Positions 1 to 64,000 of a stretch of DNA of 64,000 bases are shown here, one piece after another; position 1 is the first letter of the stretch; each line of letters opens with the position of its first letter. Source of the stretch: the human T2T-CHM13v2.0 reference genome, Homo sapiens; contig CP068257.2 in the NCBI GenBank assembly GCA_009914755.4, forward strand, positions 192,001 to 256,000. Reading direction: 5' to 3'. The notes under the pieces are model-generated. The model was not told where the DNA came from. It ran no database searches and saw only the letters and a program-made list of their open reading frames with translations. The translations under genes were made by a program, and so were the position numbers.

Positions 1-461
1 CCTCCGTTTCAGAGATTTACTCACCTTTTTCTCTCTCACTATGTCTGCCGTGGTCTCCATAAGAGTGTGCCACATACAATTGCCCCATTAAAAGTCATGA
101 ATTGAGTGGATTTTAGTATACCTGTGGTTGGGCACATTCAATTTTAATTCGCAATCCATTTTAGAAGGTTTTATCACCCCCGACCAGAGAAACACCCTGT
201 GGACATTAGTCACTCCTCATTCTGTCTCAAACCCTCTCCCTGACCCTCAGCCCTAGGTAACAACTGCATAGAGCGATCAACCCCATATGCATAGATTTTC
301 ATATTGTGGACATTTCCTATAAACGGAATTTCACAATAAGTGAGCTTTTGTGACTGACATAACACTTTTAGCACAATATTTTCAAGATTCATCCACATTG
401 CAGCTTTACCCACAGGGGGAAACCGCATTTTCTGGTTTCAGTAACACCGGGTGTTTTCTCC

Positions 462-545
462 TTCCTTCCGTCTTTCCTTCCTTCCTTCCTTCCTTCCTTC
501 CTTCCTTCCTTCCTTCCTTCCTTCCTCCCTTCCTCCCATTTCTCT
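462..545. repeat. (TTCC)n microsatellite. It is present in every unit, also at 7598-7672, 16455-16552, 23455-23550 and 30290-30480. The 30290-30480 copy is longer and degenerate.
   Basis: Direct read of a ttccttccttcc... run. It is a polypurine/polypyrimidine mirror repeat. Confidence 0.95.
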
Positions 546-1310
546 CTTATTCCTTCTGCCCTCTCTCTTTCATATGCCTTAGGTGCATCCTACGTCCTGC
601 GTCTTTTTGGGGAATCCTCGACAGGTGCTGGAAAATTGTGTTATTGTAATTATTTACCGGTATCTCTCTTTCATGGTTCTCCATCAGTTGTAAGCATCTA
701 TTGGTTTATCCCAGGTCACTAAGTATATTTTAATTAGCTACACCTGTTTTTCTTTATACACCTGTTTCTGGAGTATAGGGTCGCATACTCATAAACCCAG
801 TGTAACTCAGAAACGCATCTAATATTCCAATAGACCCATCATAACGTTGAAAAATCATAAATCAAACCAACTTAAGTCACGATTTGTCGCTGGATATGGG
901 CTCCATCAATTCCATTGTATTCAATAATGCTGTACACCATTAACAATGGCAGACTGATTGGGCGTGGATGTGGATAACATTATAAAAATCAGTTATTAGA
1001 GGGATACTTTAACCTGACGGAAGAGCTGATCTAATGGTATTAGTACAGTGATGATTATGTGAGATGTTTTGAGACAGAGTAGTACATTTGTGTATGAGAT
1101 TCTGTGGCTTTTTTCACTTAGTAGGAACCTTTGTGTGTGGAAAACTGAGAAAATTGCTTTGTGCTGTAGAGTCTGGCATTCGTTGTAGATTAAAGCTTAT
1201 TTTTCTGGAAGTAAATCTTATTCAATAAAATACTACTCTTTATAATAAAAAACAAAGACACTGGTGATGTGAAGTCATTATCCTCAGCAAACTAATCCAG
1301 GAACAGAAAA

Positions 1311-1600
1311 CCAAACGCCACATTCTCACTTATAATGGGAGCTGAAAAATAGGATCATGTGGACACAGGAAGGGGAACAACACACACTGGGGCCTTTCGG
1401 GAGGCAGAGCGTTAAGAAAAACAGCTACCGCATGCTGGGCTTAATACCTAGGTGATGGGTTGACAGGTGCAGCAAACCACCGTGGCACACGTTTACCATA
1501 GTAACAAATCTGCACAGCCTGCCCATATATTGCAGAACTTAGAAACGAAACGAAAGCAAAGAAAACGAGAAAGCGATAGCAAAACGCTAACTGCGAAACA
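1311..1600 (+). mobile_element. L1 3'-UTR end fragment plus an A-rich tail remnant, embedded in each macrosatellite unit. Further copies are at about 8447-8736, 17315-17600, 24318-24605 and 31256-31545.
   Basis: The stretch ccacattctcacttataatgggagctgaaa...ggacacaggaaggggaacaacacacactgggg...taatacctaggtgatgggttgacaggtgcagcaaaccaccgtggcacacgtttacc matches the canonical L1 3' end. It is followed by gaaacgaaacgaaagcaaagaaaacgag. Confidence 0.8.
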
Positions 1601-2744
1601 GAGTTTCAAACTCAGAAAGTGAGAGACCAATGTTTGGTTCAAATCATGGTTCTCAACCCAGGTGCCATAAGGTCAGGATAAAGAATTTGATGACGTATTG
1701 TAAATAAGACATGCAGCGGAGGACCAGAAAAATCGTTCTCAACATACGTGTGGCTTCGAGTTCAACGGTGACGCTATCTACAGTGACATAGCATTAGATT
1801 CCAAAGGGCCGAGTCCCGCAAGACTGGCCTCCCACACTAATAATAATGGGAAGCGCTACGTTGCTTTACCTGTGCTTCTCAGCAACTGGCTATAAATCAG
1901 GTTTCCACCACTCCCAGTTTTAGTTGCATTCATTTGCTGGAAGAGCTCACAGCACGCAGGGAAACACTGACATTTCCCATTTTTTGTATTTTAGCAGATA
2001 TTGCAAAAACTTCAGAAAAAACTTTTGGGCCCAGCATGTGGGGAGGGGCTCACTGCCTTCCAGGAAGTGTTATCCAGAAGCTCTCTAAACCCAGATCTTT
2101 TGGGTTTTTATGGAGACCTCATTCTATAGGCATGATGGGTTAAACCATAGGCTATTGGTGATCAACTCAACCTGGGGCTCTCAACCCTCCCTGGAAATTG
2201 CGGTTGAGGCCTTGCCATTCTCAGTCTGAGTAAAAGAATTTACGCAAACGGAATTTTAAAACAGATTAGCATATCTGGAAACTTAACTAGATGACGGAAT
2301 TATCTGGAGCCACACCTTGATATTCCTAACCCGAGCACCCTCATCCAACGAATGCTCCACCCAACTGGCTCCCAAGTCTCTACGGGGTTCCAGAGCAAAA
2401 GAATGTTTATACAACGCATATCTCCACCTTTTCTTCAAAGTCTTTTCGCTTACACGGAAAGACTTCTTCAACTGCCATTCATCAGGGTCAGGGGGAGGTC
2501 TTGTTACAACACAGATCTGCGGATCTCCGGGGTTTGATTGTGGCAAGGATGCTGCTGGTGTCAAAACCACAACGTGGGAACCACAGAACCACTAGTTGGT
2601 TTTCAGTGTTTCAGTGCATACAATTCCTAATATATCTGGCCAAGAAAACTTGTAAGTTCTTAGATTGTCCGAAAGGTGGCGCATGAAATCAAATCAGGAG
2701 AACAGTTTCCTACGAGGTGTAGCCTGGGAACCTTGGGGGTGACT

Positions 2745-2850
2745 GATGGAAAGGAGGAGTGAAGCTCCGCCCTTTCCGCTGCGAGGCTGCGCCCGAGGCT
2801 ATTTAAACCCACCCTGGCTGGCCTGTACTCAGATCTTCGCAGAGCGGAGC
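2745..2850 (+). promoter_or_regulatory. Putative Pol II core promoter of unit 1. It has a GC box (ccgccc at about 2768), a TATTTAAA box at 2800-2807, and a CpG-rich stretch.
   Basis: The sequence ggctatttaaaccc sits about 350 bp upstream of the ORF ATG. There are about 15 CpGs in 180 bp, and a candidate initiator near ctcagatcttcgc at about 2835. Confidence 0.35.
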
Positions 2851-3022
2851 AGCGGCCGGAGCGTTTGGCGGACTCTGCGTGGACTTGGAGCTCACAGCGT
2901 CTTGCGACTTGGAAGCGGATTCAGAGGACAGGACAGAACACTTGGGCAAGTGAATCTCTGTCTGTCTGTCTGTCTCATTGGTTGGTTTATTTCCATTTTC
3001 TTAAGGAGCACATACCTCACAC

Positions 3023-3090
3023 CACACACACACAAACACACACACACACACGCACGCACTCACGCACACACACACGCACACACACACACT
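3023..3090. repeat. (CA)n/(CACGCA)n microsatellite in the putative 5' UTR. (GTCT)5 precedes it at 2958-2977. Both repeat in every unit, also at 10150-10215, 19025-19095 and 26030-26095.
   Basis: Direct read of cacacacacaaacacacacacacacgcacgca... Confidence 0.95.
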
Positions 3091-3150
3091 AATTCATTCT
3101 GCGGGTTAGGAAATTAGTAGGGGTCTCTGGGAGCTGCAGGTTTCCTAATC

Positions 3151-6100
3151 ATGTCTGCACCTAAGAACACTAGGGTCTTGTCTGGCTCTTCTTATGAACG
3201 GTCCCCCAGCCCGGACTCCCCAAGATCCATGCTAGCCTCACCCAGCTTCTCCCTCTCCCCTCTCAGAAACTCAGACTTAAGAGGAAGCTCCTCACCAGGG
3301 ATCCGGAGCTACCATTCACCATCCCCTAGGGCTTCACCACACTCACCTCTGTCATCACCAGTATCCCACAATCTCCCATTTCCCTGTCCTATCCGTGATG
3401 GACAATCCATGAAGCCATTGGGCTCTCCCGTGTCCTCCTCTGAGGATTCTACAGAGTCACCACGTTCATCAGTAATATACCACATGTTCCTACTGCCATC
3501 ACCCAGCAGCTCACCCCCAGCTCTCTGGGAGTCTCCTGGGTCTCCCAGCTACTCTCCAAACAACCCCAGATTTCAGCTGGAGTCAGCCCCCCACACCCAG
3601 GAATCACCTGCAAACTCACGAGCCTCACGGTGCTCCTCCCCTATGTCTTTCATCTCTTCACCCCCAGGCCTCAGGGACTCTCCTGTGGCTCCCAGTTACT
3701 CTCAAGCCATCCCCATGTTCCTGCGGGAGTCAGCCCCATGCACTCAGGAGTCCCCCAGAGACTCACAGGTCTCGGGAGAATATGAGCGCTCCCCCAGCCC
3801 TGACTCCTCAAGATTCATGCCTGCCTCACCCAGCATCTACCTCTCCCCTCCCAGGAACTCAGACCCAAGGGGCAGCTCCTCACAAGGGATGTGGAAGTAC
3901 TCTACATCATCCCGCAGGGCTTCACCACTCTCACATCCGTCATCGGCAGAATTCCACAACTTTACATTTCCCTTTCCTAACCAAGCAGGACAATCACTCA
4001 TGTCATTGTGTTCTCCCGTGTCCTCCTCTGGAGATTCCTCACAGTCACCCCATTCATCAATAATATACCATGTGTTCTTACTGCCATCATCCAGCAGCTC
4101 ACCCCCAGCCACCAATGACTCTCCTGTCTGTCCCAGCTACTCTCCAACTACGCCCAGATTTCAGCGGGCGTCGGTATCCAACACCCCAGAAACACCTACA
4201 AACTCACAGACCTCAGTGAGATCCTCGCCAGTCTCTCTCACGTCTTCACCCCCAGGCCTTACGGACCCTCCAGTCTCTCCCAGCTACTATCCAACCACGC
4301 GCACATTTCAGCGCGGGTCAGATCCAGGAACCCAGGGATCACCAGCAAGCCCACCACTTTCACTGTGTTACTCCCCAGTCTCAAGCACGTCTTTATCTCC
4401 AACCCTCAGGGACTCTCCTGTCTGTCCCAGCTATTCTCCAACCACGCCCACGTTTCAGCGGGAGTCCGTTGCAGGCACCCAGCAATCACCACCAAACTCA
4501 CCAATTTCACTCAATTACTCTCCAGTCTCTCTCATGTCTTCACCAGCCCTCAGGGACTCTCCCATTTGTCCCAGCTACTCTCCAACCACGCCCAGATTTC
4601 AGCTGGAAGCAGTTCCTTGCACCCAGGAATCACCACCAAACTCACCAATTTCACTCAATTACTCCCCAGTCTCTCTCATGTCTTCACCATCCCTCAGGGA
4701 CTCTCCCGTCTGTCTCAGCTACTCTCCAACCACGCCCACATTTCAGCTGGAGTACCTTCGAGGCACCCCGGAGTCACCACCAAACTCACCAATTTCACTC
4801 AATTACTCTCCAGTCTCTCTCATGTCTCCACCAGCCCTCAGGGACTCTCCCGACTGTCCCAGCTACTCCCCAACAACGCCCAGATTTCAGCTGGAAGCAG
4901 TTCCTTGCTCCCCAGAATCAACACCAAACTCACCAATTTCACTCAATTACTCTCCAGTCTCTCTCATGTCTTCACCAGCCATCAGGGACTCTCCTGTCTG
5001 TCCCAGCTACTCTACAACCACGCCCACATTTCAGCTGGAGTCCGTTCGAGACACCCCGGAGTCACCACCAAACTCACCAATTTCACTCAATTACACTCCA
5101 GTCTCTCTCATGTCTTCACCAGCCATCAGGGACTCTCCCGTCTGTCCCAGCTACTCTCCAAAGACGCCCACATTTCAGCTGGAGTCTGTTCCAGGCACCC
5201 TGGAGTCACCACCAAACTCACCAATTTCACTCAATTACTCTCCAGTCTCTCTCATGTCTTCACCAGCCCTCAGGGACCCTCCTGTCTGTCCCAGCTACTC
5301 TCCAACCACCCCCAGATTTCAGCTGGAGTCAGTTCCAGGCACCCCGGAGTCACCACCAAACTCACCAGTTTCACTGAGTTACTCCCCGGTCTCTCTCATG
5401 TCTTCACCGCCAGCCCTCAGGGACTCTCCTGTGTGTCCCAGCTACTCTCCAACCACGCCCACATTTCAGCTGGAGTCAGTTCCAGGCACCCCGGAGTCAC
5501 CACCAAACTCACCAATTTCACTCAATTACTCTCCAGTCTCTCTCATGTCTTCACCAGCCCTCAGCGACTCTCCTGTCTGTCCCAGCTACTCTCCAACCAC
5601 GCCCAGATTTCAGCTGGAAGCAGTTCCTTGCACCCCAGAATCACCTCCAAACTCACCAATTTCACTCAATTACTCTCTAGTCTCTCTCATGTCTTCACCA
5701 GTCCTCAGGGACCCTCCTGTCTGTCCCAGCTACTCTCCATCCACCCCCAGATTTCAGTTGGAGTCAGTTCCAGGCACCGCGGAGTCACCACCAAACTCAC
5801 CAGTTTCACTGAGTTACTCCCCGTTCTCTCTCATGTCTTCACCGCCAGCCCTCAGGGACTCTCCTGTTTGTCCCCGCTACTCTCCAACCACGCCCACATT
5901 CCAGCTGGAGTCACTTGCAGGCACCCAGGAATTACCTACAAACTCAGCAGTTTCACTGAGTTACTCCCCAGTCTCTCTCATGTCTTCACCCCCAGCCCCC
6001 TGGGACTCTCCTGTCTGTCCCAGCTCCTCTCCCACCACGCCCAGATTTCAGAGGGAGTCAGCCTCCCACACTCCGGAATCACCTACAGACTCACAGACTT

Positions 6101-6996
6101 CACGGAGGTCCTCCCTGGTCTCTCTCAGGTCTTTGCCCTCAGCCCACAGGGACTCTTGTGTCTCTTTCAGCTACTCTCGAAACTTCTCTAGATTCCAGCT
6201 GGACTCAGTTCCAGGCACCCACGACACACCACCAAACTCACGAATTTCACTGACTTACTCCCCAGTCTCTCTCATGTTCTCACCCCCAGCCCTCAGGGAC
6301 TCTTCTGTCTCTCTCAGCTACTCTCCAGCCATCTCCACATCACACCTGGGGTCAGCTCCCCACACCCAGGAATCACCTACAAACTCACGGACCTTACTGC
6401 AACCCTCCCCCATTTCTTTCACCTCTTCAACCCCTGCTTTCAGGGACTCTCCTGTGTCTCCCAGCTTCTCTCCAGCCTTCCCCAGATTTCTGCCACAGTC
6501 AGCCCCAGGCACCCAGGGTTACCCTGGACACTCACAGGCCTCACGAGACTATTTCCCAATGACTTGTATCTATAGAGGGATGGCTCCCATACTTCCCTCG
6601 GTGACCTCAAACCCATCTCCACTTACACTCAGACACTCCCAGGGCCTGACAGCTACTCCCCGTTATTGTCCTTCAGCTCGAAGCCCTGACCCATCTACTA
6701 GCCAACATGATGCAGCTACCTGGCCATGTCTCCACATTTCTGGGGAGGGCCCCACACCCAGCCGCAGAAGAGCCCCTCCTGCATTCCGTCCTCACACACA
6801 GGCCTGTCCATCCACTTGCTACTGTCACACTCTTGCCAGCAGAGGAGGCCCCTGTAATGGCCGATATCACCGCCCAGTCTATCCTCACCCCACAGCTGTG
6901 CAGCGGGACCCTCCTGCTGGCCCACGTGGCTGCCACAGCCCATGCTGGCACGACGCTCCAGCATGTCGGCGTCCCTGCGGGCCACGCTACCGCTGA
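3151..6996 (+). CDS. Candidate intronless ORF of 1281 aa. It is a Ser/Pro-rich low-complexity protein made of 48-aa repeats, with a C-terminal Cys/His/Arg/Pro-rich tail. Function is unknown.
   Basis: The reading frame is continuous for 3846 nt, including about 1.3 kb upstream and 0.9 kb downstream of the minisatellite. ATG lies about 315 nt downstream of a TATA-like box, and ATTAAA lies 227 nt past the stop. Caveat: the CT-rich sequence is intrinsically poor in stop codons, so long ORFs also appear in other frames. Confidence 0.4.
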   Translation: MSAPKNTRVLSGSSYERSPSPDSPRSMLASPSFSLSPLRNSDLRGSSSPGIRSYHSPSPRASPHSPLSSPVSHNLPFPCPIRDGQSMKPLGSPVSSSEDSTESPRSSVIYHMFLLPSPSSSPPALWESPGSPSYSPNNPRFQLESAPHTQESPANSRASRCSSPMSFISSPPGLRDSPVAPSYSQAIPMFLRESAPCTQESPRDSQVSGEYERSPSPDSSRFMPASPSIYLSPPRNSDPRGSSSQGMWKYSTSSRRASPLSHPSSAEFHNFTFPFPNQAGQSLMSLCSPVSSSGDSSQSPHSSIIYHVFLLPSSSSSPPATNDSPVCPSYSPTTPRFQRASVSNTPETPTNSQTSVRSSPVSLTSSPPGLTDPPVSPSYYPTTRTFQRGSDPGTQGSPASPPLSLCYSPVSSTSLSPTLRDSPVCPSYSPTTPTFQRESVAGTQQSPPNSPISLNYSPVSLMSSPALRDSPICPSYSPTTPRFQLEAVPCTQESPPNSPISLNYSPVSLMSSPSLRDSPVCLSYSPTTPTFQLEYLRGTPESPPNSPISLNYSPVSLMSPPALRDSPDCPSYSPTTPRFQLEAVPCSPESTPNSPISLNYSPVSLMSSPAIRDSPVCPSYSTTTPTFQLESVRDTPESPPNSPISLNYTPVSLMSSPAIRDSPVCPSYSPKTPTFQLESVPGTLESPPNSPISLNYSPVSLMSSPALRDPPVCPSYSPTTPRFQLESVPGTPESPPNSPVSLSYSPVSLMSSPPALRDSPVCPSYSPTTPTFQLESVPGTPESPPNSPISLNYSPVSLMSSPALSDSPVCPSYSPTTPRFQLEAVPCTPESPPNSPISLNYSLVSLMSSPVLRDPPVCPSYSPSTPRFQLESVPGTAESPPNSPVSLSYSPFSLMSSPPALRDSPVCPRYSPTTPTFQLESLAGTQELPTNSAVSLSYSPVSLMSSPPAPWDSPVCPSSSPTTPRFQRESASHTPESPTDSQTSRRSSLVSLRSLPSAHRDSCVSFSYSRNFSRFQLDSVPGTHDTPPNSRISLTYSPVSLMFSPPALRDSSVSLSYSPAISTSHLGSAPHTQESPTNSRTLLQPSPISFTSSTPAFRDSPVSPSFSPAFPRFLPQSAPGTQGYPGHSQASRDYFPMTCIYRGMAPILPSVTSNPSPLTLRHSQGLTATPRYCPSARSPDPSTSQHDAATWPCLHISGEGPTPSRRRAPPAFRPHTQACPSTCYCHTLASRGGPCNGRYHRPVYPHPTAVQRDPPAGPRGCHSPCWHDAPACRRPCGPRYR
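4487..6078 (+). repeat. 144-bp (48-codon) minisatellite inside the unit-1 ORF. It has about 11 well-conserved copies, flanked by more degenerate copies on both sides.
   Basis: caccaccaaactcacc recurs at 4487, 4631 and so on with a 144-bp period. The encoded motif is SPPNSPISLNYSPVSLMSSPALRDSPVCPSYSPTTPRFQLESVPGTPE. Confidence 0.95.
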
Positions 6997-7222
6997 CATG
7001 GCTAGCATCACCCTCCTTCCTGGCAGTGACACTGCTGATTTGAACCCCAGTTTCACAGCTGTCATTTGTAAATAGGACCATTTTCCCTTTTCTCTCTCCC
7101 TTCCATTCACAGGGCTTCTCATTCCCTCTGTTTCTGCCTCCGTTTCAGAGATTTACTCACCTTTTTCTCTCTCACTATGTCTGCCGTGGTCTCCATAAGA
7201 GTGTGCCACATACAATTGCCCC

Positions 7223-7228
7223 ATTAAA
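7223..7228 (+). promoter_or_regulatory. Candidate polyadenylation signal ATTAAA for the unit-1 ORF, 227 nt past the stop. The equivalent hexamers are at 87-92, 16082-16087, 23082-23087 and 29935-29940.
   Basis: ATTAAA is followed within 30 nt by a GT-rich stretch, tgtggttg. Confidence 0.3.
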
Positions 7229-9872
7229 AGTCATGAATTGAGTGGATTTTAGTATACCTGTGGTTGGGCACATTCAATTTTAATTCGCAATCCATTTTAG
7301 AAGGTTTTATCACCCCCGACCAGAGAAACACCCTGTGGATATTAGTCACTCCTCATTCTGTCTCAAACCCTCTCCCTGACCCTCAGCCCTAGGTAACAAC
7401 TGCATAGAGCGATCAACCCCATATGCATAGATTTCCATATTGTGGACATTTCCTATAAACGGAATTTCACAATAAGTGAGCTTTTGTGACTGACATAACA
7501 CTTTTAGCACAATATTTTCAAGATTCATCCACATTGCAGCTTTACCCACAGGGGGAAACCGCATTTTCTGGTTTCAGTAACACCGGGTGTTTTCTCCTTC
7601 CTTCCGTCTTTCCTTCCTTCCTTCCTTCCTTCCTTCCTTCCTTCCTTCCTTCCTCCCTTCCTCCCATTTCTCTCTTATTCCTTCTGCCCTCTCTCTTTCA
7701 TATGCCTTAGGTGCATCCTACGTCCTGCGTCTTTTTGGGGAATCCTCGACAGGTGCTGGAAAATTGTGTTATTGTAATTATTTACCGGTATCTCTCTTTC
7801 ATGGTTCTCCATCAGTTGTAAGCATCTATTGGTTTATCCCAGGTCACTAAGTATATTTTAATTAGCTACACCTGTTTTTCTTTATACACCTGTTTCTGGA
7901 GTATAGGGTCGCATACTCATAAACCCAGTGTAACTCAGAAACGCATCTAATATTCCAATAGACCCATCATAACGTTGAAAAATCATAAATCAAACCAACT
8001 TAAGTCACGATTTGGCGCTGGATATGGGCTCCATCAATTCCATTGTATTCAATAATGCTGTACACCATTAACAATGGCAGACTGATTGGGCGTGGATGTG
8101 GATAACATTATAAAAATCAGTTATTAGAGGGATACTTTAACCTGACGGAAGAGCTGATCTAATGGTATTAGTACAGTGATGATTATGTGAGATGTTTTGA
8201 GACAGAGTAGTACATTTGTGTATGAGATTCTGTGGCTTTTTTCACTTAGTAGGAACCTTTGTGTGTGGAAAACTGAGAAAATTGCTTTGTGCTGTAGAGT
8301 CTGGCATTCGTTGTAGATTAAAGCTTATTTTTCTGGAAGTAAATCTTATTCAATAAAATACTACTCTTTATAATAAAAAACAAAGACACTGGTGATGTGA
8401 AGTCATTATCCTCAGCAAACTAATCCAGGAACAGAAAACCAAACGCCACATTCTCACTTATAATGGGAGCTGAAAAATAGGATCATGTGGACACAGGAAG
8501 GGGAACAACACACACTGGGGCCTTTCGGGAGGCAGAGCGTTAAGAAAAACAGCTACCGCATGCTGGGCTTAATACCTAGGTGATGGGTTGACAGGTGCAG
8601 CAAACCACCGTGGCACACGTTTACCATAGTAACAAATCTGCACAGCCTGCCCATATATTGCAGAACTTAGAAACGAAACGAAAGCAAAGAAAACGAGAAA
8701 GCGATAGCAAAACGCTAACTGCGAAACAGAGTTTCAAACTCAGAAAGTGAGAGACCAATGTTTGGTTCAAATCATGGTTCTCAACCCAGGTGCCATAAGG
8801 TCAGGATAAAGAATTTGATGACGTATTGTAAATAAGACATGCAGCGGAGGACCAGAAAAATCGTTCTCAACATACGTGTGGCTTCGAGTTCAACGGTGAC
8901 GCTATCTACAGTGACATAGCATTAGATTCCAAAGGGCCGAGTCCCGCAAGACTGGCCTCCCACACTAATAATAATGGGAAGCGCTACGTTGCTTTACCTG
9001 TGCTTCTCAGCAACTGGCTATAAATCAGGTTTCCACCACTCCCAGTTTTAGTTGCATTCATTTGCTGGAAGAGCTCACAGCACGCAGGGAAACACTGACA
9101 TTTCCCATTTTTTGTATTTTAGCAGATATTGCAAAAACTTCAGAAAAAACTTTTGGGCCCAGCATGTGGGGAGGGGCTCACTGCCTTCCAGGAAGTGTTA
9201 TCCAGAAGCTCTCTAAACCCAGATCTTTTGGGTTTTTATGGAGACCTCATTCTATAGGCATGATGGGTTAAACCATAGGCTATTGGTGATCAACTCAACC
9301 TGGGGCTCTCAACCCTCCCTGGAAATTGCGGTTGAGGCCTTGCCATTCTCAGTCTGAGTAAAAGAATTTACGCAAACGGAATTTTAAAACAGATTAGCAT
9401 ATCTGGAAACTTAACTAGATGACGGAATTATCTGGAGCCACACCTTGATATTCCTAACCCGAGCACCCTCATCCAACGAATGCTCCACCCAACTGGCTCC
9501 CAAGTCTCTACGGGGTTCCAGAGCAAAAGAATGTTTATACAACGCATATCTCCACCTTTTCTTCAAAGTCTTTTCGCTTACACGGAAAGACTTCTTCAAC
9601 TGCCATGCATCAGGGTCAGGGGGAGGTCTTGTTACAACACAGATCTGCGGATCTCCGGGGTTTGATTGTGGCAAGGATGCTGCTGGTGTCAAAACCACAA
9701 CGTGGGAACCACAGAACCACTAGTTGGTTTTCAGTGTTTCAGTGCATACAATTCCTAATATATCTGGCCAAGAAAACTTGTAAGTTCTTAGATTGTCCCA
9801 AAGGTGGCGCATGAAATCAAATCAGGAGAACAGTTTCCTACGAGGTGTAGCCTGGGAACCTTGGGGGTGACT

Positions 9873-9978
9873 GATGGAAAGGAGGAGTGAAGCTCCGCCC
9901 TTTCCGCTGCGAGGCTGCGCCCGAGGCTATTTAAACCCACCCTGGCTGGCCTGTACTCAGATCTTCGCAGAGCGGAGC
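9873..9978 (+). promoter_or_regulatory. The same putative promoter in unit 2. TATTTAAA is at 9928-9935.
   Basis: Identical sequence to unit 1. Confidence 0.3.
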
Positions 9979-10276
9979 AGCGGCCGGAGCGTTTGGCGGA
10001 CTCTGCGTGGACTTGGAGCTCACAGCGTCTTGCGACTTGGAAGCGGATTCAGAGGACAGGACAGAACACTTGGGCAAGTGAATCTCTGTCTGTCTGTCTG
10101 TCTCATTGGTTGGTTTATTTCCATTTTCTTAAGGAGCACATACCTCACACCACACACACACAAACACACACACACACGCACGCACGCACGCACACACACA
10201 CGCACACACACACACTAATTCATTCTGCGGGTTAGGAAATTAGTAGGGGTCTCTGGGAGCTGCAGGTTTCCTAATC

Positions 10277-13200
10277 ATGTCTGCACCTAAGAACACTAGG
10301 GTCTTGTCTGGCTCTTCTTATGAACGGTCCCCCAGCCCGGACTCCCCAAGATCCATGCTAGCCTCACCCAGCTTCTCCCTCTCCCCTCTCAGAAACTCAG
10401 ACTTAAGAGGAAGCTCCTCACCAGGGATCCGGAGCTAACATTCACCATCCCCTAGGGCTTCACCACACTCACCTCTGTCATCACCAGTATCCCACAATCT
10501 CCCATTTGCCTGTCCTCTCCGTGATGGGCAATCAATGAAGCCATTGGGCTCTCCCGTGTCCTCCTCTGAGGATTCTTCAGAGTCACCACGTTTATCAGTA
10601 ATATACCACATGTTCCTACTGCCATCACCCAGCAGCTCACCCCCAGCTGCTTGGGAGTCTCCTGGGTCTCCCAGCTACTCTCCAAACAACCCCAGATTTC
10701 AGCTGGAGTCAGCCCCCCACACCCAGGAATCACCTGCAAACTCACGAGCCTCACGGTGCTCCTCCCCTATGTCTTTCATCTCTTCACCCCCAGGCCTCAG
10801 GGACTCTCCTGTGGCTCCCAGTTACTCTCAAGCCATCCCCATGTTCCTGCGGGAGTCAGCCCCATGCACTCAGGAGTCCCCCAGAGACTCACAGGTCTCG
10901 GGAGAATATGAGCGGTCCCCCAGCCCTGACTCCTCAAGATTCATGCCTGCCTCACCCACCATCTACGTCTCCCCTCCCAGGAACTCAGACCCAAGGGCAG
11001 CTCCTCACAAGGGATGTGGAAGTACTCTACATCATCCCGCAGGGCTTCACCACTCTCACGTCCGTCATCGGCAGAATTCCACAACTTTACATTTCCCTTT
11101 CCTAACCAAGCAGGACAATCACTCATGTCATTGTGTTCTCCCGTGTCCTCCTCTGGAGATTCCTCACAGTCACCCCATTCATCAATAATATACCATGTGT
11201 TCTTACTGCCATCATCCAGCAGCTCACCCCCAGCCACCAATGACTCTCCTGTCTGTCCCAGCTACTCTCCAACTACGCCCAGATTTCAGCGGGCGTCGGT
11301 ATCCAACACCCCAGAAACACCTACAAACTCACAGACCTCAGTGAGATCCTCGCCAGTCTCTCTCACGTCTTCACCCCCAGGCCTTACGGACCCTCCAGTC
11401 TCTCCCAGCTACTATCCAACCACGCGCACATTTCAGCGCGGGTCAGATCCAGGAACCCAGGGATCACCAGCAAGCCCACCACTTTCACTGTGTTACTCCC
11501 CAGTCTCAAGCACGTCTTTATCTCCAACCCTCAGGGACTCTCCTGTCTGTCCCAGCTATTCTCCAACCACGCCCACGTTTCAGCGGGAGTCCGTTGCAGG
11601 CACCCAGCAATCACCAGCAAACTCACCAATTTCACTGCGTTACTCCCCAGTCTCTCTCATGTCTTCACCAGCCCTGAGGGACTCTCCCGTCTGTCCCAGC
11701 TACTCTCCAACAACACCCACATTTCAGCTGGAGTCCGTTCGAGGCACCCCGGAGTCACCACCAAACTCACCAATTACACTCAATTACTCTCCAGTCTCTC
11801 TCATGTCTTCACCAGCCCTCAGGGACTATCACGTCTGAACCAGCTACTCTCAAACCACCCCCAGATTTCAGCTGGAAGCAGTTCCTTGCTCCCCGGAATG
11901 AACACCAAACTCACCAATTTCACTCAATTACTCTCCAGTCTCTCTCATGTCTTCACCAGCCCTCAGGGACTCTCCCATCTGTCCCAGCTACTCTCCAACC
12001 ACGCCCAGATTTCAGCTGGAAGCAGTTCCTTGCACCCAGGAATCACCACCAAACTCACCAATTTCACTCAATTACTCCCCAGTCTCTCTCATGTCTTCAC
12101 CATCCCTCAGGGACTCTCCCGTCTGTCTCAGCTACTCTCCAACCACGCCCACATTTCAGCTGGAGAACCTTCGAGGCACCCCGGAGTCACCACCAAACTC
12201 ACCAATTTCACTCAATTACTCTCCAGTCTCTCTCATGTCTTCACCAGCCCTCAGGGACTCTCCCGACTGTCCCAGCTACTCTCCAACAACGCCCAGATTT
12301 CAGCTGGAAGCAGTTCCTTGCTCCCCAGAATCAACACCAAACTCACCAATTTCACTCAATTACTCTCCAGTCTCTCTCATGTCTTCACCAGCCATCAGGG
12401 ACTCTCCCGTCTGTCCCAGCTACTCTCCAAAGACGCCCACATTTCAGCTGGAGTCTGTTCCAGGCACACTGGAGTCACCACCAAACTCACCAATTTCACT
12501 CAATTACTCTCCAGTCTCTCTCATGTCTTCACCAGCCCTCAGGGACCCTCCTGTCTGTCCCAGCTACTCTCCAACCACACCCAGATTTCAGCTGGAGTCA
12601 GTTCCAGGCACCCTGGAGTCACCACCAAACTCACCAGTTTCACTGAGTTACTCCCCGGTCTCTCTCATGTCTTCACCGCCAGCCCTCAGGGACTCTCCTG
12701 TGTGTCCCAGCTACTCTAAAACCACGCCCACATTTCAGCTGGAGTCAGTTTCAGGCACCCCGGAGTCACCAACAAACTCACCAATTTCACTCAATTACTC
12801 TCCAGTCTCTCTCATGTCTTCACCAGCACTCAGGGACTCTCCTGTCTGTCCCAGCTACTCTCCAACCACGCCCAGATTTCAGCTGGAAGCAGTTCCTTGC
12901 ACCCCAGAATCACCACCAAACTCACCAATTTCACTCAATTACTCTCTAGTCTCTCTCATGTCTTCACCAGCACTCAGGGACCCTCCTGTCTGTCCCAGCT
13001 ACTCTCCAAGCACCCCCAGATTTCAGCTGGAGTCTGTTCCAGGCACCCCGGAGTCACCACCAAACTCACCAGTTTCACTGAGTTACTCCCCGGTCTCTCT
13101 CATGTCTTCACCGCCAGCCCTCAGGGACTCTCCTGTGTGTCCCAGCTACTCTCCAACCAGGCCCACATTTCAGCTGGAGTCAGTTCCAGGCACCCCGGAG

Positions 13201-15855
13201 TCACCACCAAACTCACCAATTACACTCAATTACTCTCCAGTCTCTCTCATGTCTTCACCAGCCCTCAGGGACTCTCCCGTCTGTCCCAGCTACTCTCCAA
13301 CCACCCCCAGATTTCAGCTGGAAGCAGTTCCTTGCTCCCCGGAATCAACACCAAACTCACCAATTTCACTCAATTACTCTCCAGTCTCTCTCATGTCTTC
13401 ACCAGCCCTCAGGGACTCTCCCATCTGTCCCAGCTACTCTCCAACCACGCCCAGATTTCAGCTGGAAGCAGTTCCTTGCACCCAGGAATCACCACCAAAC
13501 TCACCAATTTCACTCAATTACTCCCCAGTCTCTCTCATGTCTTCACCATCCCTCAGGGACTCTCCCGTCTGTCTCAGCTACTCTCCAACCACGCCCACAT
13601 TTCAGCTGGAGTACCTTCGAGGCACCCCGGAGTCACCACCAAACTCACCAATTTCACTCAATTACTCTCCAGTCTCTCTCATTTCTTCACCAGCCCTCAG
13701 GGACTCTCCCGACTGTCCCAGCTACTCTCCAACAACGCCCAGATTTCAGCTGGAAGCAGTTCCTTGCTCCCCAGAATCAACACCAAACTCACCAATTTCA
13801 CTCAATTACTCTCCAGTCTCTCTCATGTCTTCACCAGCCATCAGGGACTCTCCCGTCTGTCCCAGCTACTCTCAAACCACGCCCACATTTCAGCTGGAGT
13901 CCGTTCGAGGCACCCCAGAGTCACCACCAAACTCACCAATTTCACTCAATTACACTCCAGTCTCTCTCATGTCTTCACCAGCCATCAGGGACTCTCCCGT
14001 CTGTCCCAGCTACTCTCCAAAGACGCCCACATTTCAGCTGGAGTCTGTTCCAGGCACCCTGGAGTCACCACCAAACTCACCAATTTCACTCAATTACTCT
14101 CCAGTCTCTCTCATGTCTTCACCAGCCCTCAGGGACCCTCCTGTCTGTCCCAGCTACTCTCCAACCACCCCCAGATTTCAGCTGGAGTCAGTTCCAGGCA
14201 CCCTGGAGTCACCACCAAACTCACCAGTTTCACTGAGTTACTCCCCGGTCTCTCTCATGTCTTCACCGCCAGCCCTCAGGGACTCTCCTGTGTGTCCCAG
14301 CTACTCTCCAACCACGCCCACATTTCAGCTGGAGTCAGTTCCAGGCACCCCGGAGTCACCACCAAACTCACCAATTTCACTCAATTACTCTCCAGTCTCT
14401 CTCATGTCTTCACCAGCCCTCAGGGACTCTCCTGTCTGTCCCAGCTACTCTCCAACCACGCCCAGATTTCAGCTGGAAGCAGTTCCTTGCACCCCAGAAT
14501 CACCTCCAAACTCACCAATTTCACTCAATTACTCTCTAGTCTCTCTCATGTCTTCACCAGTCCTCAGGGACCCTCCTGTCTGTCCCAGCTACTCTCCAAC
14601 CACACCCAGATTTCAGTTGGAGTCAGTTCCAGGCACCGCGGAGTCACCACCAAACTCACCAGTTTCACTGAGTTACTCCCCGTTCTCTCTCATGTCTTCA
14701 CCGCCAGCCCTCAGGGACTCTCCTGTTTGTCCCCGCTACTCTCCAACCACGCCCACATTCCAGCTGGAGTCACTTGCAGGCACCCAGGAATTACCTACAA
14801 ACTCAGCAGTTTCACTGAGTTACTCCCCAGTCTCTCTCATGTCTTCACCCCCAGCCCCCTGGGACTCTCCTGTCTGTCCCAGCTCCTCTCCCACCACGCC
14901 CAGATTTCAGAGGGAGTCAGCCTCCCACACTCCGGAATCACCTACAGACTCACAGACTTCACGGAGGTCCTCCCTGGTCTCTCTCAGGTCTTTGCCCTCA
15001 GCCCACAGGGACTCTTGTGTCTCTTTCAGCTACTCTCGAAACTTCTCTAGATTCCAGCTGGACTCAGTTCCAGGCACCCACGACACACCACCAAACTCAC
15101 GAATTTCACTGACTTACTCCCCAGTCTCTCTCATGTTCTCACCCCCAGCCCTCAGGGACTCTTCTGTCTCTCTCAGCTACTCTCCAGCCATCTCCACATC
15201 ACACCTGGGGTCAGCTTCCCACACCCAGGAATCACCTACAAACTCACGGACCTTACTGCAACCCTCCCCCATTTCTTTCACCTCTTCACCCCCTGCTTTC
15301 AGGGACTCTCCTGTGTCTCCCAGCTTCTCTCCAGCCTTCCCCAGATTTCTGCCACAGTCAGCCCCAGGCACCCAGGGTTACCCTGGACACTCACAGGCCT
15401 CACGAGACTATTTCCCAATGACTTGTATCTATAGAGGGATGGCTCCCATACTTCCCTCAGTGACCTCAAACCCATCTCCACTTACACTCAGACACTCCCA
15501 GGGCCTGACAGCTACTCCCCGTTATTGTCCTTCAGCTCGAAGCCCTGGCCCATCTACTAGCCAACATGATGCAGCTACCTGGCCATGTCTCCACATTTCT
15601 GGGGAGGGCCCCACACCCAGCCGCAGAAGAGCCCCTCCTGCATTCCGTCCTCACACACAGGCCTGTCCATCCACTTGCTACTGTCACACTCTTGCCAACA
15701 GAAGAGGCCCCTGTAATGGCCGATATCACCGCCCAGTCTATCCTCACCCCACAGCTGTGCAGCGGGACCCTCCTGCTGGCCCACGTGGCTGCCACAGCCC
15801 ATGCTGGCACGACGCTCCAGCATGTCGGCGTCCCTGCGGGCCACGCTACCGGTGA
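10277..15855 (+). pseudogene. Disrupted copy of the S/P-rich ORF in unit 2. It has TAC>TAA at codon 54, a 1-bp deletion near 10970 and a stop near 11838. The 3' part, 11947-15855, stays open for 1302 codons.
   Basis: At 10431-10448 the sequence reads ccggagctaacattcacc, against ccggagctaccattcacc in units 1 and 3. The ORF track shows a fragmented series 10535..11188, 11014..11838 and 11947..15855. Confidence 0.4.
11612..14937 (+). repeat. 144-bp minisatellite in unit 2, about 23 copies.
   Basis: Same period and motif. The array is 3326 bp long. Confidence 0.95.
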
Positions 15856-18747
15856 CATGGCTAGCATCACCCTCCTTCCTGGCAGTGACACTGCTGATTT
15901 GAACCCCAGTTTCACAGCTGTCATTTGTAAATAGGACCATTTTCCCTTTTCTCTCTCCCTTCCATTCACAGGGCTTCTCATTCCCTCTGTTTCTGCCTCC
16001 GTTTCAGAGATTTACTCACCTTTTTCTCTCTCACTATGTCTGCCGTGGTCTCCATAAGAGTGTGCCACATAAAATTGCCCCATTAAAAGTCATGAATTGA
16101 GTGGAATTTAGTATACCTGTGGTTGTGCACATTCAATTTTAATTCGCAATCCATTTTAGAAGGTTTTATCACCCCCGACCAGAGAAACACCCTGTGGACA
16201 ATAGTCACTCCTCATTCTGTCTCAAACCCTCTCCCTGACCCTCAGCCCTAGGTAACAACTGCATAGAGCGATCAACCCCATATGCATAGATTTCCATATT
16301 GTGGACAGTTCCTATAAACGGAATTGCACAATACGTGAGCTTTTGTGACTGACATAACACTTTTAGCACAATATTTTCAAGATTCATCCACATTGCAGCC
16401 TTACCCACAGGGGGAAACCGCATTTTGTGGTTTCAGTAACACCGGGTGTTTTCTCCTTCCTTCCGTCTCTCCTTCCTTCCTTCCTTCCTTCCTTCCTTCC
16501 TTCCTTCCTTCCTTCCTCCCTTCCTTCCTCCCTTCCTCCCATTTCTCTCTTATTCCTTCTGCCTTCTCTCTTTCATATGCCTTAGGTGCATCCTACGTCC
16601 TGCGTCTTTTTGGGGAATCCTCGACAGGTGCTGGAAAACTGTGTTATTGTAATTATTTACCGGTATCTCTCTTTCATGGTTCTCCATCAGTTGTAAGCAT
16701 CTATTGGTTTATCCCAGGTCACTAAGTATATTTTAATTAGCTACACCTGTTTTTCTTTATACACCTGTTTCTGGAGTATAGGGTCGCATACTCATAAACC
16801 CAGTGTAACTCAGAAACGCATCTAATATTCCAATAGACCCATCATAACGTTGAAAAATCATAAATCAAACCAACTTAAGTCACGATTTGGCGCTGGATAT
16901 GGGCTCCATCAATTCCATTGTATTCAATAATGCTGTACACCATTAACAATGGCAGACTGATTGGGCGTGGATGTGGATAACATTATAAAAATCAGTTATT
17001 AGAGGGATACTTTAACCTGACGGAAGAGCTGATCTAATGGTATTAGTACAGTGATGATTATGTGAGATGTTTTGAGACAGAGTAGTACATTTGTGTATGA
17101 GATTCTGTGGCTTTTTTCACTTAGTAGGAACCTTTGTGTGTGGAAAACTGAGAAAATTGCTTTGTGCTGTAGAGTCTGGCATTCGTTGTAGATTAAAGCT
17201 TGTTTTTCTGGATGTAAATCTCATTCAATAAAATACTACTCTTTATAATAAAAAACAAAGACACTGGTGATGTGAAGTCATTATCCTCAGCAAACTAATC
17301 CAGGAACAGAAAACCAAGCGCCACATTCTCACTTATAATGGGAGCTGAAAAATGGGATCACGTGGACACAGGAAGGGGAACAACACACACTGGGGCCTTT
17401 CGGGAGGCAGAGCGTTAAGAAAAACAGCTACCGCATGCTGGGCTTAATACCTAGGTGATGGGTTGACAGGTGCAGCAAACCACCGTGGCACACGTTTACC
17501 TTAGTAACAAATCTGCACAGCCTGCCCATATATTCCAGAACTTAGAAACGAAACGAAAGCAAAGAAAACGAGAAAGCGATAGCAAAACGCTAACGGCGAA
17601 ACAGAGTTTCAAACTCAGAAAGTGAGAGACCAATGTTTGGTTCAAATCATGGTTCTCAACCCAGGTGCCATAAGGTCAGGATAAAGAATTTGATGACGTA
17701 TTGTAAATAAGACATGCAGCGGAGGACCAGAAAAATCGTTCTCAACATACGTGTGGCTTCGAGTTCAACGGTGACACTATGTACAGTGACATAGCATTAG
17801 ATTCCAAAGGGCCGAGTCCCGCAAGACTGGCCTCCCACACTAATAATAATGGGAAGCGCTACGTTGCTTTCCCTGTGCTTCTCAGCAACTGGCTATAAAT
17901 CAGGTTTCCACCACTCCCAGTTTTAGTTGCATTCATTTGCTGGAAGAGCTCACAGCACGCAGGGAAACACTGACATTTCCCATTTTCTGTATTTTAGCAG
18001 ATATTGCAAAAACTTCAGAAAAAACTTTTGGGCCCGGCATGTGGGGAGGGGCTCACTGCCTTCCAGGAAGTGTTATCCAGAAGCTCTCTAAACCCAGTCC
18101 TTTTGGGTTTTTATGGAGACCTCATTCTATAGGCATGATGGGTTAAACCATAGGCTATTGGTGATCAACTCAACCTGGGGCTCTCAACCCTCCCTGGAAA
18201 TTGGGGTTGAGGCTTTGCCATTCTCAGTCTGAGTAAAAGAATTTACACAAACGGAATTTTAAAACAGATTAGCATATCTGGAAACTTAACTAGATGACGG
18301 AATTATCTGGAGCCACACCTTGATATTCCTAACCCGAGCACCCTCATCCAACGAATGCTCCACCCAACTGGCAACCAAGTCTCTACGGGGTTCCAGAGCA
18401 AAAGAATGTTTATACAACGCATATCTCCACCTTTTCTTCAAAGTCTTTTCGCTTACACGGAAAGACTTCTTCAACTGCCATGCATCAGGGTCAGGGGGAG
18501 GTCTTGTTACAACACAGATCTGCGGATCTCCGGGGTTTGATTGTGGCAAGGATGCTGCTGGTGTCAAAACCACAACGTGGGAACCACAGAACCACTAGTT
18601 GGTTTTCAGTGTTTCAGTGCATACAATTCCTAATATATCTGGCCAAGAAAACTTGTAAGTTCTTAGATTGTCCGAAAGGTGGCGCATGAAATCAAATCAG
18701 GAGAACAGTTTCCTACGAGGTGTAGCCTGGGAACCTTGGGGGTGACT

Positions 18748-18853
18748 GATGGAAAGGAGGAGTGAAGCTCCGCCCTTTCCGCTGCGAGGCTGCGCCCGAG
18801 GCTATTTAAACCCACCCTGGCTGGCCTGTACTCAGATCTTCGCAGAGCGGAGC
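18748..18853 (+). promoter_or_regulatory. The same putative promoter in unit 3. TATTTAAA is at 18803-18810.
   Basis: Identical sequence to unit 1. Confidence 0.35.
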
Positions 18854-19153
18854 AGCGGCCGGAGCGTTTGGCGGACTCTGCGTGGACTTGGAGCTCACAG
18901 CGTCTTGCGACTTGGAAGCGGATTCAGAGGACAGGACAGAACACTTGGGCAAGTGAATCTCTGTCTGTCTGTCTGTCTCATTGGTTGGCTTATTTCCATT
19001 TTCTTAAGGAGCACATACCTCACACCACACACACACAAACACACACACACACACGCACGCACGCACGCACACACACACGCACACACACACACTAATTCAT
19101 TCTGCGGGTTAGGAAATTAGTAGGGGTCTCTGGGAGCTGCAAGTTTCCTAATC

Positions 19154-22100
19154 ATGTCTGCACCTAAGAACACTAGGGTCTTGTCTGGCTCTTCTTATAA
19201 ACGGTCCCCCAGCCCGGACTCCCCAAGATCCATGCTAGCCTCACCCAGCTTCTCCCTCTCCCCTCTCAGAAACTCAGACTTAAGAGGAAGCTCCTCACCA
19301 GGGATCCGGAGCTACCATTCACCATCCCCTAGGGCTTCACCACACTCACCTCTGTCATCACCAGTATCCCACAATCTCCCATTTCCCTGTCCTATCCGTG
19401 ATGGGCAATCAATGAAGCCATTGGGCTCTCCCGTGTCCTCCTCTGAGGATTCTACAGAGTCACCACGTTCATCAGTAATATACCACATGTTCCTACTGCC
19501 ATCACCCAGCAGCTCACCCCCAGCTCTCTGGGAGTCTCCTGGGTCTCCCAGCTACTCTCCAAACAACCCCAGATTTCAGCTGGAGTCAGCCCCCCACACC
19601 CAGGACTCACCTGCAAACTCACGAGCCTCACGGTGCTCCTCCCCTATGTCTTTCATCTCTTCACCCCCAGGCCTCAGGGACTCTCCTGTGGCTCCCAGTT
19701 ACTCTCAAGCCATCCCCATGTTCCTGCGGGAGTCAGCCCCATGCACTCAGGAGTCCCCCAGAGACTCACAGGTCTCGGGAGAATATGAGCGGTCCCCCAG
19801 TCCTGACTCCTCAAGATTCATGCCTGCCTCACCCAGCATCTACCTCTCCCCTCCCAGGAACTCAGACCCAAGGGGCACCTCCTCACAAGGGATGTGGAAG
19901 TGCTCTACATCATCCCGCAGGGCTTCACCACTCTCACATCCGTCATCGGCAGAATTCCACAACTTTACATTTCCCTTTCCTAACCAAGCAGGACAATCAC
20001 TCATGTCATTGTGTTCTCCCGTGTCCTCCTCTGGAGATTCCTCACAGTCACCCCATTCATCAATAATATACCATGTGTTCTTAGTGCCATCATCCAGCAG
20101 CTCACCCCCAGCCACCAATGACTCTCCTGTCTGTCCCAGCTACTCTCCAACTACGCCCAGATTTCAGCGGGCGTCGGTATCCAACACCCCAGAAACACCT
20201 ACAAACTCACAGACCTCAGTGAGATCCTCGCCAGTCTCTCTCACGTCTTCACCCCCAGGCCTTACGGACCCTCCAGTCTCTCCCAGCTACTATCCAACCA
20301 CGCGCACATTTCATCGCGGGTCAGATCCAGGAACCCAGGGATCACCAGCAAGCCCACCACTTTCACTGTGTTACTCCCCAGTCTCAAGCACGTCTTTATC
20401 TCCAACCCTCAGGGACTCTCCTGTCTGTCCCAGCTATTCTCCAACCACGCCCACGTTTCAGCGGGAGTCCGTTGCAGGCTCCCAGCAATCACCAGCAAAC
20501 TCACCAATTTCACTCAATTACTCTCCAGTCTCTCTCATGTCTTCACCAGCCCTCAGGGACTCTCCCATCTGTCCCAGCTACTCTCCAACCACTCCCAGAT
20601 TTCAGCTGGAAGCAGTTCCTTGCACCCAGGAATCACCACCAAACTCACCAACTTCACTCAATTACTCCCCAGTCTCTCTCATGTCTTCACCATCCCTCAG
20701 GGACTCTCCCGTCTGTCTCAGCTACTCTCCAACCACGCCCACATTTCAGCTGGAGTACCTTCGAGGCACCCCGGAGTCACCACCAAACTCACCAATTTCA
20801 CTCAATTACACTCCAGTCTCTCTCATGTCTTCACCAGCCATCAGGGACTCTCCCGTCTGTCCCAGCTACTCTCCAAAGACGCCCACATTTCAGCTGGAGT
20901 CTGTTGCAGGCACCCTGGAGTCACCACCAAACTCACCAATTTCACTCAATTACTCTCCAGTCTCTCTCATGTCTTCACCAGCCCTCAGGGACTCTACTGT
21001 CTGTCCCAGCTACTCTCCAACCACGCCCAGATTTCAGCTGGAAGCAGTTCCTTGCACCCCAGAATCACCACCAAACTCACCAATTTCACTCAATTACTCT
21101 CTAGTCTCTCTCATGTCTTCACCAGCCCTCAGGGACCCTCCTGTCTGTCCCAGCTACTCTCCAACCACCCCCAGATTTCAGCTGGAGTCTGTTCCAGGCA
21201 CCCCAGAGTCACCACCAAACTCACCAGTTTCACTGAGTTACTCCCCGGTCTCTCTCATGTCTTCACCGCCAGCCCTCAGGGACTCTCCTGTGTGTCCCAG
21301 CTACTCTCCAACCACGCCCACATTTCAGCTGGAGTCAGTTCCAGGCACCCCGGAGTCACCACCAAACTCACCAATTTCACTCAATTACTCTCCAGTCTCT
21401 CTCATGTCTTCACCAGCCCTCAGGGACTCTCCTGTCTGTCCCAGCTACTCTCCAACCACGCCCAGATTTCAGCTGGAAGCAGTTCCTTGCACCCCAGAAT
21501 CACCTCCAAACTCACCAATTTCACTCAATTACTCTCTAGTCTCTCTCATGTCTTCACCAGTCCTCAGGGACCCTCCTGTCTGTCCCAGCTACTCTCCAAC
21601 CACACCCAGATTTCAGTTGGAGTCAGTTCCAGGCACCGCGGAGTCACCACCAAACTCACCAGTTTCACTGAGTTACTCCCCGTTCTCTCTCATGTCTTCA
21701 CAGCCAGCCCTCAGGGACTCTCCTGTTTGTCCCCGCTACTCTCCAACCACGCCCACATTCCAGCTGGAGTCACTTGCAGGCACCCAGGAATTACCTACAA
21801 ACTCAGCAGTTTCACTGAGTTACTCCCCAGTCTCTCTCATGTCTTCAGCCCCAGCCCCCTGGGACTCTCCTGTCTGTCCCAGCTCCTCTCCCAACACGCC
21901 CAGATTTCAGAGGGAGTCAGCCTCCCACACTCCGGAATCACCTACAGACTCACAGACTTCACGGAGGTCCTCCCTGGTCTCTCTCAGGTCTTTGCCCACA
22001 GCCCACAGGGACTCTTGTGTCTCTTTCAGCTACTCTCGAAACTTCTCTAGATTCCAGCTGGACTCAGTTCCAGGCACCCACGACACACCACCAAACTCAC

Positions 22101-22855
22101 GAATTTCACTGACTTACTCCCCAGTCTCTCTCATATTCTCACCCCCAGCCCTCAGGGACTCTTCTGTCTCTCTCAGCTACTCTCCAGCCATCTCCACATC
22201 ACACCTGGGGTCAGCTTCCCACACCCAGGAATCACCTACAAACTCACGGACCTTACTGCAACCCTCCCCCATTTCTTTCACCTCTTCACCCCCTGCTTTC
22301 AGGGACTCTCCTGTGTCTCCCAGCTTCTCTCCAGCCTTCCCCAGATTTCTGCCACAGTCAGCCCCAGGCACCCAGGGTTACCCTGGACACTCACAGGCCT
22401 CACGAGACTATTTCCCAATGACTTGTATCTATAGAGGGATGGCTCCCATACTTCCCTCGGTGACCTCAAACCCATCTCCACTTACACTCAGACACTCCCA
22501 GGGCCTGACAGCTACTCCCCGTTATTGTCCTTCAGCTCGAAGCCCTGGCCCATCTACTAGCCAACATGATGCAGCTACCTGGCCATGTCTCCACATTTCT
22601 GGGGAGGGCCCCACACCCAGCCGCAGAAGAGCCCCTCCTGCATTCCGTCCTCACACACAGGCCTGTCCATCCACTTGCTACTGTCACACTCTTGCCAGCA
22701 GAAGAGGCCCCTGTAATGGCCGATATCACCGCCCAGTCTATCCTCACCCCACAGCTGTGCAGCGGGACCCTCCTGCTGGCCCACGTGGCTGCCACAGCCC
22801 ATGCTGGCACGACGCTCCAGCATGTCGGCGTCCCTGCGGGTCACGCTACTGCTGA
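19154..22855 (+). CDS. Candidate intronless ORF of 1233 aa. It is a paralog of the unit-1 ORF with one fewer 48-aa repeat.
   Basis: It uses the same frame, start context and C-terminus as the unit-1 ORF. The length difference is exactly 48 codons. Confidence 0.4.
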   Translation: MSAPKNTRVLSGSSYKRSPSPDSPRSMLASPSFSLSPLRNSDLRGSSSPGIRSYHSPSPRASPHSPLSSPVSHNLPFPCPIRDGQSMKPLGSPVSSSEDSTESPRSSVIYHMFLLPSPSSSPPALWESPGSPSYSPNNPRFQLESAPHTQDSPANSRASRCSSPMSFISSPPGLRDSPVAPSYSQAIPMFLRESAPCTQESPRDSQVSGEYERSPSPDSSRFMPASPSIYLSPPRNSDPRGTSSQGMWKCSTSSRRASPLSHPSSAEFHNFTFPFPNQAGQSLMSLCSPVSSSGDSSQSPHSSIIYHVFLVPSSSSSPPATNDSPVCPSYSPTTPRFQRASVSNTPETPTNSQTSVRSSPVSLTSSPPGLTDPPVSPSYYPTTRTFHRGSDPGTQGSPASPPLSLCYSPVSSTSLSPTLRDSPVCPSYSPTTPTFQRESVAGSQQSPANSPISLNYSPVSLMSSPALRDSPICPSYSPTTPRFQLEAVPCTQESPPNSPTSLNYSPVSLMSSPSLRDSPVCLSYSPTTPTFQLEYLRGTPESPPNSPISLNYTPVSLMSSPAIRDSPVCPSYSPKTPTFQLESVAGTLESPPNSPISLNYSPVSLMSSPALRDSTVCPSYSPTTPRFQLEAVPCTPESPPNSPISLNYSLVSLMSSPALRDPPVCPSYSPTTPRFQLESVPGTPESPPNSPVSLSYSPVSLMSSPPALRDSPVCPSYSPTTPTFQLESVPGTPESPPNSPISLNYSPVSLMSSPALRDSPVCPSYSPTTPRFQLEAVPCTPESPPNSPISLNYSLVSLMSSPVLRDPPVCPSYSPTTPRFQLESVPGTAESPPNSPVSLSYSPFSLMSSQPALRDSPVCPRYSPTTPTFQLESLAGTQELPTNSAVSLSYSPVSLMSSAPAPWDSPVCPSSSPNTPRFQRESASHTPESPTDSQTSRRSSLVSLRSLPTAHRDSCVSFSYSRNFSRFQLDSVPGTHDTPPNSRISLTYSPVSLIFSPPALRDSSVSLSYSPAISTSHLGSASHTQESPTNSRTLLQPSPISFTSSPPAFRDSPVSPSFSPAFPRFLPQSAPGTQGYPGHSQASRDYFPMTCIYRGMAPILPSVTSNPSPLTLRHSQGLTATPRYCPSARSPGPSTSQHDAATWPCLHISGEGPTPSRRRAPPAFRPHTQACPSTCYCHTLASRRGPCNGRYHRPVYPHPTAVQRDPPAGPRGCHSPCWHDAPACRRPCGSRYC
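20490..21937 (+). repeat. 144-bp minisatellite in unit 3, about 10 copies.
   Basis: Same period and motif. Confidence 0.95.
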
Positions 22856-25751
22856 CATGGCTAGCATCACCCTCCTTCCTGGCAGTGACACTGCTGATTT
22901 GAACCCCAGTTTCACAGCTGTCATTTGTAAATAGGACCATTTTCCCTTTTCTCTCTCCCTTCCATTCACAGGGCTTCTCATTCCCTCTGTTTCTGCCTCT
23001 GTTTCAGAGATTTACTCACCTTTTTCTCTCTCACTATGTCTGCCGTGGTCTCCATAAGAGTGTGCCACATACAATTGCCCCATTAAAAGTCATGAATTGA
23101 GTGGATTTTAGTATACCTGTGGTTGTGCACATTCAATTTTAATTCGCAATCCATTTTAGAAGGTTTTATCACCCCCGACCAGAGAAACACCCTGTGGACA
23201 TTAGTCACTCCTCATTCTGTCTCAAACCCTCTCCCTGACCCTCAGCCCTAGGTAACAACTGCATAGAGCGATCAACCCCATATGCATAGATTTCCATATT
23301 GTGGACATTTCCTATAAACGGAATTGCACAATACGTGAGCTTTTGTGACTGACATAACACTTTTAGCACAATAGTTTCAAGATTCATCCACATTGCAGCC
23401 TTACCCACAGGGGGAAACCGCATTTTGTGGTTTCAGTAACACCGGGTGTTTTCTCCTTCCTTCCGTCTTTCCTTCCTTCCTTCCTTCCTTCCTTCCTTCC
23501 TTCCTTCCTTCCTCCCTTCCTCCCTTCCTTCCTCCCTTCCTCCCATTTCTCTCTTATTCCTTCTGCCCTCTCTCTTTCATATGCCTTAGGTGCATCCTAC
23601 GTCCTGCATCTTTTTGGGGAATCCTCGACAGGTGCTGGAAAATTGTGTTATTGTAATTATTTACCGGTATCTCTCTTTCATGGTTCTCCATCAGTTGTAA
23701 GCATCTATTGGTTTATCCCAGGTCACTAAGTATATTTTAATTAGCTACACCTGTTTTTCTTTATACACCTGTTTCTGGAGTATAGGGTCGCATACTCATA
23801 AACCCAGTGTAACTCAGAAACGCATCTAATATTCCAATAGACCCATCATAACGTTGAAAAATCATAAATCAAACCAACTTAAGTCACGATTTGGCGCTGG
23901 ATATGGGCTCCATCAATTCCATTGTATTCAATAATGCTGTACACCATTAACAATGGCAGACTGATTGGGCGTGGATGTGGATAACATTATAAAAATCAGT
24001 TATTAGAGGGATACTTTAACCTGACGGAAGAGCTGATCTAATGGTATTAGTACAGTGATGATTATGTGAGATGTTTTGAGACAGAGTAGTACATTTGTGT
24101 ATGAGATTCTGTGGCTTTTTTCACTTAGTAGGAACCTTTGTGTGTGGAAAACTGAGAAAATTGCTTTGTGCTGTAGAGTCTGGCATTCGTTGTAGATTAA
24201 AGCTTATTTTTCTGGATGTAAATCTTATTCAATAAAATACTACTCTTTATAATAAAAAACAAAGACACTGGTGATGTGAAGTCATTATCCTCAGCAAACT
24301 AATCCAGGAACAGAAAACCAAGCACCACATTCTCACTTATAATGGGAGCTGAAAAATGGGATCACGTGGACACAGGAAGGGGAACAACACACACTGGGGC
24401 CTTTCGGGAGGCAGAGCGTTAAGAAAAACAGCTACCGCATGCTGGGCTTAATACCTAGGTGATGGGTTGACAGGTGCAGCAAACCACCGTGGCACACGTT
24501 TACCTTAGTAACAAATCTGCACAGCCTGCCCATATATTCCAGAACTTTGAAACGAAACGAAAGCAAAGAAAACGAGAAAGCAATAGCAAAACGCTAACGG
24601 CGAAACAGAGTTTCAAACTCAGAAAGTGAGAGACCAATGTTTGGTTCAAATCATGGTTCTCAACCCAGGTGCCATAAGGTCAGGATAAAGAATTTGATGA
24701 CGTATTGTAAATAAGACATGCAGCGGAGGACCAGAAAAATCGTTCTCAACATACGTGTGGCTTCGAGTTCAACGGTGACGCTATCTACAGTGTCATAGCA
24801 TTAGATTCCAAAGGGCCGAGTCCAGCAAGACTGGCCTCCCACACTAATAATAATGGGAAGCGCTACGTTGCTTTACCTGTGCTTCTCAGCAACTGGCTAT
24901 AAATCAGGTTTCCACCACTCACAGTTTTAGTTGCATTCATTTGCTGGAAGAGCTCACAGCACGCAGGGAAACACTGACATTTCCCATTTTTTGTATTTTA
25001 GCAGATATTGCAAAGACTTCAGAAAAAACTTTTGGGCTCGGCATGTGGGGAGGGGCGCACTGCCTTCCAGGAAGTGTTATCCAGAAGCTCTCTAAACCCA
25101 GTCCTTTTGGGTTTTTATGGAGACCTCATTCTATAGGCATGATGGGTTAAACCATAGGCTATTGGTGATCAACTCAACCTGGGGCTCTCAACCCTCCCTG
25201 GAAATTGGGGTTGAGGCCTTGCCATTCTCAGTCTGAGTAAAAGAATTTACGCAAACGGAATTTTAAAACATATTAGCATATCTGGAAACTTAACTAGACG
25301 ACGGAATTATCTGGAGCCACACCTTGATATTCCTAACCCGAGCACCCTCATCCAACGAATGCTCCACCCAACTGGCTCCCAAGTCTCTACGGGGTTCCAG
25401 AGCAAAAGAATGTTTATACAACGCATATCTCCACCTTTTCTTCAAAGTCTTTTCGCTTACACGGAAAGACTTCTTCAACTGCCATGCATCAGGGTCAGGG
25501 GGAGGTCTTGTTACAACACAGATCTGCGGATCTCCGGGGTTTGATTGTGGCAAGGATGCTGCTGGTGTCAAAACCACAACGTGGGAACCACAGAACCACT
25601 AGTTGGTTTTCAGTGTTTCAGTGCATACAATTCCTAATATATCTGGCCAAGAAAACTTGTAAGTTCTTAGATTGTCCGAAAGGTGGCGCATGAAATCAAA
25701 TCAGGAGAACAGTTTCCTACGAGGTGTAGCCTGGGAACCTTGGGGGTGACT

Positions 25752-25857
25752 GATGGAAAGGAGGAGTGAAGCTCCGCCCTTTCCGCTGCGAGGCTGCGCC
25801 CGAGGCTATTTAAACCCACCCTGGCTGGCCTGTACTCAGATCTTCGCAGAGCGGAGC
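25752..25857 (+). promoter_or_regulatory. The same putative promoter in unit 4. TATTTAAA is at 25807-25814.
   Basis: Identical sequence to unit 1. Confidence 0.3.
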
Positions 25858-26157
25858 AGCGGCCGGAGCGTTTGGCGGACTCTGCGTGGACTTGGAGCTC
25901 ACAGCGTCTTGCGACTTGGAAGCGGATTCAGAGGACAGGACAGAACACTTGGGCAAGTGAATCTCTGTCTGTCTGTCTCTCTCATTGGTTGGTTTATTTC
26001 CATTTTCTTAAGGAGCACATACCTCACACCACACACACACAAACACACACACACACACGCACGCACGCACGTACACACACACGCACACACACACACTAAT
26101 TCATTCTGCGGGTTAGGAAATTAGTAGGGGTCTCTGGGAGCTGCAGGTTTCCTAATC

Positions 26158-29100
26158 ATGTCTGCACCTAAGAACACTAGGGTCTTGTCTGGCTCTTCTT
26201 ATGAACGGTCCCCCAGCCCGGACTCCCCAAGATCCATGCTAGCCTCACCCAGCTTCTCCCTCTCCCCTCTCAGAAACTCAGACTTAAGAGGAAGCTCCTC
26301 ACCAGGGATCCGGAGCTAACATTCACCATCCCCTAGGGCTTCACCACACTCACCTCTGTCATCACCAGTATCCCCCAATCTCCCATTTCCCTGTCCTATC
26401 CGTGATGGGCAATCAATGAAGCCATTGGGCTCTCCCGTGTCCTCCTCTGAGGATTCTACAGTCACCACATTCATCAGTAATATACCACATGTTCCTACTG
26501 CCATCACCCAGCAGCTCACCCCCAGCTCTCTGGGAGTCTCCTGGGTCTCCCAGCTACTCTCCAAACAACCCCAGATTTCAGCTGGAGTCAGCCCCCCACA
26601 CCCAGGAATCACCTGCAAACTCACGAGCCTCACGGTGCTCCTCCCCTATGTCTTTCATCTCTTCACCCCCAGGCCTCAGGGACTCTCCTGTGGCTCCCAG
26701 TTACTCTCAAGCCATCCCCATGTTCCTGCGGGAGTCAGCCCCATGCACTCAGGAGTCCCCCAGAGACTCACAGGTCTCGGGAGAATATGAGCGGTCCCCC
26801 AGCCCTGACTCCTCAAGATTCATGCCTGCCTCACCCAGCATCTACCTCTCCCCTCCCAGGAACTCAGACCCAAGGGGCAGCTCCTCACAAGGGATGTGGA
26901 AGTACTCTACATCATCCCGCAGGGCTTCACCACTCTCACATCCGTCATCGGCAGAATTCCACAACTTTACATTTCCCTTTCCTAACCAAGCAGGACAATC
27001 ACTCATGTCATTGTGTTCTCCCGTGTCCTCCTCTGGAGATTCCTCACAGTCACCCCATTCATCAATAATATACCATATGTTCTTACTGCCATCATCCAGC
27101 AGCTCACCCCCAGCCACCAATGACTCTCCTGTCTGTCCCAGCTACTCTCCAACTACGCCCAGATTTCAGCAGGCGTCGGTATCCAACACCCCAGAAACAC
27201 CTACAAACTCACAGACCTCAGTGAGATCCTCGCCAGTCTCTCTCACGTCTTCACCCCCAGGCCTTACGGACCCTCCAGTCTCTCCCAGCTACTATCCAAC
27301 CACGCGCACATTTCAGCGCGGGTCAGATCCAGGAACCCAGGGATCACCCGCAAGCCCACCACTTTCACTGTGTTACTCCCCAGTCTCAAGCACGTCTTTA
27401 TCTCCAACCCTCAGGGACTCTCCTGTCTGTCCCAGCTATTCTCCAACCACGCCCACGTTTCAGCGGGAGTCCGTTGCAGGCACCCAGCAATCACCAGCAA
27501 ACTCACCAATTTCACTCAATTACTCTCCAGTCTCTCTCATGTCTTCACCAGCCCTCAGGGACTCTCCCATCTGTCCCAGCTACTCTCCAACCATGCCCAG
27601 ATGTCAGCTGGAAGCAGTTCCTTGCACCCAGGAATCACCACCAAACTCACCAATTTCACTCAATTACTCCGCAGTCTCTCTCATGTCTTCACCAGCCCTC
27701 AGGGACTCTCCCGTCTGTCTCAGCTACTCTCCAACCACGCCACATTTCAGCTGGAGTCAGATCCAGGCACCCCGGAGTCACCACCAAACTCACCAATTTC
27801 ACTCAATTGCTCTCCATTCTCTCTCATGTCTTCAGCAGCCATCAGGGACTCTCCCGTCTGTCCCAGCTAGTCTCCAACCACGCCCACATTTCAGCTGGAG
27901 TCAGATCCAGGCACCCCGGAGTCACCACCAAACTCTCCAATTTCACTCAATTACTCTCCAGTCTCTCTCATGTCTTCACCAGCCCTCAGGGACTCTCCCG
28001 TCTGTCCCAGCTACTGTCCAACGACGCCCAGATTTCAGCTGGAAGCAGTTTCTTGCTCCCCAGAATCAACACCAAACTCACCAATTTCACTCAATTACTC
28101 TCCAGTCTCTCTCATGTCTTCACCAGCCATCAGGGACTCTCCCGTCTGTCCCAGCTACTCTCCAACCACGCCCACATTTCAGCTGGAGTCACTTCCAGGC
28201 ACCCCAGAGTCACCACCAAACTCACCAATTTCACTCAATTTCTCTCCAGTCTCTCCGATGTCTTCACCAGCCCTCAGGGACTCTACTGTCTGTCCCAGCT
28301 AGTCTCCAACCACGCCCAGATTTCAGCTGGAAGCAGTTCCTTTCACCCCGGAATCACCTCCAAACTCACCAATTTCACTCAATTACTCTCTAGTCTCTCT
28401 CATGTCTTCACCAGCCTCAGGGACCCTCCTGTCTGTCACAGCTACTCTCCAACCACCCCCAGATTTCAGCTGGAGTCAGTTCCAGGCACCCCGGAGTCAC
28501 CACCAAACTCACCAGTTTCACTGAGGTACTCCCCGGTCTCTCTCATGTCTTCACCGCCAGCCCTCAGGGACTCTCCTGTGTGTCCCAGCTACTCTCCAAC
28601 CACGCCCACATTTCAGCTGGAGTCACTTGCAGGCACCCAGGAATTACCTACAAACTCAGCAGTTTCACTGAGTTACTCCCCAGTCTCTCTCATGTCTTCA
28701 GCCCCAGCCCCCTGGGACTCTCCTGTCTGTCCCAGCTCCTCTCCCACCACGCCCAGATTTCAGAGGGAGTCAGCCTCCCACACTCTGGAATCACCTGCAG
28801 ACTCACAGACTTCACGGAGGTCCTCCCTGATCTCTCTCAAGTCTTTGCCCTCAGCCCACAGGGACTCTTGTGTCTCTTTCAGCTACTCTCGAAACTTCTC
28901 TAGATTCCAGCTGGACTCAGTTCCAGGCACCCACGACACACCACCAAACTCACGAATTTCACTGACTTACTGCCCAGTCTCTCTCATGTTCTCACCCCCA
29001 GCCCTCAGGGACTCTTCTGTCTCTCTCAGCTACTCTCCAACCATCTCCACATCACACCTGGGGTCAGCTTCCCACACCCAGGAATCACCTACAAACTCAC

Positions 29101-29708
29101 GGACCTTACTGCAACCCTCCCCCATTTCTTTCACCTCTTCACCCCCTGCTTTCTGGGACTCTCCTGTGTCTCCCAGCTTCTCTCCAGCCTTCCCCAGATT
29201 TCTGCCACAGTCAGCCCCAGGCACCCAGGGGAACCCTGGACACTCATAGTCCTCACGAGACTATTTCCCAATGACTTGTATCTATAGAGCGATGGCTCCC
29301 ATGCTTCCCTCAGTGACCCCAAACCCATCTCCACTTACACTCAGACACTCCCAGGGCCTGACAGCTACTCCCCGTTATTGTCCTTCAGCTCGAAGCCCTG
29401 GCCCATCTACTAGCCAACATGATGCAGCTACCTGGCCATGTCTCCACATTTCTGGGGAGGGCCCCACACCCAGCCGCAGAAGAGCCCCTCCTGCATTCCG
29501 TCCTCACACACAGGCCTGTCCATCCACTTGCTACTGTCACACTCTTGCCAGCAGAAGAGGCCCCTGTAATGGCCGATATCACCGCCCAGTCTATCCTCAC
29601 CCCACAGCTGTGCAGCGGGACCCTCCTGCTGGCCCACGTGGCTGCCACAGCCCATGCTGGCACGACGCTCCAGCATGTCGGCGTCCCTGCGGGCCACGCT
29701 ACCGCTGA
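26158..29708 (+). pseudogene. Disrupted copy of the S/P-rich ORF in unit 4. It has the same TAC>TAA stop at 26317-26319 and several later frameshifts and stops.
   Basis: ATG at 26158 and TAA at 26317. The ORF track fragments are 26489..28393, 27474..29249 and 29271..29708. Stops occur at cccagctagtctcc near 27870 and 28300. Confidence 0.4.
27492..28790 (+). repeat. 144-bp minisatellite in unit 4, about 9 copies, with indels.
   Basis: Same period and motif. Frameshifting indels are present. Confidence 0.9.
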
Positions 29709-29848
29709 CATGGCTAGCATCACCCTCCTTCCTGGCAGTGACACTGCTGATTTGAACCCCAGTTTCACAGCTGTCATTTGTAAATAGGACCATTTTCCCT
29801 TTTCTCTCTCCCTTCCATTCACAGGGCTTCTCATTCTCTCTGTTTCTG

Positions 29849-32147
29849 CCTCCGTTTCAGAGATTTACTCACCTTTTTCTCTCTCACTATGTCTGCCGTG
29901 GTCTCCATAAGAGTGTGCCACATAAAATTGTCCCATTAAAAGTCATGAATTGAGTGGATTTTAGTATACCTGTGGTTGTGCACATTCAATTTTAATTCGC
30001 AATCCATTTTAGAAGGTTTTATCACCCCCGACCAGAGAAACACCCTGTGGACATTAGTCACTCCTCATTCTGTCTCAAACCCTCTCCCTGACCCTCAGCC
30101 CTAGGTAACAACTGCATAGAGCGATCAACCCCATATGCATAGATTTCCATATTGTGGACAGTTCCTATAAGCGGAATTGCACAATACATGAACTTTTATG
30201 ACTGACATAGCACGTTGCACAATATTTTCAAGATTCATCCACATTGTAGGATTTCCCTCAGGGGAAACCCCTTTTTTTCGGGTTTTAGTAACACCGGGCG
30301 TTTTCTTCTTCCTACCGCCCTTCTTTCCTTCTTTCCTTCCTAGCTTCCTACCTTGCTTCCTTCCTTCCTTTTTTTCCTGCTTTCCTCCCTTCCTTCCTTC
30401 CTTCCTTCCTTCCTTCTTTCCTCCCTCCCTTCCTTCCTTCCTTCCTTCCTTCCTTCCTTCCTTCCTTCCTTCCTCCTATTTCTCTCTTACTCCTTCTGCC
30501 CTCTCTCTTTCATATGCCTTAGGTGCATCCCACATTCTGCGTTTTTTTGGGGAAATCCTCGACAGGTGCAGGAAAATTGTGTTATTTTAACTATTTACCG
30601 CTATCTCTCTTTCACGGCTCTCCTTCAGTTGTGAACATCTATTGGTTTATCCCAAGTCACTAAGCATATTTTAATTAGGTACACCTGTTTTTCTTTATAC
30701 ACCTGTTTCTGGAGTATAGGTTCGCATACTCATAAACCCAGTGTAACTCAGAAACGCATCTAATATCCCAATAAACCCATCATAACGTTGAAAAATCATA
30801 AATCAAACCATCAGAAATCACGGTTTTTCCGTGGATATGGGTGTCATCAATTCCATTGTATTCAATAATGCTGTACACCATTAACAATGGCTGACTGATT
30901 GGGAGTGGATATTGATAGCTTTATAAAAGTCAGTTATTAGAGGGATACGTCTTTAACCTGACTGAAGAACTGATCTAATGGCATTTGTACAGTGCATGAT
31001 TATGTGAGATGTTTTGAGAGAGAGTAGTACATTTGTGAACGAAATTTTTTGGCTTTTTTTCACTTAGTAGGAACCATTGTGTGTGGAAAAGTGAGAAAAT
31101 TGCTTTCTGCTCTAGAGTCTGGCATTCATTGTAGATTAAAGCTTATTTTTCTGTGAGCAAAGCTTATTCAATAAAATACTACTCTTTATAATAAAAAACA
31201 AAAACACTGGTGATGTGAGGTCATTAACCTCAGCAAACTAATCCAGGGAAAGAAAACCAAACGCCACATTCTCACTTACAATGGGAGCTGAAAAAGGAGA
31301 TCCCATGGACACAGGAAGTGGAACAACACACACTGGGGCCTTTCGGGAGGCAGAGCGTTAAGAAAAACAGCTACTGCATTCTGGGCTTAATACCTAGGTG
31401 ATGAGTTGACAGGTGCAGCAACCCACCATGGCACACGTTTACCTTAGTAACAAATTTTCATATCCTGCACATATTCCCCTGAACTTAGAAACAAAACGAA
31501 ACAAAAGAAAACGAAAAAGCAATAGCAAAACGCTAAAGGCAAAATAAAGTTTCAAACTCAGAAATTGACAGACCAATGTTTGGTTCAAATCATGGTTCTC
31601 AACCCAGGTGCCACAAGGTCAGGATAAAGAATTTGATTACATATTGTAAATAAGACATGCAGCAAATGACCAGAAAGATTATTCTCAACATATGTGTGTC
31701 TTCTAATTCAATGGTGATGCTATCTACCGGGACATAGCATTAGATTCCAAAGGGCCGAGTCCCGCCAGACAGGCCTCCCACACTAATAACAATGGGAAGC
31801 CCTACGTTGTTTTACCTGTGCTTCTCAGCAACTGGCTATAAATCAGGTTGCCACCACTCCCAGATTTAGTTGCATTCATTTGCTGGAAGAGCTCACAGCA
31901 CGCAGGGAAACACTTACTTTTGCTGTTGTATTTTAGCGGATATTGCAAAAATTTGAGAAATAAATTTTGGGCCCGGCATGTGGGGAGGGGCGCAGTACTT
32001 TCCAGGAAGTGTTATCCAGAAGCTCTCTGAACCCAGTCCTTTTGGGATTTTATGGAGACCTCATTCTATAGGCATGATGGGTTAAACCATAGGCTATTGG
32101 TGATCAACTCAACCTGAGGCTCTCAACCCTCCCTGGAAATTGGGGTT
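29849..32147 (+). repeat. Macrosatellite unit 5, a partial and more diverged edge copy (about 90% identity). It covers only the first 2.2 kb of the unit and ends at the junction with the 18-bp satellite.
   Basis: It aligns to unit coordinates 1 to about 2190. It diverges from the unit at ctggaaattggggtttcacatcaatttc near 32140. Confidence 0.85.
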
Positions 32148-34400
32148 TCACATCAATTTCTGGGTGGATCCTTAAGCTCCAGGTGGATATCCAGTGTCCA
32201 GCTGAACATCATCCCCTCGTGGACGCCCAGTACCCAGGTGGATATCAGGTCTCAGGTGAACACAAGTCACCAGTCAGACATGAAGCACGAGGTACACACT
32301 CAGACCCCAAGAGGACATCTGTCTCCATGTTGACATCACTCTCAAGGTGTACATTAGGCCACATATGTACACCCAGTTCCAAGGCATACACGAGTCCCCA
32401 GTAAAACTCAAGGCCCCAGGAGGAGACTCAAGCCGTAGGTGGATGCCCAGACCCCAGGTAATTACAAGGCCCCAGGTGGATATCAGATTCCAGATGAACA
32501 TTAGGCCCCAAGTGGATACCTAGGCCCCTAGTAAACCTCAGATTCTAGGTTGACATTGAGGCCCCCAGTAGTCATTTGGACCCATGTTGACACTCAGGTG
32601 CCAGGTTCACATGATGTCTTAACTGGACACCAAGGGGCCAGTTTGATACCCAAGTCCTGTGTGGGTGCCAGGTCCAGGGTTACACTCAAGCCCCAAGTGG
32701 ACACCAGGCCCTAGGTGAATAACACAACCCAGGTGGTCATTAGGCCCCAGAATGACACCATCCCCCAGGTTAACAGGAAGCCCCCAGTGGGTACCTAGGC
32801 CCCAGGTGGACATCAGGCCTAATGTGGACACCCAGGATCAAGATGGACATCAGGACTCAGGTGGACATCTGGTGACAGGTGGACAACAAGCCTGGTGTGT
32901 ACCTTGTCCCCGGGTGGTCATCAGGCCCCAGTTCAACACCAGTCCCTGGGTGGATTCCTCGGCTCCAGGTGGACATCCGGTCTTCAGCTGAACATCAGAC
33001 CCCAGGTGAACACCAGGTCTTAGGTGGACATTAGGCCCCTGGTGGACATAAAGTACCAGTGGACATCCATGCTGCAGGTGGACACCCAGCGCCCAGATGG
33101 GCATCAGGCCACATTTGGACATTGAGGCCCCAGGTGGATATCACGCCTCAGGTGAACCCAAGGTCCAACATAGACATCAGGCCTTAGGTTGATGCTCAAG
33201 CACCAGATGGACTGCTGCACCTAAGCAGAAAATAGACCCCTATCTGGATATCTAAGATACAGGTATACAACAAGCCCCAGGCTGACATCCAGACCCCAGG
33301 TGGACACCATACCCCAGGTGAACAGCAGGCAACAGTTTGGCACCAAGTGCCTAAGTGAAACAAAGCCTTAGGTGGTTACCAGGCCATAGGTAGTCATTAG
33401 TCTCCAGCTGGACAATAGTCCCTAGGTGGATACCTAGGCCCCAGGTGGACACTAGACCCCAAATTAACACAAAAACCAAGTAAAAAATCAAGCCCCAAGT
33501 GGACAACCAGGCCCTAGGTAAATACACAAATCTCAAGCTGACACCAGGACCTATTTGGACACCCAAGCCCTAGGTGGACTTCAGGCCACAGGTGAACACT
33601 GAACTCTAGAAGGTCTTCAGGCACCGTGTTGACTACCTGGCCCCAGGGGGACACCAGGTATAGATGAACTTCAGGCACCAGCTGTACATGAGGTTCCAGG
33701 CAAATGTCCAGGCCCCAGGTGGATATCAAACCTCAGATGAACACCAGGCCCCAGGTAGACATCACAAACCAAGTGGACACTCAGGCCCCTACTGAATATC
33801 CATCCCCAGGTGGACATCCATCCCAAGGTGGACATGAGGTCACAGATGTACACTTAAGCCTAAGGCAGACCCCAGGCCCCGGGAAAACTCCAGGCTCCAT
33901 GAGGGCACTCAGACCCCAGGTGGATGCATTGGTCCTAGGTAAATACAAGGCCCCAGATAGACATCAGGCTCCAGTGAACACCGGAGCCCAGGTGGGTACC
34001 TAGTGTCCAGGTGTGCAACAAGCAGAAGGTTGACCCAGTCCCCAGCTGAACTCTGGGCCCCAGCTGGACATCATAACCCAGATCGTCACCCAGGCGGTCA
34101 CCCAGGCTCCAGGTGAACACATGGTCTTAGGTAGACATCAGGCCCCACATGAACACCCAAGCCCCAGGTAGATAACAGGCCTTAGATGTACACCAGACCT
34201 CAGGTGGGCATCTGGCTTCAGATGGCCGTAGGTGGATAACTAAGCCTCTCCTGGATATCAGGCCCCAGGTAGACACCAGGCTCCAGGCGAACATCTAGCC
34301 CCAGGGGGACATCCAGCCCCCGGTGAACATCAGGGCTCACATGGATAAACAGTTTACAGATGGGCACCTGCCACAGGTGCCTCACCTCTACTCCCTGAAA
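32148..34400. repeat. Degenerate satellite of about 18-19 bp, consensus close to CCCAGGTGGACATCAGGC, about 120 copies.
   Basis: The TGGACA/AGGTG core recurs every 18-19 bp throughout. The block abuts the truncated macrosatellite unit. Confidence 0.85.
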
Positions 34401-37400
34401 CCTCACTTCCCCTCATGGGCCTTCTGTCCGACTTGGGGTACCCCTAGCCGCCCTAGGCACACACTGGACTCGAACCAGGGGTGCCAGAGTCCCTAGGGCT
34501 CAGCGCAAGGGTTCATGGGAATACACTTTCGTCCGTGGGGGACCCAGTCCTCAATTCTCGGTGGCGCAGTTTTTTTTTCTCTGCCACAGGTACCTCACCT
34601 TCCCCTCATGGGCCTTCTGTACACCTTGGGGTACCCCTAGCGGCCCGAGGCATACCCTGGGCTCGAACCAGGGATGCCAGGGTACCCGGGGCGCAGCGCA
34701 AGGGCTGATGGGGAGACACTTTCTTCCGTGGGGGACCCAGGCCCCGCTTCTCTGAGGCGCGTTTTTTTTTTCCTCTGCCCCAGGTGGGTCACCTTCCCCT
34801 CATGGGCCTTCTGCCCGCTTTGGGGTACCCCTAGCGGCCCCAGGCACACACTGGGCTCGAATAAGGGTCGCCAGGTTCCCCGGGGCCCAGCGCAAGGGTT
34901 GATGGGAAGACGCTTTCACCCGTGGGGGACCCAGGCCCCGCTTCTCCGCAGTGCGGTTTTTTTTTTGTTTGCCCTAGGTGACTCACCTTCCCCTCATGGG
35001 CCTTCTGTCTGCTTTGGGTTACCCCTAGCAGGCCAGAGGTGCACCCTGGATTCCAGCCAGGGATGCCAGGGTCCCCGGGGCCCAGTGCAGGGGCTGATGA
35101 GAAGGCATTTTCGTCCGTGGGGTACCCAGGCCCTGCTTCTCTGTGGCGCAGTTTTATTTTTTTCTTTTCTGCCACAGGTGCCTTACCTCTCCTCCCTCAA
35201 ACCTCACCTTCACCTCATAGGCTTTCTGTCCGCCATGGGGTACCCCAAGAGGCCCGAAGCGCACCCTGGTCTTGAACCAGGGATGCCAGGGTCCCCTGGG
35301 CCCAGCTCAGGGGCTGATGGGAAGACACTTTCATCCGTGGGGGACCCAGGCCCCGCTTCTCCGTGGCAGTTTTTTTTTTCTCTGCCTCAGGTGCCTCACC
35401 TTCCCCTCATGGGCCTTCTGCCCGCTTTTTGGTACCCCTAGCGAGCCCAAGGCGCACCCTGGGCTCGAACGAGGGTCGCCATGGTCGACGGGGCCCAGCG
35501 CAGGGGCTGATGGGAAGGCACTTTCATCCGTGGGGGACCCAGGCCCCGCTACTCCGTGGTCCAGTTTTTTTTTTTTTTTTCCTCTGCCCCAGGTGCCTTA
35601 CCTTTCCTCCCTCAAACCTCACCTTCCACTCCTGGGCTTTCTGCCTGCGTTGGAGTACCTCTAGCGACCCGAGCACACCCTGGGCTCGAACCAGAGACGC
35701 CACGGTTCCTGGGGCCCAGTGCAGGGGCTGATGGGAAGACACTTTCGTCCGTGGGGGACCCAGGGCCCGCTTCTCGGCGGCGCGGTTTTTTTTCTCTGCC
35801 CCAGGTGCCTCACCTTCCCCTCAGGGGCCTTCTGCCTACGTTGGGATACCCTAGCAGTCCCGAGGCGCACCCTGGGCTCTAACCAGGGACGCCAGGGTCC
35901 ACAGGGCCCAGCTCAGGGGCTGATGGGAAGACACTTTCGTCTGTGGGGGACCCAAGCTCTGCTCCTCCGCAGGGTTGTTTTTTATTTTTTTCTCTTCCCC
36001 AGGTGGCTCACCTTCCCTTCATGGGCTTTCTGCTCGCCTTTGGGTACCCCTAGTGGGCCTGAGGCTCACCCTGGTTTCGAGCCAGGGATGCTAGGGTCCT
36101 CGGGGCCCAGCGCAGCGCTGATGGGAAGGGATTTCTGTCCGTGGGGGACCCAGGGCCCGCTTCTCCGAGGTGAGTTTTTTTTTTTTCTGCCGCAGGTGCT
36201 TCACCTCTCCTCCCTCAAACCTCACCTTCCCCTCATGAACCCTCTGCCCGCCTAGAGGTACCGCTAGCGGCCCAAGGCACACCCTGTGGCTGAACCAGGG
36301 ACGCCAGGGTCCCTGCGGCCCAGCACAGGCGCTGATGGGAAGACACTTTCTTTCGTGGAGGACCCAGGCCCCGTTTCTCAGTGGCGTGGATTTTTTTCTC
36401 TGCCCGGGTGCCTCACCTTCCTCTAATGGGCCTTTTGCCCGCTTTGGGTTACCTCTAGCAGGCCCTATTCGCACCCTGGGCTCGAACCAGGGTCGCAGTG
36501 TCCACGAGGTCCAGCGCAAGGCCTGATGGGAAGGCACTTTCGTCAGTGGGGGACCCAGGCCTCGCTTCACTGTGGCGTGTTTTTTGTGTGTGTGTGTGCC
36601 ACAGGTGCCTCACCTTCCCCTCATGGGCTTTCTGTCCACCTTGGGGTACCCCCAGCTGCCCGAGGCGCACCCTCGTCTCAAATCAGGGATGCCAGGGTCC
36701 CTGGGGCCCAGCGCAGGGCCTGATGGGGAGGCACTTTCGTCTGTGGGGGACCCATGCCCTGCTTCTCCGTGGCGCGGTTTTTTTTTTTTTTCCTGCCACA
36801 GGTGCCTCACCTCTCCTTCCTCAAACCTTACCTTCCCCTTATGGGCCTTCTGTCTGCCTTGGGGTACACCTAGCGGCCCGAGGTGCACTGTGGGCTCGAA
36901 CCAGGGACTCCAGGGTCCCTGAGGTCCAGGGCAAGGCCTGATGGGAAGACACTTTCGTCCGTGTGGGGGACCCAGTCCCCGCTTCTCCGCGGCGAGGTTT
37001 TTTTTTCCTCTGCCCCAGGTGCCTCACCTTCCCCTCTTGTGCCTTCTGCACGCTTTGGGGTACCCCTAGCGGCCCGAGGCACACCCTGGGCTCGAACCAT
37101 GGAAGCCAGGTTCCACGGGGCCAAGCACAGTGGCTGATGGGAAGACACGTTCTTCCTTGGGGACCCAGGCTCTGCTTCTCTGCAGCGTTTTTTTTTTCTT
37201 TCCCCCAGGTGACTCACTTTCCCGTCATGGGCTTTCTGCCCGCCTTGCGGTACCCATAGCGGGCCCGAGGCGCACCCTGGTTTTGAGCCAGGGATGCTAG
37301 GGTCTCCGGGGCCCAGTGCAGGGCTGATGGGTAGGGACGTTCGTCCATGGGGGACCCAGGCCCCACTTCTGGGCGGTGCAGTTTTTTATTTTTTTCTCTG

Positions 37401-39950
37401 CCCCAGGTGTCTCACCTTTCCCTCATGGGCCTTCTGTCTGTCTTGGGGTACCCCTAGCAGGCCGAGGTGCACGCTGGGCTTGAGCCAGGGATACCAGGGT
37501 CCCCGGGGCGCAGTGCAAGCACTGATGGGAAGACAGTTTCTTCTGTGGGGGACCCAGGCCCCGCTTATCCGCGGCGCGGTTGTTGTTTTTTTTTTTCTCT
37601 GCCCCACGTGCGTCACCTTCCCCTCATGGGCCTTCTGCCCGCTTTTGGGTACCCCTAGCAGCCTGAAGCCCACCCTGGTCTCGAACCAGGAATGCCAGGG
37701 TCCCCTGGGCCCAGCGCAAGGGCTGATGGGAAGACACTTTCGTCCGTTGGGGACCCAGGCTCTGCTCCGTGGTGCAGTTTTTTTTTTTCTGCCACAGGTG
37801 CCTCACCTCTCCTTCCTCAAACCTCAACTGCCCCTCATGGGATTTCTGCCCGCCTTGTGGTGCACCTAGCGGGCCCGAGGCGCACCTGGGGCTCGAACCG
37901 GGGTCTCCAGCGTCCACAGGGCCCAGCGCAGTGACTGATGGGAAGGCATTTTCATCCGTGGGGGACCCAGGCCCAGCTTCTCCTAGGCGCGGCTTGTTTT
38001 CTTTTTTTTTTCTGCCACAGGTTCCTCACCTCTCCTCCCTCAAACGTCAACTTCCCATCATGGGCTTTCTGCCCGACTTGGGGTACCCCTAGTGGCCCAA
38101 GGCGCTCCCTGGACTCGAACCATGGATGCCAGGGTTGCTGGGGCCTAGCGCAGGGGCTGATGGGAAGGTACCTTCATCCGTGGGTAACCAGGCCCTGCTT
38201 CTCAAAGCTGCGTTTTTTTTTTCTCCGCCCCAGGTGCCTCACCTTCCCCTCATTGGCCTTCTGCCTGCTTTGGAGTACCACGAGCAGGCCCGAGGCACTC
38301 CCGGGTCTCCAACCAGGGTCGCCAGGTTGTCGGGGCCAGCGCAGGAGCTGATGGGAAGGCACTTTCATCAGTGGGGACCCAGGCCCGGCTTCTCCGAGGT
38401 GCTGATATATATATATATATTTTTTCTGCCACAGGTGACTCACCTCTCCTCCCTTAAATCTCACCTTCCCCTCATGGGCTTTCTGGCTTCCTTAGGGTAC
38501 CCTAGAGTGCCGGAGTCTCTTCTGGTCCTTGAACTAGGGTCGCCATGGTCCAGGGGGCCCAGCGCAGGGGCTGATGAGAAGGCACTTTCATCCGTGGGAG
38601 ACCCAGGCCCCGCTTCTCCTCGGCACGGTTTTTTTTTTCTGCCACAGGTGCCTCACCTCTCCTCCCTCAAACCTCACCTTCCCCTCATGGGCCTTCTGCC
38701 CGCTTTGGGGTACACCTAGCAGGCCCGAGGTGCACCCAGGCCTAGAACCAGGGTCGCCTGAGTCCACGGGGCCCAGCGCAGAGACTGATGGGAAGGCACT
38801 TTTTTTCCATGGGAGACCCAGGCCCCACTTCTCCGTGGCGCGGTTTCTTTTTCTTTTCTGCCACAAGTGTCTCACCTCTCCTCCCTCACAGCTCACCTTC
38901 CTCTCATGGACTTTCCACCACGTTGGGGTACCCCTAATGGCCCGAGGCTCTCCCTGAGCTCGAACCAGGGACTCTAGGTTCCCCGGGACCCAGCGCAGGG
39001 GCTGATGGGAAGGCACTTTCATCCGTGGGGGACCCAGGCCCCACCTCTCCGTGGCGCGGGTTTCTTTTTTTCTTTTTCTGTGACAGGTGCCTCACCTCTC
39101 CTCCCTCAAAACTCACCTTCCCCTCATGGGCTTTGTGTCCCCAAAGCCCCCCTTGGGGTGCACTTAGTGGCCGAGGCACACCCTGAGCTCGAACGAGGGA
39201 CACCAGGGTCCCTGGGTCCCAGTGCAGGGACTGATGGGAAGACACTTTCGTCCGTGGGGCACCCAGGCCGTGCTTCTCCGCAGCGAAGTTTTTCTTTTTT
39301 TCTCTGCCCCAGGAGCCTCACCTTCTCCTTAGGGGCTTTCTGCCCACCTTGGGGTACCCCTACTGTCCTGAGGCATACCCCATTGTCAAACCAGGGATGC
39401 CAGGGTCCCCAGGGCCCAGCAAAGGGGCTGATGGGATGGCACTTTCATCCGTGGGGGGCCCAGGCACTGCTTCTCGGCTGAGCGTTTTTTTTTCTCTGCC
39501 TCAGGTGCCTCACCTTCCCCTCATGGACCTTTTGTTCGCTTTGTGGTACCCCAAGCTGACCCGAGGCACACCCTGGGCTCGAACCAGGGTCGTCAGGGTC
39601 CACCAGGCCCAGCATAGGGCCTGATGGGAAGGCACTTTCATCCGTGGGGGACCCAGGTCCCGCTTCTCTGAGACGCGGTCCTCTTTTTTTTTTTTTCTGC
39701 CCCTGGTGCCTCACCTCTCCTCCCACAAACTTCAACTTCCACTCATGGGCCTTCTGTCCAAGTTGGGGTACCCCTAGTCGCCTGAGGCACACACTGGGCG
39801 TGAACCAGGGATGCCAGGGTCCCTGGGGCCCAGCGCAAGGGCTGATGGGAAAAAACTTTCGTCCCTGGATGACCCAGACACCGCTTCGCGGCGCATTTTT
39901 TTTTCTTCTTTGCCCCAGGTGTCTCACCTTCCCCTCATGGGCCTTCTGCC
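34400..39950. repeat. CpG-rich tandem repeat of about 195 bp, with a 218-bp variant carrying a 21-bp insert. It has about 27 copies, each with a T8-T16 tract and a GGTTCGAGCCC B-box-like hairpin on the minus strand.
   Basis: Poly-T tracts recur at intervals of 188-225 bp, at 34569, 34763, 34957 and onward to 39897. The conserved core is gggctcgaaccagggatgccagggtcc...ctgatgggaagacactttcgtccgtgggggacccaggccccgcttctccgtggcgcgg. Confidence 0.9.
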
Positions 39951-40262
39951 TCTCTGCGCCTTTCGCCAGCGCTGTGGGCCTCTCTGCACCTGCGCCGGCG
40001 CTGTGCGCCTTTGCGAGGGCGGAGCTGCGTTCTTCCCAGCACAGACAAGGAGAGCATCGCCAGGGCGGAGCTGAGTTCTCCTCTGCACAGACTTCAGAGA
40101 TACAGCGAAGGCGGAGCAGTGTTCTCCTCAGCACAGACCCAGGCGGGCCGGGGGCACTGCGAGGGCGGAGCTGCGTTCAGCTCAGCACAGACCCGGGGGA
40201 CACCGCTAAGGCAGAGCAGCGTTCTCAGCACAGACCTTTGGGGCACTGCCTCGCTTTGGGAC
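39950..40262. repeat. Tandem repeat of about 48 bp, five copies. The unit is ggcggagctgcgttct..cagcacagac.
   Basis: ggcggagc recurs at about 40018, 40063, 40119, 40163 and 40214. Confidence 0.8.
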
Positions 40263-40639
40263 AACTCGGGACCGCATAGACCGTGAATAAAATCCTTCCC
40301 TTTTGCAGCCCTGAATAATCAGGGTCAGAGACCAGTTAGAAGGGCTCAGTGTGGAAAAGGGAAGCCAAAAGCCCCTCTGAATCCTGCCCACCGAGGTTCT
40401 CCCCAGCCAAGCCGAGGCGGCCGCAGTGCGAGATCCACACCGCAGCCTCGGAAGACAAATGCAGCATTCCTAATGCAGACATGACACCCAAAATATGACA
40501 CCCCCATTGCTCATGTAACAAGCACCTGTAATGCTAATGCACTGCCTCAATACAAAAATATTAATATAAGATCCGCAATCCCCTTGCTGCCATGCAGTCC
40601 TAAGACAGAGATCATAATAATCAACATTGACATAGTACA

Positions 40640-40950
40640 AACCTAGTAACGAACCTAGGGTTAAGGTTGGTGTTAGGGTTAGGGGTTAGGGGTTAAGTTT
40701 AAGGTTAGGGGTTGGAGATAGGGGTTGGGGTCAGAGTTAAGAGTTAAGAGTCAACGTTTAGAGTTAGAGGTTAGGAGAGGTTAGGGGTTAGGGATAAGGG
40801 GTTAGGGTTGGATTAGTGTGAGGGTGAGGGTTGGGGTTAGGGGTTAGGCTTAGGGTTTACGGTTAAGGGTTAGGGTTAGGGTCAGGGGTTAGGGGTCAGG
40901 GTCAGGGGTTAAGGATCAGGGACAGGGGTCAGGGTCAGTTTCAGGGGTCC
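40640..40950 (+). repeat. Degenerate interstitial telomere-like (TTAGGG)n tract with the G-strand on the + strand.
   Basis: Direct read of ggttaggggttaggggttaagtttaaggttaggg...gggttagggttagggtcaggggttagggg. Confidence 0.85.
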
Positions 40951-43504
40951 CACTCTTTGAGTTGTCCATTTACTCTGCTGACAGTTCCCTTTGCCATGAA
41001 AAAGCTGTTTAGTTTAATTAAGTCCCAGCTATTTATCTTTGTTTTTATTGCATTTGCATTTGGGTTCTTGGTCATGAAATCCTTGCGTATGTCAATGTCT
41101 AGAAGGGTTTATCCAGTGTTATCTTCTAGAATTTTTATAGTTCAGGAATTAGATTTAAGTTCTTAATCCATCTTGAGTAGATTTTTGTATAAGATGAGAG
41201 ATGAGAATCCATTTTTATTCCCCTACATGTGGCTCGCCAATTATCCCAACAGCATGTGTTGAAAAGGGGGTCCTTTCCCCACTTTATGTTTTTGTTTGCT
41301 TTGTCGAAGATCAGTTGGCTGTAAGTATTTGGGTTAATTTCTGGGTTCTCTCTTCTGTTCCATTGGTCTATGTTCCTATTTTTAAACCAGTACGTTGGTG
41401 TTTTGGTAACTATGGCCTTATTGTACAGTTTGAAATCAAGTAGTGTGATACCTCCAGGTTCTTTTTGCTTAGGCTTGGTTTGGTTACATGGCTCTTTTTT
41501 GGTTCCATATTAATTTTAGAATTGTTTTTGTAATTCTGTGAAGAATGATGGTGGCATTCAGATGGGGATTGCATTGAATTTGTAGATTGCCTTTAACAGA
41601 ATGGTAATTTTCACAATATTGGTTCTACCCATCCATGAGCATGGGGATGCGTTTCCATTTGTGTGTGTCATCTATGATTTCTTTTCTTTCGTTTTTTTTT
41701 TTTTTTTTTTTTTTTTCAGAGGGAGTTTCGCTCTTGTCGCTGAGGTGGGAGTGCAATGGTGTGATCTCGGCTCACTACAACTTCTGCCTCCCGGGTTGAA
41801 GCGATTCTCCTGCCTCAGCTTCCCGAGTAGCTCGGATTATAGGCATGTGCCACCGTGCTTGGCTCCATCTATGATTTCTTTCAGTAGTGTTTTGTAATTT
41901 TCATTCTAGCTGTCCTTTGATTTCTTTGCTAGGTATATTCCTAAGTTTTGTTTTTTTGTTGTTGTTGTTTGTCGCAGCTATTGTAAAAGGGGTTGAGTTC
42001 TTGATGTGATTCTCTGCTTGGTAGCTGTTGATGTATGGAAGAGCTACTGATTTGTGTCCATTAATCTTGTATCTGGAAACTTTGCTGAATTCTTTTATCA
42101 GTTCTAGGAGGTTTCTAGAGGAGTCCGTAGGGTTTTCTAGGCAAAAGATTATATCATCAGCAACAAGTGACAGTTTGACTTCCTCTTTACCGATTTGGAT
42201 TTCCTCTATTTCCTTCTTTTGTCTGATTGCTCTGGCTAGGACTTCCAGTACTATGTTGAAGAGGAGTGGTGAGAGTAGGCTCCTCATCTTGTTCCAGTTC
42301 TCAAAGGGAATGCTTTCACCGTTTCCCCATTCAGTATTATGTTGGCTGTGGGTTTTTCATAGATGGCTTTTATTACATTAAGGTATGTCGCTTGTATGCC
42401 TATTTTGCTGAGAGCTTTAATCATAAAGCAATGCTAGATTTTGTCAAATGTTTTTTTCTGCGCCTGTTGATATAATTATATTAGATTTTTTTTAATTCTG
42501 TTTATTTGGTGTATCACACTTATTGACTTGCATATGTGAAACCACTCCTATATCATTGGTATAAAACCCACTTGATCATGCTGGATTATTTTTTGATATG
42601 TTGTCGGATTCAGTTAGATAGTATTTTGTTAAGGATTTTGGCATCTGCATTCATCAAGGATATTGGTCTGTAGTTTTCTTTTTTGGTTATGTCCTTCCAT
42701 GGTTTTGGTATTAGAGTGATGCTGGCTTCATAGAATGAATAAGGGAGGGTTTCTTCTTTCTCTGTTTTGTGGAATAGTATGAAAAGATTGGTATCATTTC
42801 TTCCTTGAATGAAAGAAGACATTCTTTGAATGTCTGGTAGAATTCTGCTGTGAATCTGTCTGGCCCTCAGCTTTTTTTGCTGGTAATTTTAAAATTACCA
42901 TTTCAATCTTACTGCTTGCTTTATTGGTCTGCTTGGGGTATCTAATTCTTCCTGATTTAAGCTAGGAGAGTTGTATTTTTCCAGGAATTTATCCAACTCT
43001 TCTAGGTTTTGTAGTTTATGTGCCAAAAGGTGTTCATAGTACCCTTGAATAATCTTTAATATTTCAGTGGTGTCAGTTGTAATATCCCGTTTCATTTCTT
43101 AGTGAGGTTATTTGGATTTTCTCTCTTCTTTTCTTGGTTAATCTTGCTAATGGTCTATCAATTTTATTTATCTTTTCAAATAAGCAACTTTTTGTTTTAT
43201 TTATGTTTTGTATTTGTTGTTGTTGTTGTTGTCGTTGTGTCAATTTCATTTAGTTCTGCTCTGATCTTTGTTATTTCCTGTGTTTGCTGGGATTGGGTTT
43301 GGCTTGTTCCTGCTTCTCTAGTTCCCTGAGATGTGAACTTAGATTGTCTGTTTGTGCTCTTTCAGACTTTTTGATGTAGGTTTTTAGGACTACAAACTTT
43401 GCTCTTAGCAGTGCCTTTGCTGTATCCCAGAGGTCTTGATAGGTTGTGTCATCCAGTTCGAAGAAATTTTTTACATTTCCATCTTGATTTCATTTTTCAC
43501 CCAA
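40937..43504 (-). mobile_element. L1 fragment carrying part of ORF2. It is truncated at its 3' end against the TTAGGG-like tract.
   Basis: Minus-strand ORFs 41901..42287, 42610..42822 and 42895..43095 encode L1 ORF2 reverse-transcriptase and endonuclease peptides ([14 protein letters not shown]..., [13 protein letters not shown]...). Confidence 0.9.
41693..41862 (-). mobile_element. Partial Alu inserted in the L1, flanked by the target-site duplication catctatgatttctt.
   Basis: The poly-T at 41693-41716 is followed by the reverse-complement Alu body. The 15-bp direct repeat sits at about 41664 and about 41866. Confidence 0.9.
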
Positions 43505-46500
43505 TGCTCATTCTGTGAGGAACAACCAAATTGTTTTCCGCAGCAAGGGCATCATTTTCTATTCCTAGCAGCCAGATCATGAGGACTCCAACTTCTCCAC
43601 CTCCTTAGCAACATTTATTTTCTGTGTCATTGTTATGAAAGCCTTACTTGTGGATGCAGAGTGGCATGAATGAAGTCAATTAACACGTTTATTACCTCAC
43701 AGAATAGTCACCTTTTTGTGTGCATGGGTGGGATAAGAAAACTTAACTCTATCCCCTGTGACGGAATAGTGGCCATTCCAGCTGCTCCAGGCTCCAGCAG
43801 AGGAAGACCGGGGTATGTGGCCCCACCAGGGTGACCCTCAGGCCTGGCGCGCACGCATTCCAGAGGCCACCCAAACCATGCTCCGCCATCTGGGCGCCCA
43901 AGCTGCCGTCGCCCTCTGTGTGCAGGCAGCAGCTGCCTGGCAACCCCTGAGCCCGCTCGCGCTCCTAGCATCACAGAAGCAGGGCCACGTGTCCCAGTGG
44001 CTGCAGCCAAGCCAGGCATTCTGCCCTGCGGCAGCAGCTGCACAGGAGCGAGAACTGAGAACCCACCGCTCAACCCCACACGAGGTGACTGCCGAGTGCC
44101 CATACAAACGGCTCCGATCTCCCTCAGGTGGAGGAGTGGGCGGGAGGCACGGCCTGGGGGCCCTCAGGCTGGGCGCGCTGGCGATCCCAAGGCCGACCAG
44201 GCCATGCACCTCCAGCCTGCCTGGGCACCCGAGCTGCAGCCGCCTTCTGCGTGCAGGCAGCAGCCTCCAGGCAACTCCCGAGCCCGCCCACACTCCCCAC
44301 ATCTCGGAAGCAGGGCCAAATGTCCCTGTGGCTGTGGCCAAGCCAGGCGGTCTCTCCTGCAGCAGCTGCACAGGGGCGGGAACCGGCCCTCAGCCCCATT
44401 CCCGGTGGCTGTAGAGGGCCCCTGGATAGAGATCTGGAGCTCTGACAGAGGAGGAGCCGGGCCGGGGCAGGGTCTGGCAGGCTCTCAGGCCAGGGGCACC
44501 TGTGATCCAGAGGCGGCCCAGGGCATGCTCCACCACCTGGGCACCCAGCTACAGGCGCCGGGCGACTCCCAAGCTGGCTGCCACGCCCAGCCTCGCAGAA
44601 CCGAGGCTAGATGTCGCCGTGGCTGCGACCAAGCCAGGCGGTCTTCCCAGGGGTGGCTGCACCGGGGCAGGAACCGACCCTCAGCCCCATCCCCGGTGGC
44701 TGCAGACGGACCCTGGGGCGGCCCCGATCTCTCTTCGGAGGAGGAGAGGGGCGGGAGTCACGGCCAGGCGGGCCCTCAGGCGGGAAGGAATGCGCGCCTG
44801 CGATTCCGGGACGTCCCGCGCCAGCCCAGGAAAACCCGCAAGCCAGCGGCGCCTGTTTCTCTGTGTGATTCTTTGAGGAACCACCAAACTGTTTTCCACA
44901 GCAAGTGCATCATTTTCTATTCCTAGCAGCCAGTTCATGAGGGCTCCAGTTTCTCCACTTCCTTAGCAACATTGATTTTCTGTGTCGTTGTTATGAAAGC
45001 CTTACTAGTGGATGCAAAGTGGCATCTCATTTGGGTTTTGCCTTGCATTTTATTAATGAATAATGGTGTTTAGCATCTTTTCTTTTCCTTCTTAGACATT
45101 TGTGTATCTTCTTTGGAGAAACGTCTGTTCAAGTCCTTTGCCTATTTTTTAATTGGGATCTTAGAAATTCTGTTGTTGAGTTGTGGGATATTAAGCTTTT
45201 ATCAGATACACATTTTGATTTTATCAGATACATATTTTCTCACATATTATGGGTTGTCTTTTCACTCCCTTGATAGTATCCTTTGATGCATAAAGGGTTT
45301 TTTATTTTGATTAAATCTAATTTTCGTGTATTTTCTTTTGTTATCTGTGCTTTTCTGTCATATTTCAAAATACACTTAAAACTCAAAGGTCATAAAGGTT
45401 TACCGTGTGTTTTCTTCTAAGAGTTACATATTTTTAGTCCTTACATTTAAGTCTTTTATTAATTTAGAATTAATTTTTGTATATACTGCAATGTAGGGGT
45501 CTAACTTCTCTCTTGTGCACTGATATCCAGCTGTTGAAGAAACTGTTCTTTCCTCCCTTGACTAGACTTGGCCACCTTGTTGAACAGTCATTGACCATAT
45601 ATGTGAGGACTAACTTGTAGGATCTCAAATCTGTTCTGTTGTATTGGTCTGAAAGTCTATTGGTCTTATTCCAGTACCACACTCTCTTGATTACTGTAGA
45701 TTTGTAGTAGGCTGTGAAACTGAAAAATGTGAGTTTTCCAATGTTCTTTTTCAAGACTGTTTTGTCTGTCAGATCCTTTGAATTTTTGTATGATTTTAGA
45801 ATGAGTTTCTTTGTTTCTGCAAAAATGCCTTTGGGATTTTGATGGTATTGCATTGAATCTGTAGATTACTTTAGATGGTATTGTCATCTTAACAATATTG
45901 TCTTACAACCCGTGAACACAGAATGTCTTTCCACTTATTTCCACTCTCTTTAGTTTTTTGCAGCAATGTTTTGTGTATACCACCATGGTTAGATTTATGC
46001 CTGAATAACGTATTCTTTGGTGTCATTATAAATGGAATTTTTAAAATGTTTTCATAGTTCTTTACAACTATATAGAAATATAGCTCATTTGCCTATGTTT
46101 GTTTGCATCCTGCCTCTTTTATTAGTTATAATCGGTTTTGTGTTTTGTTTGGAGCTTTATACCCATAAGATCATGTGTAGATATAATTTTACACCTATTC
46201 TTTATTTCTAATTTAGATGCCTTTTATTTCTTTGTCTTGCCTAATTGCTCTGGCTAGAACTGCCAGTGCTACGTTGAATACAAGTGGCAAATGCACCATC
46301 CTTTTCTTCTAGATGTTAGGAAAACAGCTTTCAGTGTTTCATCATTGATCATGATATTAACTGTTGGGTTTTTGTACATCCCATTGTCATGTTGCAGAAG
46401 ATCCCTTCTATGCCTAGTTTATTGAGTATTTTTATTATAGAAGGGTGTTATATTTCATCAATGTTTTCTCTGCATCAATTGAAATAGTCACGTGCTTATT

Positions 46501-47289
46501 CATTTTACTGTTACAGCATATTACACTGATTGATTTTTTATATGTTGAACCACCCTTGCATTTTGTGGATAAATCTCAAAGGGTGATAGTTTACAATCCT
46601 TTGATTATACAGAATTGCTGCTAGTATTTTGCTAGTATTGCTAGTATTTTGCTGAGATTTTTGCTTATATATTCATAAGGGATATAGTGCTGTATTTCTC
46701 TCTTTTGTGCTCTCTTTGTCTTTGGTATAAGGATAATGCTGTTATCAAAAAATGAATTAGCAAGTATTCCTTCTTCATATATTTTGTCAGAAGAGTTTGA
46801 GAATAAATGGTATTAATTCTTCTTTAAATGTTAGGTTGACTCACCAGTTAATGCAGCTATTTGGTCATAAATGTTTCTTTGTTAATCGCTTTCGATTACT
46901 AATTCAATCTCCTAGGTTATAGGTCTATTCAGATTTTCTCTTTCTTCTTGAGCCACTTTGGTAGTTTGTGTCTTTCTAGCGATTCATCCATTTCATCCAG
47001 GGCACCTAATTTGTTGCTAGACAGTTGTTCACAGTATACTCCTGTAATCCTTTTGTATTTCTGTAAAGTTGGTAGTAATGGCTCTGCTTTCATTTATTAT
47101 TTTAATAATTAGTCTTCCATCTTTTGCTCAGTCAATATAGTGAAAGGCTTGATCTTTCAAAGAATCTACATTTTTTCATTCTACTGCTCTCCAACCTTCT
47201 ATTTTATTGATTTATGCTCTAATTATGCTCTTTATTATTTCTTTCCTTCTGCTAGCTTTGGATTTAGTCTTCCACCTGGATTTATTTTG

Positions 47290-47290
<1 letters not shown>
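43505..47290 (-). mobile_element. Older L1 (L1M-like) ORF2 and 3' end. It is interrupted at 43700-44865 by a GC-rich insert flanked by a roughly 190-bp duplication of the L1 3' end.
   Basis: The L1 3'-end antisense string ...ccaaactgttttccacagcaag... appears at 43520 and again at 44870. Minus-strand ORFs 45470..45853 and 45666..45887 are L1 ORF2 (YYKSTVIKRVWYWNKTNR...). Confidence 0.85.
43790..44870. repeat. GC-rich block of about 310 bp repeated three times in tandem, nested in the L1. It is CpG-rich.
   Basis: Three aligned copies, for example ...gtgcaggcagcagc.gcc.ggcaac.cc.gagcccgc... at about 43920, 44250 and 44570. Confidence 0.75.
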
Positions 47291-47814
<524 letters not shown>

Positions 47815-47815
<1 letters not shown>

Positions 47816-47920
47816 CATGTTGTCCAGTCTGGTCTCAAAATATGGGGCTCAAGAGACCTGCCCACCTTGGCCTCCCAAAATACTGGGATTACAGGGGTAA
47901 GCCCCTGAATCTGGCCATAT
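47815..47920 (-). mobile_element. Alu fragment.
   Basis: ggcctcccaaaatactgggattacagg on the reverse complement. Confidence 0.8.
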
Positions 47921-47924
47921 ATTT

Positions 47925-48425
47925 TTCTTTTTATGGCTGAATAATACTCTGTGTATGTATATATTACATTTTCTTTATCTATTCACCTACTGATGGGCAT
48001 TAGGTTTGAGCTACCTTTTGGCCGCTGTGAATAATGCTGCTGTTAATCGGGTGTACAAATACCTGTTTGAGTCCCTGCTCTCAGTTCTTTTGGGTATATA
48101 CGCTTAAAGGGTGTTGATGGATCATATAATTCATATTTTTGATTTTTCATATTTTTAAGGAGCTGCTAAACCATTTTCCACAGTGGGCTGTACCATTTTA
48201 CATTCCAAAAAGCAATGCATACAGCTTCCAATTTCTCTATAGCATTGCTGACAGTTAATATTTTCTGTTTATGTATTGTATTTTTATAGTGTATGAAATT
48301 AATCTGAGGCTTTTTGCTGATACCAAAATATTAGGAAAGGTTTTCCAAAAATAATACTGCTTATTATAAAGGATTTTACGTGTTACTTGATGCCCTGTGA
48401 TCTGTTTTCTAAGTAAGAAGAGGAA
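47925..48425 (-). mobile_element. L1 3'-end fragment.
   Basis: ...ccattttccacagtgggctgtaccattttacattcc... is the antisense L1 3' end. Confidence 0.75.
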
Positions 48426-48431
48426 CTTCTT

Positions 48432-48732
48432 GGCTGGGCACAGCGGCTCATGCCTGTAATCCTAGCACTTTTGGAGGCCGAGGTGGGTAGTTCACCTAAG
48501 GTCAGGAGTTCAAGACCAGCCTGGCCAACATAGTGAAACCCAGTCTCCACTAAAAAAAAAAAAAAAAAAAATTAGCTAGGTGTGGTGGGGGGTGCCTCTA
48601 ACCCCAGGTATTTGGAAGGCTGAGGAAGAGAATTGATTAAACCCATAAGGCAGAGGTTACAGTAACCGAGATTGCACCACTGCAGCCCAGCCTGTGTGAC
48701 AGAGCGAGAGTCCATCTCAAAAAAATAAAAGG
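48432..48732 (+). mobile_element. Full-length Alu with a 16-bp target-site duplication, aagaagaggaacttct.
   Basis: ggctgggcacagcggctcatgcctgtaatcc...poly-A. The TSD is at about 48414 and about 48745. Confidence 0.95.
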
Positions 48733-48870
48733 AAAGAAAGAAGAGGAACTTCTCTCCATCCAGCCTCATTCCACTGCACCAACTCTTCTGTGTCGGGTTG
48801 TGCAGGGGAGAAAGGGAGCTTGGCAACTCTTTGCTGTGTTGAGTTGTGGTAGCCCATCACTGGGTTGTAA

Positions 48871-49760
<890 letters not shown>

Positions 49761-50030
49761 GGAGTTTCTACACTGATTTTCAGACAATCTGGATCCCAAC
49801 TGGGTATCCCACAATTCTATCCTGACACTCCCTGGAGTTAGTGCAGACCCCGCAGGAGGGGCGCTCAGTCCCAGGCGTCTACTCTCACTCCACATGCCAA
49901 TTGCAAGTCTTGGGTTGTTACATGTAGTTTTGACCAACCAGTTAGAAAACAAGGTTTAATGACCCTCATTGGTGGGTGGAATCATTTGCTCGGACAGCTT
50001 GCAGAACTCAGAAAAACAGATTGTTTCCTT

Positions 50031-50777
<747 letters not shown>

Positions 50778-50850
50778 ATTTTTAAAATAATAACGTTATT
50801 GAAATATGGTTAACGTATCATGCAATTCATTTATCAAAGTACGCAATTCA

Positions 50851-51137
50851 GGCCAGGTGCAGTGGCTAATTCCTATAACGCTAAGACTTTGGGCAGCTGA
50901 GGCAGGTGGATCGCTTTTGTGCAGGAGTTTGCGACTAGCCTGGGCAACATGGCAAAACAGCATCTCTAGCAAAAATACAAAAATTAGCTGGGTGTGGTGG
51001 CTCATGCCTGTAGTCCCAACTACTTGGGGACATGAGACTGGAAGATCACTTGAGCCCAGAAGCCATAGGTCGCAGAGCGACCAGATGGCACCACTGCACT
51101 ACAGCATGGGTGACAAAAGGAGACCCTGTCTTTAAAT
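50851..51137 (+). mobile_element. Alu.
   Basis: ggccaggtgcagtggct... Confidence 0.9.
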
Positions 51138-51590
51138 AACTAAAGAAAAAAAGAAAGTATACAATTGAGTGGTTTTTAGAATATTCAAGGAGCTGTGCAG
51201 TATACGTACAGATGGATAATTGTATAAATAAGTACAGATGTGTATAAATGTGTGAGTATACATACATATATTTTCTAGCTCCTCTAACAAAAGGGCCTAG
51301 AAACAACATCATCCCAGTAACAATGAGAACACCATTCTCCAATTAAAGGAACCAAGGCTCCTTGGGGACATATTTGATATCAGGATTGGCCAGGGAAAAT
51401 ACAACATTAGTTTGAAATATTTTGTCATGTTAGGAAGTAAGGAAATGCTCACAAAATGGGGAAAATGTGAAAGGGAAACAGATCCATTTTGAATAAACTT
51501 CCATAGCCAAATTTGAGAAAATTGGGGCAATAAAATAGATAACAATAGTAATATATTACAATCTACAGAAGAAAATTTTCAATTAATCCA

Positions 51591-51885
51591 GGCCAGGTGC
51601 GGTTGCTGATGCCTGTATTCCCAGAACTTTGGAAGGCAGAGGCGGGCAGGTCACTTGAGGTCAGGAGTTCGAGACCAGCCTGACCAATGTGGTGAATCCC
51701 TGCCTCTACTAAAAATACAAAAATTAGCCGGGCATGGTGGCACATGCCTGTAGTCCCAGCTACTCTGGAGGCTGAGGCAGGAGAATGGCTTGAATCCCGG
51801 AAGGTGGAAGTGCAGTGAGTGGAAATCGCACCATTGCACAACAGCCTGGATGACAAAACAAGACTCCAACTAAAAAAAAATCCAT
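51591..51885 (+). mobile_element. Alu.
   Basis: ggccaggtgcggttgctgatgcctgtattcccag...poly-A. Confidence 0.9.
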
Positions 51886-53540
51886 ATTGACATAAATAAT
51901 AAACCAAAGATTGAGAATGGGTAGTATTTATTACAGTAAAATTTCATTAAATGTAGGAGACATAAAATATAAGAATCATCACTTTGCAAATATCATAGTA
52001 ATAATTGTTGTAAGAAAGAACCTTGGAGGGATGCTAAGATTAGTGGTGAATATATGTTGGGAAAGAACATATTTGCATAATATGAAAGTATCTTCCCACA
52101 AGATAATTATAGAATAGTAACTTCAAAGTGGAGATGTCAACTTAGCCAAGTGATCAAAGTTAGCGTTACTAATAATAAGATAAATGAACTTCATGTAACT
52201 TCTTATATGATGCACTGAGTAGGACAAAACATCAATTCTATGGTATTCTTAGACAAAATGTATAACTTTAGTCCTAACCGTGAGAAAACATCAGACTAAC
52301 TGAAATTGAGGAGGGACATTCTACAAAATAACTGCCAGTATTCATCAAAAGCATTTTAGAAAGACTGAGGAATTCTCCAGAGACATGGAGGCATGTTATC
52401 TAAGTGCAATGGAGAACATGCATTGTATCATGAACCAGAGATGGACAACAGTAGGATATGTACAATAACACCCCAACATTTGAACATTAAACAAAATACT
52501 TCAGAAAAACCCATTGGCCAAGAAAAGTTTCACACACAAAAAAAAAATAGTTTAAACTGAAAGAAAATTTTTTAAAAACTTAATAAAATGTGGGATGCAG
52601 ATAAATCTTTTCTTAAAGGTACATTTATAGATGTAATATACTGAAAATAAAAGGCTTCAATCAATGACCTTTAGGTTCTTTTTTAAGAGGCTAAAAAATG
52701 AGCAAAGTATATCCAAATTAAGAAGAAGGAAGATGATAAAGATAAAAATGTAAACCAACAACATAGCAAATAACAAAAGGTGGAGCTAATTAATATACCC
52801 ACAAATTGGTTCTTTGAAAAAAAATTTTTTAATAAACAATGGCTAGCAAGATTTATCTCGAAAAAATTTAGAGAAGCTACATAATGTAGATAATGGGAAT
52901 TAAATAGAGGATGTAACTACAGAACCTACAGACATCAATATAATTATGAAAACTTTAGGCCAATACATTTGACAATTAAAATAACATGGGAAATTATTTG
53001 TAAAACTAATTCTTAAAACTGATGCAAAATGAAATAGAAAAAGTAATAGCTTCTCTATGTATTGAAGAATTTTTTTTAATTTAAAAAGATTTCTATACTT
53101 ACAGGCTACATGCTTTCTTAGGTGAATTCTATCAAACATTTAAGAAAGTACAGAGAGTCCTCAACTTACAGTGGTTTGACTTGTGCTCTTCTGACTTGAT
53201 AATGGTGCTTTCATCTGTGTACATTAATGATGAGCATCAATATGACCAGTTTTTCACTATCAGTGTAGTTTTCAATAAATTTCATGAGATACTGAATATT
53301 TTAAAATGGGCCTTGTGGTAGATGATTTTGCCCAATTGTAGGATAATGTAAGTGTTCTGAGCAAGTTTAAGGTAGGCGAGGCTAAGTCATGATATTCAGT
53401 AGGTTAAATATATTAAATGCGTTTTAGACTTACAATATTTTCAATTTAGGATGAGTTCATTAAGACATAAGACAATTGTAAGTTGAGGAATATCTATAAT
53501 ATCAATCTTGAACGGACTCTTTTTAAGAAATAGAATTTAA

Positions 53541-53852
53541 GGGCCGGGCACAGTGGCTCACACATGTAATCCCAGCACTTTGGGAGGCCAAGACGGGCAG
53601 ATCACCTGGGGTCAGGAGTTTGAGACCAACCTGACCAGCATGGAGAAACCCCCGTCTCTACTAAAAGTACATAATTAGCAGGGCGTGGTGGCGCTTACCT
53701 GTAATCCCAGCTCCTTGGGAGACAGAGGCAGGAGAATAGCTTGAATCTGGGAGGCAGAGATTGTGGAGAGCCTAAATTGTGCCATTGCACTCCAGCCTGG
53801 GCAACAAGAGTGAATCTCCGTCTCAAAAAAAAAAAAAAAAAAAAAAGAAAGA
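53541..53852 (+). mobile_element. Alu with a long poly-A.
   Basis: gggccgggcacagtggctcacacatgtaatcccagc...a25. Confidence 0.95.
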
Positions 53853-55689
53853 AAATTTAAAGGGACATTTCCTATCTTATTTTATGAACCCAGTATTGCC
53901 GATTCCAAATCGAGACAAAGGCATTATACAACTTTGATGTTTATCCCTCATAAACATAGACTCAAAAGTCCTTAAAACATAATAACCAATTGAATGTAGC
54001 AGTACATAGAATGGATAATAAACTGTGAACAAATTAATTTTCTAGCAAGATTGCAAAGTTAATTTATTATTTGAAAGATCAGTTTAATCAATTTTATTCA
54101 CCTGGATGGTTACATCTGGCAAAACTCAGCAAACTGTGCACTTTAAAATAGTATTTATTTTATGTAAATTATGTTTCAATACAATGGATTTTAAAAAAAA
54201 AAACGTTTCCCAGAGTGATCAAAGTTGAGGGCAGGGAACAGTAAACATCAGTGCTTATGTTATAGCTACTAGAAGCCTCCCAATTCCAACGACATGCTTT
54301 CAAGCAGGTCTGATCCTTCCCCTGGAGGATACCTCTGACCCAGGTGTGCTACAAATGCATTGCCCCTAGTTGCTTCTGTCACCTTAGTGATGGAAGTGAC
54401 AACAGGGTACTGGAGAAAGAAAAGGTGTACAGGGTTCCAAATATACATTCTATTTCCAAAGGACATTTGTGAAGCCAGTGGAAAGCGAACAAACAAGCTG
54501 CTAAATAAGTCACAAGTGTGTTCTCATACAGTTTTGTGATTAACTAAATAGGACATTCAACAGATAAAATTTGTTTTACATAGTTACTCCTCTAATAGGA
54601 TGAACTTGTGGATTGTGAGATAGAGCTGATATAACCTGTTTTCTCTCTGCCTCTTTTTTTTCCCCCAAGTTTTGTGTGCAATACATTAGGAAAAATATAA
54701 TTGGGCTACAAAGCTACAAAAATGGCTTCCTGGCAGTTCCATGCTTGTTTCCATGTGGTGCCTATATTTGGCACTGTGTTCTCATTTGCACTTTCCTGCT
54801 TGATTAGTTAATGTATGAAGGACAAGCCTGATCTCTACTGTGAATTTTTACCAAGGTATTCTAGTAGAAAAATGAGTATGTAATGGTGCTGTGGCATGCT
54901 AAAGTGTGTAAAACATTAAGAATCTAAAAATATGCTGATTTCCAAGTTTTGTCCCAGAGCAACTGTGCACTCTGATTATATCGCTACTGCTATTTAAAGT
55001 TATCCATTTGCATGTCTAAAAAATAGATTCATACTGATTGTCCCATTTTGATCTCAAAAAACTCCGGAATATGAGAGTCGTGATCAAGGGACGCTTCATG
55101 AAATGTTCCAAAGTTAAAGTGTGCAATGAAACCAGATTTATCATAGCCTTATTTAAAATAATTATTTCTAAAATTGTTATTGTTTAATTATAAACGGTAT
55201 CCTTTCAGGATACTTGGAAGATCCATAGCAGTGCTTTTATTTTCACAGAACAAGCATAAATTATTTATGAAATAATAACTCAGATACAGAGATTACTTCC
55301 TATTGGCCTTACATATGAATATAAATAAATACATATTATGAACATGAGCATACTTATTTTATAATTATGTAAATGTGTGTGTAATGTTATATATAAGTTC
55401 AATAAAGTCATGCTTATACATGGTTTCAATTCATGCTTCTAAAAACCACTCAATGTAGTCATTATCATATGTTAATAAATAATCTCTGAAAATGTGCTTC
55501 TAGTAGTTTCACAATATCCCATCATAAAGATTGTCATGCTGTTTTTAAGTCATACTTTTGGGTATATAAGTTATATCTGATATTTTTCTGCTACATATAT
55601 ACTATTATAAATCTATTAGTAGCTGATTTTTTGTCAACACATATGATTGTTTCCTCACAATAGTACAAGAGTTGGTTGTAACTTTATTT

Positions 55690-57850
55690 CCTTCCAACAT
55701 TTATTTTAGGTTCAGCGGGTACATGTGCAGGTTTATTATATGGGTAAAATGTGTGTCAATGGGATTTGGTGTACAGATTAGGTAGTCATCCAGGTAGTGA
55801 ACGTAATATCTAATAGGGAGTTTTTTGATCCTCACTCTCCACCAACCCTCCACCCACAGTAGACCTTGTGTCTATTGTTCCCTTCTCTGTGTCCATGTGG
55901 ACTCAATGTTTAGCCCCCACTTATAAGTGAGAACATGCAGTGTTTGTTTGGTTTTCTGTTCCTTCATTAATTCACTTAGAATAATGGTCTCCAGCTCCAT
56001 TCATGTTGCTGCAAAAGACATTATTTCATCCTATTTTATAGGTGTGTAGTATTCCATGGTGTATGTACGCTGCATTTTTTTAATCCAGTCTTCTGTTAAC
56101 AGGCATCTAAGTTGATTCCGTGTCTTTGCTATTGTGAATAGTGTTATAATGAAAATATGCGTGCATATGTCTATGACAGAATGATTTATATTCCTTTGGG
56201 TATATACCCAATAATGGGATTGCTGGGTTGAATGGTAGTTCTGTTTTAAGTTATTTCAGAAATCTCCAAACTGCTTTCCACAATGGCTGAACAAATTTAC
56301 ATTCCTGATGAAACTGGAGACTTCCCTGACTCCCCTTGGCAGGATGTGCAACAGGGGTGTGGCTTGTCTGGCCACCGTGTGTGCTGTCAAACCCCTTACT
56401 GGGCAGGGGAGCATGCAGACAGGCAGGTGCAATAGGCAGGGCAAGTGGCCATGGTACTGTCTAGGGGTGGGTTCCTGCGACTCCCACAGCCCAAGTGGGC
56501 ATGTGTTACAGTGCACTCTTTTAGCTTTGCCATCCACAGACGGCTTAAGTGTTAACCTGTTCAGTGCCCTCTTGGTACCCAGTTCCTTGTCCAGCATCCA
56601 GAAAGAATTAAGTTGCACACAGACTTGAGGATGGTGAATGTGGGGGTTTTATTGAGTGGTGGAGGTGGCACTCAATGGGATGGATGGGGAGCTGGAAAGG
56701 GGATGGAATGGGAAGATGATCTTCCCCCGGAGCTTTGCCATCCAGAGGCTGATCTCTCCAACCACTGCCAGCCAAACTCCTCTAGGCATTCAGATGCTCC
56801 TTCTCTTCTTTCTGCCACATCATTCTGCAATTCTGCTCTTCTGTTCATCTCCTCATCTGCTTGCCATCCAGAGGCTGATCTCTACAACCACTGCCAGCCA
56901 AACTCCTCTTGGCATTCAGATGCTCCTTCTCTTCTTTCTGCCACATCATTCTGCAATTCTGCTCTTCTGTTCATCTCCTCATCTGCTTGTCTGCTTCTGG
57001 AGCCTGGGGTCTGGGGCATATATGGGTACAGGACAGGGGGTGCATGGTGAGCTGAAAGACAACTTTTGGGTGCAAAAGCAGGAATGCCTGTTCCCATTTA
57101 GGGCCATGGGTTTCCAGGCTTGTGGGCAGGGCTTTGCCAGGGAACCACTCTCTTCTACCCAGTATTTCCCTGTCTCCTTTCTATATCACCACCAGCAGTG
57201 TATAAGCATTCCCTTTTTTCCACAAACTCGGCACCGTCTGTTATGTTTTGATTTTTTAATAATAGCCATTCTGGCCGGTGTGATATGGTATCTCATGGTT
57301 CTGATTTTCTGATGATTAGTGATGTTGAGTATTTTTTCATACGGTTGTTTGCCATACATACGTTGTATTTTGAAAAAAGAATTCACAGACGGCTTAAGTG
57401 TTAACCCGTTCAGTGCCCTCTTGGTATCCAAGTCCTTGTCCAGCATTCAGAAAGAAGTTGCACATGGACTTGAGGATGGTGAATGTGGGGGCTCATGTTC
57501 TTTGCCTATTTGTAGTGGGTTTGTTTTTTGCTTATTGATTCTTTATACATGCTAAGTATTAGACCTTTTTCAGATATGTAATTTGAAAATATTTTCTTCT
57601 GTTCTGTAGGGTGTTCTCTGTTGATAGTTTCTTTTGCTGTGCTGAAGCTCTTTAGTTTCATTAGGTCCCACTCATCAATTCTTCTTGTTGCAATTGCTTT
57701 TGGAATCTTCATCATGAAATATTTGCCTGCGTCTATGTCCAGAATGATATTTCCTAAGTTTTCTTCTAGGGTTTATATAGTTTTGGGTCTTACATAAGTC
57801 CTTCATCCATCTTGAGTTGATTTTTTTATATGGTGAAAGGAAGGGAGTGT
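55690..57850 (-). mobile_element. L1 3' region. It is interrupted at about 56290-57177 by an unrelated insert of about 0.9 kb that has roughly 120-bp terminal direct repeats.
   Basis: The string tttattttaggttcagcgggtacatgtgcaggtttattatatgggtaaa...cacttataagtgagaacatgcagtgtttg is the canonical L1 3' end. It resumes at 57178, accaccagcagtgtataagcattccc..., and continues to about 57850. Confidence 0.85.
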
Positions 57851-57854
57851 ACAT

Positions 57855-60800
57855 GCCCCTGTGATATTGTTCCTAATATCCAGGTTGGGAGAGGATATTA
57901 TACTCAATATTGCAGGAAGTGTCGACCACCCTGAATATTGCTTTTAATATCCGGGGAGAGAGGGTGATATTACTCCCAATATCATCCTCTCCCCCCACAC
58001 CCTGCATAGTACAAGCAATATCAAAGGGGGTCTGTGCAACACCTGCAATATTGGGAGTAATATCCTCCCCCAACATGGATATTAGAAACAGTATCACAAG
58101 GGGTTGTACACCACCTGTGATATTATGGAGTACTATCATTTTCTTTCCCCATGGATATGTAGAACAATATCACAAAGGTGGTGTACAACCCCTGCTATAT
58201 TGGGAGTAATACTGTACTTTCCTCACCTAGATATTAGGAACAATATCACGGGGGGTTATACACCACTGCAACATTGGGAGTAATATCATCCTTTCCCTCC
58301 CTGGATATTAGGAACAATACCTCATGGGTGTGTACACCCTGTTCCATATTGGGATTAATATTTTCTCCCTTGCTGGACATAAGGAAAAATATAACGGGGG
58401 GTATACACTCCTTATGATATTGCCAGTAATATTATAGACTCCCCAAAGGGATATTAGAAAAAGTTTCAGAGAGGGGTGTACATCCCCTGCGATATTGGGA
58501 ATAATATTCTTTCATCCCTGGATATTAGGAATAATATCACAAAGGGGTTTTATACCCCCCGTGACATTTTAATTAATATCATCTTCCCCACTGAATATTA
58601 GGAACAAATTCCCAGGGGTGGTACACCACCTGCAATATGGACAGCTATATCATTGTCTCTCCCCCGAATATAAGGAACAATATCACAAGGGGGTTGTACA
58701 ACCCCTGTGATATTGGGAGTAACTTTATACCCTTTCCACATGGATATTAGGAACAATATCACAGGGTGGGTGTACACCCACTGCGATATTGGGAGTAATA
58801 TCATCCTCCACCCCCTGGGTATTATGAACAATATCATGGGGAGGGGGTGTATGTCCTCTGTGATATTGGGAGTAATATCATCCTGTCCCCTCTGGATATT
58901 AGGAATGATATCACAGCGGGGCTGTACCTTTTCTGCACTATTGGGAGTGGTATCACCCCCTCCCCCTATGGATATTAGGAACAATATCACAAAGGGGGTG
59001 TACACATCCTGTGATATTGAGAGTAATATTGTCCACTCTTCCCTGGGATATTAGGAACAATATCACAGGCAGAGTGTACACCCCCTGCTATTTTACCTGT
59101 AATATTATTCTCATCCAACTTGGATATTAGGAATAATATAACAGGAGGGGTGTACACCACCTGTGATATTGGGAGTAATATCATTCTCTCCCCCCATGGA
59201 TATTGAGAACAATATCACAGGGGCGGTTTACACTTCCTGCGCCATTTAGAGTAATATCATCCTTTTCCCCCATGGATATTAGGAACGATATCGCATGGGA
59301 AGTGTACACGCCCGCCATATTGGGAGTAATATTTTCTCCCTTGCTGGACATTAGGAACAATATCACGGGAATGCACACACCCTGCGATATTGCCAGTAAT
59401 ATTGTAGTCTCCTCCCAGGATATTAGGAACAATATCACAAGGGGGGTGTACATGCCCTGTGATATTGGAAGTAATATCATCGACTCCCCCCACGGATATT
59501 AGTAACAACATCAGAAGGGGTGTACACCCCTTGTGATATTTATAGTACTATCATCCTATACCCCCTGGATATTAGGAACAATACAACGGAGGGGTGTATA
59601 CCCACTGTGATATTGGGAGTAATTTCATCCTCTACCCCTTGGATGTTAGGAGCAGTATCACAAGGGGGGTGTCCACCCTCTGTGATATTAAAAATAATAC
59701 CATTCTCTCCTTCTCTGGATACTAGGAATAATATCACAGTGCTGGTGTGCACCCTTTACACTATTTGGAGCAATATCACCCTCTCCCCAACTTGATATTA
59801 GAGACAATATCATGGGGGGTGGCGTGTAACACCCTGCACTGTTGGGAGTACTATCATCTATTCTTCCCCTGGATATAAGAAACAGTATCACAGAAGGGGT
59901 CTACACCTCCTGAGATTTTGGGAGTAATATCATCCTCTCCAAATCTGGATATTAAGAACAGTATAATGGGGTGTAGGGAGTAATATGGTGGGAGTAATAC
60001 AATCCTCCTCCCCACTTGATATTAGGAACAATATCGCAAAACGTGTGTACACCCACTGTGACATTTGGAGTAATATCAACATTTCCCCACCTGGTATCAC
60101 GGGGAGAGTGTACACTCCTTATGATATTGGAAGTATCATTGTCTCTCACTCTCGATATTAGGAAAAATAGCACAGGGTGTGTATACACTTCCTGTGATTT
60201 TGGGAAGAACATCATACCCTTCTGTCTTTGATATTAGGAACAATATCACAGAGGGGATGTACAACTTATGTGATATTATAATATTCTTTCTTCCCATGGA
60301 TATTAGGAATGATATCCCGGGGGGCTTGTTGTACACACCCTGTGATACGGACAGTAATATCATTGTCCTTCCCCCTACATATTAGAAACAATATCACAAG
60401 GGTGGTATACATCCCCTGGATATTAGAAACTATCACAGGGGGGCTGTACAACCTCTTTGATACTGTGAGTAATACCATTGTCTCCCCTCCTGGGTATTAA
60501 TAACAATATCATAGGGTGGGTGTACACCCCCTGCAATATTGGGAATAATATCATCCTGTCTTCCCCGGGATATTAGGAATGGTATCACAGGTGGGGTTTA
60601 CACCCCCTGCAATTTTGTCAGTAATATTACTTCTGGATGTTATTGAATATATCACAGTGGGGGTGTACACCCCCTGTGATATGGGGAGTAATAGCATCCT
60701 CTTTCCCACTGGGTACTACAAACAATATCGCAGATTGTGTACAACGTCCTGTGATATTGTTCACAATATTTAGGGAAGGAGAGGATGATATTACTCCACA

Positions 60801-61700
60801 TATCACAGGGAGTGTTACATCCCCTGTAATATTGTTCATAATATTTAGAAGACGACAGGATGATATTACTCCCAATATAGTAGGAAGTATACACTACCCT
60901 GTGATACTGTTCATAATTTTTAGGGGATTAGAGGATGATATTACTTCCAATATCACAGGGAGTGTACACTGGTGATATTGTTTATAATTTTCAGTGGATT
61001 AGAAGATATTATTCCGAATATCACAGGGTTTGTACATCCCCAAGTGATATTGTTAATATCCAGTGGGGAAGAGGATGTTATTACTCCCCATATCACGGGG
61101 GATGTAAACCCGTTTGTGGTATTGTCACTTACATCCGGGGGGTAGAGGATGATATTACTCTGCATATCATAGAGGGTGCACACGGCTGTAATGTTGTCCA
61201 TAATAACATCCAGAGGGGAAGAGAATATTATTCCCATGTTTCAGAAGGTGTACACACCCCTGGGATAGTCTCTGTAACATTTAGGGAAGAAGGGGATGAT
61301 ACTACTCCAGATATTGCAGGGGGTGTACACCCCCCTGTGATACTGTTCGTAACGTTTAGGGGGAAGAGGATGATATTACTCCCCATATCGAAGGGATTGT
61401 ACATCTCCCTATATATTGTCCATAACATCCAGGACAGGAGAGGATATTACTACTCCCCATATCACAGGAGGTGGACAACCCCCTCTAAATATGTCTAACA
61501 TCCAGGCGGGGACAGGAGGATATTTTTCCCCATAACCTAGAGAAAGTAAACCTCCTGCGATTTTGTCCATAACATCCAGTGGGGAGAGGATGATATCACT
61601 CCCCATATTGCAGGGGGTGCACACTCCACTCTGATACTGGCCGTAATATCCGGGGGGGTGAAGTATGAAGTCACTACACATATCGCAGGGATTATTAGTA
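57855..61700. repeat. Satellite with a 37/75-bp unit (GGATATTAGGAACAATATCACAGGGGGTGTACACCCCCTGTGATATTGGGAGTAATATCATCCTCTCCCC...), about 50 copies. I think it is SATR1/SATR2-like, but that is unverified. The array flips orientation near 60775.
   Basis: The unit is read directly. It contains the perfect palindrome ATATCACAGGGGGTGTACACCCCCTGTGATAT and the dyad TGATATT..AATATCA. Copies between 60780 and 61700 are the reverse complement of those between 57960 and 60770. Confidence 0.85.
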
Positions 61701-61854
61701 TCAGATTGTTTGAAGGACTCACAGTAAGGGTAGTAGTAGGGCGAGTTCTAACTCAAATAGGGGAAATGTGATGGCTACTAGAAAGAATTTTATGGAGAAG
61801 GGAATGTGGGCAGAGGATAGAGGGTCAAATCTGCATTCATAAGGGCTAGACTTT

Positions 61855-61915
61855 TCTATATATATTTATTTTATACATATATATATATTTTTCTCTCTCT
61901 CTACATATATATATT
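61855..61915. repeat. (TA)n/(TC)n simple repeat.
   Basis: tatatatatttattttatacatatatatatatttttctctctctctacatatatatat. Confidence 0.9.
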
Positions 61916-62705
61916 AAGTTGTGGGAGCCAAAATGTAATAATTATTAGTAACAGGGCTAATAGGGTGTTGATTACTAGGGTTAATGTTAGGTGAATTACT
62001 GTTTTTCGGATGCTATCAAAACTTTGGAAATCATGGTACTATTTATACTAAAAGAGTAAGATCCTCATCAATAAGTAGAAACATACAAGAATAGTCATAC
62101 TACATCTACAAAGTGTCGATATCAGGCAGCGGCTTCAAAGGCAAAGTGATGACTAGATGTAAAGTGGTATTTTAATTGGCGGAGAAGGCAGACTGAGGAA
62201 TGTTGATCCAATAATGACGTGAATTCTGTGAAAGCCTGTAGCTATAAAAAATGTTGAGCCATAAATACCATCAGAAATAGCAAAGGGAGCTTTGAAATAT
62301 TCTGAGACTTGTAGGAGGGTGAAGTAAATATCTAATATAATTGTAACAGGTAGTGCTTAGATTGTATGTTTTTGATTATTTTTTGTTAGGCTGTGATGGG
62401 CTCAAGTAATTGAAACTCCTGATGCAAGTAATACAGATGGATTCAGGAGAGGTACTTCCAGGGGGTCAAGGGGAGAAATACCTGTTGGGGGTCAATGCCC
62501 TCCTAATTCTGGAGTAGGGGCTAGGCTAGAATGGTAGAATGCTCAAAAGAATCCAGCGAAGAGGAATATTTCTGAGATAATAAATAGGACTGTCCCATCA
62601 TTGGAAGCTCCTGCATACCATAAGCTACTAGAGGTCAGTAAACATATTTGTGTGTATCCTGGAGTACCTAGAAGACAGTCTTCCATGTAAGAAGCATTTT
62701 ACTTG

Positions 62706-63000
62706 TTGTTTTTTGAGATGGGGTTTCACTCTGTCACCCAGGCTGGAGGGCACTGGTGAGATCTTGGCTCACTCCAATCTCCATTTCCTAGGCTCAGGTG
62801 ATCCTCACACCTCAGCCATCCAAGTAGTTGAAACAATAGAGCTATGTCACCATAGACCTGTGTCACCATGCTGGGCTGAGTTTTGTAGAGATAGGGTTTT
62901 GCCTTGTTACCCAGGCTCTTCTTTAACTGTTGGGCTCAAGTGTTCTGCTCGCCTCAGCCTCTCAAAGTGCTGGGGTTACAGACATGAGACATTCAGCCTT
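62706..63000 (-). mobile_element. Older, diverged Alu.
   Basis: ttttttgagatggggtttcactctgtcacccaggctgg... Confidence 0.85.
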
Positions 63001-63344
63001 AATAGTTGTTTAATCTGAATAAATAAACAAATGAATTTTTATATAATGGAATGTTATAAGTAATATAATAAACCTAATGTATCTAATCATTAAATATTGT
63101 ATTTAAAATATTGCTTACATTGTATTATTTTTTAATATTTAAGGGTGTATAAGTTTTGACATGATATGTTGAGAAATTATGCAATAATTAAAAAGGAAAT
63201 AAAAGAGAAATAGGTCATCGGTAGCAAAGAGGGTTACAATATATTTTCTAGTATCATTCAACTGGAATCTTAACATTGAGATTTTAGATTAACATTTCTT
63301 AAGGTTTTTATTAGACCCAACTCATGTTCCATTAAATATACCGT

Positions 63345-64000
63345 TTCAAGCCATACATTACTCTTTATTATTATTATTATACTTTAAGTTCTAGGGTACA
63401 TGTGCACAACGTGCAGGTTTGTTAAATATGTATACATGTGCCATGTTGGTGTGCTGCACCCATTAACTCGTCATTTATATTAGGTATATCTCCTAATGCT
63501 ATTCCTCCCCTCTCCCCCCACCCCATGACAGGCCCTGGTGTGTGATGTTCCCCATCCTGTGTCCAAGTGTTCTCATTGTTCAGTTCCCACCTATGAGTGA
63601 GAACATGTGGTGTTTGGTTTTCTGTCCTTGCAACAGTTTGCTCAGAATGATGGTTTCCAGCTTCATCTATGTCCCTACAAAGGACATGAACTCATCATTT
63701 TTTATGCTGCATAGTATTCCATGGTGTGTAAGTGCCACATTTTCTTAATCCAGTCTATCATTGATGGGCATATGGGTTGGTTCCAAGTCTTTGCTATTGT
63801 GAATAGTGCCACAATAAACATACATGTGCATGTGTCTTTATAGCAGCATGATTTATAATCCTTTGCATATATATCCAGTAATGGGATGGCTGGATCAAAT
63901 GGTATTTCTAATTCTTGATCCTTGAGGAATCTCCACACTGTCTTCCACAATGGTTGAACTAGTTTACAGTCCCACCAACAGTGTAAAAGTGTTCCTATTT
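63345..64000 (-). mobile_element. L1PA-type 3' end, covering the ORF2 C-terminus and 3' UTR. It runs to the window edge.
   Basis: Minus-strand ORF 63702..63950 reads WRFLKDQELEIPFDPAIPLLDIY...CCYKDTCTCMFIVALFTIAKTWNQP...MEYYAA, which is L1 ORF2. The 3'-UTR string tactttaagttctagggtacatgtgcacaacgtgcaggtttg is present. Confidence 0.95.

What the first reader, a model, noticed from the sequence alone, without database searches (positions are those of the whole stretch)
4487..6078. The in-frame 144-bp (48-codon) minisatellite varies from 9 to 23 copies between adjacent units
The core of the ORF is a 144-bp repeat, so every expansion or contraction adds or removes exactly 48 codons and preserves the frame. 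Copy number is about 11 in unit 1, 23 in unit 2, 10 in unit 3 and 9 in unit 4. This explains the unit lengths of 7136, 8859, 7000 and 6853 bp. The encoded 48-mer is SPPNSPISLNYSPVSLMSSPALRDSPVCPSYSPTTPRFQLESVPGTPE. It is full of SP/TP proline-directed phospho-acceptor sites and of YSPTTP/YSPVS heptads reminiscent of the RNA Pol II CTD heptad YSPTSPS. The sense strand is more than 75% pyrimidine. If expressed, the product would be a highly polymorphic, intrinsically disordered and multiply phosphorylatable protein. If not, it is an unusually long-period coding-frame-compatible VNTR nested in a macrosatellite, with two levels of copy-number variation.
Basis: seen in the sequence. Interest (0 to 1): 0.7.

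Follow-up and report, generated by a model that had tools for sequence, protein, structure and literature searches.

The report
ACRO1 satellite inside ACRO macrosatellite units
The 144-bp repeat is the already described primate ACRO1 satellite sitting inside the 6-7 kb "ACRO/ACRE" macrosatellite of acrocentric short arms, and its Pol II CTD-like translation is published. What seems not to be published is that it lies inside a long reading frame that monkeys keep open at a single-copy locus.

Summary
There are four full 6.85-8.86 kb tandem units and a diverged partial fifth. Each carries a block of 144/147-bp repeats with 11, 23, 10 and 9 homogeneous core copies, and block length explains unit length.

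Corrections:
- The sense strand is 64% pyrimidine, not more than 75%.
- The ancestral period is 147 bp (7 x 21 bp, seven xSPxxxx heptads); 144 bp is a local derivative.
- Two copies are 143 bp.
- The ORF is intact only in units 1 and 3 (1281 and 1233 aa). Units 2 and 4 carry a shared nonsense codon plus frameshifts.

By anatomy this is the ACRO1 satellite within the ACRO/ACRE composite repeat (Warburton 2008; Boots 2020). That literature already reports the 49-aa CTD-like translation, Pol II-binding RNA, a 4-cell-embryo expression peak and DUX4 induction.

Additional result: single-copy orthologous loci in langur and red colobus, and a marmoset protein model, keep the same ATG-to-stop frame (878 aa intact in colobus). 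The ORF has no indels in 1959 nt, against 9-11 in 1.3-1.4 kb of upstream flank. Yet dN/dS is 0.76-0.97 against the monkeys (0.54-1.09 between the two colobines) and codon positions vary evenly. The frame is conserved and the residues are not. Translation is untested.

The parts
1..7136 (+). Macrosatellite unit 1 (ACRO/ACRE-type composite unit)
   Evidence: Unit anchors and pairwise identity of 98.2-99.5% outside the repeat block.
7137..15995 (+). Unit 2, the expanded unit (8859 bp)
   Evidence: Its 23 core copies include a block duplication of about 10 copies.
15996..22996 (+). Unit 3
22997..29848 (+). Unit 4
29849..32143 (+). Partial fifth unit (unit coordinates 1 to about 2200). It is about 90% identical to the others and marks the distal edge of the array. 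It has no promoter and no ORF.
   Evidence: Sliding identity along the alignment.
2741..2952 (+). Putative core promoter (GC box, TATTTAAA) and non-coding exon 1, ending at a GT donor near 2949-2953. This is inferred from sequence, not shown.
   Evidence: Read from the sequence. Divergence from colobines is 8-12%, against 14.7% further upstream.
2953..3136 (+). Putative short intron containing (CA)n, ending in a CAG acceptor 14 nt before the ATG. Inferred.
   Evidence: The acceptor and the 14 nt before the ATG are identical in langur and colobus.
3151..6996 (+). Intact ORF of unit 1, 1281 aa. It consists of two roughly 190-aa head-plus-repeat modules followed by the long repeat block and a unique C-terminus.
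   Evidence: Frame 0 has no internal stops, against 14 and 16 in the other two frames. Internal duplication of aa 15-202 and 210-398.
10277..15855 (+). Disabled ORF of unit 2. It carries a nonsense codon at position 54, a 1-bp deletion (equivalent to unit 1 position 3869), and stops at 11836 and 11899.
19154..22855 (+). Intact ORF of unit 3, 1233 aa
26158..29708 (+). Disabled ORF of unit 4. It carries the same codon-54 nonsense as unit 2, a 2-bp deletion, and two 143-bp repeat copies (27704-27846 and 28279-28421).
3529..3766 (+). Short ACRO1-like block (1.6 copies) of unit 1. Equivalents lie at 10655-10892, 19532-19769 and 26534-26771.
   Evidence: nhmmer. It matches the '256 bp arrays' described in PMC7714431.
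4117..6558 (+). Long ACRO1-like block of unit 1 (16.8 copies). The degenerate flanking copies are all exactly 147 bp.
4411..5997 (+). Homogenised core of unit 1, 11 copies, mostly 144 bp
11242..15417 (+). Long block of unit 2 (28.5 copies). The core lies at 11536-14856 with 23 copies.
20120..22417 (+). Long block of unit 3. The core lies at 20414-21856 with 10 copies.
27122..29231 (+). Long block of unit 4. The core lies at 27416-28710 with 9 copies.
1260..1560 (+). L1 3'-end fragment inside the unit. The junction of the tandem duplication maps between unit coordinates about 1005 and 1254.
   Evidence: Recognised by eye. Langur synteny places unit 1254-3150 upstream of the gene and unit 419-1005 downstream of it.

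Best explanation
The feature is the ACRO1 satellite block of the ACRO (ACRE) composite macrosatellite. This primate-specific repeat, roughly 6 kb, forms highly self-similar arrays on the short arms of great-ape acrocentric chromosomes.

Proposed history:
1. Shown here: in Old World monkeys the same sequence is a single-copy locus. It has one long ATG-to-stop reading frame built from a duplicated head module and a run of 147-bp (49-codon) repeats. Each repeat is seven diverged xSPxxxx heptads.
2. Shown for the arrangement, inferred for the timing: in the window's lineage (human or a close ape), the gene and about 3 kb of flank, including an L1 fragment, were amplified head to tail.
3. Shown: inside this array the central repeats were homogenised to a 144-bp derivative in which one Pro codon is lost. 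Blocks of repeats are gained and lost by out-of-register exchange between copies. Unit 2 gained about 12 copies, mostly in one 10-copy duplication. Because the period is a multiple of three, such events keep the frame.
4. Shown: individual units decay at about the neutral rate, and 2 of 4 are disabled.
5. Shown: over roughly 25-40 million years the single-copy orthologues kept the frame open and free of indels, while amino acids changed almost neutrally.

Function:
- From the literature: ACRO1 RNA is made in cleavage-stage embryos, is DUX4-inducible, binds Pol II and blocks elongation in cis.
- My inference: the frame conservation means that at least the ancestral gene is translated into a disordered, S/P-rich protein resembling the Pol II CTD. 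Length and composition matter to this protein rather than exact sequence.
For: Identity with ACRO1/ACRE:
- The repeat is 147 bp. Long and short blocks sit in a 6-7 kb unit with L1 fragments.
- The 49-aa translation matches CTD heptads at 22 of 49 positions, against 23 of 49 reported for the ACRO1 consensus.
- Homologues were found only in primates.
- The published descriptions are in PMC2588610, PMC7714431 and PMC12767296.

The ORF is more than chance:
- Frame 0 has no stops over 1281 codons, including 752 non-core codons. The other two frames have 8 and 15 stops in the unique head and C-terminal parts alone.

Orthologues:
- Red colobus has an intact 878-aa ORF with 8.6 repeats of 147 bp.
- Langur has a 1163-aa ORF, then one 2-bp frameshift, then 318 aa, with 19.6 repeats of 147 bp, at a single-copy locus.
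- The marmoset model XP_017823678.3 is 832 aa and shares the same N- and C-termini.

Frame constraint:
- There are no gaps in 1260 + 699 nt of ORF in any pairwise comparison among window, langur and colobus. The 1400 nt upstream has 11-13 gaps.
- At the flank density of non-microsatellite gaps, 13.6 would be expected in the ORF, giving P about 1e-6.
- The length variants in colobus are +3 and -12 only.
- All eight old repeat copies in unit 1 are exactly 147 bp despite 12-34% divergence.

Exchange mechanism:
- The repeat-variant maps show that unit 1 equals unit 2 copies 01 plus 14-23, and that unit 2 copies 04-13 parallel copies 14-23.
Against: - There is no signal of amino-acid constraint. 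dN/dS is 0.76-0.97 for the window against the monkeys, and 1.09 (N part) and 0.54 (C part) for langur against colobus. It is 0.94 among the old repeats. Frame-shifted controls give 0.72-1.28.
- Differences are flat over codon positions (49/47/48 and 31/30/32).
- Variation between units is no lower in the ORF (2.1-2.6%) than outside it (1.8-1.9%).
- Half the units are disabled.
- The marmoset protein and the langur DNA each contain an out-of-frame stretch.
- The stop codon position differs by 16 codons between the window and the colobines.
- No named human or ape protein appeared among the hits I looked up, and there is no Pfam domain.
- Identity with the Repbase/Dfam ACRO1 consensus was inferred from published descriptions. 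It was not tested by direct alignment.
- Boots et al. could not detect stable ACRO1 transcripts in HeLa cells.
Confidence: 0.85

Rival explanations
1. This is a purely non-coding satellite. The open frame is a by-product of a C-rich, G-poor repeat. What matters is the RNA, a Pol II-binding aptamer that silences its own transcription, or the chromatin or nucleolar role of the array. No protein is made.
For: - dN/dS is about 1 and codon positions vary evenly.
- Inside the core, long ORFs are also open in the other two forward frames, 608 and 302 aa.
- 2 of 4 units are disabled.
- The published function is at the RNA level (PMC7714431).
- There is no named human or ape protein record among the hits looked up, and no Pfam domain.
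Against: - The non-repetitive head and C-terminal parts are open only in frame 0, with 0 stops against 8 and 15 in the other frames.
- These parts have no indels against two colobines, where the flank has 9-13.
- The ATG, the 14 nt before it and the approximate stop are shared by catarrhines and marmoset.
- An aptamer or chromatin role does not explain frame preservation in the head region of a single-copy monkey locus.
Confidence: 0.35
2. This is a dying gene. The ancestral single-copy gene is, or was, functional in monkeys. After amplification on hominoid acrocentric arms, the copies became ordinary satellite DNA drifting to pseudogenes. The two intact ORFs in the window are survivors by chance and by gene conversion.
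For: - Units accumulate nonsense and frameshift changes. About 6-7 disabling events occur among 4 units at 0.5-1.8% divergence, roughly within twofold of my rough neutral estimate.
- Diversity between units is equal inside and outside the ORF.
- Units 2 and 4 share a nonsense codon that has spread.
Against: - Under the same rough estimate, a 3.8-kb ORF staying intact at 0.5-1% divergence is itself improbable, about 0.002-0.05 per unit. Yet two of four are intact.
- ACRO1 is actively transcribed in embryos, according to the literature.
- Four units cannot settle this question.
Confidence: 0.4
3. The repeat is derived from the mRNA of the Pol II large-subunit CTD. This is the suggestion of Boots et al. 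On this view it is a true homologue of RPB1.
For: - 22 of 49 residues match in register with YSPTSPS heptads.
- There are weak hits to RPB1 proteins, with E values of 2e-6 to 2e-4.
- Automated annotation names the monkey genes 'RPB1-like'.
Against: - The hits cover only 9-17% of the query at 34-42% identity and lie in low-complexity sequence.
- There is no Pfam match, not even to the CTD repeat family, at E <= 1.
- The head and tail of the ORF have no RPB1 counterpart.
- The heptad consensus is xSPxxxx, not YSPTSPS.
- Convergence of S/P-rich heptads is enough to explain the resemblance.
Confidence: 0.07

Closest known systems
ACRO1 satellite within the ACRO composite repeat (also called ACRE, for ACRO1-containing repeat element) of human and great-ape acrocentric short arms, 4p11 and 3p
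   Same: - The ancestral repeat is 147 bp.
- One long block and one short block (about 250 bp) sit in each 6-7 kb unit, together with L1 and other transposon fragments.
- The units form highly self-similar head-to-tail arrays.
- The family is primate-only.
- The 49-aa translation resembles CTD heptads (PMC2588610, PMC7714431, PMC12767296).
   Different: - In this array the central copies are a 144-bp derivative with a weak 435-bp (144+144+147) higher order.
- The long blocks are 2.0-4.1 kb, against the published 1.3-2.4 kb.
- The units are 6.85-8.86 kb rather than about 6 kb.
- The papers I could read do not mention the 1233-1281-aa ORF or its conservation in monkeys.
D4Z4/DUX4 and other gene-bearing macrosatellites (CT47, TAF11-like, PRR20, USP17/RS447)
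   Same: - Each multi-kb tandem unit carries its own promoter and an ORF without introns in the coding part.
- Intact and dead copies are mixed.
- Expression is embryonic or germline, with heterochromatin elsewhere.
- Copy number varies.
   Different: - Those ORFs encode recognisable folded domains under purifying selection. This one is low-complexity with dN/dS about 1.
- This one also carries a second, internal level of copy-number variation.
Coding VNTRs of disordered repeat proteins (mucin tandem-repeat domains, involucrin, salivary proline-rich proteins)
   Same: - The period is a multiple of three.
- Copy number differs between alleles and species.
- Repeats are homogenised by unequal exchange.
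- Composition is conserved rather than sequence.
   Different: Those proteins are demonstrably expressed and have signal peptides or known roles. Here translation is unproven and the host gene is itself amplified as a satellite.
RNA polymerase II CTD (RPB1 heptad repeats)
   Same: Serine-proline heptads with Tyr at position 1 in several heptads (YSPTTPR, YSPVSLM), and many S/T-P sites.
   Different: - It is not attached to a polymerase.
- There is no Pfam CTD match.
- The heptads are diverged and organised in 49-residue super-repeats.
- The similarity is likely convergent.

Membership tests
ACRO1 satellite / ACRO (ACRE) composite repeat | Tandem repeat with a 147-bp consensus unit | tested here: met
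   All 8 older copies of unit 1 are exactly 147 bp. The langur and colobus orthologues have a period of 147. The central copies here are a 144-bp derivative.
ACRO1 satellite / ACRO (ACRE) composite repeat | A long block (1.3-2.4 kb) and a short block (about 256 bp) inside a roughly 6 kb higher-order unit that also holds LINE, LTR and DNA-transposon fragments, arranged head to tail | tested here: met
   The short block is 238 bp (3529-3766). The long blocks are 2.0-4.1 kb. An L1 3' fragment lies near 1260-1560. The units are 6.85-8.86 kb and tandem. The LTR (MER21B) and L1MB8 parts could not be checked without a repeat library.
ACRO1 satellite / ACRO (ACRE) composite repeat | The in-silico translation of the unit resembles Pol II CTD heptads (23 of 49 identical in PMC7714431) | tested here: met
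   22 of 49 residues are identical to (YSPTSPS)7 in register. There is a 21-bp / 7-aa periodicity.
ACRO1 satellite / ACRO (ACRE) composite repeat | Restricted to primates | tested here: met
   All named homologues are primate (marmoset, red colobus, langur) or look like human contamination, for example in a Plasmodium ovale assembly. The remaining hits were unnamed.
ACRO1 satellite / ACRO (ACRE) composite repeat | Direct sequence match to the Repbase/Dfam ACRO1 consensus | not testable with these tools
   No eukaryotic repeat library or consensus sequence was available. The paper's supplements hold no ACRO1 sequence.
ACRO1 satellite / ACRO (ACRE) composite repeat | Location on the distal short arm of an acrocentric chromosome (or on 4p11 / 3p) | not testable with these tools
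   The context is compatible: the array edge is followed by GC-rich satellites, a TAR1-like relic, degenerate TTAGGG and a 76-bp satellite. The window cannot be mapped.
RNA polymerase II large subunit (RPB1) CTD | Canonical YSPTSPS heptad array recognised by the Pfam CTD repeat model and attached to RPB1 catalytic domains | tested here: not met
   There is no Pfam family at E <= 1 for the window ORF or the marmoset protein. RPB1 hits are only E 2e-6 to 2e-4 over 9-17% of the query.
Protein-coding gene under selection | The reading frame is kept open and free of frameshifts in orthologues | tested here: met
   Colobus has an intact 878 aa. Langur has 1163 aa, one 2-bp shift, then 318 aa. The marmoset model is 832 aa. 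There are 0 gaps in 1959 ORF nt, against 13.6 expected from the flank.
Protein-coding gene under selection | Fewer non-synonymous than synonymous changes; third-position excess | tested here: not met
   dN/dS is 0.76-0.97 for the window against the monkeys and 0.54-1.09 between the two colobines. Codon positions are 49/47/48 and 31/30/32. Shifted-frame controls give similar values.
Protein-coding gene under selection | Evidence of translation | not testable with these tools
   No expression or proteomic data can be queried. The literature reports RNA only.

The most novel reading that the evidence does not exclude
The ACRO1 'satellite' is the repeat domain of a real anthropoid gene. The ACRO/ACRE unit would then be an amplified gene whose intact copies are translated in cleavage-stage embryos into a large (about 1,200-aa), copy-number-polymorphic, CTD-like disordered protein. 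For example, it could be a decoy or condensate partner for CTD kinases, CTD-binding factors or the nucleolus. This would be in addition to the published RNA-level effect on Pol II.
Probability: 0.3. Interest if true: 0.75.

Novelty: already known. Interest (0 to 1): 0.35.

Why it matters
As a repeat, this is known biology. ACRO is the repeat class most enriched on great-ape acrocentric short arms after rDNA. It is transcribed at the 4-cell stage and responds to DUX4, yet it is treated as non-coding satellite.

Suppose the frame conservation seen here holds up: open in colobus, langur and marmoset, with no indels but free amino-acid change. A major human 'satellite' would then be an amplified gene for a CTD-like disordered protein. 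That would change how ACRO1 RNA signals in embryo, cancer and FSHD data sets are read. It would also give a concrete, testable product.

The nested copy-number variation (repeats per unit, units per array) would then be protein-length polymorphism multiplied across hundreds of copies.

Tried and rejected
- **Bacterial-type promoter and terminator scan of 2400-3200:** irrelevant for a primate locus, so ignored.
- **tRNA scan of the window,** prompted by a tRNA-like motif in the 200-bp repeats: nothing found.
- **Rfam:** only an Alu/SRP hit at 48904-49051.
- **Pfam on the ORF and the marmoset protein:** no family.
- **Exact look-ups for the window ORFs and the marmoset protein:** not on record, so no marmoset DNA was available for dN/dS.
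- **First word-index protein search:** it missed the colobine proteins. These appeared only in the exhaustive HMMER search.
- **DUX4 motif TAAYCYAATCA with up to 1 mismatch:** there is no site inside the units, so the reported DUX4 induction is not explained by an obvious site in this sequence.
- **Literature searches on 'macrosatellite / 144 bp / subtelomeric' and '48 amino acid VNTR':** no leads.
- **Search for '6kbHsap':** it appears only in lists of repeat names. I could not establish whether that Repbase entry is this unit, and I do not claim it.
- **My early guess of a subtelomeric gene family:** dropped once Warburton 2008 and Boots 2020 matched the anatomy.
- **AlphaFold and structure searches:** not run. 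A 41% Ser+Pro repeat without an alignment would give an uninformative low-confidence model.
Full report
**1. What is in the sequence**

The left half of the window is a head-to-tail array. Units start at 1, 7137, 15996 and 22997, and a fifth partial unit runs from 29849 to about 32143.

Outside one internal repeat block the four full units are 98.2-99.5% identical and nearly equal in length: 4399-4419 nt to the left of the core and 1138-1140 nt to the right. The partial fifth unit is only about 90% identical and stops at unit coordinate 2200. It is therefore the less homogenised edge of the array.

TRF reports a 144-bp array in each unit, with 16.5, 28.5, 15.5 and 13.6-14.5 copies. It also reports a weaker 435-bp (144+144+147) higher order.

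A profile search resolves each array into three parts:
- two degenerate copies at the 5' end;
- a homogeneous core of exactly 11, 23, 10 and 9 copies;
- about four degenerate copies at the 3' end.

A separate short block of 1.6 copies lies 350 nt upstream.

The unit lengths I measure are 7136, 8859, 7001 and 6852.

Three details need correcting:
- The strand is 64% pyrimidine, not more than 75%.
- Copies are 144 bp (38 of 53), 147 bp (9, plus the terminal ones) and, twice in unit 4, 143 bp.
- The ORF is open only in units 1 and 3.

**2. Hierarchy of the repeat**

The eight older copies of unit 1 are all exactly 147 bp and align without a gap, despite 12-34% pairwise divergence.

A 147-bp copy is most similar to itself at shifts of 21, 42 and 63 nt (0.46, 0.43, 0.42). 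The 95th percentile of the shuffle maximum is 0.395. The protein autocorrelation peaks at 7, 14, 21 and 28 residues.

The unit is therefore seven diverged heptads: DPPVCPS YSPTTPR FQLESVP GTPESPP NSPVSLS YSPVSLM SSPPALR. The 144-bp form has lost one Pro codon of the last heptad.

The ORF also contains an older duplication: residues 15-202 align with residues 210-398.

The repeat-variant maps show how copy number changed. Unit 1 corresponds to unit 2 copies 01 and 14-23. Within unit 2, copies 04-13 parallel copies 14-23, with 0-5 differences for the clearest pairs. The doubling was therefore essentially one block duplication.

**3. The reading frame in the window**

Each unit has an ATG (3151, 10277, 19154, 26158) and a stop (ending at 6996, 15855, 22855, 29708).

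In unit 1, frame 0 has no internal stop in 1281 codons. The other two forward frames have 14 and 16 stops. In the unique head and C-terminal parts alone they have 8 and 15. The frame is therefore not explained by composition, although inside the core the other frames are also open for 302-608 codons.

Units 2 and 4 share TAC>TAA at codon 54. Unit 2 adds a 1-bp deletion and two in-frame stops. Unit 4 adds a 2-bp deletion and two 143-bp copies.

Upstream lie a GC box, a TATTTAAA motif, a plausible non-coding exon with a GT donor, a roughly 185-nt intron holding (CA)n, and a CAG acceptor 14 nt before the ATG. This gene structure is inferred, not shown.

**4.

- Among the 53 core copies, the 93 distinct variants fall 31/30/32 on codon positions. 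30% are synonymous, against 27-30% expected from random mutation.
- Among the old copies, dN/dS is 0.94. Shifted-frame controls give 0.72-1.28.
- Between units, substitutions in the ORF flanks fall 22/16/14 by codon position. The ORF is as variable (2.1-2.6%) as the rest of the unit (1.8-1.9%).

By these criteria there is no amino-acid constraint.

**5. Relatives elsewhere**

The word-index search found only a marmoset model, XP_017823678.3. It is 832 aa and collinear at both ends, with one out-of-frame stretch.

The exhaustive search found 61 proteins. They include the following:
- Colobine models named 'RPB1-like'.
- Many unnamed ORFs on short contigs.
- One 'Plasmodium ovale' protein that differs from the window at 3 of 236 residues. 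I take this to be human contamination, a known artefact for ACRO1 (PMC6581058). It suggests the window is human or a very close ape.

The langur locus (L001) and the red colobus locus (L003) are single-copy within 10 kb on either side. They lie 13-14 Mb from the start of their records. Unit coordinates 1254-3150 lie upstream of the gene and 419-1005 lie downstream. The tandem junction of the array therefore maps next to the L1 fragment.

- Colobus has one uninterrupted 878-aa ORF with 8.6 copies of 147 bp. Its only length variants are +3 and -12.
- Langur has 19.6 copies of 147 bp and a 1163-aa ORF. A single 2-bp loss, which may be real or an assembly error, is followed by 318 aa to the shared stop.

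The period in other species is therefore 147 bp, not 144 bp, but it is still a multiple of three.

**6. Frame conserved, residues not**

| Region and comparison | Divergence | Gaps | dN/dS |
|---|---|---|---|
| ORF N part (1260 nt), window vs langur and colobus | 11.4-11.8% | 0 | 0.76-0.97 |
| ORF C part (699 nt), window vs langur and colobus | 9.7-10.2% | 0 | 0.86-0.96 |
| ORF N and C parts, langur vs colobus | 3.3% and 4.4% | 0 | 1.09 and 0.54 |
| 1400 nt upstream, window vs langur and colobus | 13.0-13.5% | 11-13 (9 outside microsatellites) | not applicable |

Codon positions are flat (49/47/48).

At the flank's gap density, 13.6 gaps would be expected in the ORF parts, giving P about 1e-6. 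A rough count of nonsense targets gives about 8 expected stops at this divergence, and none is seen in the intact copies (the 1:8 indel-to-substitution ratio used there is my assumption).

The putative promoter and exon 1 are somewhat better conserved (8-12%) than sequence further upstream (14.7%).

The pattern is selection for an open frame and for length and composition, without selection on particular residues. The stop position itself differs by 16 codons between the window and the colobines.

**7. What it is called**

- Warburton et al. 2008 describe roughly 6-kb units carrying roughly 1.6-kb blocks of the 147-bp 'Acro' satellite, amplified on all acrocentric short arms, 4p and 3p.
- Boots et al. 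2020 name the unit ACRE. They give long (1.3-2.4 kb) and short (256 bp) ACRO1 blocks and primate restriction. They report that the translated consensus shares 23 of 49 residues with the Pol II CTD, that ACRO1 RNA binds Pol II, and that it blocks elongation in cis.
- A 2025 preprint calls it ACRO, a 6-kb composite of ACRO1, L1PA10, MER21B and L1MB8. It forms self-similar arrays, especially on the distal short arm of every NOR-bearing great-ape chromosome.
- Other papers report a 4-cell-stage expression peak, DUX4 induction, and hypomethylation in spermatogonial stem cells and sperm.

The window matches every feature I could test: a 147-bp ancestral unit, a long and a short block, an L1 fragment, tandem units, and 22 of 49 residues matching CTD heptads. 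Direct alignment to the consensus was not possible.

None of the papers I could search mentions the long ORF or its conservation. That is an absence in a limited library, not proof of novelty.

**8. Verdict**

The finding is a correct description of a known repeat, and its most striking interpretive point, the CTD-like heptads, is already published.

Local particulars are the 144-bp derivative, the 4.1-kb block in unit 2 (beyond the published range) and the block-duplication mechanism.

The part worth following up is the cross-species frame conservation. It keeps open the possibility that ACRO units are amplified copies of a gene for a disordered CTD-like protein.

I put the identification at about 0.9 and the combined account at 0.85. 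I put translation of at least some copies at about 0.3-0.5.

Noticed in passing
window 32686-34331 and 34401-39950: Directly distal to the array edge lie blocks of an 18-bp repeat (TCAGGCCCCAGGTGGACA). They are followed by about 27 copies of a 193-221-bp, 60% GC tandem repeat with 414-431-bp higher order. The family was not identified.
   Followed up: no
window 39948-40946: This looks like a relic chromosome end. It has 29-bp and 46-bp repeats, a stretch that I recall as TAR1-like (40260-40650), and about 290 bp of degenerate (TTAGGG)n on the + strand. Unrelated AT-rich DNA follows.
   Followed up: partly
window 58016-60078, 60413-60617, 60737-61636: A 75-76-bp satellite with a palindromic core (GGGGGTGTACACCCCC). 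The consensus of the last block is reported in the opposite orientation. The family was not identified.
   Followed up: no
window 43700-45000: A 66% GC island with internal repetition and overlapping ORFs of 130-310 aa on both strands. No gene was identified.
   Followed up: no
window 3310-3312, 10436-10438, 26317-26319: Units 2 and 4 share the same nonsense change (TAC>TAA, codon 54), yet units 1 and 2 are the most similar pair overall (99.5%). This suggests patchwise gene conversion between units.
   Followed up: partly
L002 1-21317 (GCA_015473145.1, BNJS01002773.1): An unannotated assembly whose organism I do not know holds at least three tandem ACRE-like units of about 6.28 kb, with roughly 10.6 copies of 147 bp. 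It shows 2.4-8% mismatches to the window and many 1-bp gaps (noisy reads). The unit nearest its 3' end is the most similar to the window.
   Followed up: partly
protein P0008 (SBT58865.1, 'Plasmodium ovale wallikeri'): A 1029-bp contig annotated as parasite 'RPB1, partial' encodes the ACRE head region, with 3 of 236 residues different from unit 1. This is almost certainly host (human) contamination that has been turned into a protein record.
   Followed up: partly
window 1-32143 (all units): There is no match to the DUX4 motif TAAYCYAATCA (up to 1 mismatch) inside any unit, although ACRO1 is reported to be DUX4-induced. The only match in the window is at 50420-50430, and chance would give about 5.
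   Followed up: yes
window 47469-47795 and 49461-49952 (minus strand): Two ORFs share long near-identical stretches (...[21 protein letters not shown]...), indicating a local duplication of about 2 kb. An Alu lies between them at 48904-49051.
   Followed up: no
window 56735-56989: A 126-bp segment is duplicated in tandem at 98% identity.
   Followed up: no

What the first reader, a model, noticed from the sequence alone, without database searches (positions are those of the whole stretch)
39950..40950. Subtelomere-style architecture: GC-rich repeat stack, then about 380 bp unique, then degenerate (TTAGGG)n, with the G-strand pointing right
The order is a CpG-rich tandem repeat, then a 48-bp repeat, then a short unique segment, then about 300 bp of degenerate TTAGGG. 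It resembles the CpG-island repeat tracts that sit just proximal to human telomere arrays and act as TERRA promoters. However, the tract is internal here, and L1 and Alu DNA continue to the right. That is typical of an internal telomere-like island at a subtelomeric duplicon boundary, or of a relic of an ancestral chromosome end. Together with the macrosatellite, it suggests the window is subtelomeric or lies in an acrocentric or pericentromeric duplication zone.
Basis: partly seen in the sequence, partly recalled or inferred. Interest (0 to 1): 0.55.

Follow-up and report, generated by a model that had tools for sequence, protein, structure and literature searches.

The report
Internalised chromosome-end relic with TERRA-like promoter
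This is a fossil chromosome end (subtelomeric promoter repeats followed by about 290 bp of decayed telomere repeats) that was joined to a broken L1 element and then copied many times as a segmental duplication; it belongs to a class of primate loci that is already described, so it is ordinary.

Summary
Positions 39948-40946 hold 2.1 copies of a 29-bp repeat, five copies of a 46-54-bp repeat, about 415 bp of unique DNA, and 291 bp of degenerate TTAGGG with the G-strand on the + strand.

Seven published oligos designed on genuine subtelomeric TERRA promoters hit the window in the right order and orientation with 1-4 mismatches. They cover the 29-bp repeat, the 37-bp repeat and the "pre-tel" segment. 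Oligos for the 61-bp repeat are absent.

A metagenome scan gave 45 contigs, probably human host contamination. About 25 carry the same block at 96-99% substitution identity. Twenty-one, from 21 assemblies, cross the identical junction between telomere repeats and L1.

The variant-repeat pattern is shared for about 260 bp. After that, some copies run on into canonical TTAGGG and one joins other DNA.

The L1 lies on the minus strand and is cut inside ORF2.

The best reading is an internalised chromosome end within a segmental duplication. It matches the 29-37-pre-tel-ITS ("type K") interstitial TERRA-like promoters catalogued in T2T-CHM13 in 2025.

Novelty: already known. Chromosomal position and transcription could not be tested.

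The parts
34401..39947 (+). Left flank: GC-rich tandem array, unit about 193-229 bp, about 27 copies. It abuts the 29-bp repeats directly.
   Evidence: TRF rows. GC 0.61, CpG o/e 0.45. It is present upstream of the same block in many paralogous contigs and is replaced by other sequence in at least two other contig classes.
39948..40010 (+). 29-bp repeat tract, 2.1 units, homologous to the core element of subtelomeric TERRA promoters. Both units carry changes in the GCGCCTGCGC motif.
   Evidence: TRF. The 29-bp part of published oligo OT matches at 39981-39996 with 1 mismatch. The 26-mer GCGCCTCTCTGCGCCTGCGCCGGCGC, which I recalled from memory as the canonical unit, matches at 39976-40001 with 2 mismatches, with 0 expected by chance. 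Paralogues L043 and L026 carry one more, intact unit.
40011..40240 (+). '37-bp' repeat tract: five units with a real period of 46-54 bp. This is the expected zone of TERRA-type transcription starts.
   Evidence: Published oligos sub3 (40078, 3 mismatches) and ChIP-R (40175, 2 mismatches). CAGE tags and H3K4me3 map to the 37-bp repeats in PMC12242772.
40241..40516 (+). 'Pre-tel' unique segment, homologous to the DNA that directly precedes the telomere at many human chromosome ends.
   Evidence: Published oligos TF (40305), ChIP-F (40322), TR (40336) and 10q TERRA forward primer/Subtel2 (40379) match in order and orientation with 2-4 mismatches (sources). The published 15q primer spans ...GTTGCTCATGTGG|TTAGGGTT, whereas the window reads CATTGCTCATGTAACAAG and carries on.
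40517..40655 (+). Extra AT-rich unique stretch between pre-tel and the telomere-like repeats. It may be the 'spacer' of Santagostino et al.; this was not checked by sequence.
   Evidence: Sequence read. Conserved in all paralogues, including those that run into canonical TTAGGG. The spacer class is described.
40656..40946 (+). Interstitial telomeric sequence: 291 bp of degenerate TTAGGG/TTAGGGG/TCAGGG/TTGGGG/TGAGGG units, G-strand on the + strand.
   Evidence: All three G-strand quadruplex motifs of the 64-kb window lie here. The variant order is shared unit for unit with the paralogues.
40947..43515 (-). L1 fragment on the minus strand, truncated at its 3' side exactly at the junction with the telomere-like repeats. 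It has no 3' UTR and no poly(A).
   Evidence: The minus-strand translation of about 40950-41560 aligns to human L1 ORF2p residues 832-1019, E=2e-43. A weak RVT_1 hit lies further right. The far limit of about ORF2 residue 165 at about 43515 rests on my own reading of the translation.
41692..41865 (-). Alu-like fragment inserted into the L1, with poly(T) at its left end and a direct repeat of about 16 bp (CATCTATGATTTCTTT) on both sides.
   Evidence: Sequence read. It is homologous to the Alu at 48898-49033, which is the Metazoa_SRP hit. It is also present in paralogue L002.

Best explanation
The block 39948-40946 is the last kilobase of a former chromosome end that now lies inside the chromosome.

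It keeps the terminal subtelomeric module in its native order and orientation: 29-bp repeats, '37-bp' repeats, the pre-tel segment, a spacer-like stretch, and then the variant-rich proximal part of the telomere array.

Inferred history:
1. A telomere carrying this module was joined at its distal side to a double-strand break inside a resident L1. End joining or translocation is the likely route.
2. The product was then spread as part of a segmental duplication.
3. The proximal side was later exchanged by recombination inside the 29-bp tract.

In published terms it is a 'type K' interstitial TERRA-like promoter next to an interstitial telomeric sequence (ITS).

Likely present-day role: mostly a relic. 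It may still drive low-level, rightward, G-rich 'iTERRA' transcription starting in the 37-bp repeats, and its TTAGGG-like tract may bind telomere proteins and form G-quadruplexes.

Shown here: homology to the canonical module, the multi-copy state, the shared junction, and the L1 truncation. Inferred: the joining mechanism, the order of events, and any transcription.
For: - Collinear matches of seven published canonical-promoter oligos, each with fewer mismatches than the shuffle mean and all but one better than any of 30 shuffles (sources).
- The 29-37-pre-tel-ITS organisation without the 61-bp repeat is that of 55 interstitial loci in T2T-CHM13. The ITS length of 291 bp falls within their 201-878 bp range.
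- 45 contigs were fetched with the 37-bp core. 25 of them align over at least 900 bp of 39948-40998 at 95.6-99.0% substitution identity.
- 21 contigs from 21 assemblies cross the same ITS/L1 junction.
- The order of telomere variant repeats is shared for about 260 bp. After that there are three distal outcomes: L1 (the window class); a further ~350 bp or more that become canonical TTAGGG up to the contig end (L043, L026); and unrelated unique DNA (L022).
- At least three different proximal contexts meet the block inside the 29-bp tract.
- The L1 is on the minus strand and cut within ORF2 at the junction.
- There is no CCCTAA array anywhere.
Against: - The window could not be placed on a chromosome, and its species is not known.
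- The closest sampled copy is 99.0% identical, not identical.
- The comparison contigs are short metagenome assemblies. I take them to be human host DNA from the sample names; only one says 'human skin'. They may be collapsed or chimeric among paralogues.
- Whether L043 and L026 end in a true telomere or in a longer internal tract is unknown.
- Both 29-bp units here have lost the GCGCCTGCGC motif that is intact in other copies.
- The block has 35 CpG against 41 in the family consensus. Differences from the consensus are about six times denser at CpG columns. This argues against a maintained, unmethylated promoter.
- No expression or methylation data could be consulted.
Confidence: 0.85

Rival explanations
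1. The ITS/L1 junction was made by endonuclease-independent L1 retrotransposition. The 3' G-overhang of a deprotected telomere would have primed reverse transcription inside an L1 RNA, so that antisense L1 cDNA was added straight onto the G-strand. The far end was then captured by other DNA.
For: The geometry fits. The G-strand is followed by L1 in antisense orientation, starting inside ORF2 with no poly(A). The mechanism itself (Morrish et al. 2007, Nature) is cited from my own knowledge and was not checked here.
Against: The orientation alone has a one-in-two chance. By my reading, the L1 fragment is 5'-truncated and sits next to older L1 sequence, which is the normal look of a resident nested insertion that was later broken. 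There is no informative microhomology at the junction (GGGG|TCCCA). No copy of the acceptor site without the telomere block could be retrieved.
Confidence: 0.07
2. It is a simple short interstitial telomeric sequence inserted by telomerase during double-strand-break repair, unrelated to the neighbouring repeats.
For: Short ITSs of this origin are common in primate genomes (citing Nergadze et al. 2004 and 2007).
Against: The tract is 291 bp, degenerate, and rich in proximal-telomere variants. It follows the pre-tel module, as at true chromosome ends. Its variant order is shared with copies that extend into canonical repeats.
Confidence: 0.02
3. It is a head-to-head ancestral telomere-telomere fusion point, like human 2q13-q14.
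For: An internal telomere-like tract flanked by a TERRA-promoter-like block also occurs at the 2q14 fusion.
Against: The tract contains no CCCTAA and the whole 64 kb contains only one. The right flank is L1, not an inverted subtelomere. The junction is multi-copy.
Confidence: 0.01
4. It is an assembly artefact: a true chromosome end wrongly joined to L1-containing DNA in the source assembly.
For: Subtelomeric and acrocentric duplications are prone to misassembly.
Against: The same junction, base for base, is present in 21 independently assembled contigs from 21 different assemblies.
Confidence: 0.02

Closest known systems
Interstitial TERRA-like promoters flanking ITSs, organisation 'type K' (Santagostino, Nergadze, Giulotto et al., bioRxiv 10.1101/2025.05.15.654290)
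   Same: Both have 29-bp and 37-bp repeats plus pre-tel directly followed by a few hundred bp of telomere-like repeats, with no 61-bp repeat. Both lie in a multi-copy segmental duplication. The ITS length is within the reported 201-878 bp.
   Different: Identity with a specific catalogued locus could not be checked, because the supplementary tables are not held. This copy also has a spacer-like 139 bp before the repeats, and only about 2 decayed 29-bp units.
Canonical subtelomeric 61-29-37 CpG-island TERRA promoter (Nergadze et al. 2009; TelBam3.4/TelBam11 families; annotated as TAR1 by RepeatMasker)
   Same: The 29-bp, 37-bp and pre-tel modules are homologous, in the same order and orientation relative to the G-strand.
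   Different: The 61-bp CTCF-bearing repeats and the upstream TAR1 part are absent. The block is not at a chromosome end. It is only borderline as a CpG island. The TAR1 label itself could not be tested, since no Repbase or Dfam library was available.
Telomere-like islands inside human subtelomeres ('subtelomeric ITS' of Azzalin et al. 2001; duplicon-boundary (TTAGGG)n of Riethman, Linardopoulou and colleagues). Cited from my own knowledge.
   Same: A degenerate tract of several hundred bp, oriented like a terminal array, preceded by subtelomere-type sequence and associated with breakpoints between duplicated blocks.
   Different: In most sampled copies the duplication continues across the tract into the L1. 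The tract therefore marks an old boundary, not the current one.
Human 2q13-q14 ancestral telomere fusion
   Same: An internal telomere tract with TERRA-promoter-like flanks.
   Different: That site is head-to-head with two inverted arrays. This one is a single array joined to L1.

Membership tests
61-29-37 subtelomeric TERRA promoter | Tract of 29-bp repeats (the minimal promoter) | tested here: met
   2.1 units at 39948-40010. The 29-bp part of oligo OT matches with 1 mismatch. The recalled 26-mer unit matches with 2 mismatches and 0 expected by chance.
61-29-37 subtelomeric TERRA promoter | Tract of '37-bp' repeats downstream of the 29-bp tract | tested here: met
   Four core matches plus a fifth with a deletion, at 40018-40235. 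Oligos sub3 and ChIP-R match with 3 and 2 mismatches.
61-29-37 subtelomeric TERRA promoter | Tract of 61-bp repeats carrying CTCF sites, upstream of the 29-bp tract | tested here: not met
   Oligos sub2 and PR give only chance-level best matches elsewhere in the window. No CTCF core motif lies near the block. The upstream DNA is a 193-bp array instead.
61-29-37 subtelomeric TERRA promoter | Pre-tel segment between the repeats and the telomeric tract | tested here: met
   Four published oligos match collinearly at 40305-40397 with 2-4 mismatches.
61-29-37 subtelomeric TERRA promoter | CpG island | tested here: inconclusive
   Over 293 bp, GC is 0.66 and CpG o/e is 0.70, which just passes the classic thresholds. 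Over the whole 708-bp block o/e is 0.63. CpG sites are eroded relative to the paralogues.
61-29-37 subtelomeric TERRA promoter | Lies directly next to a terminal telomere | tested here: not met
   The tract is 291 bp long and is followed by L1 and 23 kb more of non-telomeric DNA.
61-29-37 subtelomeric TERRA promoter | Drives transcription of UUAGGG-containing RNA | not testable with these tools
   No expression, CAGE or methylation data were available. The literature reports transcription from loci of this class.
Type K interstitial TERRA-like promoter with ITS (T2T-CHM13 catalogue) | 29-37-pre-tel organisation lacking the 61-bp repeat, adjacent to an ITS of a few hundred bp | tested here: met
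.
Type K interstitial TERRA-like promoter with ITS (T2T-CHM13 catalogue) | Embedded in a segmental duplication shared by many loci | tested here: met
   25 contigs align over at least 900 bp at 95.6-99.0% substitution identity. Homology extends from at least 32286 to 43391.
Type K interstitial TERRA-like promoter with ITS (T2T-CHM13 catalogue) | Corresponds to one of the 55 catalogued human loci (pericentromeric, subterminal or acrocentric short arm) | not testable with these tools
   No primate genome was searchable and the supplementary tables are not held. The macrosatellite at 1-30 kb has the architecture reported for the acrocentric ACRO composite, which is suggestive only.
Fusion-type ITS (2q13-q14 type) | Two head-to-head arrays, (TTAGGG)n then (CCCTAA)n | tested here: not met
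   There are 0 CCCTAA in the tract and 1 in the whole window.
Short telomerase-inserted ITS | A few near-perfect repeats inserted in otherwise unrelated unique DNA | tested here: not met
   The tract is 291 bp with only 24% of it covered by exact TTAGGG. It is preceded by the subtelomeric module.

The most novel reading that the evidence does not exclude
The telomere-to-L1 junction at 40946/40947 could be a fixed evolutionary fossil of endonuclease-independent L1 retrotransposition primed by an uncapped telomere's G-overhang. To my knowledge this event has so far been documented only in cultured, repair-deficient cells. Here it would have internalised a chromosome end, and the product was then amplified by segmental duplication to more than 20 copies.
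Probability: 0.07. Interest if true: 0.5.

Novelty: already known. Interest (0 to 1): 0.15.

Why it matters
It matters little as a discovery. Loci of exactly this organisation were catalogued in T2T-CHM13, with 67 promoter-like blocks next to ITSs, 55 of them lacking the 61-bp repeat. They were shown to lie in segmental duplications and, for those tested, to give 'iTERRA' transcripts.

The block is useful as an annotation. It marks the window as part of a subtelomere-derived duplication family of primate genomes. Its orientation shows which way the former chromosome end pointed. The region may also cross-hybridise with, or soak up reads intended for, true telomeres and TERRA assays.

The paralogue comparison adds a small point. 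One and the same terminal module, with one variant-repeat pattern, is found with three different distal partners and at least three proximal partners. This illustrates the repeated use of this module as a recombination breakpoint.

Tried and rejected
- Collection scans with a 30-nt pre-tel pattern found nothing in genome contigs or viral contigs. The 37-bp-core pattern in metagenome contigs was the one that worked.
- tRNA idea: the 193-bp unit has a 'GGGCTCGAACC' stretch, but ARAGORN found no tRNA in the window.
- Rfam at gathering thresholds gave only one Alu/SRP hit, at 48.9 kb.
- L1 strand: I first read the L1 as lying on the + strand, and then considered a twin-priming inversion as the origin of the junction. 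Both were wrong. The ORF2p alignment puts it on the minus strand. The second L1-like stretch at 44.9-47.2 kb reads, by eye, in the same orientation.
- Pfam on the stop-riddled translation gave only a sub-threshold RVT_1 hit (one search failed on stop codons).
- Canonical copies: I looked for canonical 61-29-37 copies among the fetched contigs. The more diverged ones (L027, L003, L019) turned out to be other interstitial copies, cut within pre-tel at window position 40313 and lacking any telomere tract.
- CTCF core-motif scan: nothing near the block.
- Locus identification through an exact ORF look-up of a GTF2I-like exon: not on record.
- An apparent Alu-less paralogue (L002) was an alignment split; it has the Alu.
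- Supplementary tables of the key preprint are not held.
Full report
**What is in the sequence**

- A long GC-rich array with a unit of about 193-229 bp (34401-39947) runs directly into a 29-bp repeat of 2.1 units (39948-40010).
- Next comes a repeat that TRF scores as period 46. Its core, GGCGGAGCNNNGTTCTCCTCAGCACAGAC, occurs four times with at most 3 mismatches at 40018, 40064, 40110 and 40164, against none in 100 shuffles. A fifth unit carries a 3-bp deletion.
- From 40241 to 40655 there is no internal repeat.
- From 40656 to 40946 the sequence is degenerate TTAGGG. It has 12 exact TTAGGG and no CCCTAA. Hexamers within one mismatch of TTAGGG cover 70% of it, against 12% on average (26% at most) in 500 shuffles, and 0% on the other strand. 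It contains 137 G and 18 C, with GC skew +0.78.
- All three G-strand quadruplex motifs of the 64-kb window fall in this tract.

"CpG-rich" holds only weakly. CpG o/e is 0.70 at 66% GC over the 29+37 tract, 0.63 over the whole 708-bp block, and 0.45 in the 193-bp array.

**Is it homologous to real chromosome ends?**

No primate genome or repeat library was available, so I used published oligonucleotides designed on canonical subtelomeric TERRA promoters. They come from PMC6600276, PMC4218956 and PMC2847243.

Seven of them find their best match in the window inside the block, in the correct order and orientation:

| Oligo | Module | Window position | Mismatches |
|---|---|---|---|
| OT (3' part) | 29-bp repeat | 39981 | 1 |
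| sub3 | 37-bp repeat | 40078 | 3 |
| ChIP-R | 37-bp repeat | 40175 | 2 |
| TF | pre-tel | 40305 | 2 |
| ChIP-F | pre-tel | 40322 | 3 |
| TR | pre-tel | 40336 | 4 |
| 10q TERRA forward / Subtel2 | pre-tel | 40379 | 2 |

- Thirty composition-matched shuffles gave mean best matches of 3.5-6.5 mismatches.
- The two oligos from the 61-bp repeat, the one from the upstream TAR1 part, and the 10q reverse primer give only chance-level matches elsewhere in the window.
- A CTCF core motif is absent near the block.
- The published 15q reverse primer spans the canonical junction ...GTTGCTCATGTGG|TTAGGGTT. The window has CATTGCTCATGTAACAAG at 40507 and then 139 more AT-rich bases before the repeats start.

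So the block has the 29-bp, 37-bp and pre-tel modules of the canonical promoter plus a spacer-like extension. It lacks the 61-bp module.

**Related copies**

Scans with a pre-tel pattern found nothing in the bacterial-genome and viral collections. A scan of metagenome contigs with the 37-bp core returned 45 contigs. I take these to be human host DNA from human-associated samples; one is labelled as a human skin metagenome.
- 25 contigs align with at least 900 bp of 39948-40998 at 95.6-99.0% identity, counting substitutions only. The closest are L011 and L005.
- The window nests within their diversity. It is 1% from its nearest sampled copy, while many contigs have partners at 99.4-99.7%.
- Homology extends from at least 32286 (L028) to 43391 (L039).
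- 21 contigs from 21 different assemblies cross the junction between the telomere-like tract and the L1 by at least 50 bp, and the junction is the same base for base. The junction is therefore real, old and multi-copy, not an assembly error.

**What the alignment says about origin**

In alignment A1 the order of variant units in the tract is shared by all copies for about 260 bp. This pattern includes TTAAGG, TTGGTG, TTAGGGG, the AGAG-rich stretch, TGAGGG x2 and TTTACGG. Beyond that point there are three outcomes:
- The window class ends in a TCAGGG-rich tail and then L1.
- L043 and L026 continue for a further ~350 bp or more of repeats that become canonical TTAGGG at the contig end.
- L022 ends earlier and joins unrelated unique DNA.

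On the proximal side, the same block is preceded by the 193-bp array in the window class. Two other contig classes have two different unique sequences there, with the switch inside the 29-bp tract. A fourth class has an inverted copy of the GC-rich segment that lies at 43.8-44.7 kb in the window. Other contigs carry the 29/37 module cut within pre-tel at window position 40313 and have no telomere tract.

This is what is expected of the proximal, variant-rich part of a real telomere and its subtelomeric module once they have been joined to different partners and copied. It is not what a short telomerase-mediated insertion or a head-to-head fusion would look like.

**The right flank**

The minus-strand translation of about 40950-41560 aligns to human L1 ORF2p residues 832-1019 with E=2e-43. 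A weak reverse-transcriptase hit lies further right.

The L1 therefore lies antisense to the G-strand. It is cut inside ORF2 at about residue 1036 at the junction, with no 3' UTR or poly(A). By my reading it runs to about residue 165 near 43515. An Alu-like fragment sits in it and is shared with a paralogue.

The simplest account is that a resident, 5'-truncated L1 was broken and its right-hand part was joined to a telomere. The same geometry would also arise if a deprotected telomere's 3' overhang had primed reverse transcription on L1 RNA. I cannot exclude that and give it about 7%.

**State of this copy**

Neither 29-bp unit keeps the GCGCCTGCGC motif. One unit reads GCACCTGCGC and the other GCGCCTTTCGCC. 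L043 and L026 have an additional intact unit, and another contig class keeps an intact unit. PMC6600276 assigns two putative NRF1 sites to each 29-bp unit; which bases form them is my own inference.

The block has 35 CpG against 41 in the family consensus. Differences from the consensus are 6 of 81 CpG columns against 8 of 626 other columns. This looks like slow decay under methylation, not a protected promoter.

**Comparison with the literature**

Santagostino et al. (bioRxiv 10.1101/2025.05.15.654290) searched T2T-CHM13v2.0 and reported the following:
- 39 subtelomeric and 106 interstitial TERRA-like promoters.
- 67 of the interstitial ones lie next to ITSs of 201-878 bp.
- 55 of these ("type K") lack the 61-bp repeat.
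- 105 of the 106 lie in annotated segmental duplications.
- 29 of the 106 are on acrocentric short arms.
- One flank cluster holds 22 type K loci, 16 of them acrocentric.
- All tested promoter-flanked ITSs gave transcripts.

Hsieh et al. (PMC12242772) place CAGE tags and H3K4me3 on the 37-bp repeats. If this copy is transcribed, the start should therefore be around 40016-40240.

The block meets the organisational definition of type K. It fails two defining features of the canonical terminal promoter: the 61-bp repeats and terminal position.

**Position in the genome**

This was not testable. Two hints favour an acrocentric or pericentromeric duplication zone.
- The macrosatellite at 1-30 kb has 144-147-bp arrays of 2-4 kb inside a 7-9-kb unit. 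That is the architecture reported for the ACRO1-containing composite, which is more than 90% acrocentric.
- The published distribution of type K loci points the same way.

Neither hint is a sequence-level test.

**Verdict**

The feature is a member of an already described class, and its interest is low.

Noticed in passing
window 1-30500: Macrosatellite with a unit of about 7.0-8.9 kb. Each unit holds (TCCT)n, (CA)n and a 2.0-4.1-kb array of 144-147-bp repeats (4117-6517, 11242-15376, 20120-22376, 27122-29226). The architecture matches published descriptions of the ACRO1-containing composite of acrocentric short arms, but no ACRO1 consensus was available for a sequence check.
   Followed up: partly
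window 34401-39947: Tandem array of about 27 units of 193-229 bp, GC 0.61. Each unit has a T-run followed by ...CAG|GTGCCTCACC. The unit begins with a GGGCCTTCTGCC stretch that resembles the 29-bp repeat it abuts. It is present upstream of the promoter-like block in many paralogues and replaced by other DNA in others. I could not name the repeat.
   Followed up: partly
window 43780-44850, flanked by 43520-43670 and 44870-45030: GC-rich segment with about three copies of a ~330-bp unit, lying between two near-duplicate pieces of old L1 sequence. In contigs L036 and L021 an inverted copy of this segment sits directly upstream of another copy of the 29/37 block.
   Followed up: partly
window 47524-47655 (+): Exon-like ORF that starts [16 protein letters not shown]...[15 protein letters not shown] and ends at a GT. 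From memory it resembles the N-terminus of GTF2I (TFII-I), which would suggest a GTF2I pseudogene fragment. An exact-sequence look-up found nothing, and no homology search was run.
   Followed up: partly
window 58016-61636: 75-76-bp tandem repeat with internal palindromes (...ATATCACAAGGGGGTGTACACCCCCTGTGATAT...), in three blocks and partly inverted. It may be a known telomere-associated satellite, but that is from memory only and untested.
   Followed up: no
window 32686-34331: Degenerate 18-bp repeat (CCCCAGGTGGACA...) just left of the 193-bp array. It is shared with paralogous contigs L014 and L028.
   Followed up: no
L027:10336-10640 (also L003, L019, L009, L032, L025, L040): Further copies of the 29/37 block that stop within pre-tel at the position equal to window 40313. 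They continue into unrelated GC-rich DNA with no telomere-like tract. These are probably the 'interstitial promoters not flanked by ITS' of the 2025 catalogue.
   Followed up: partly
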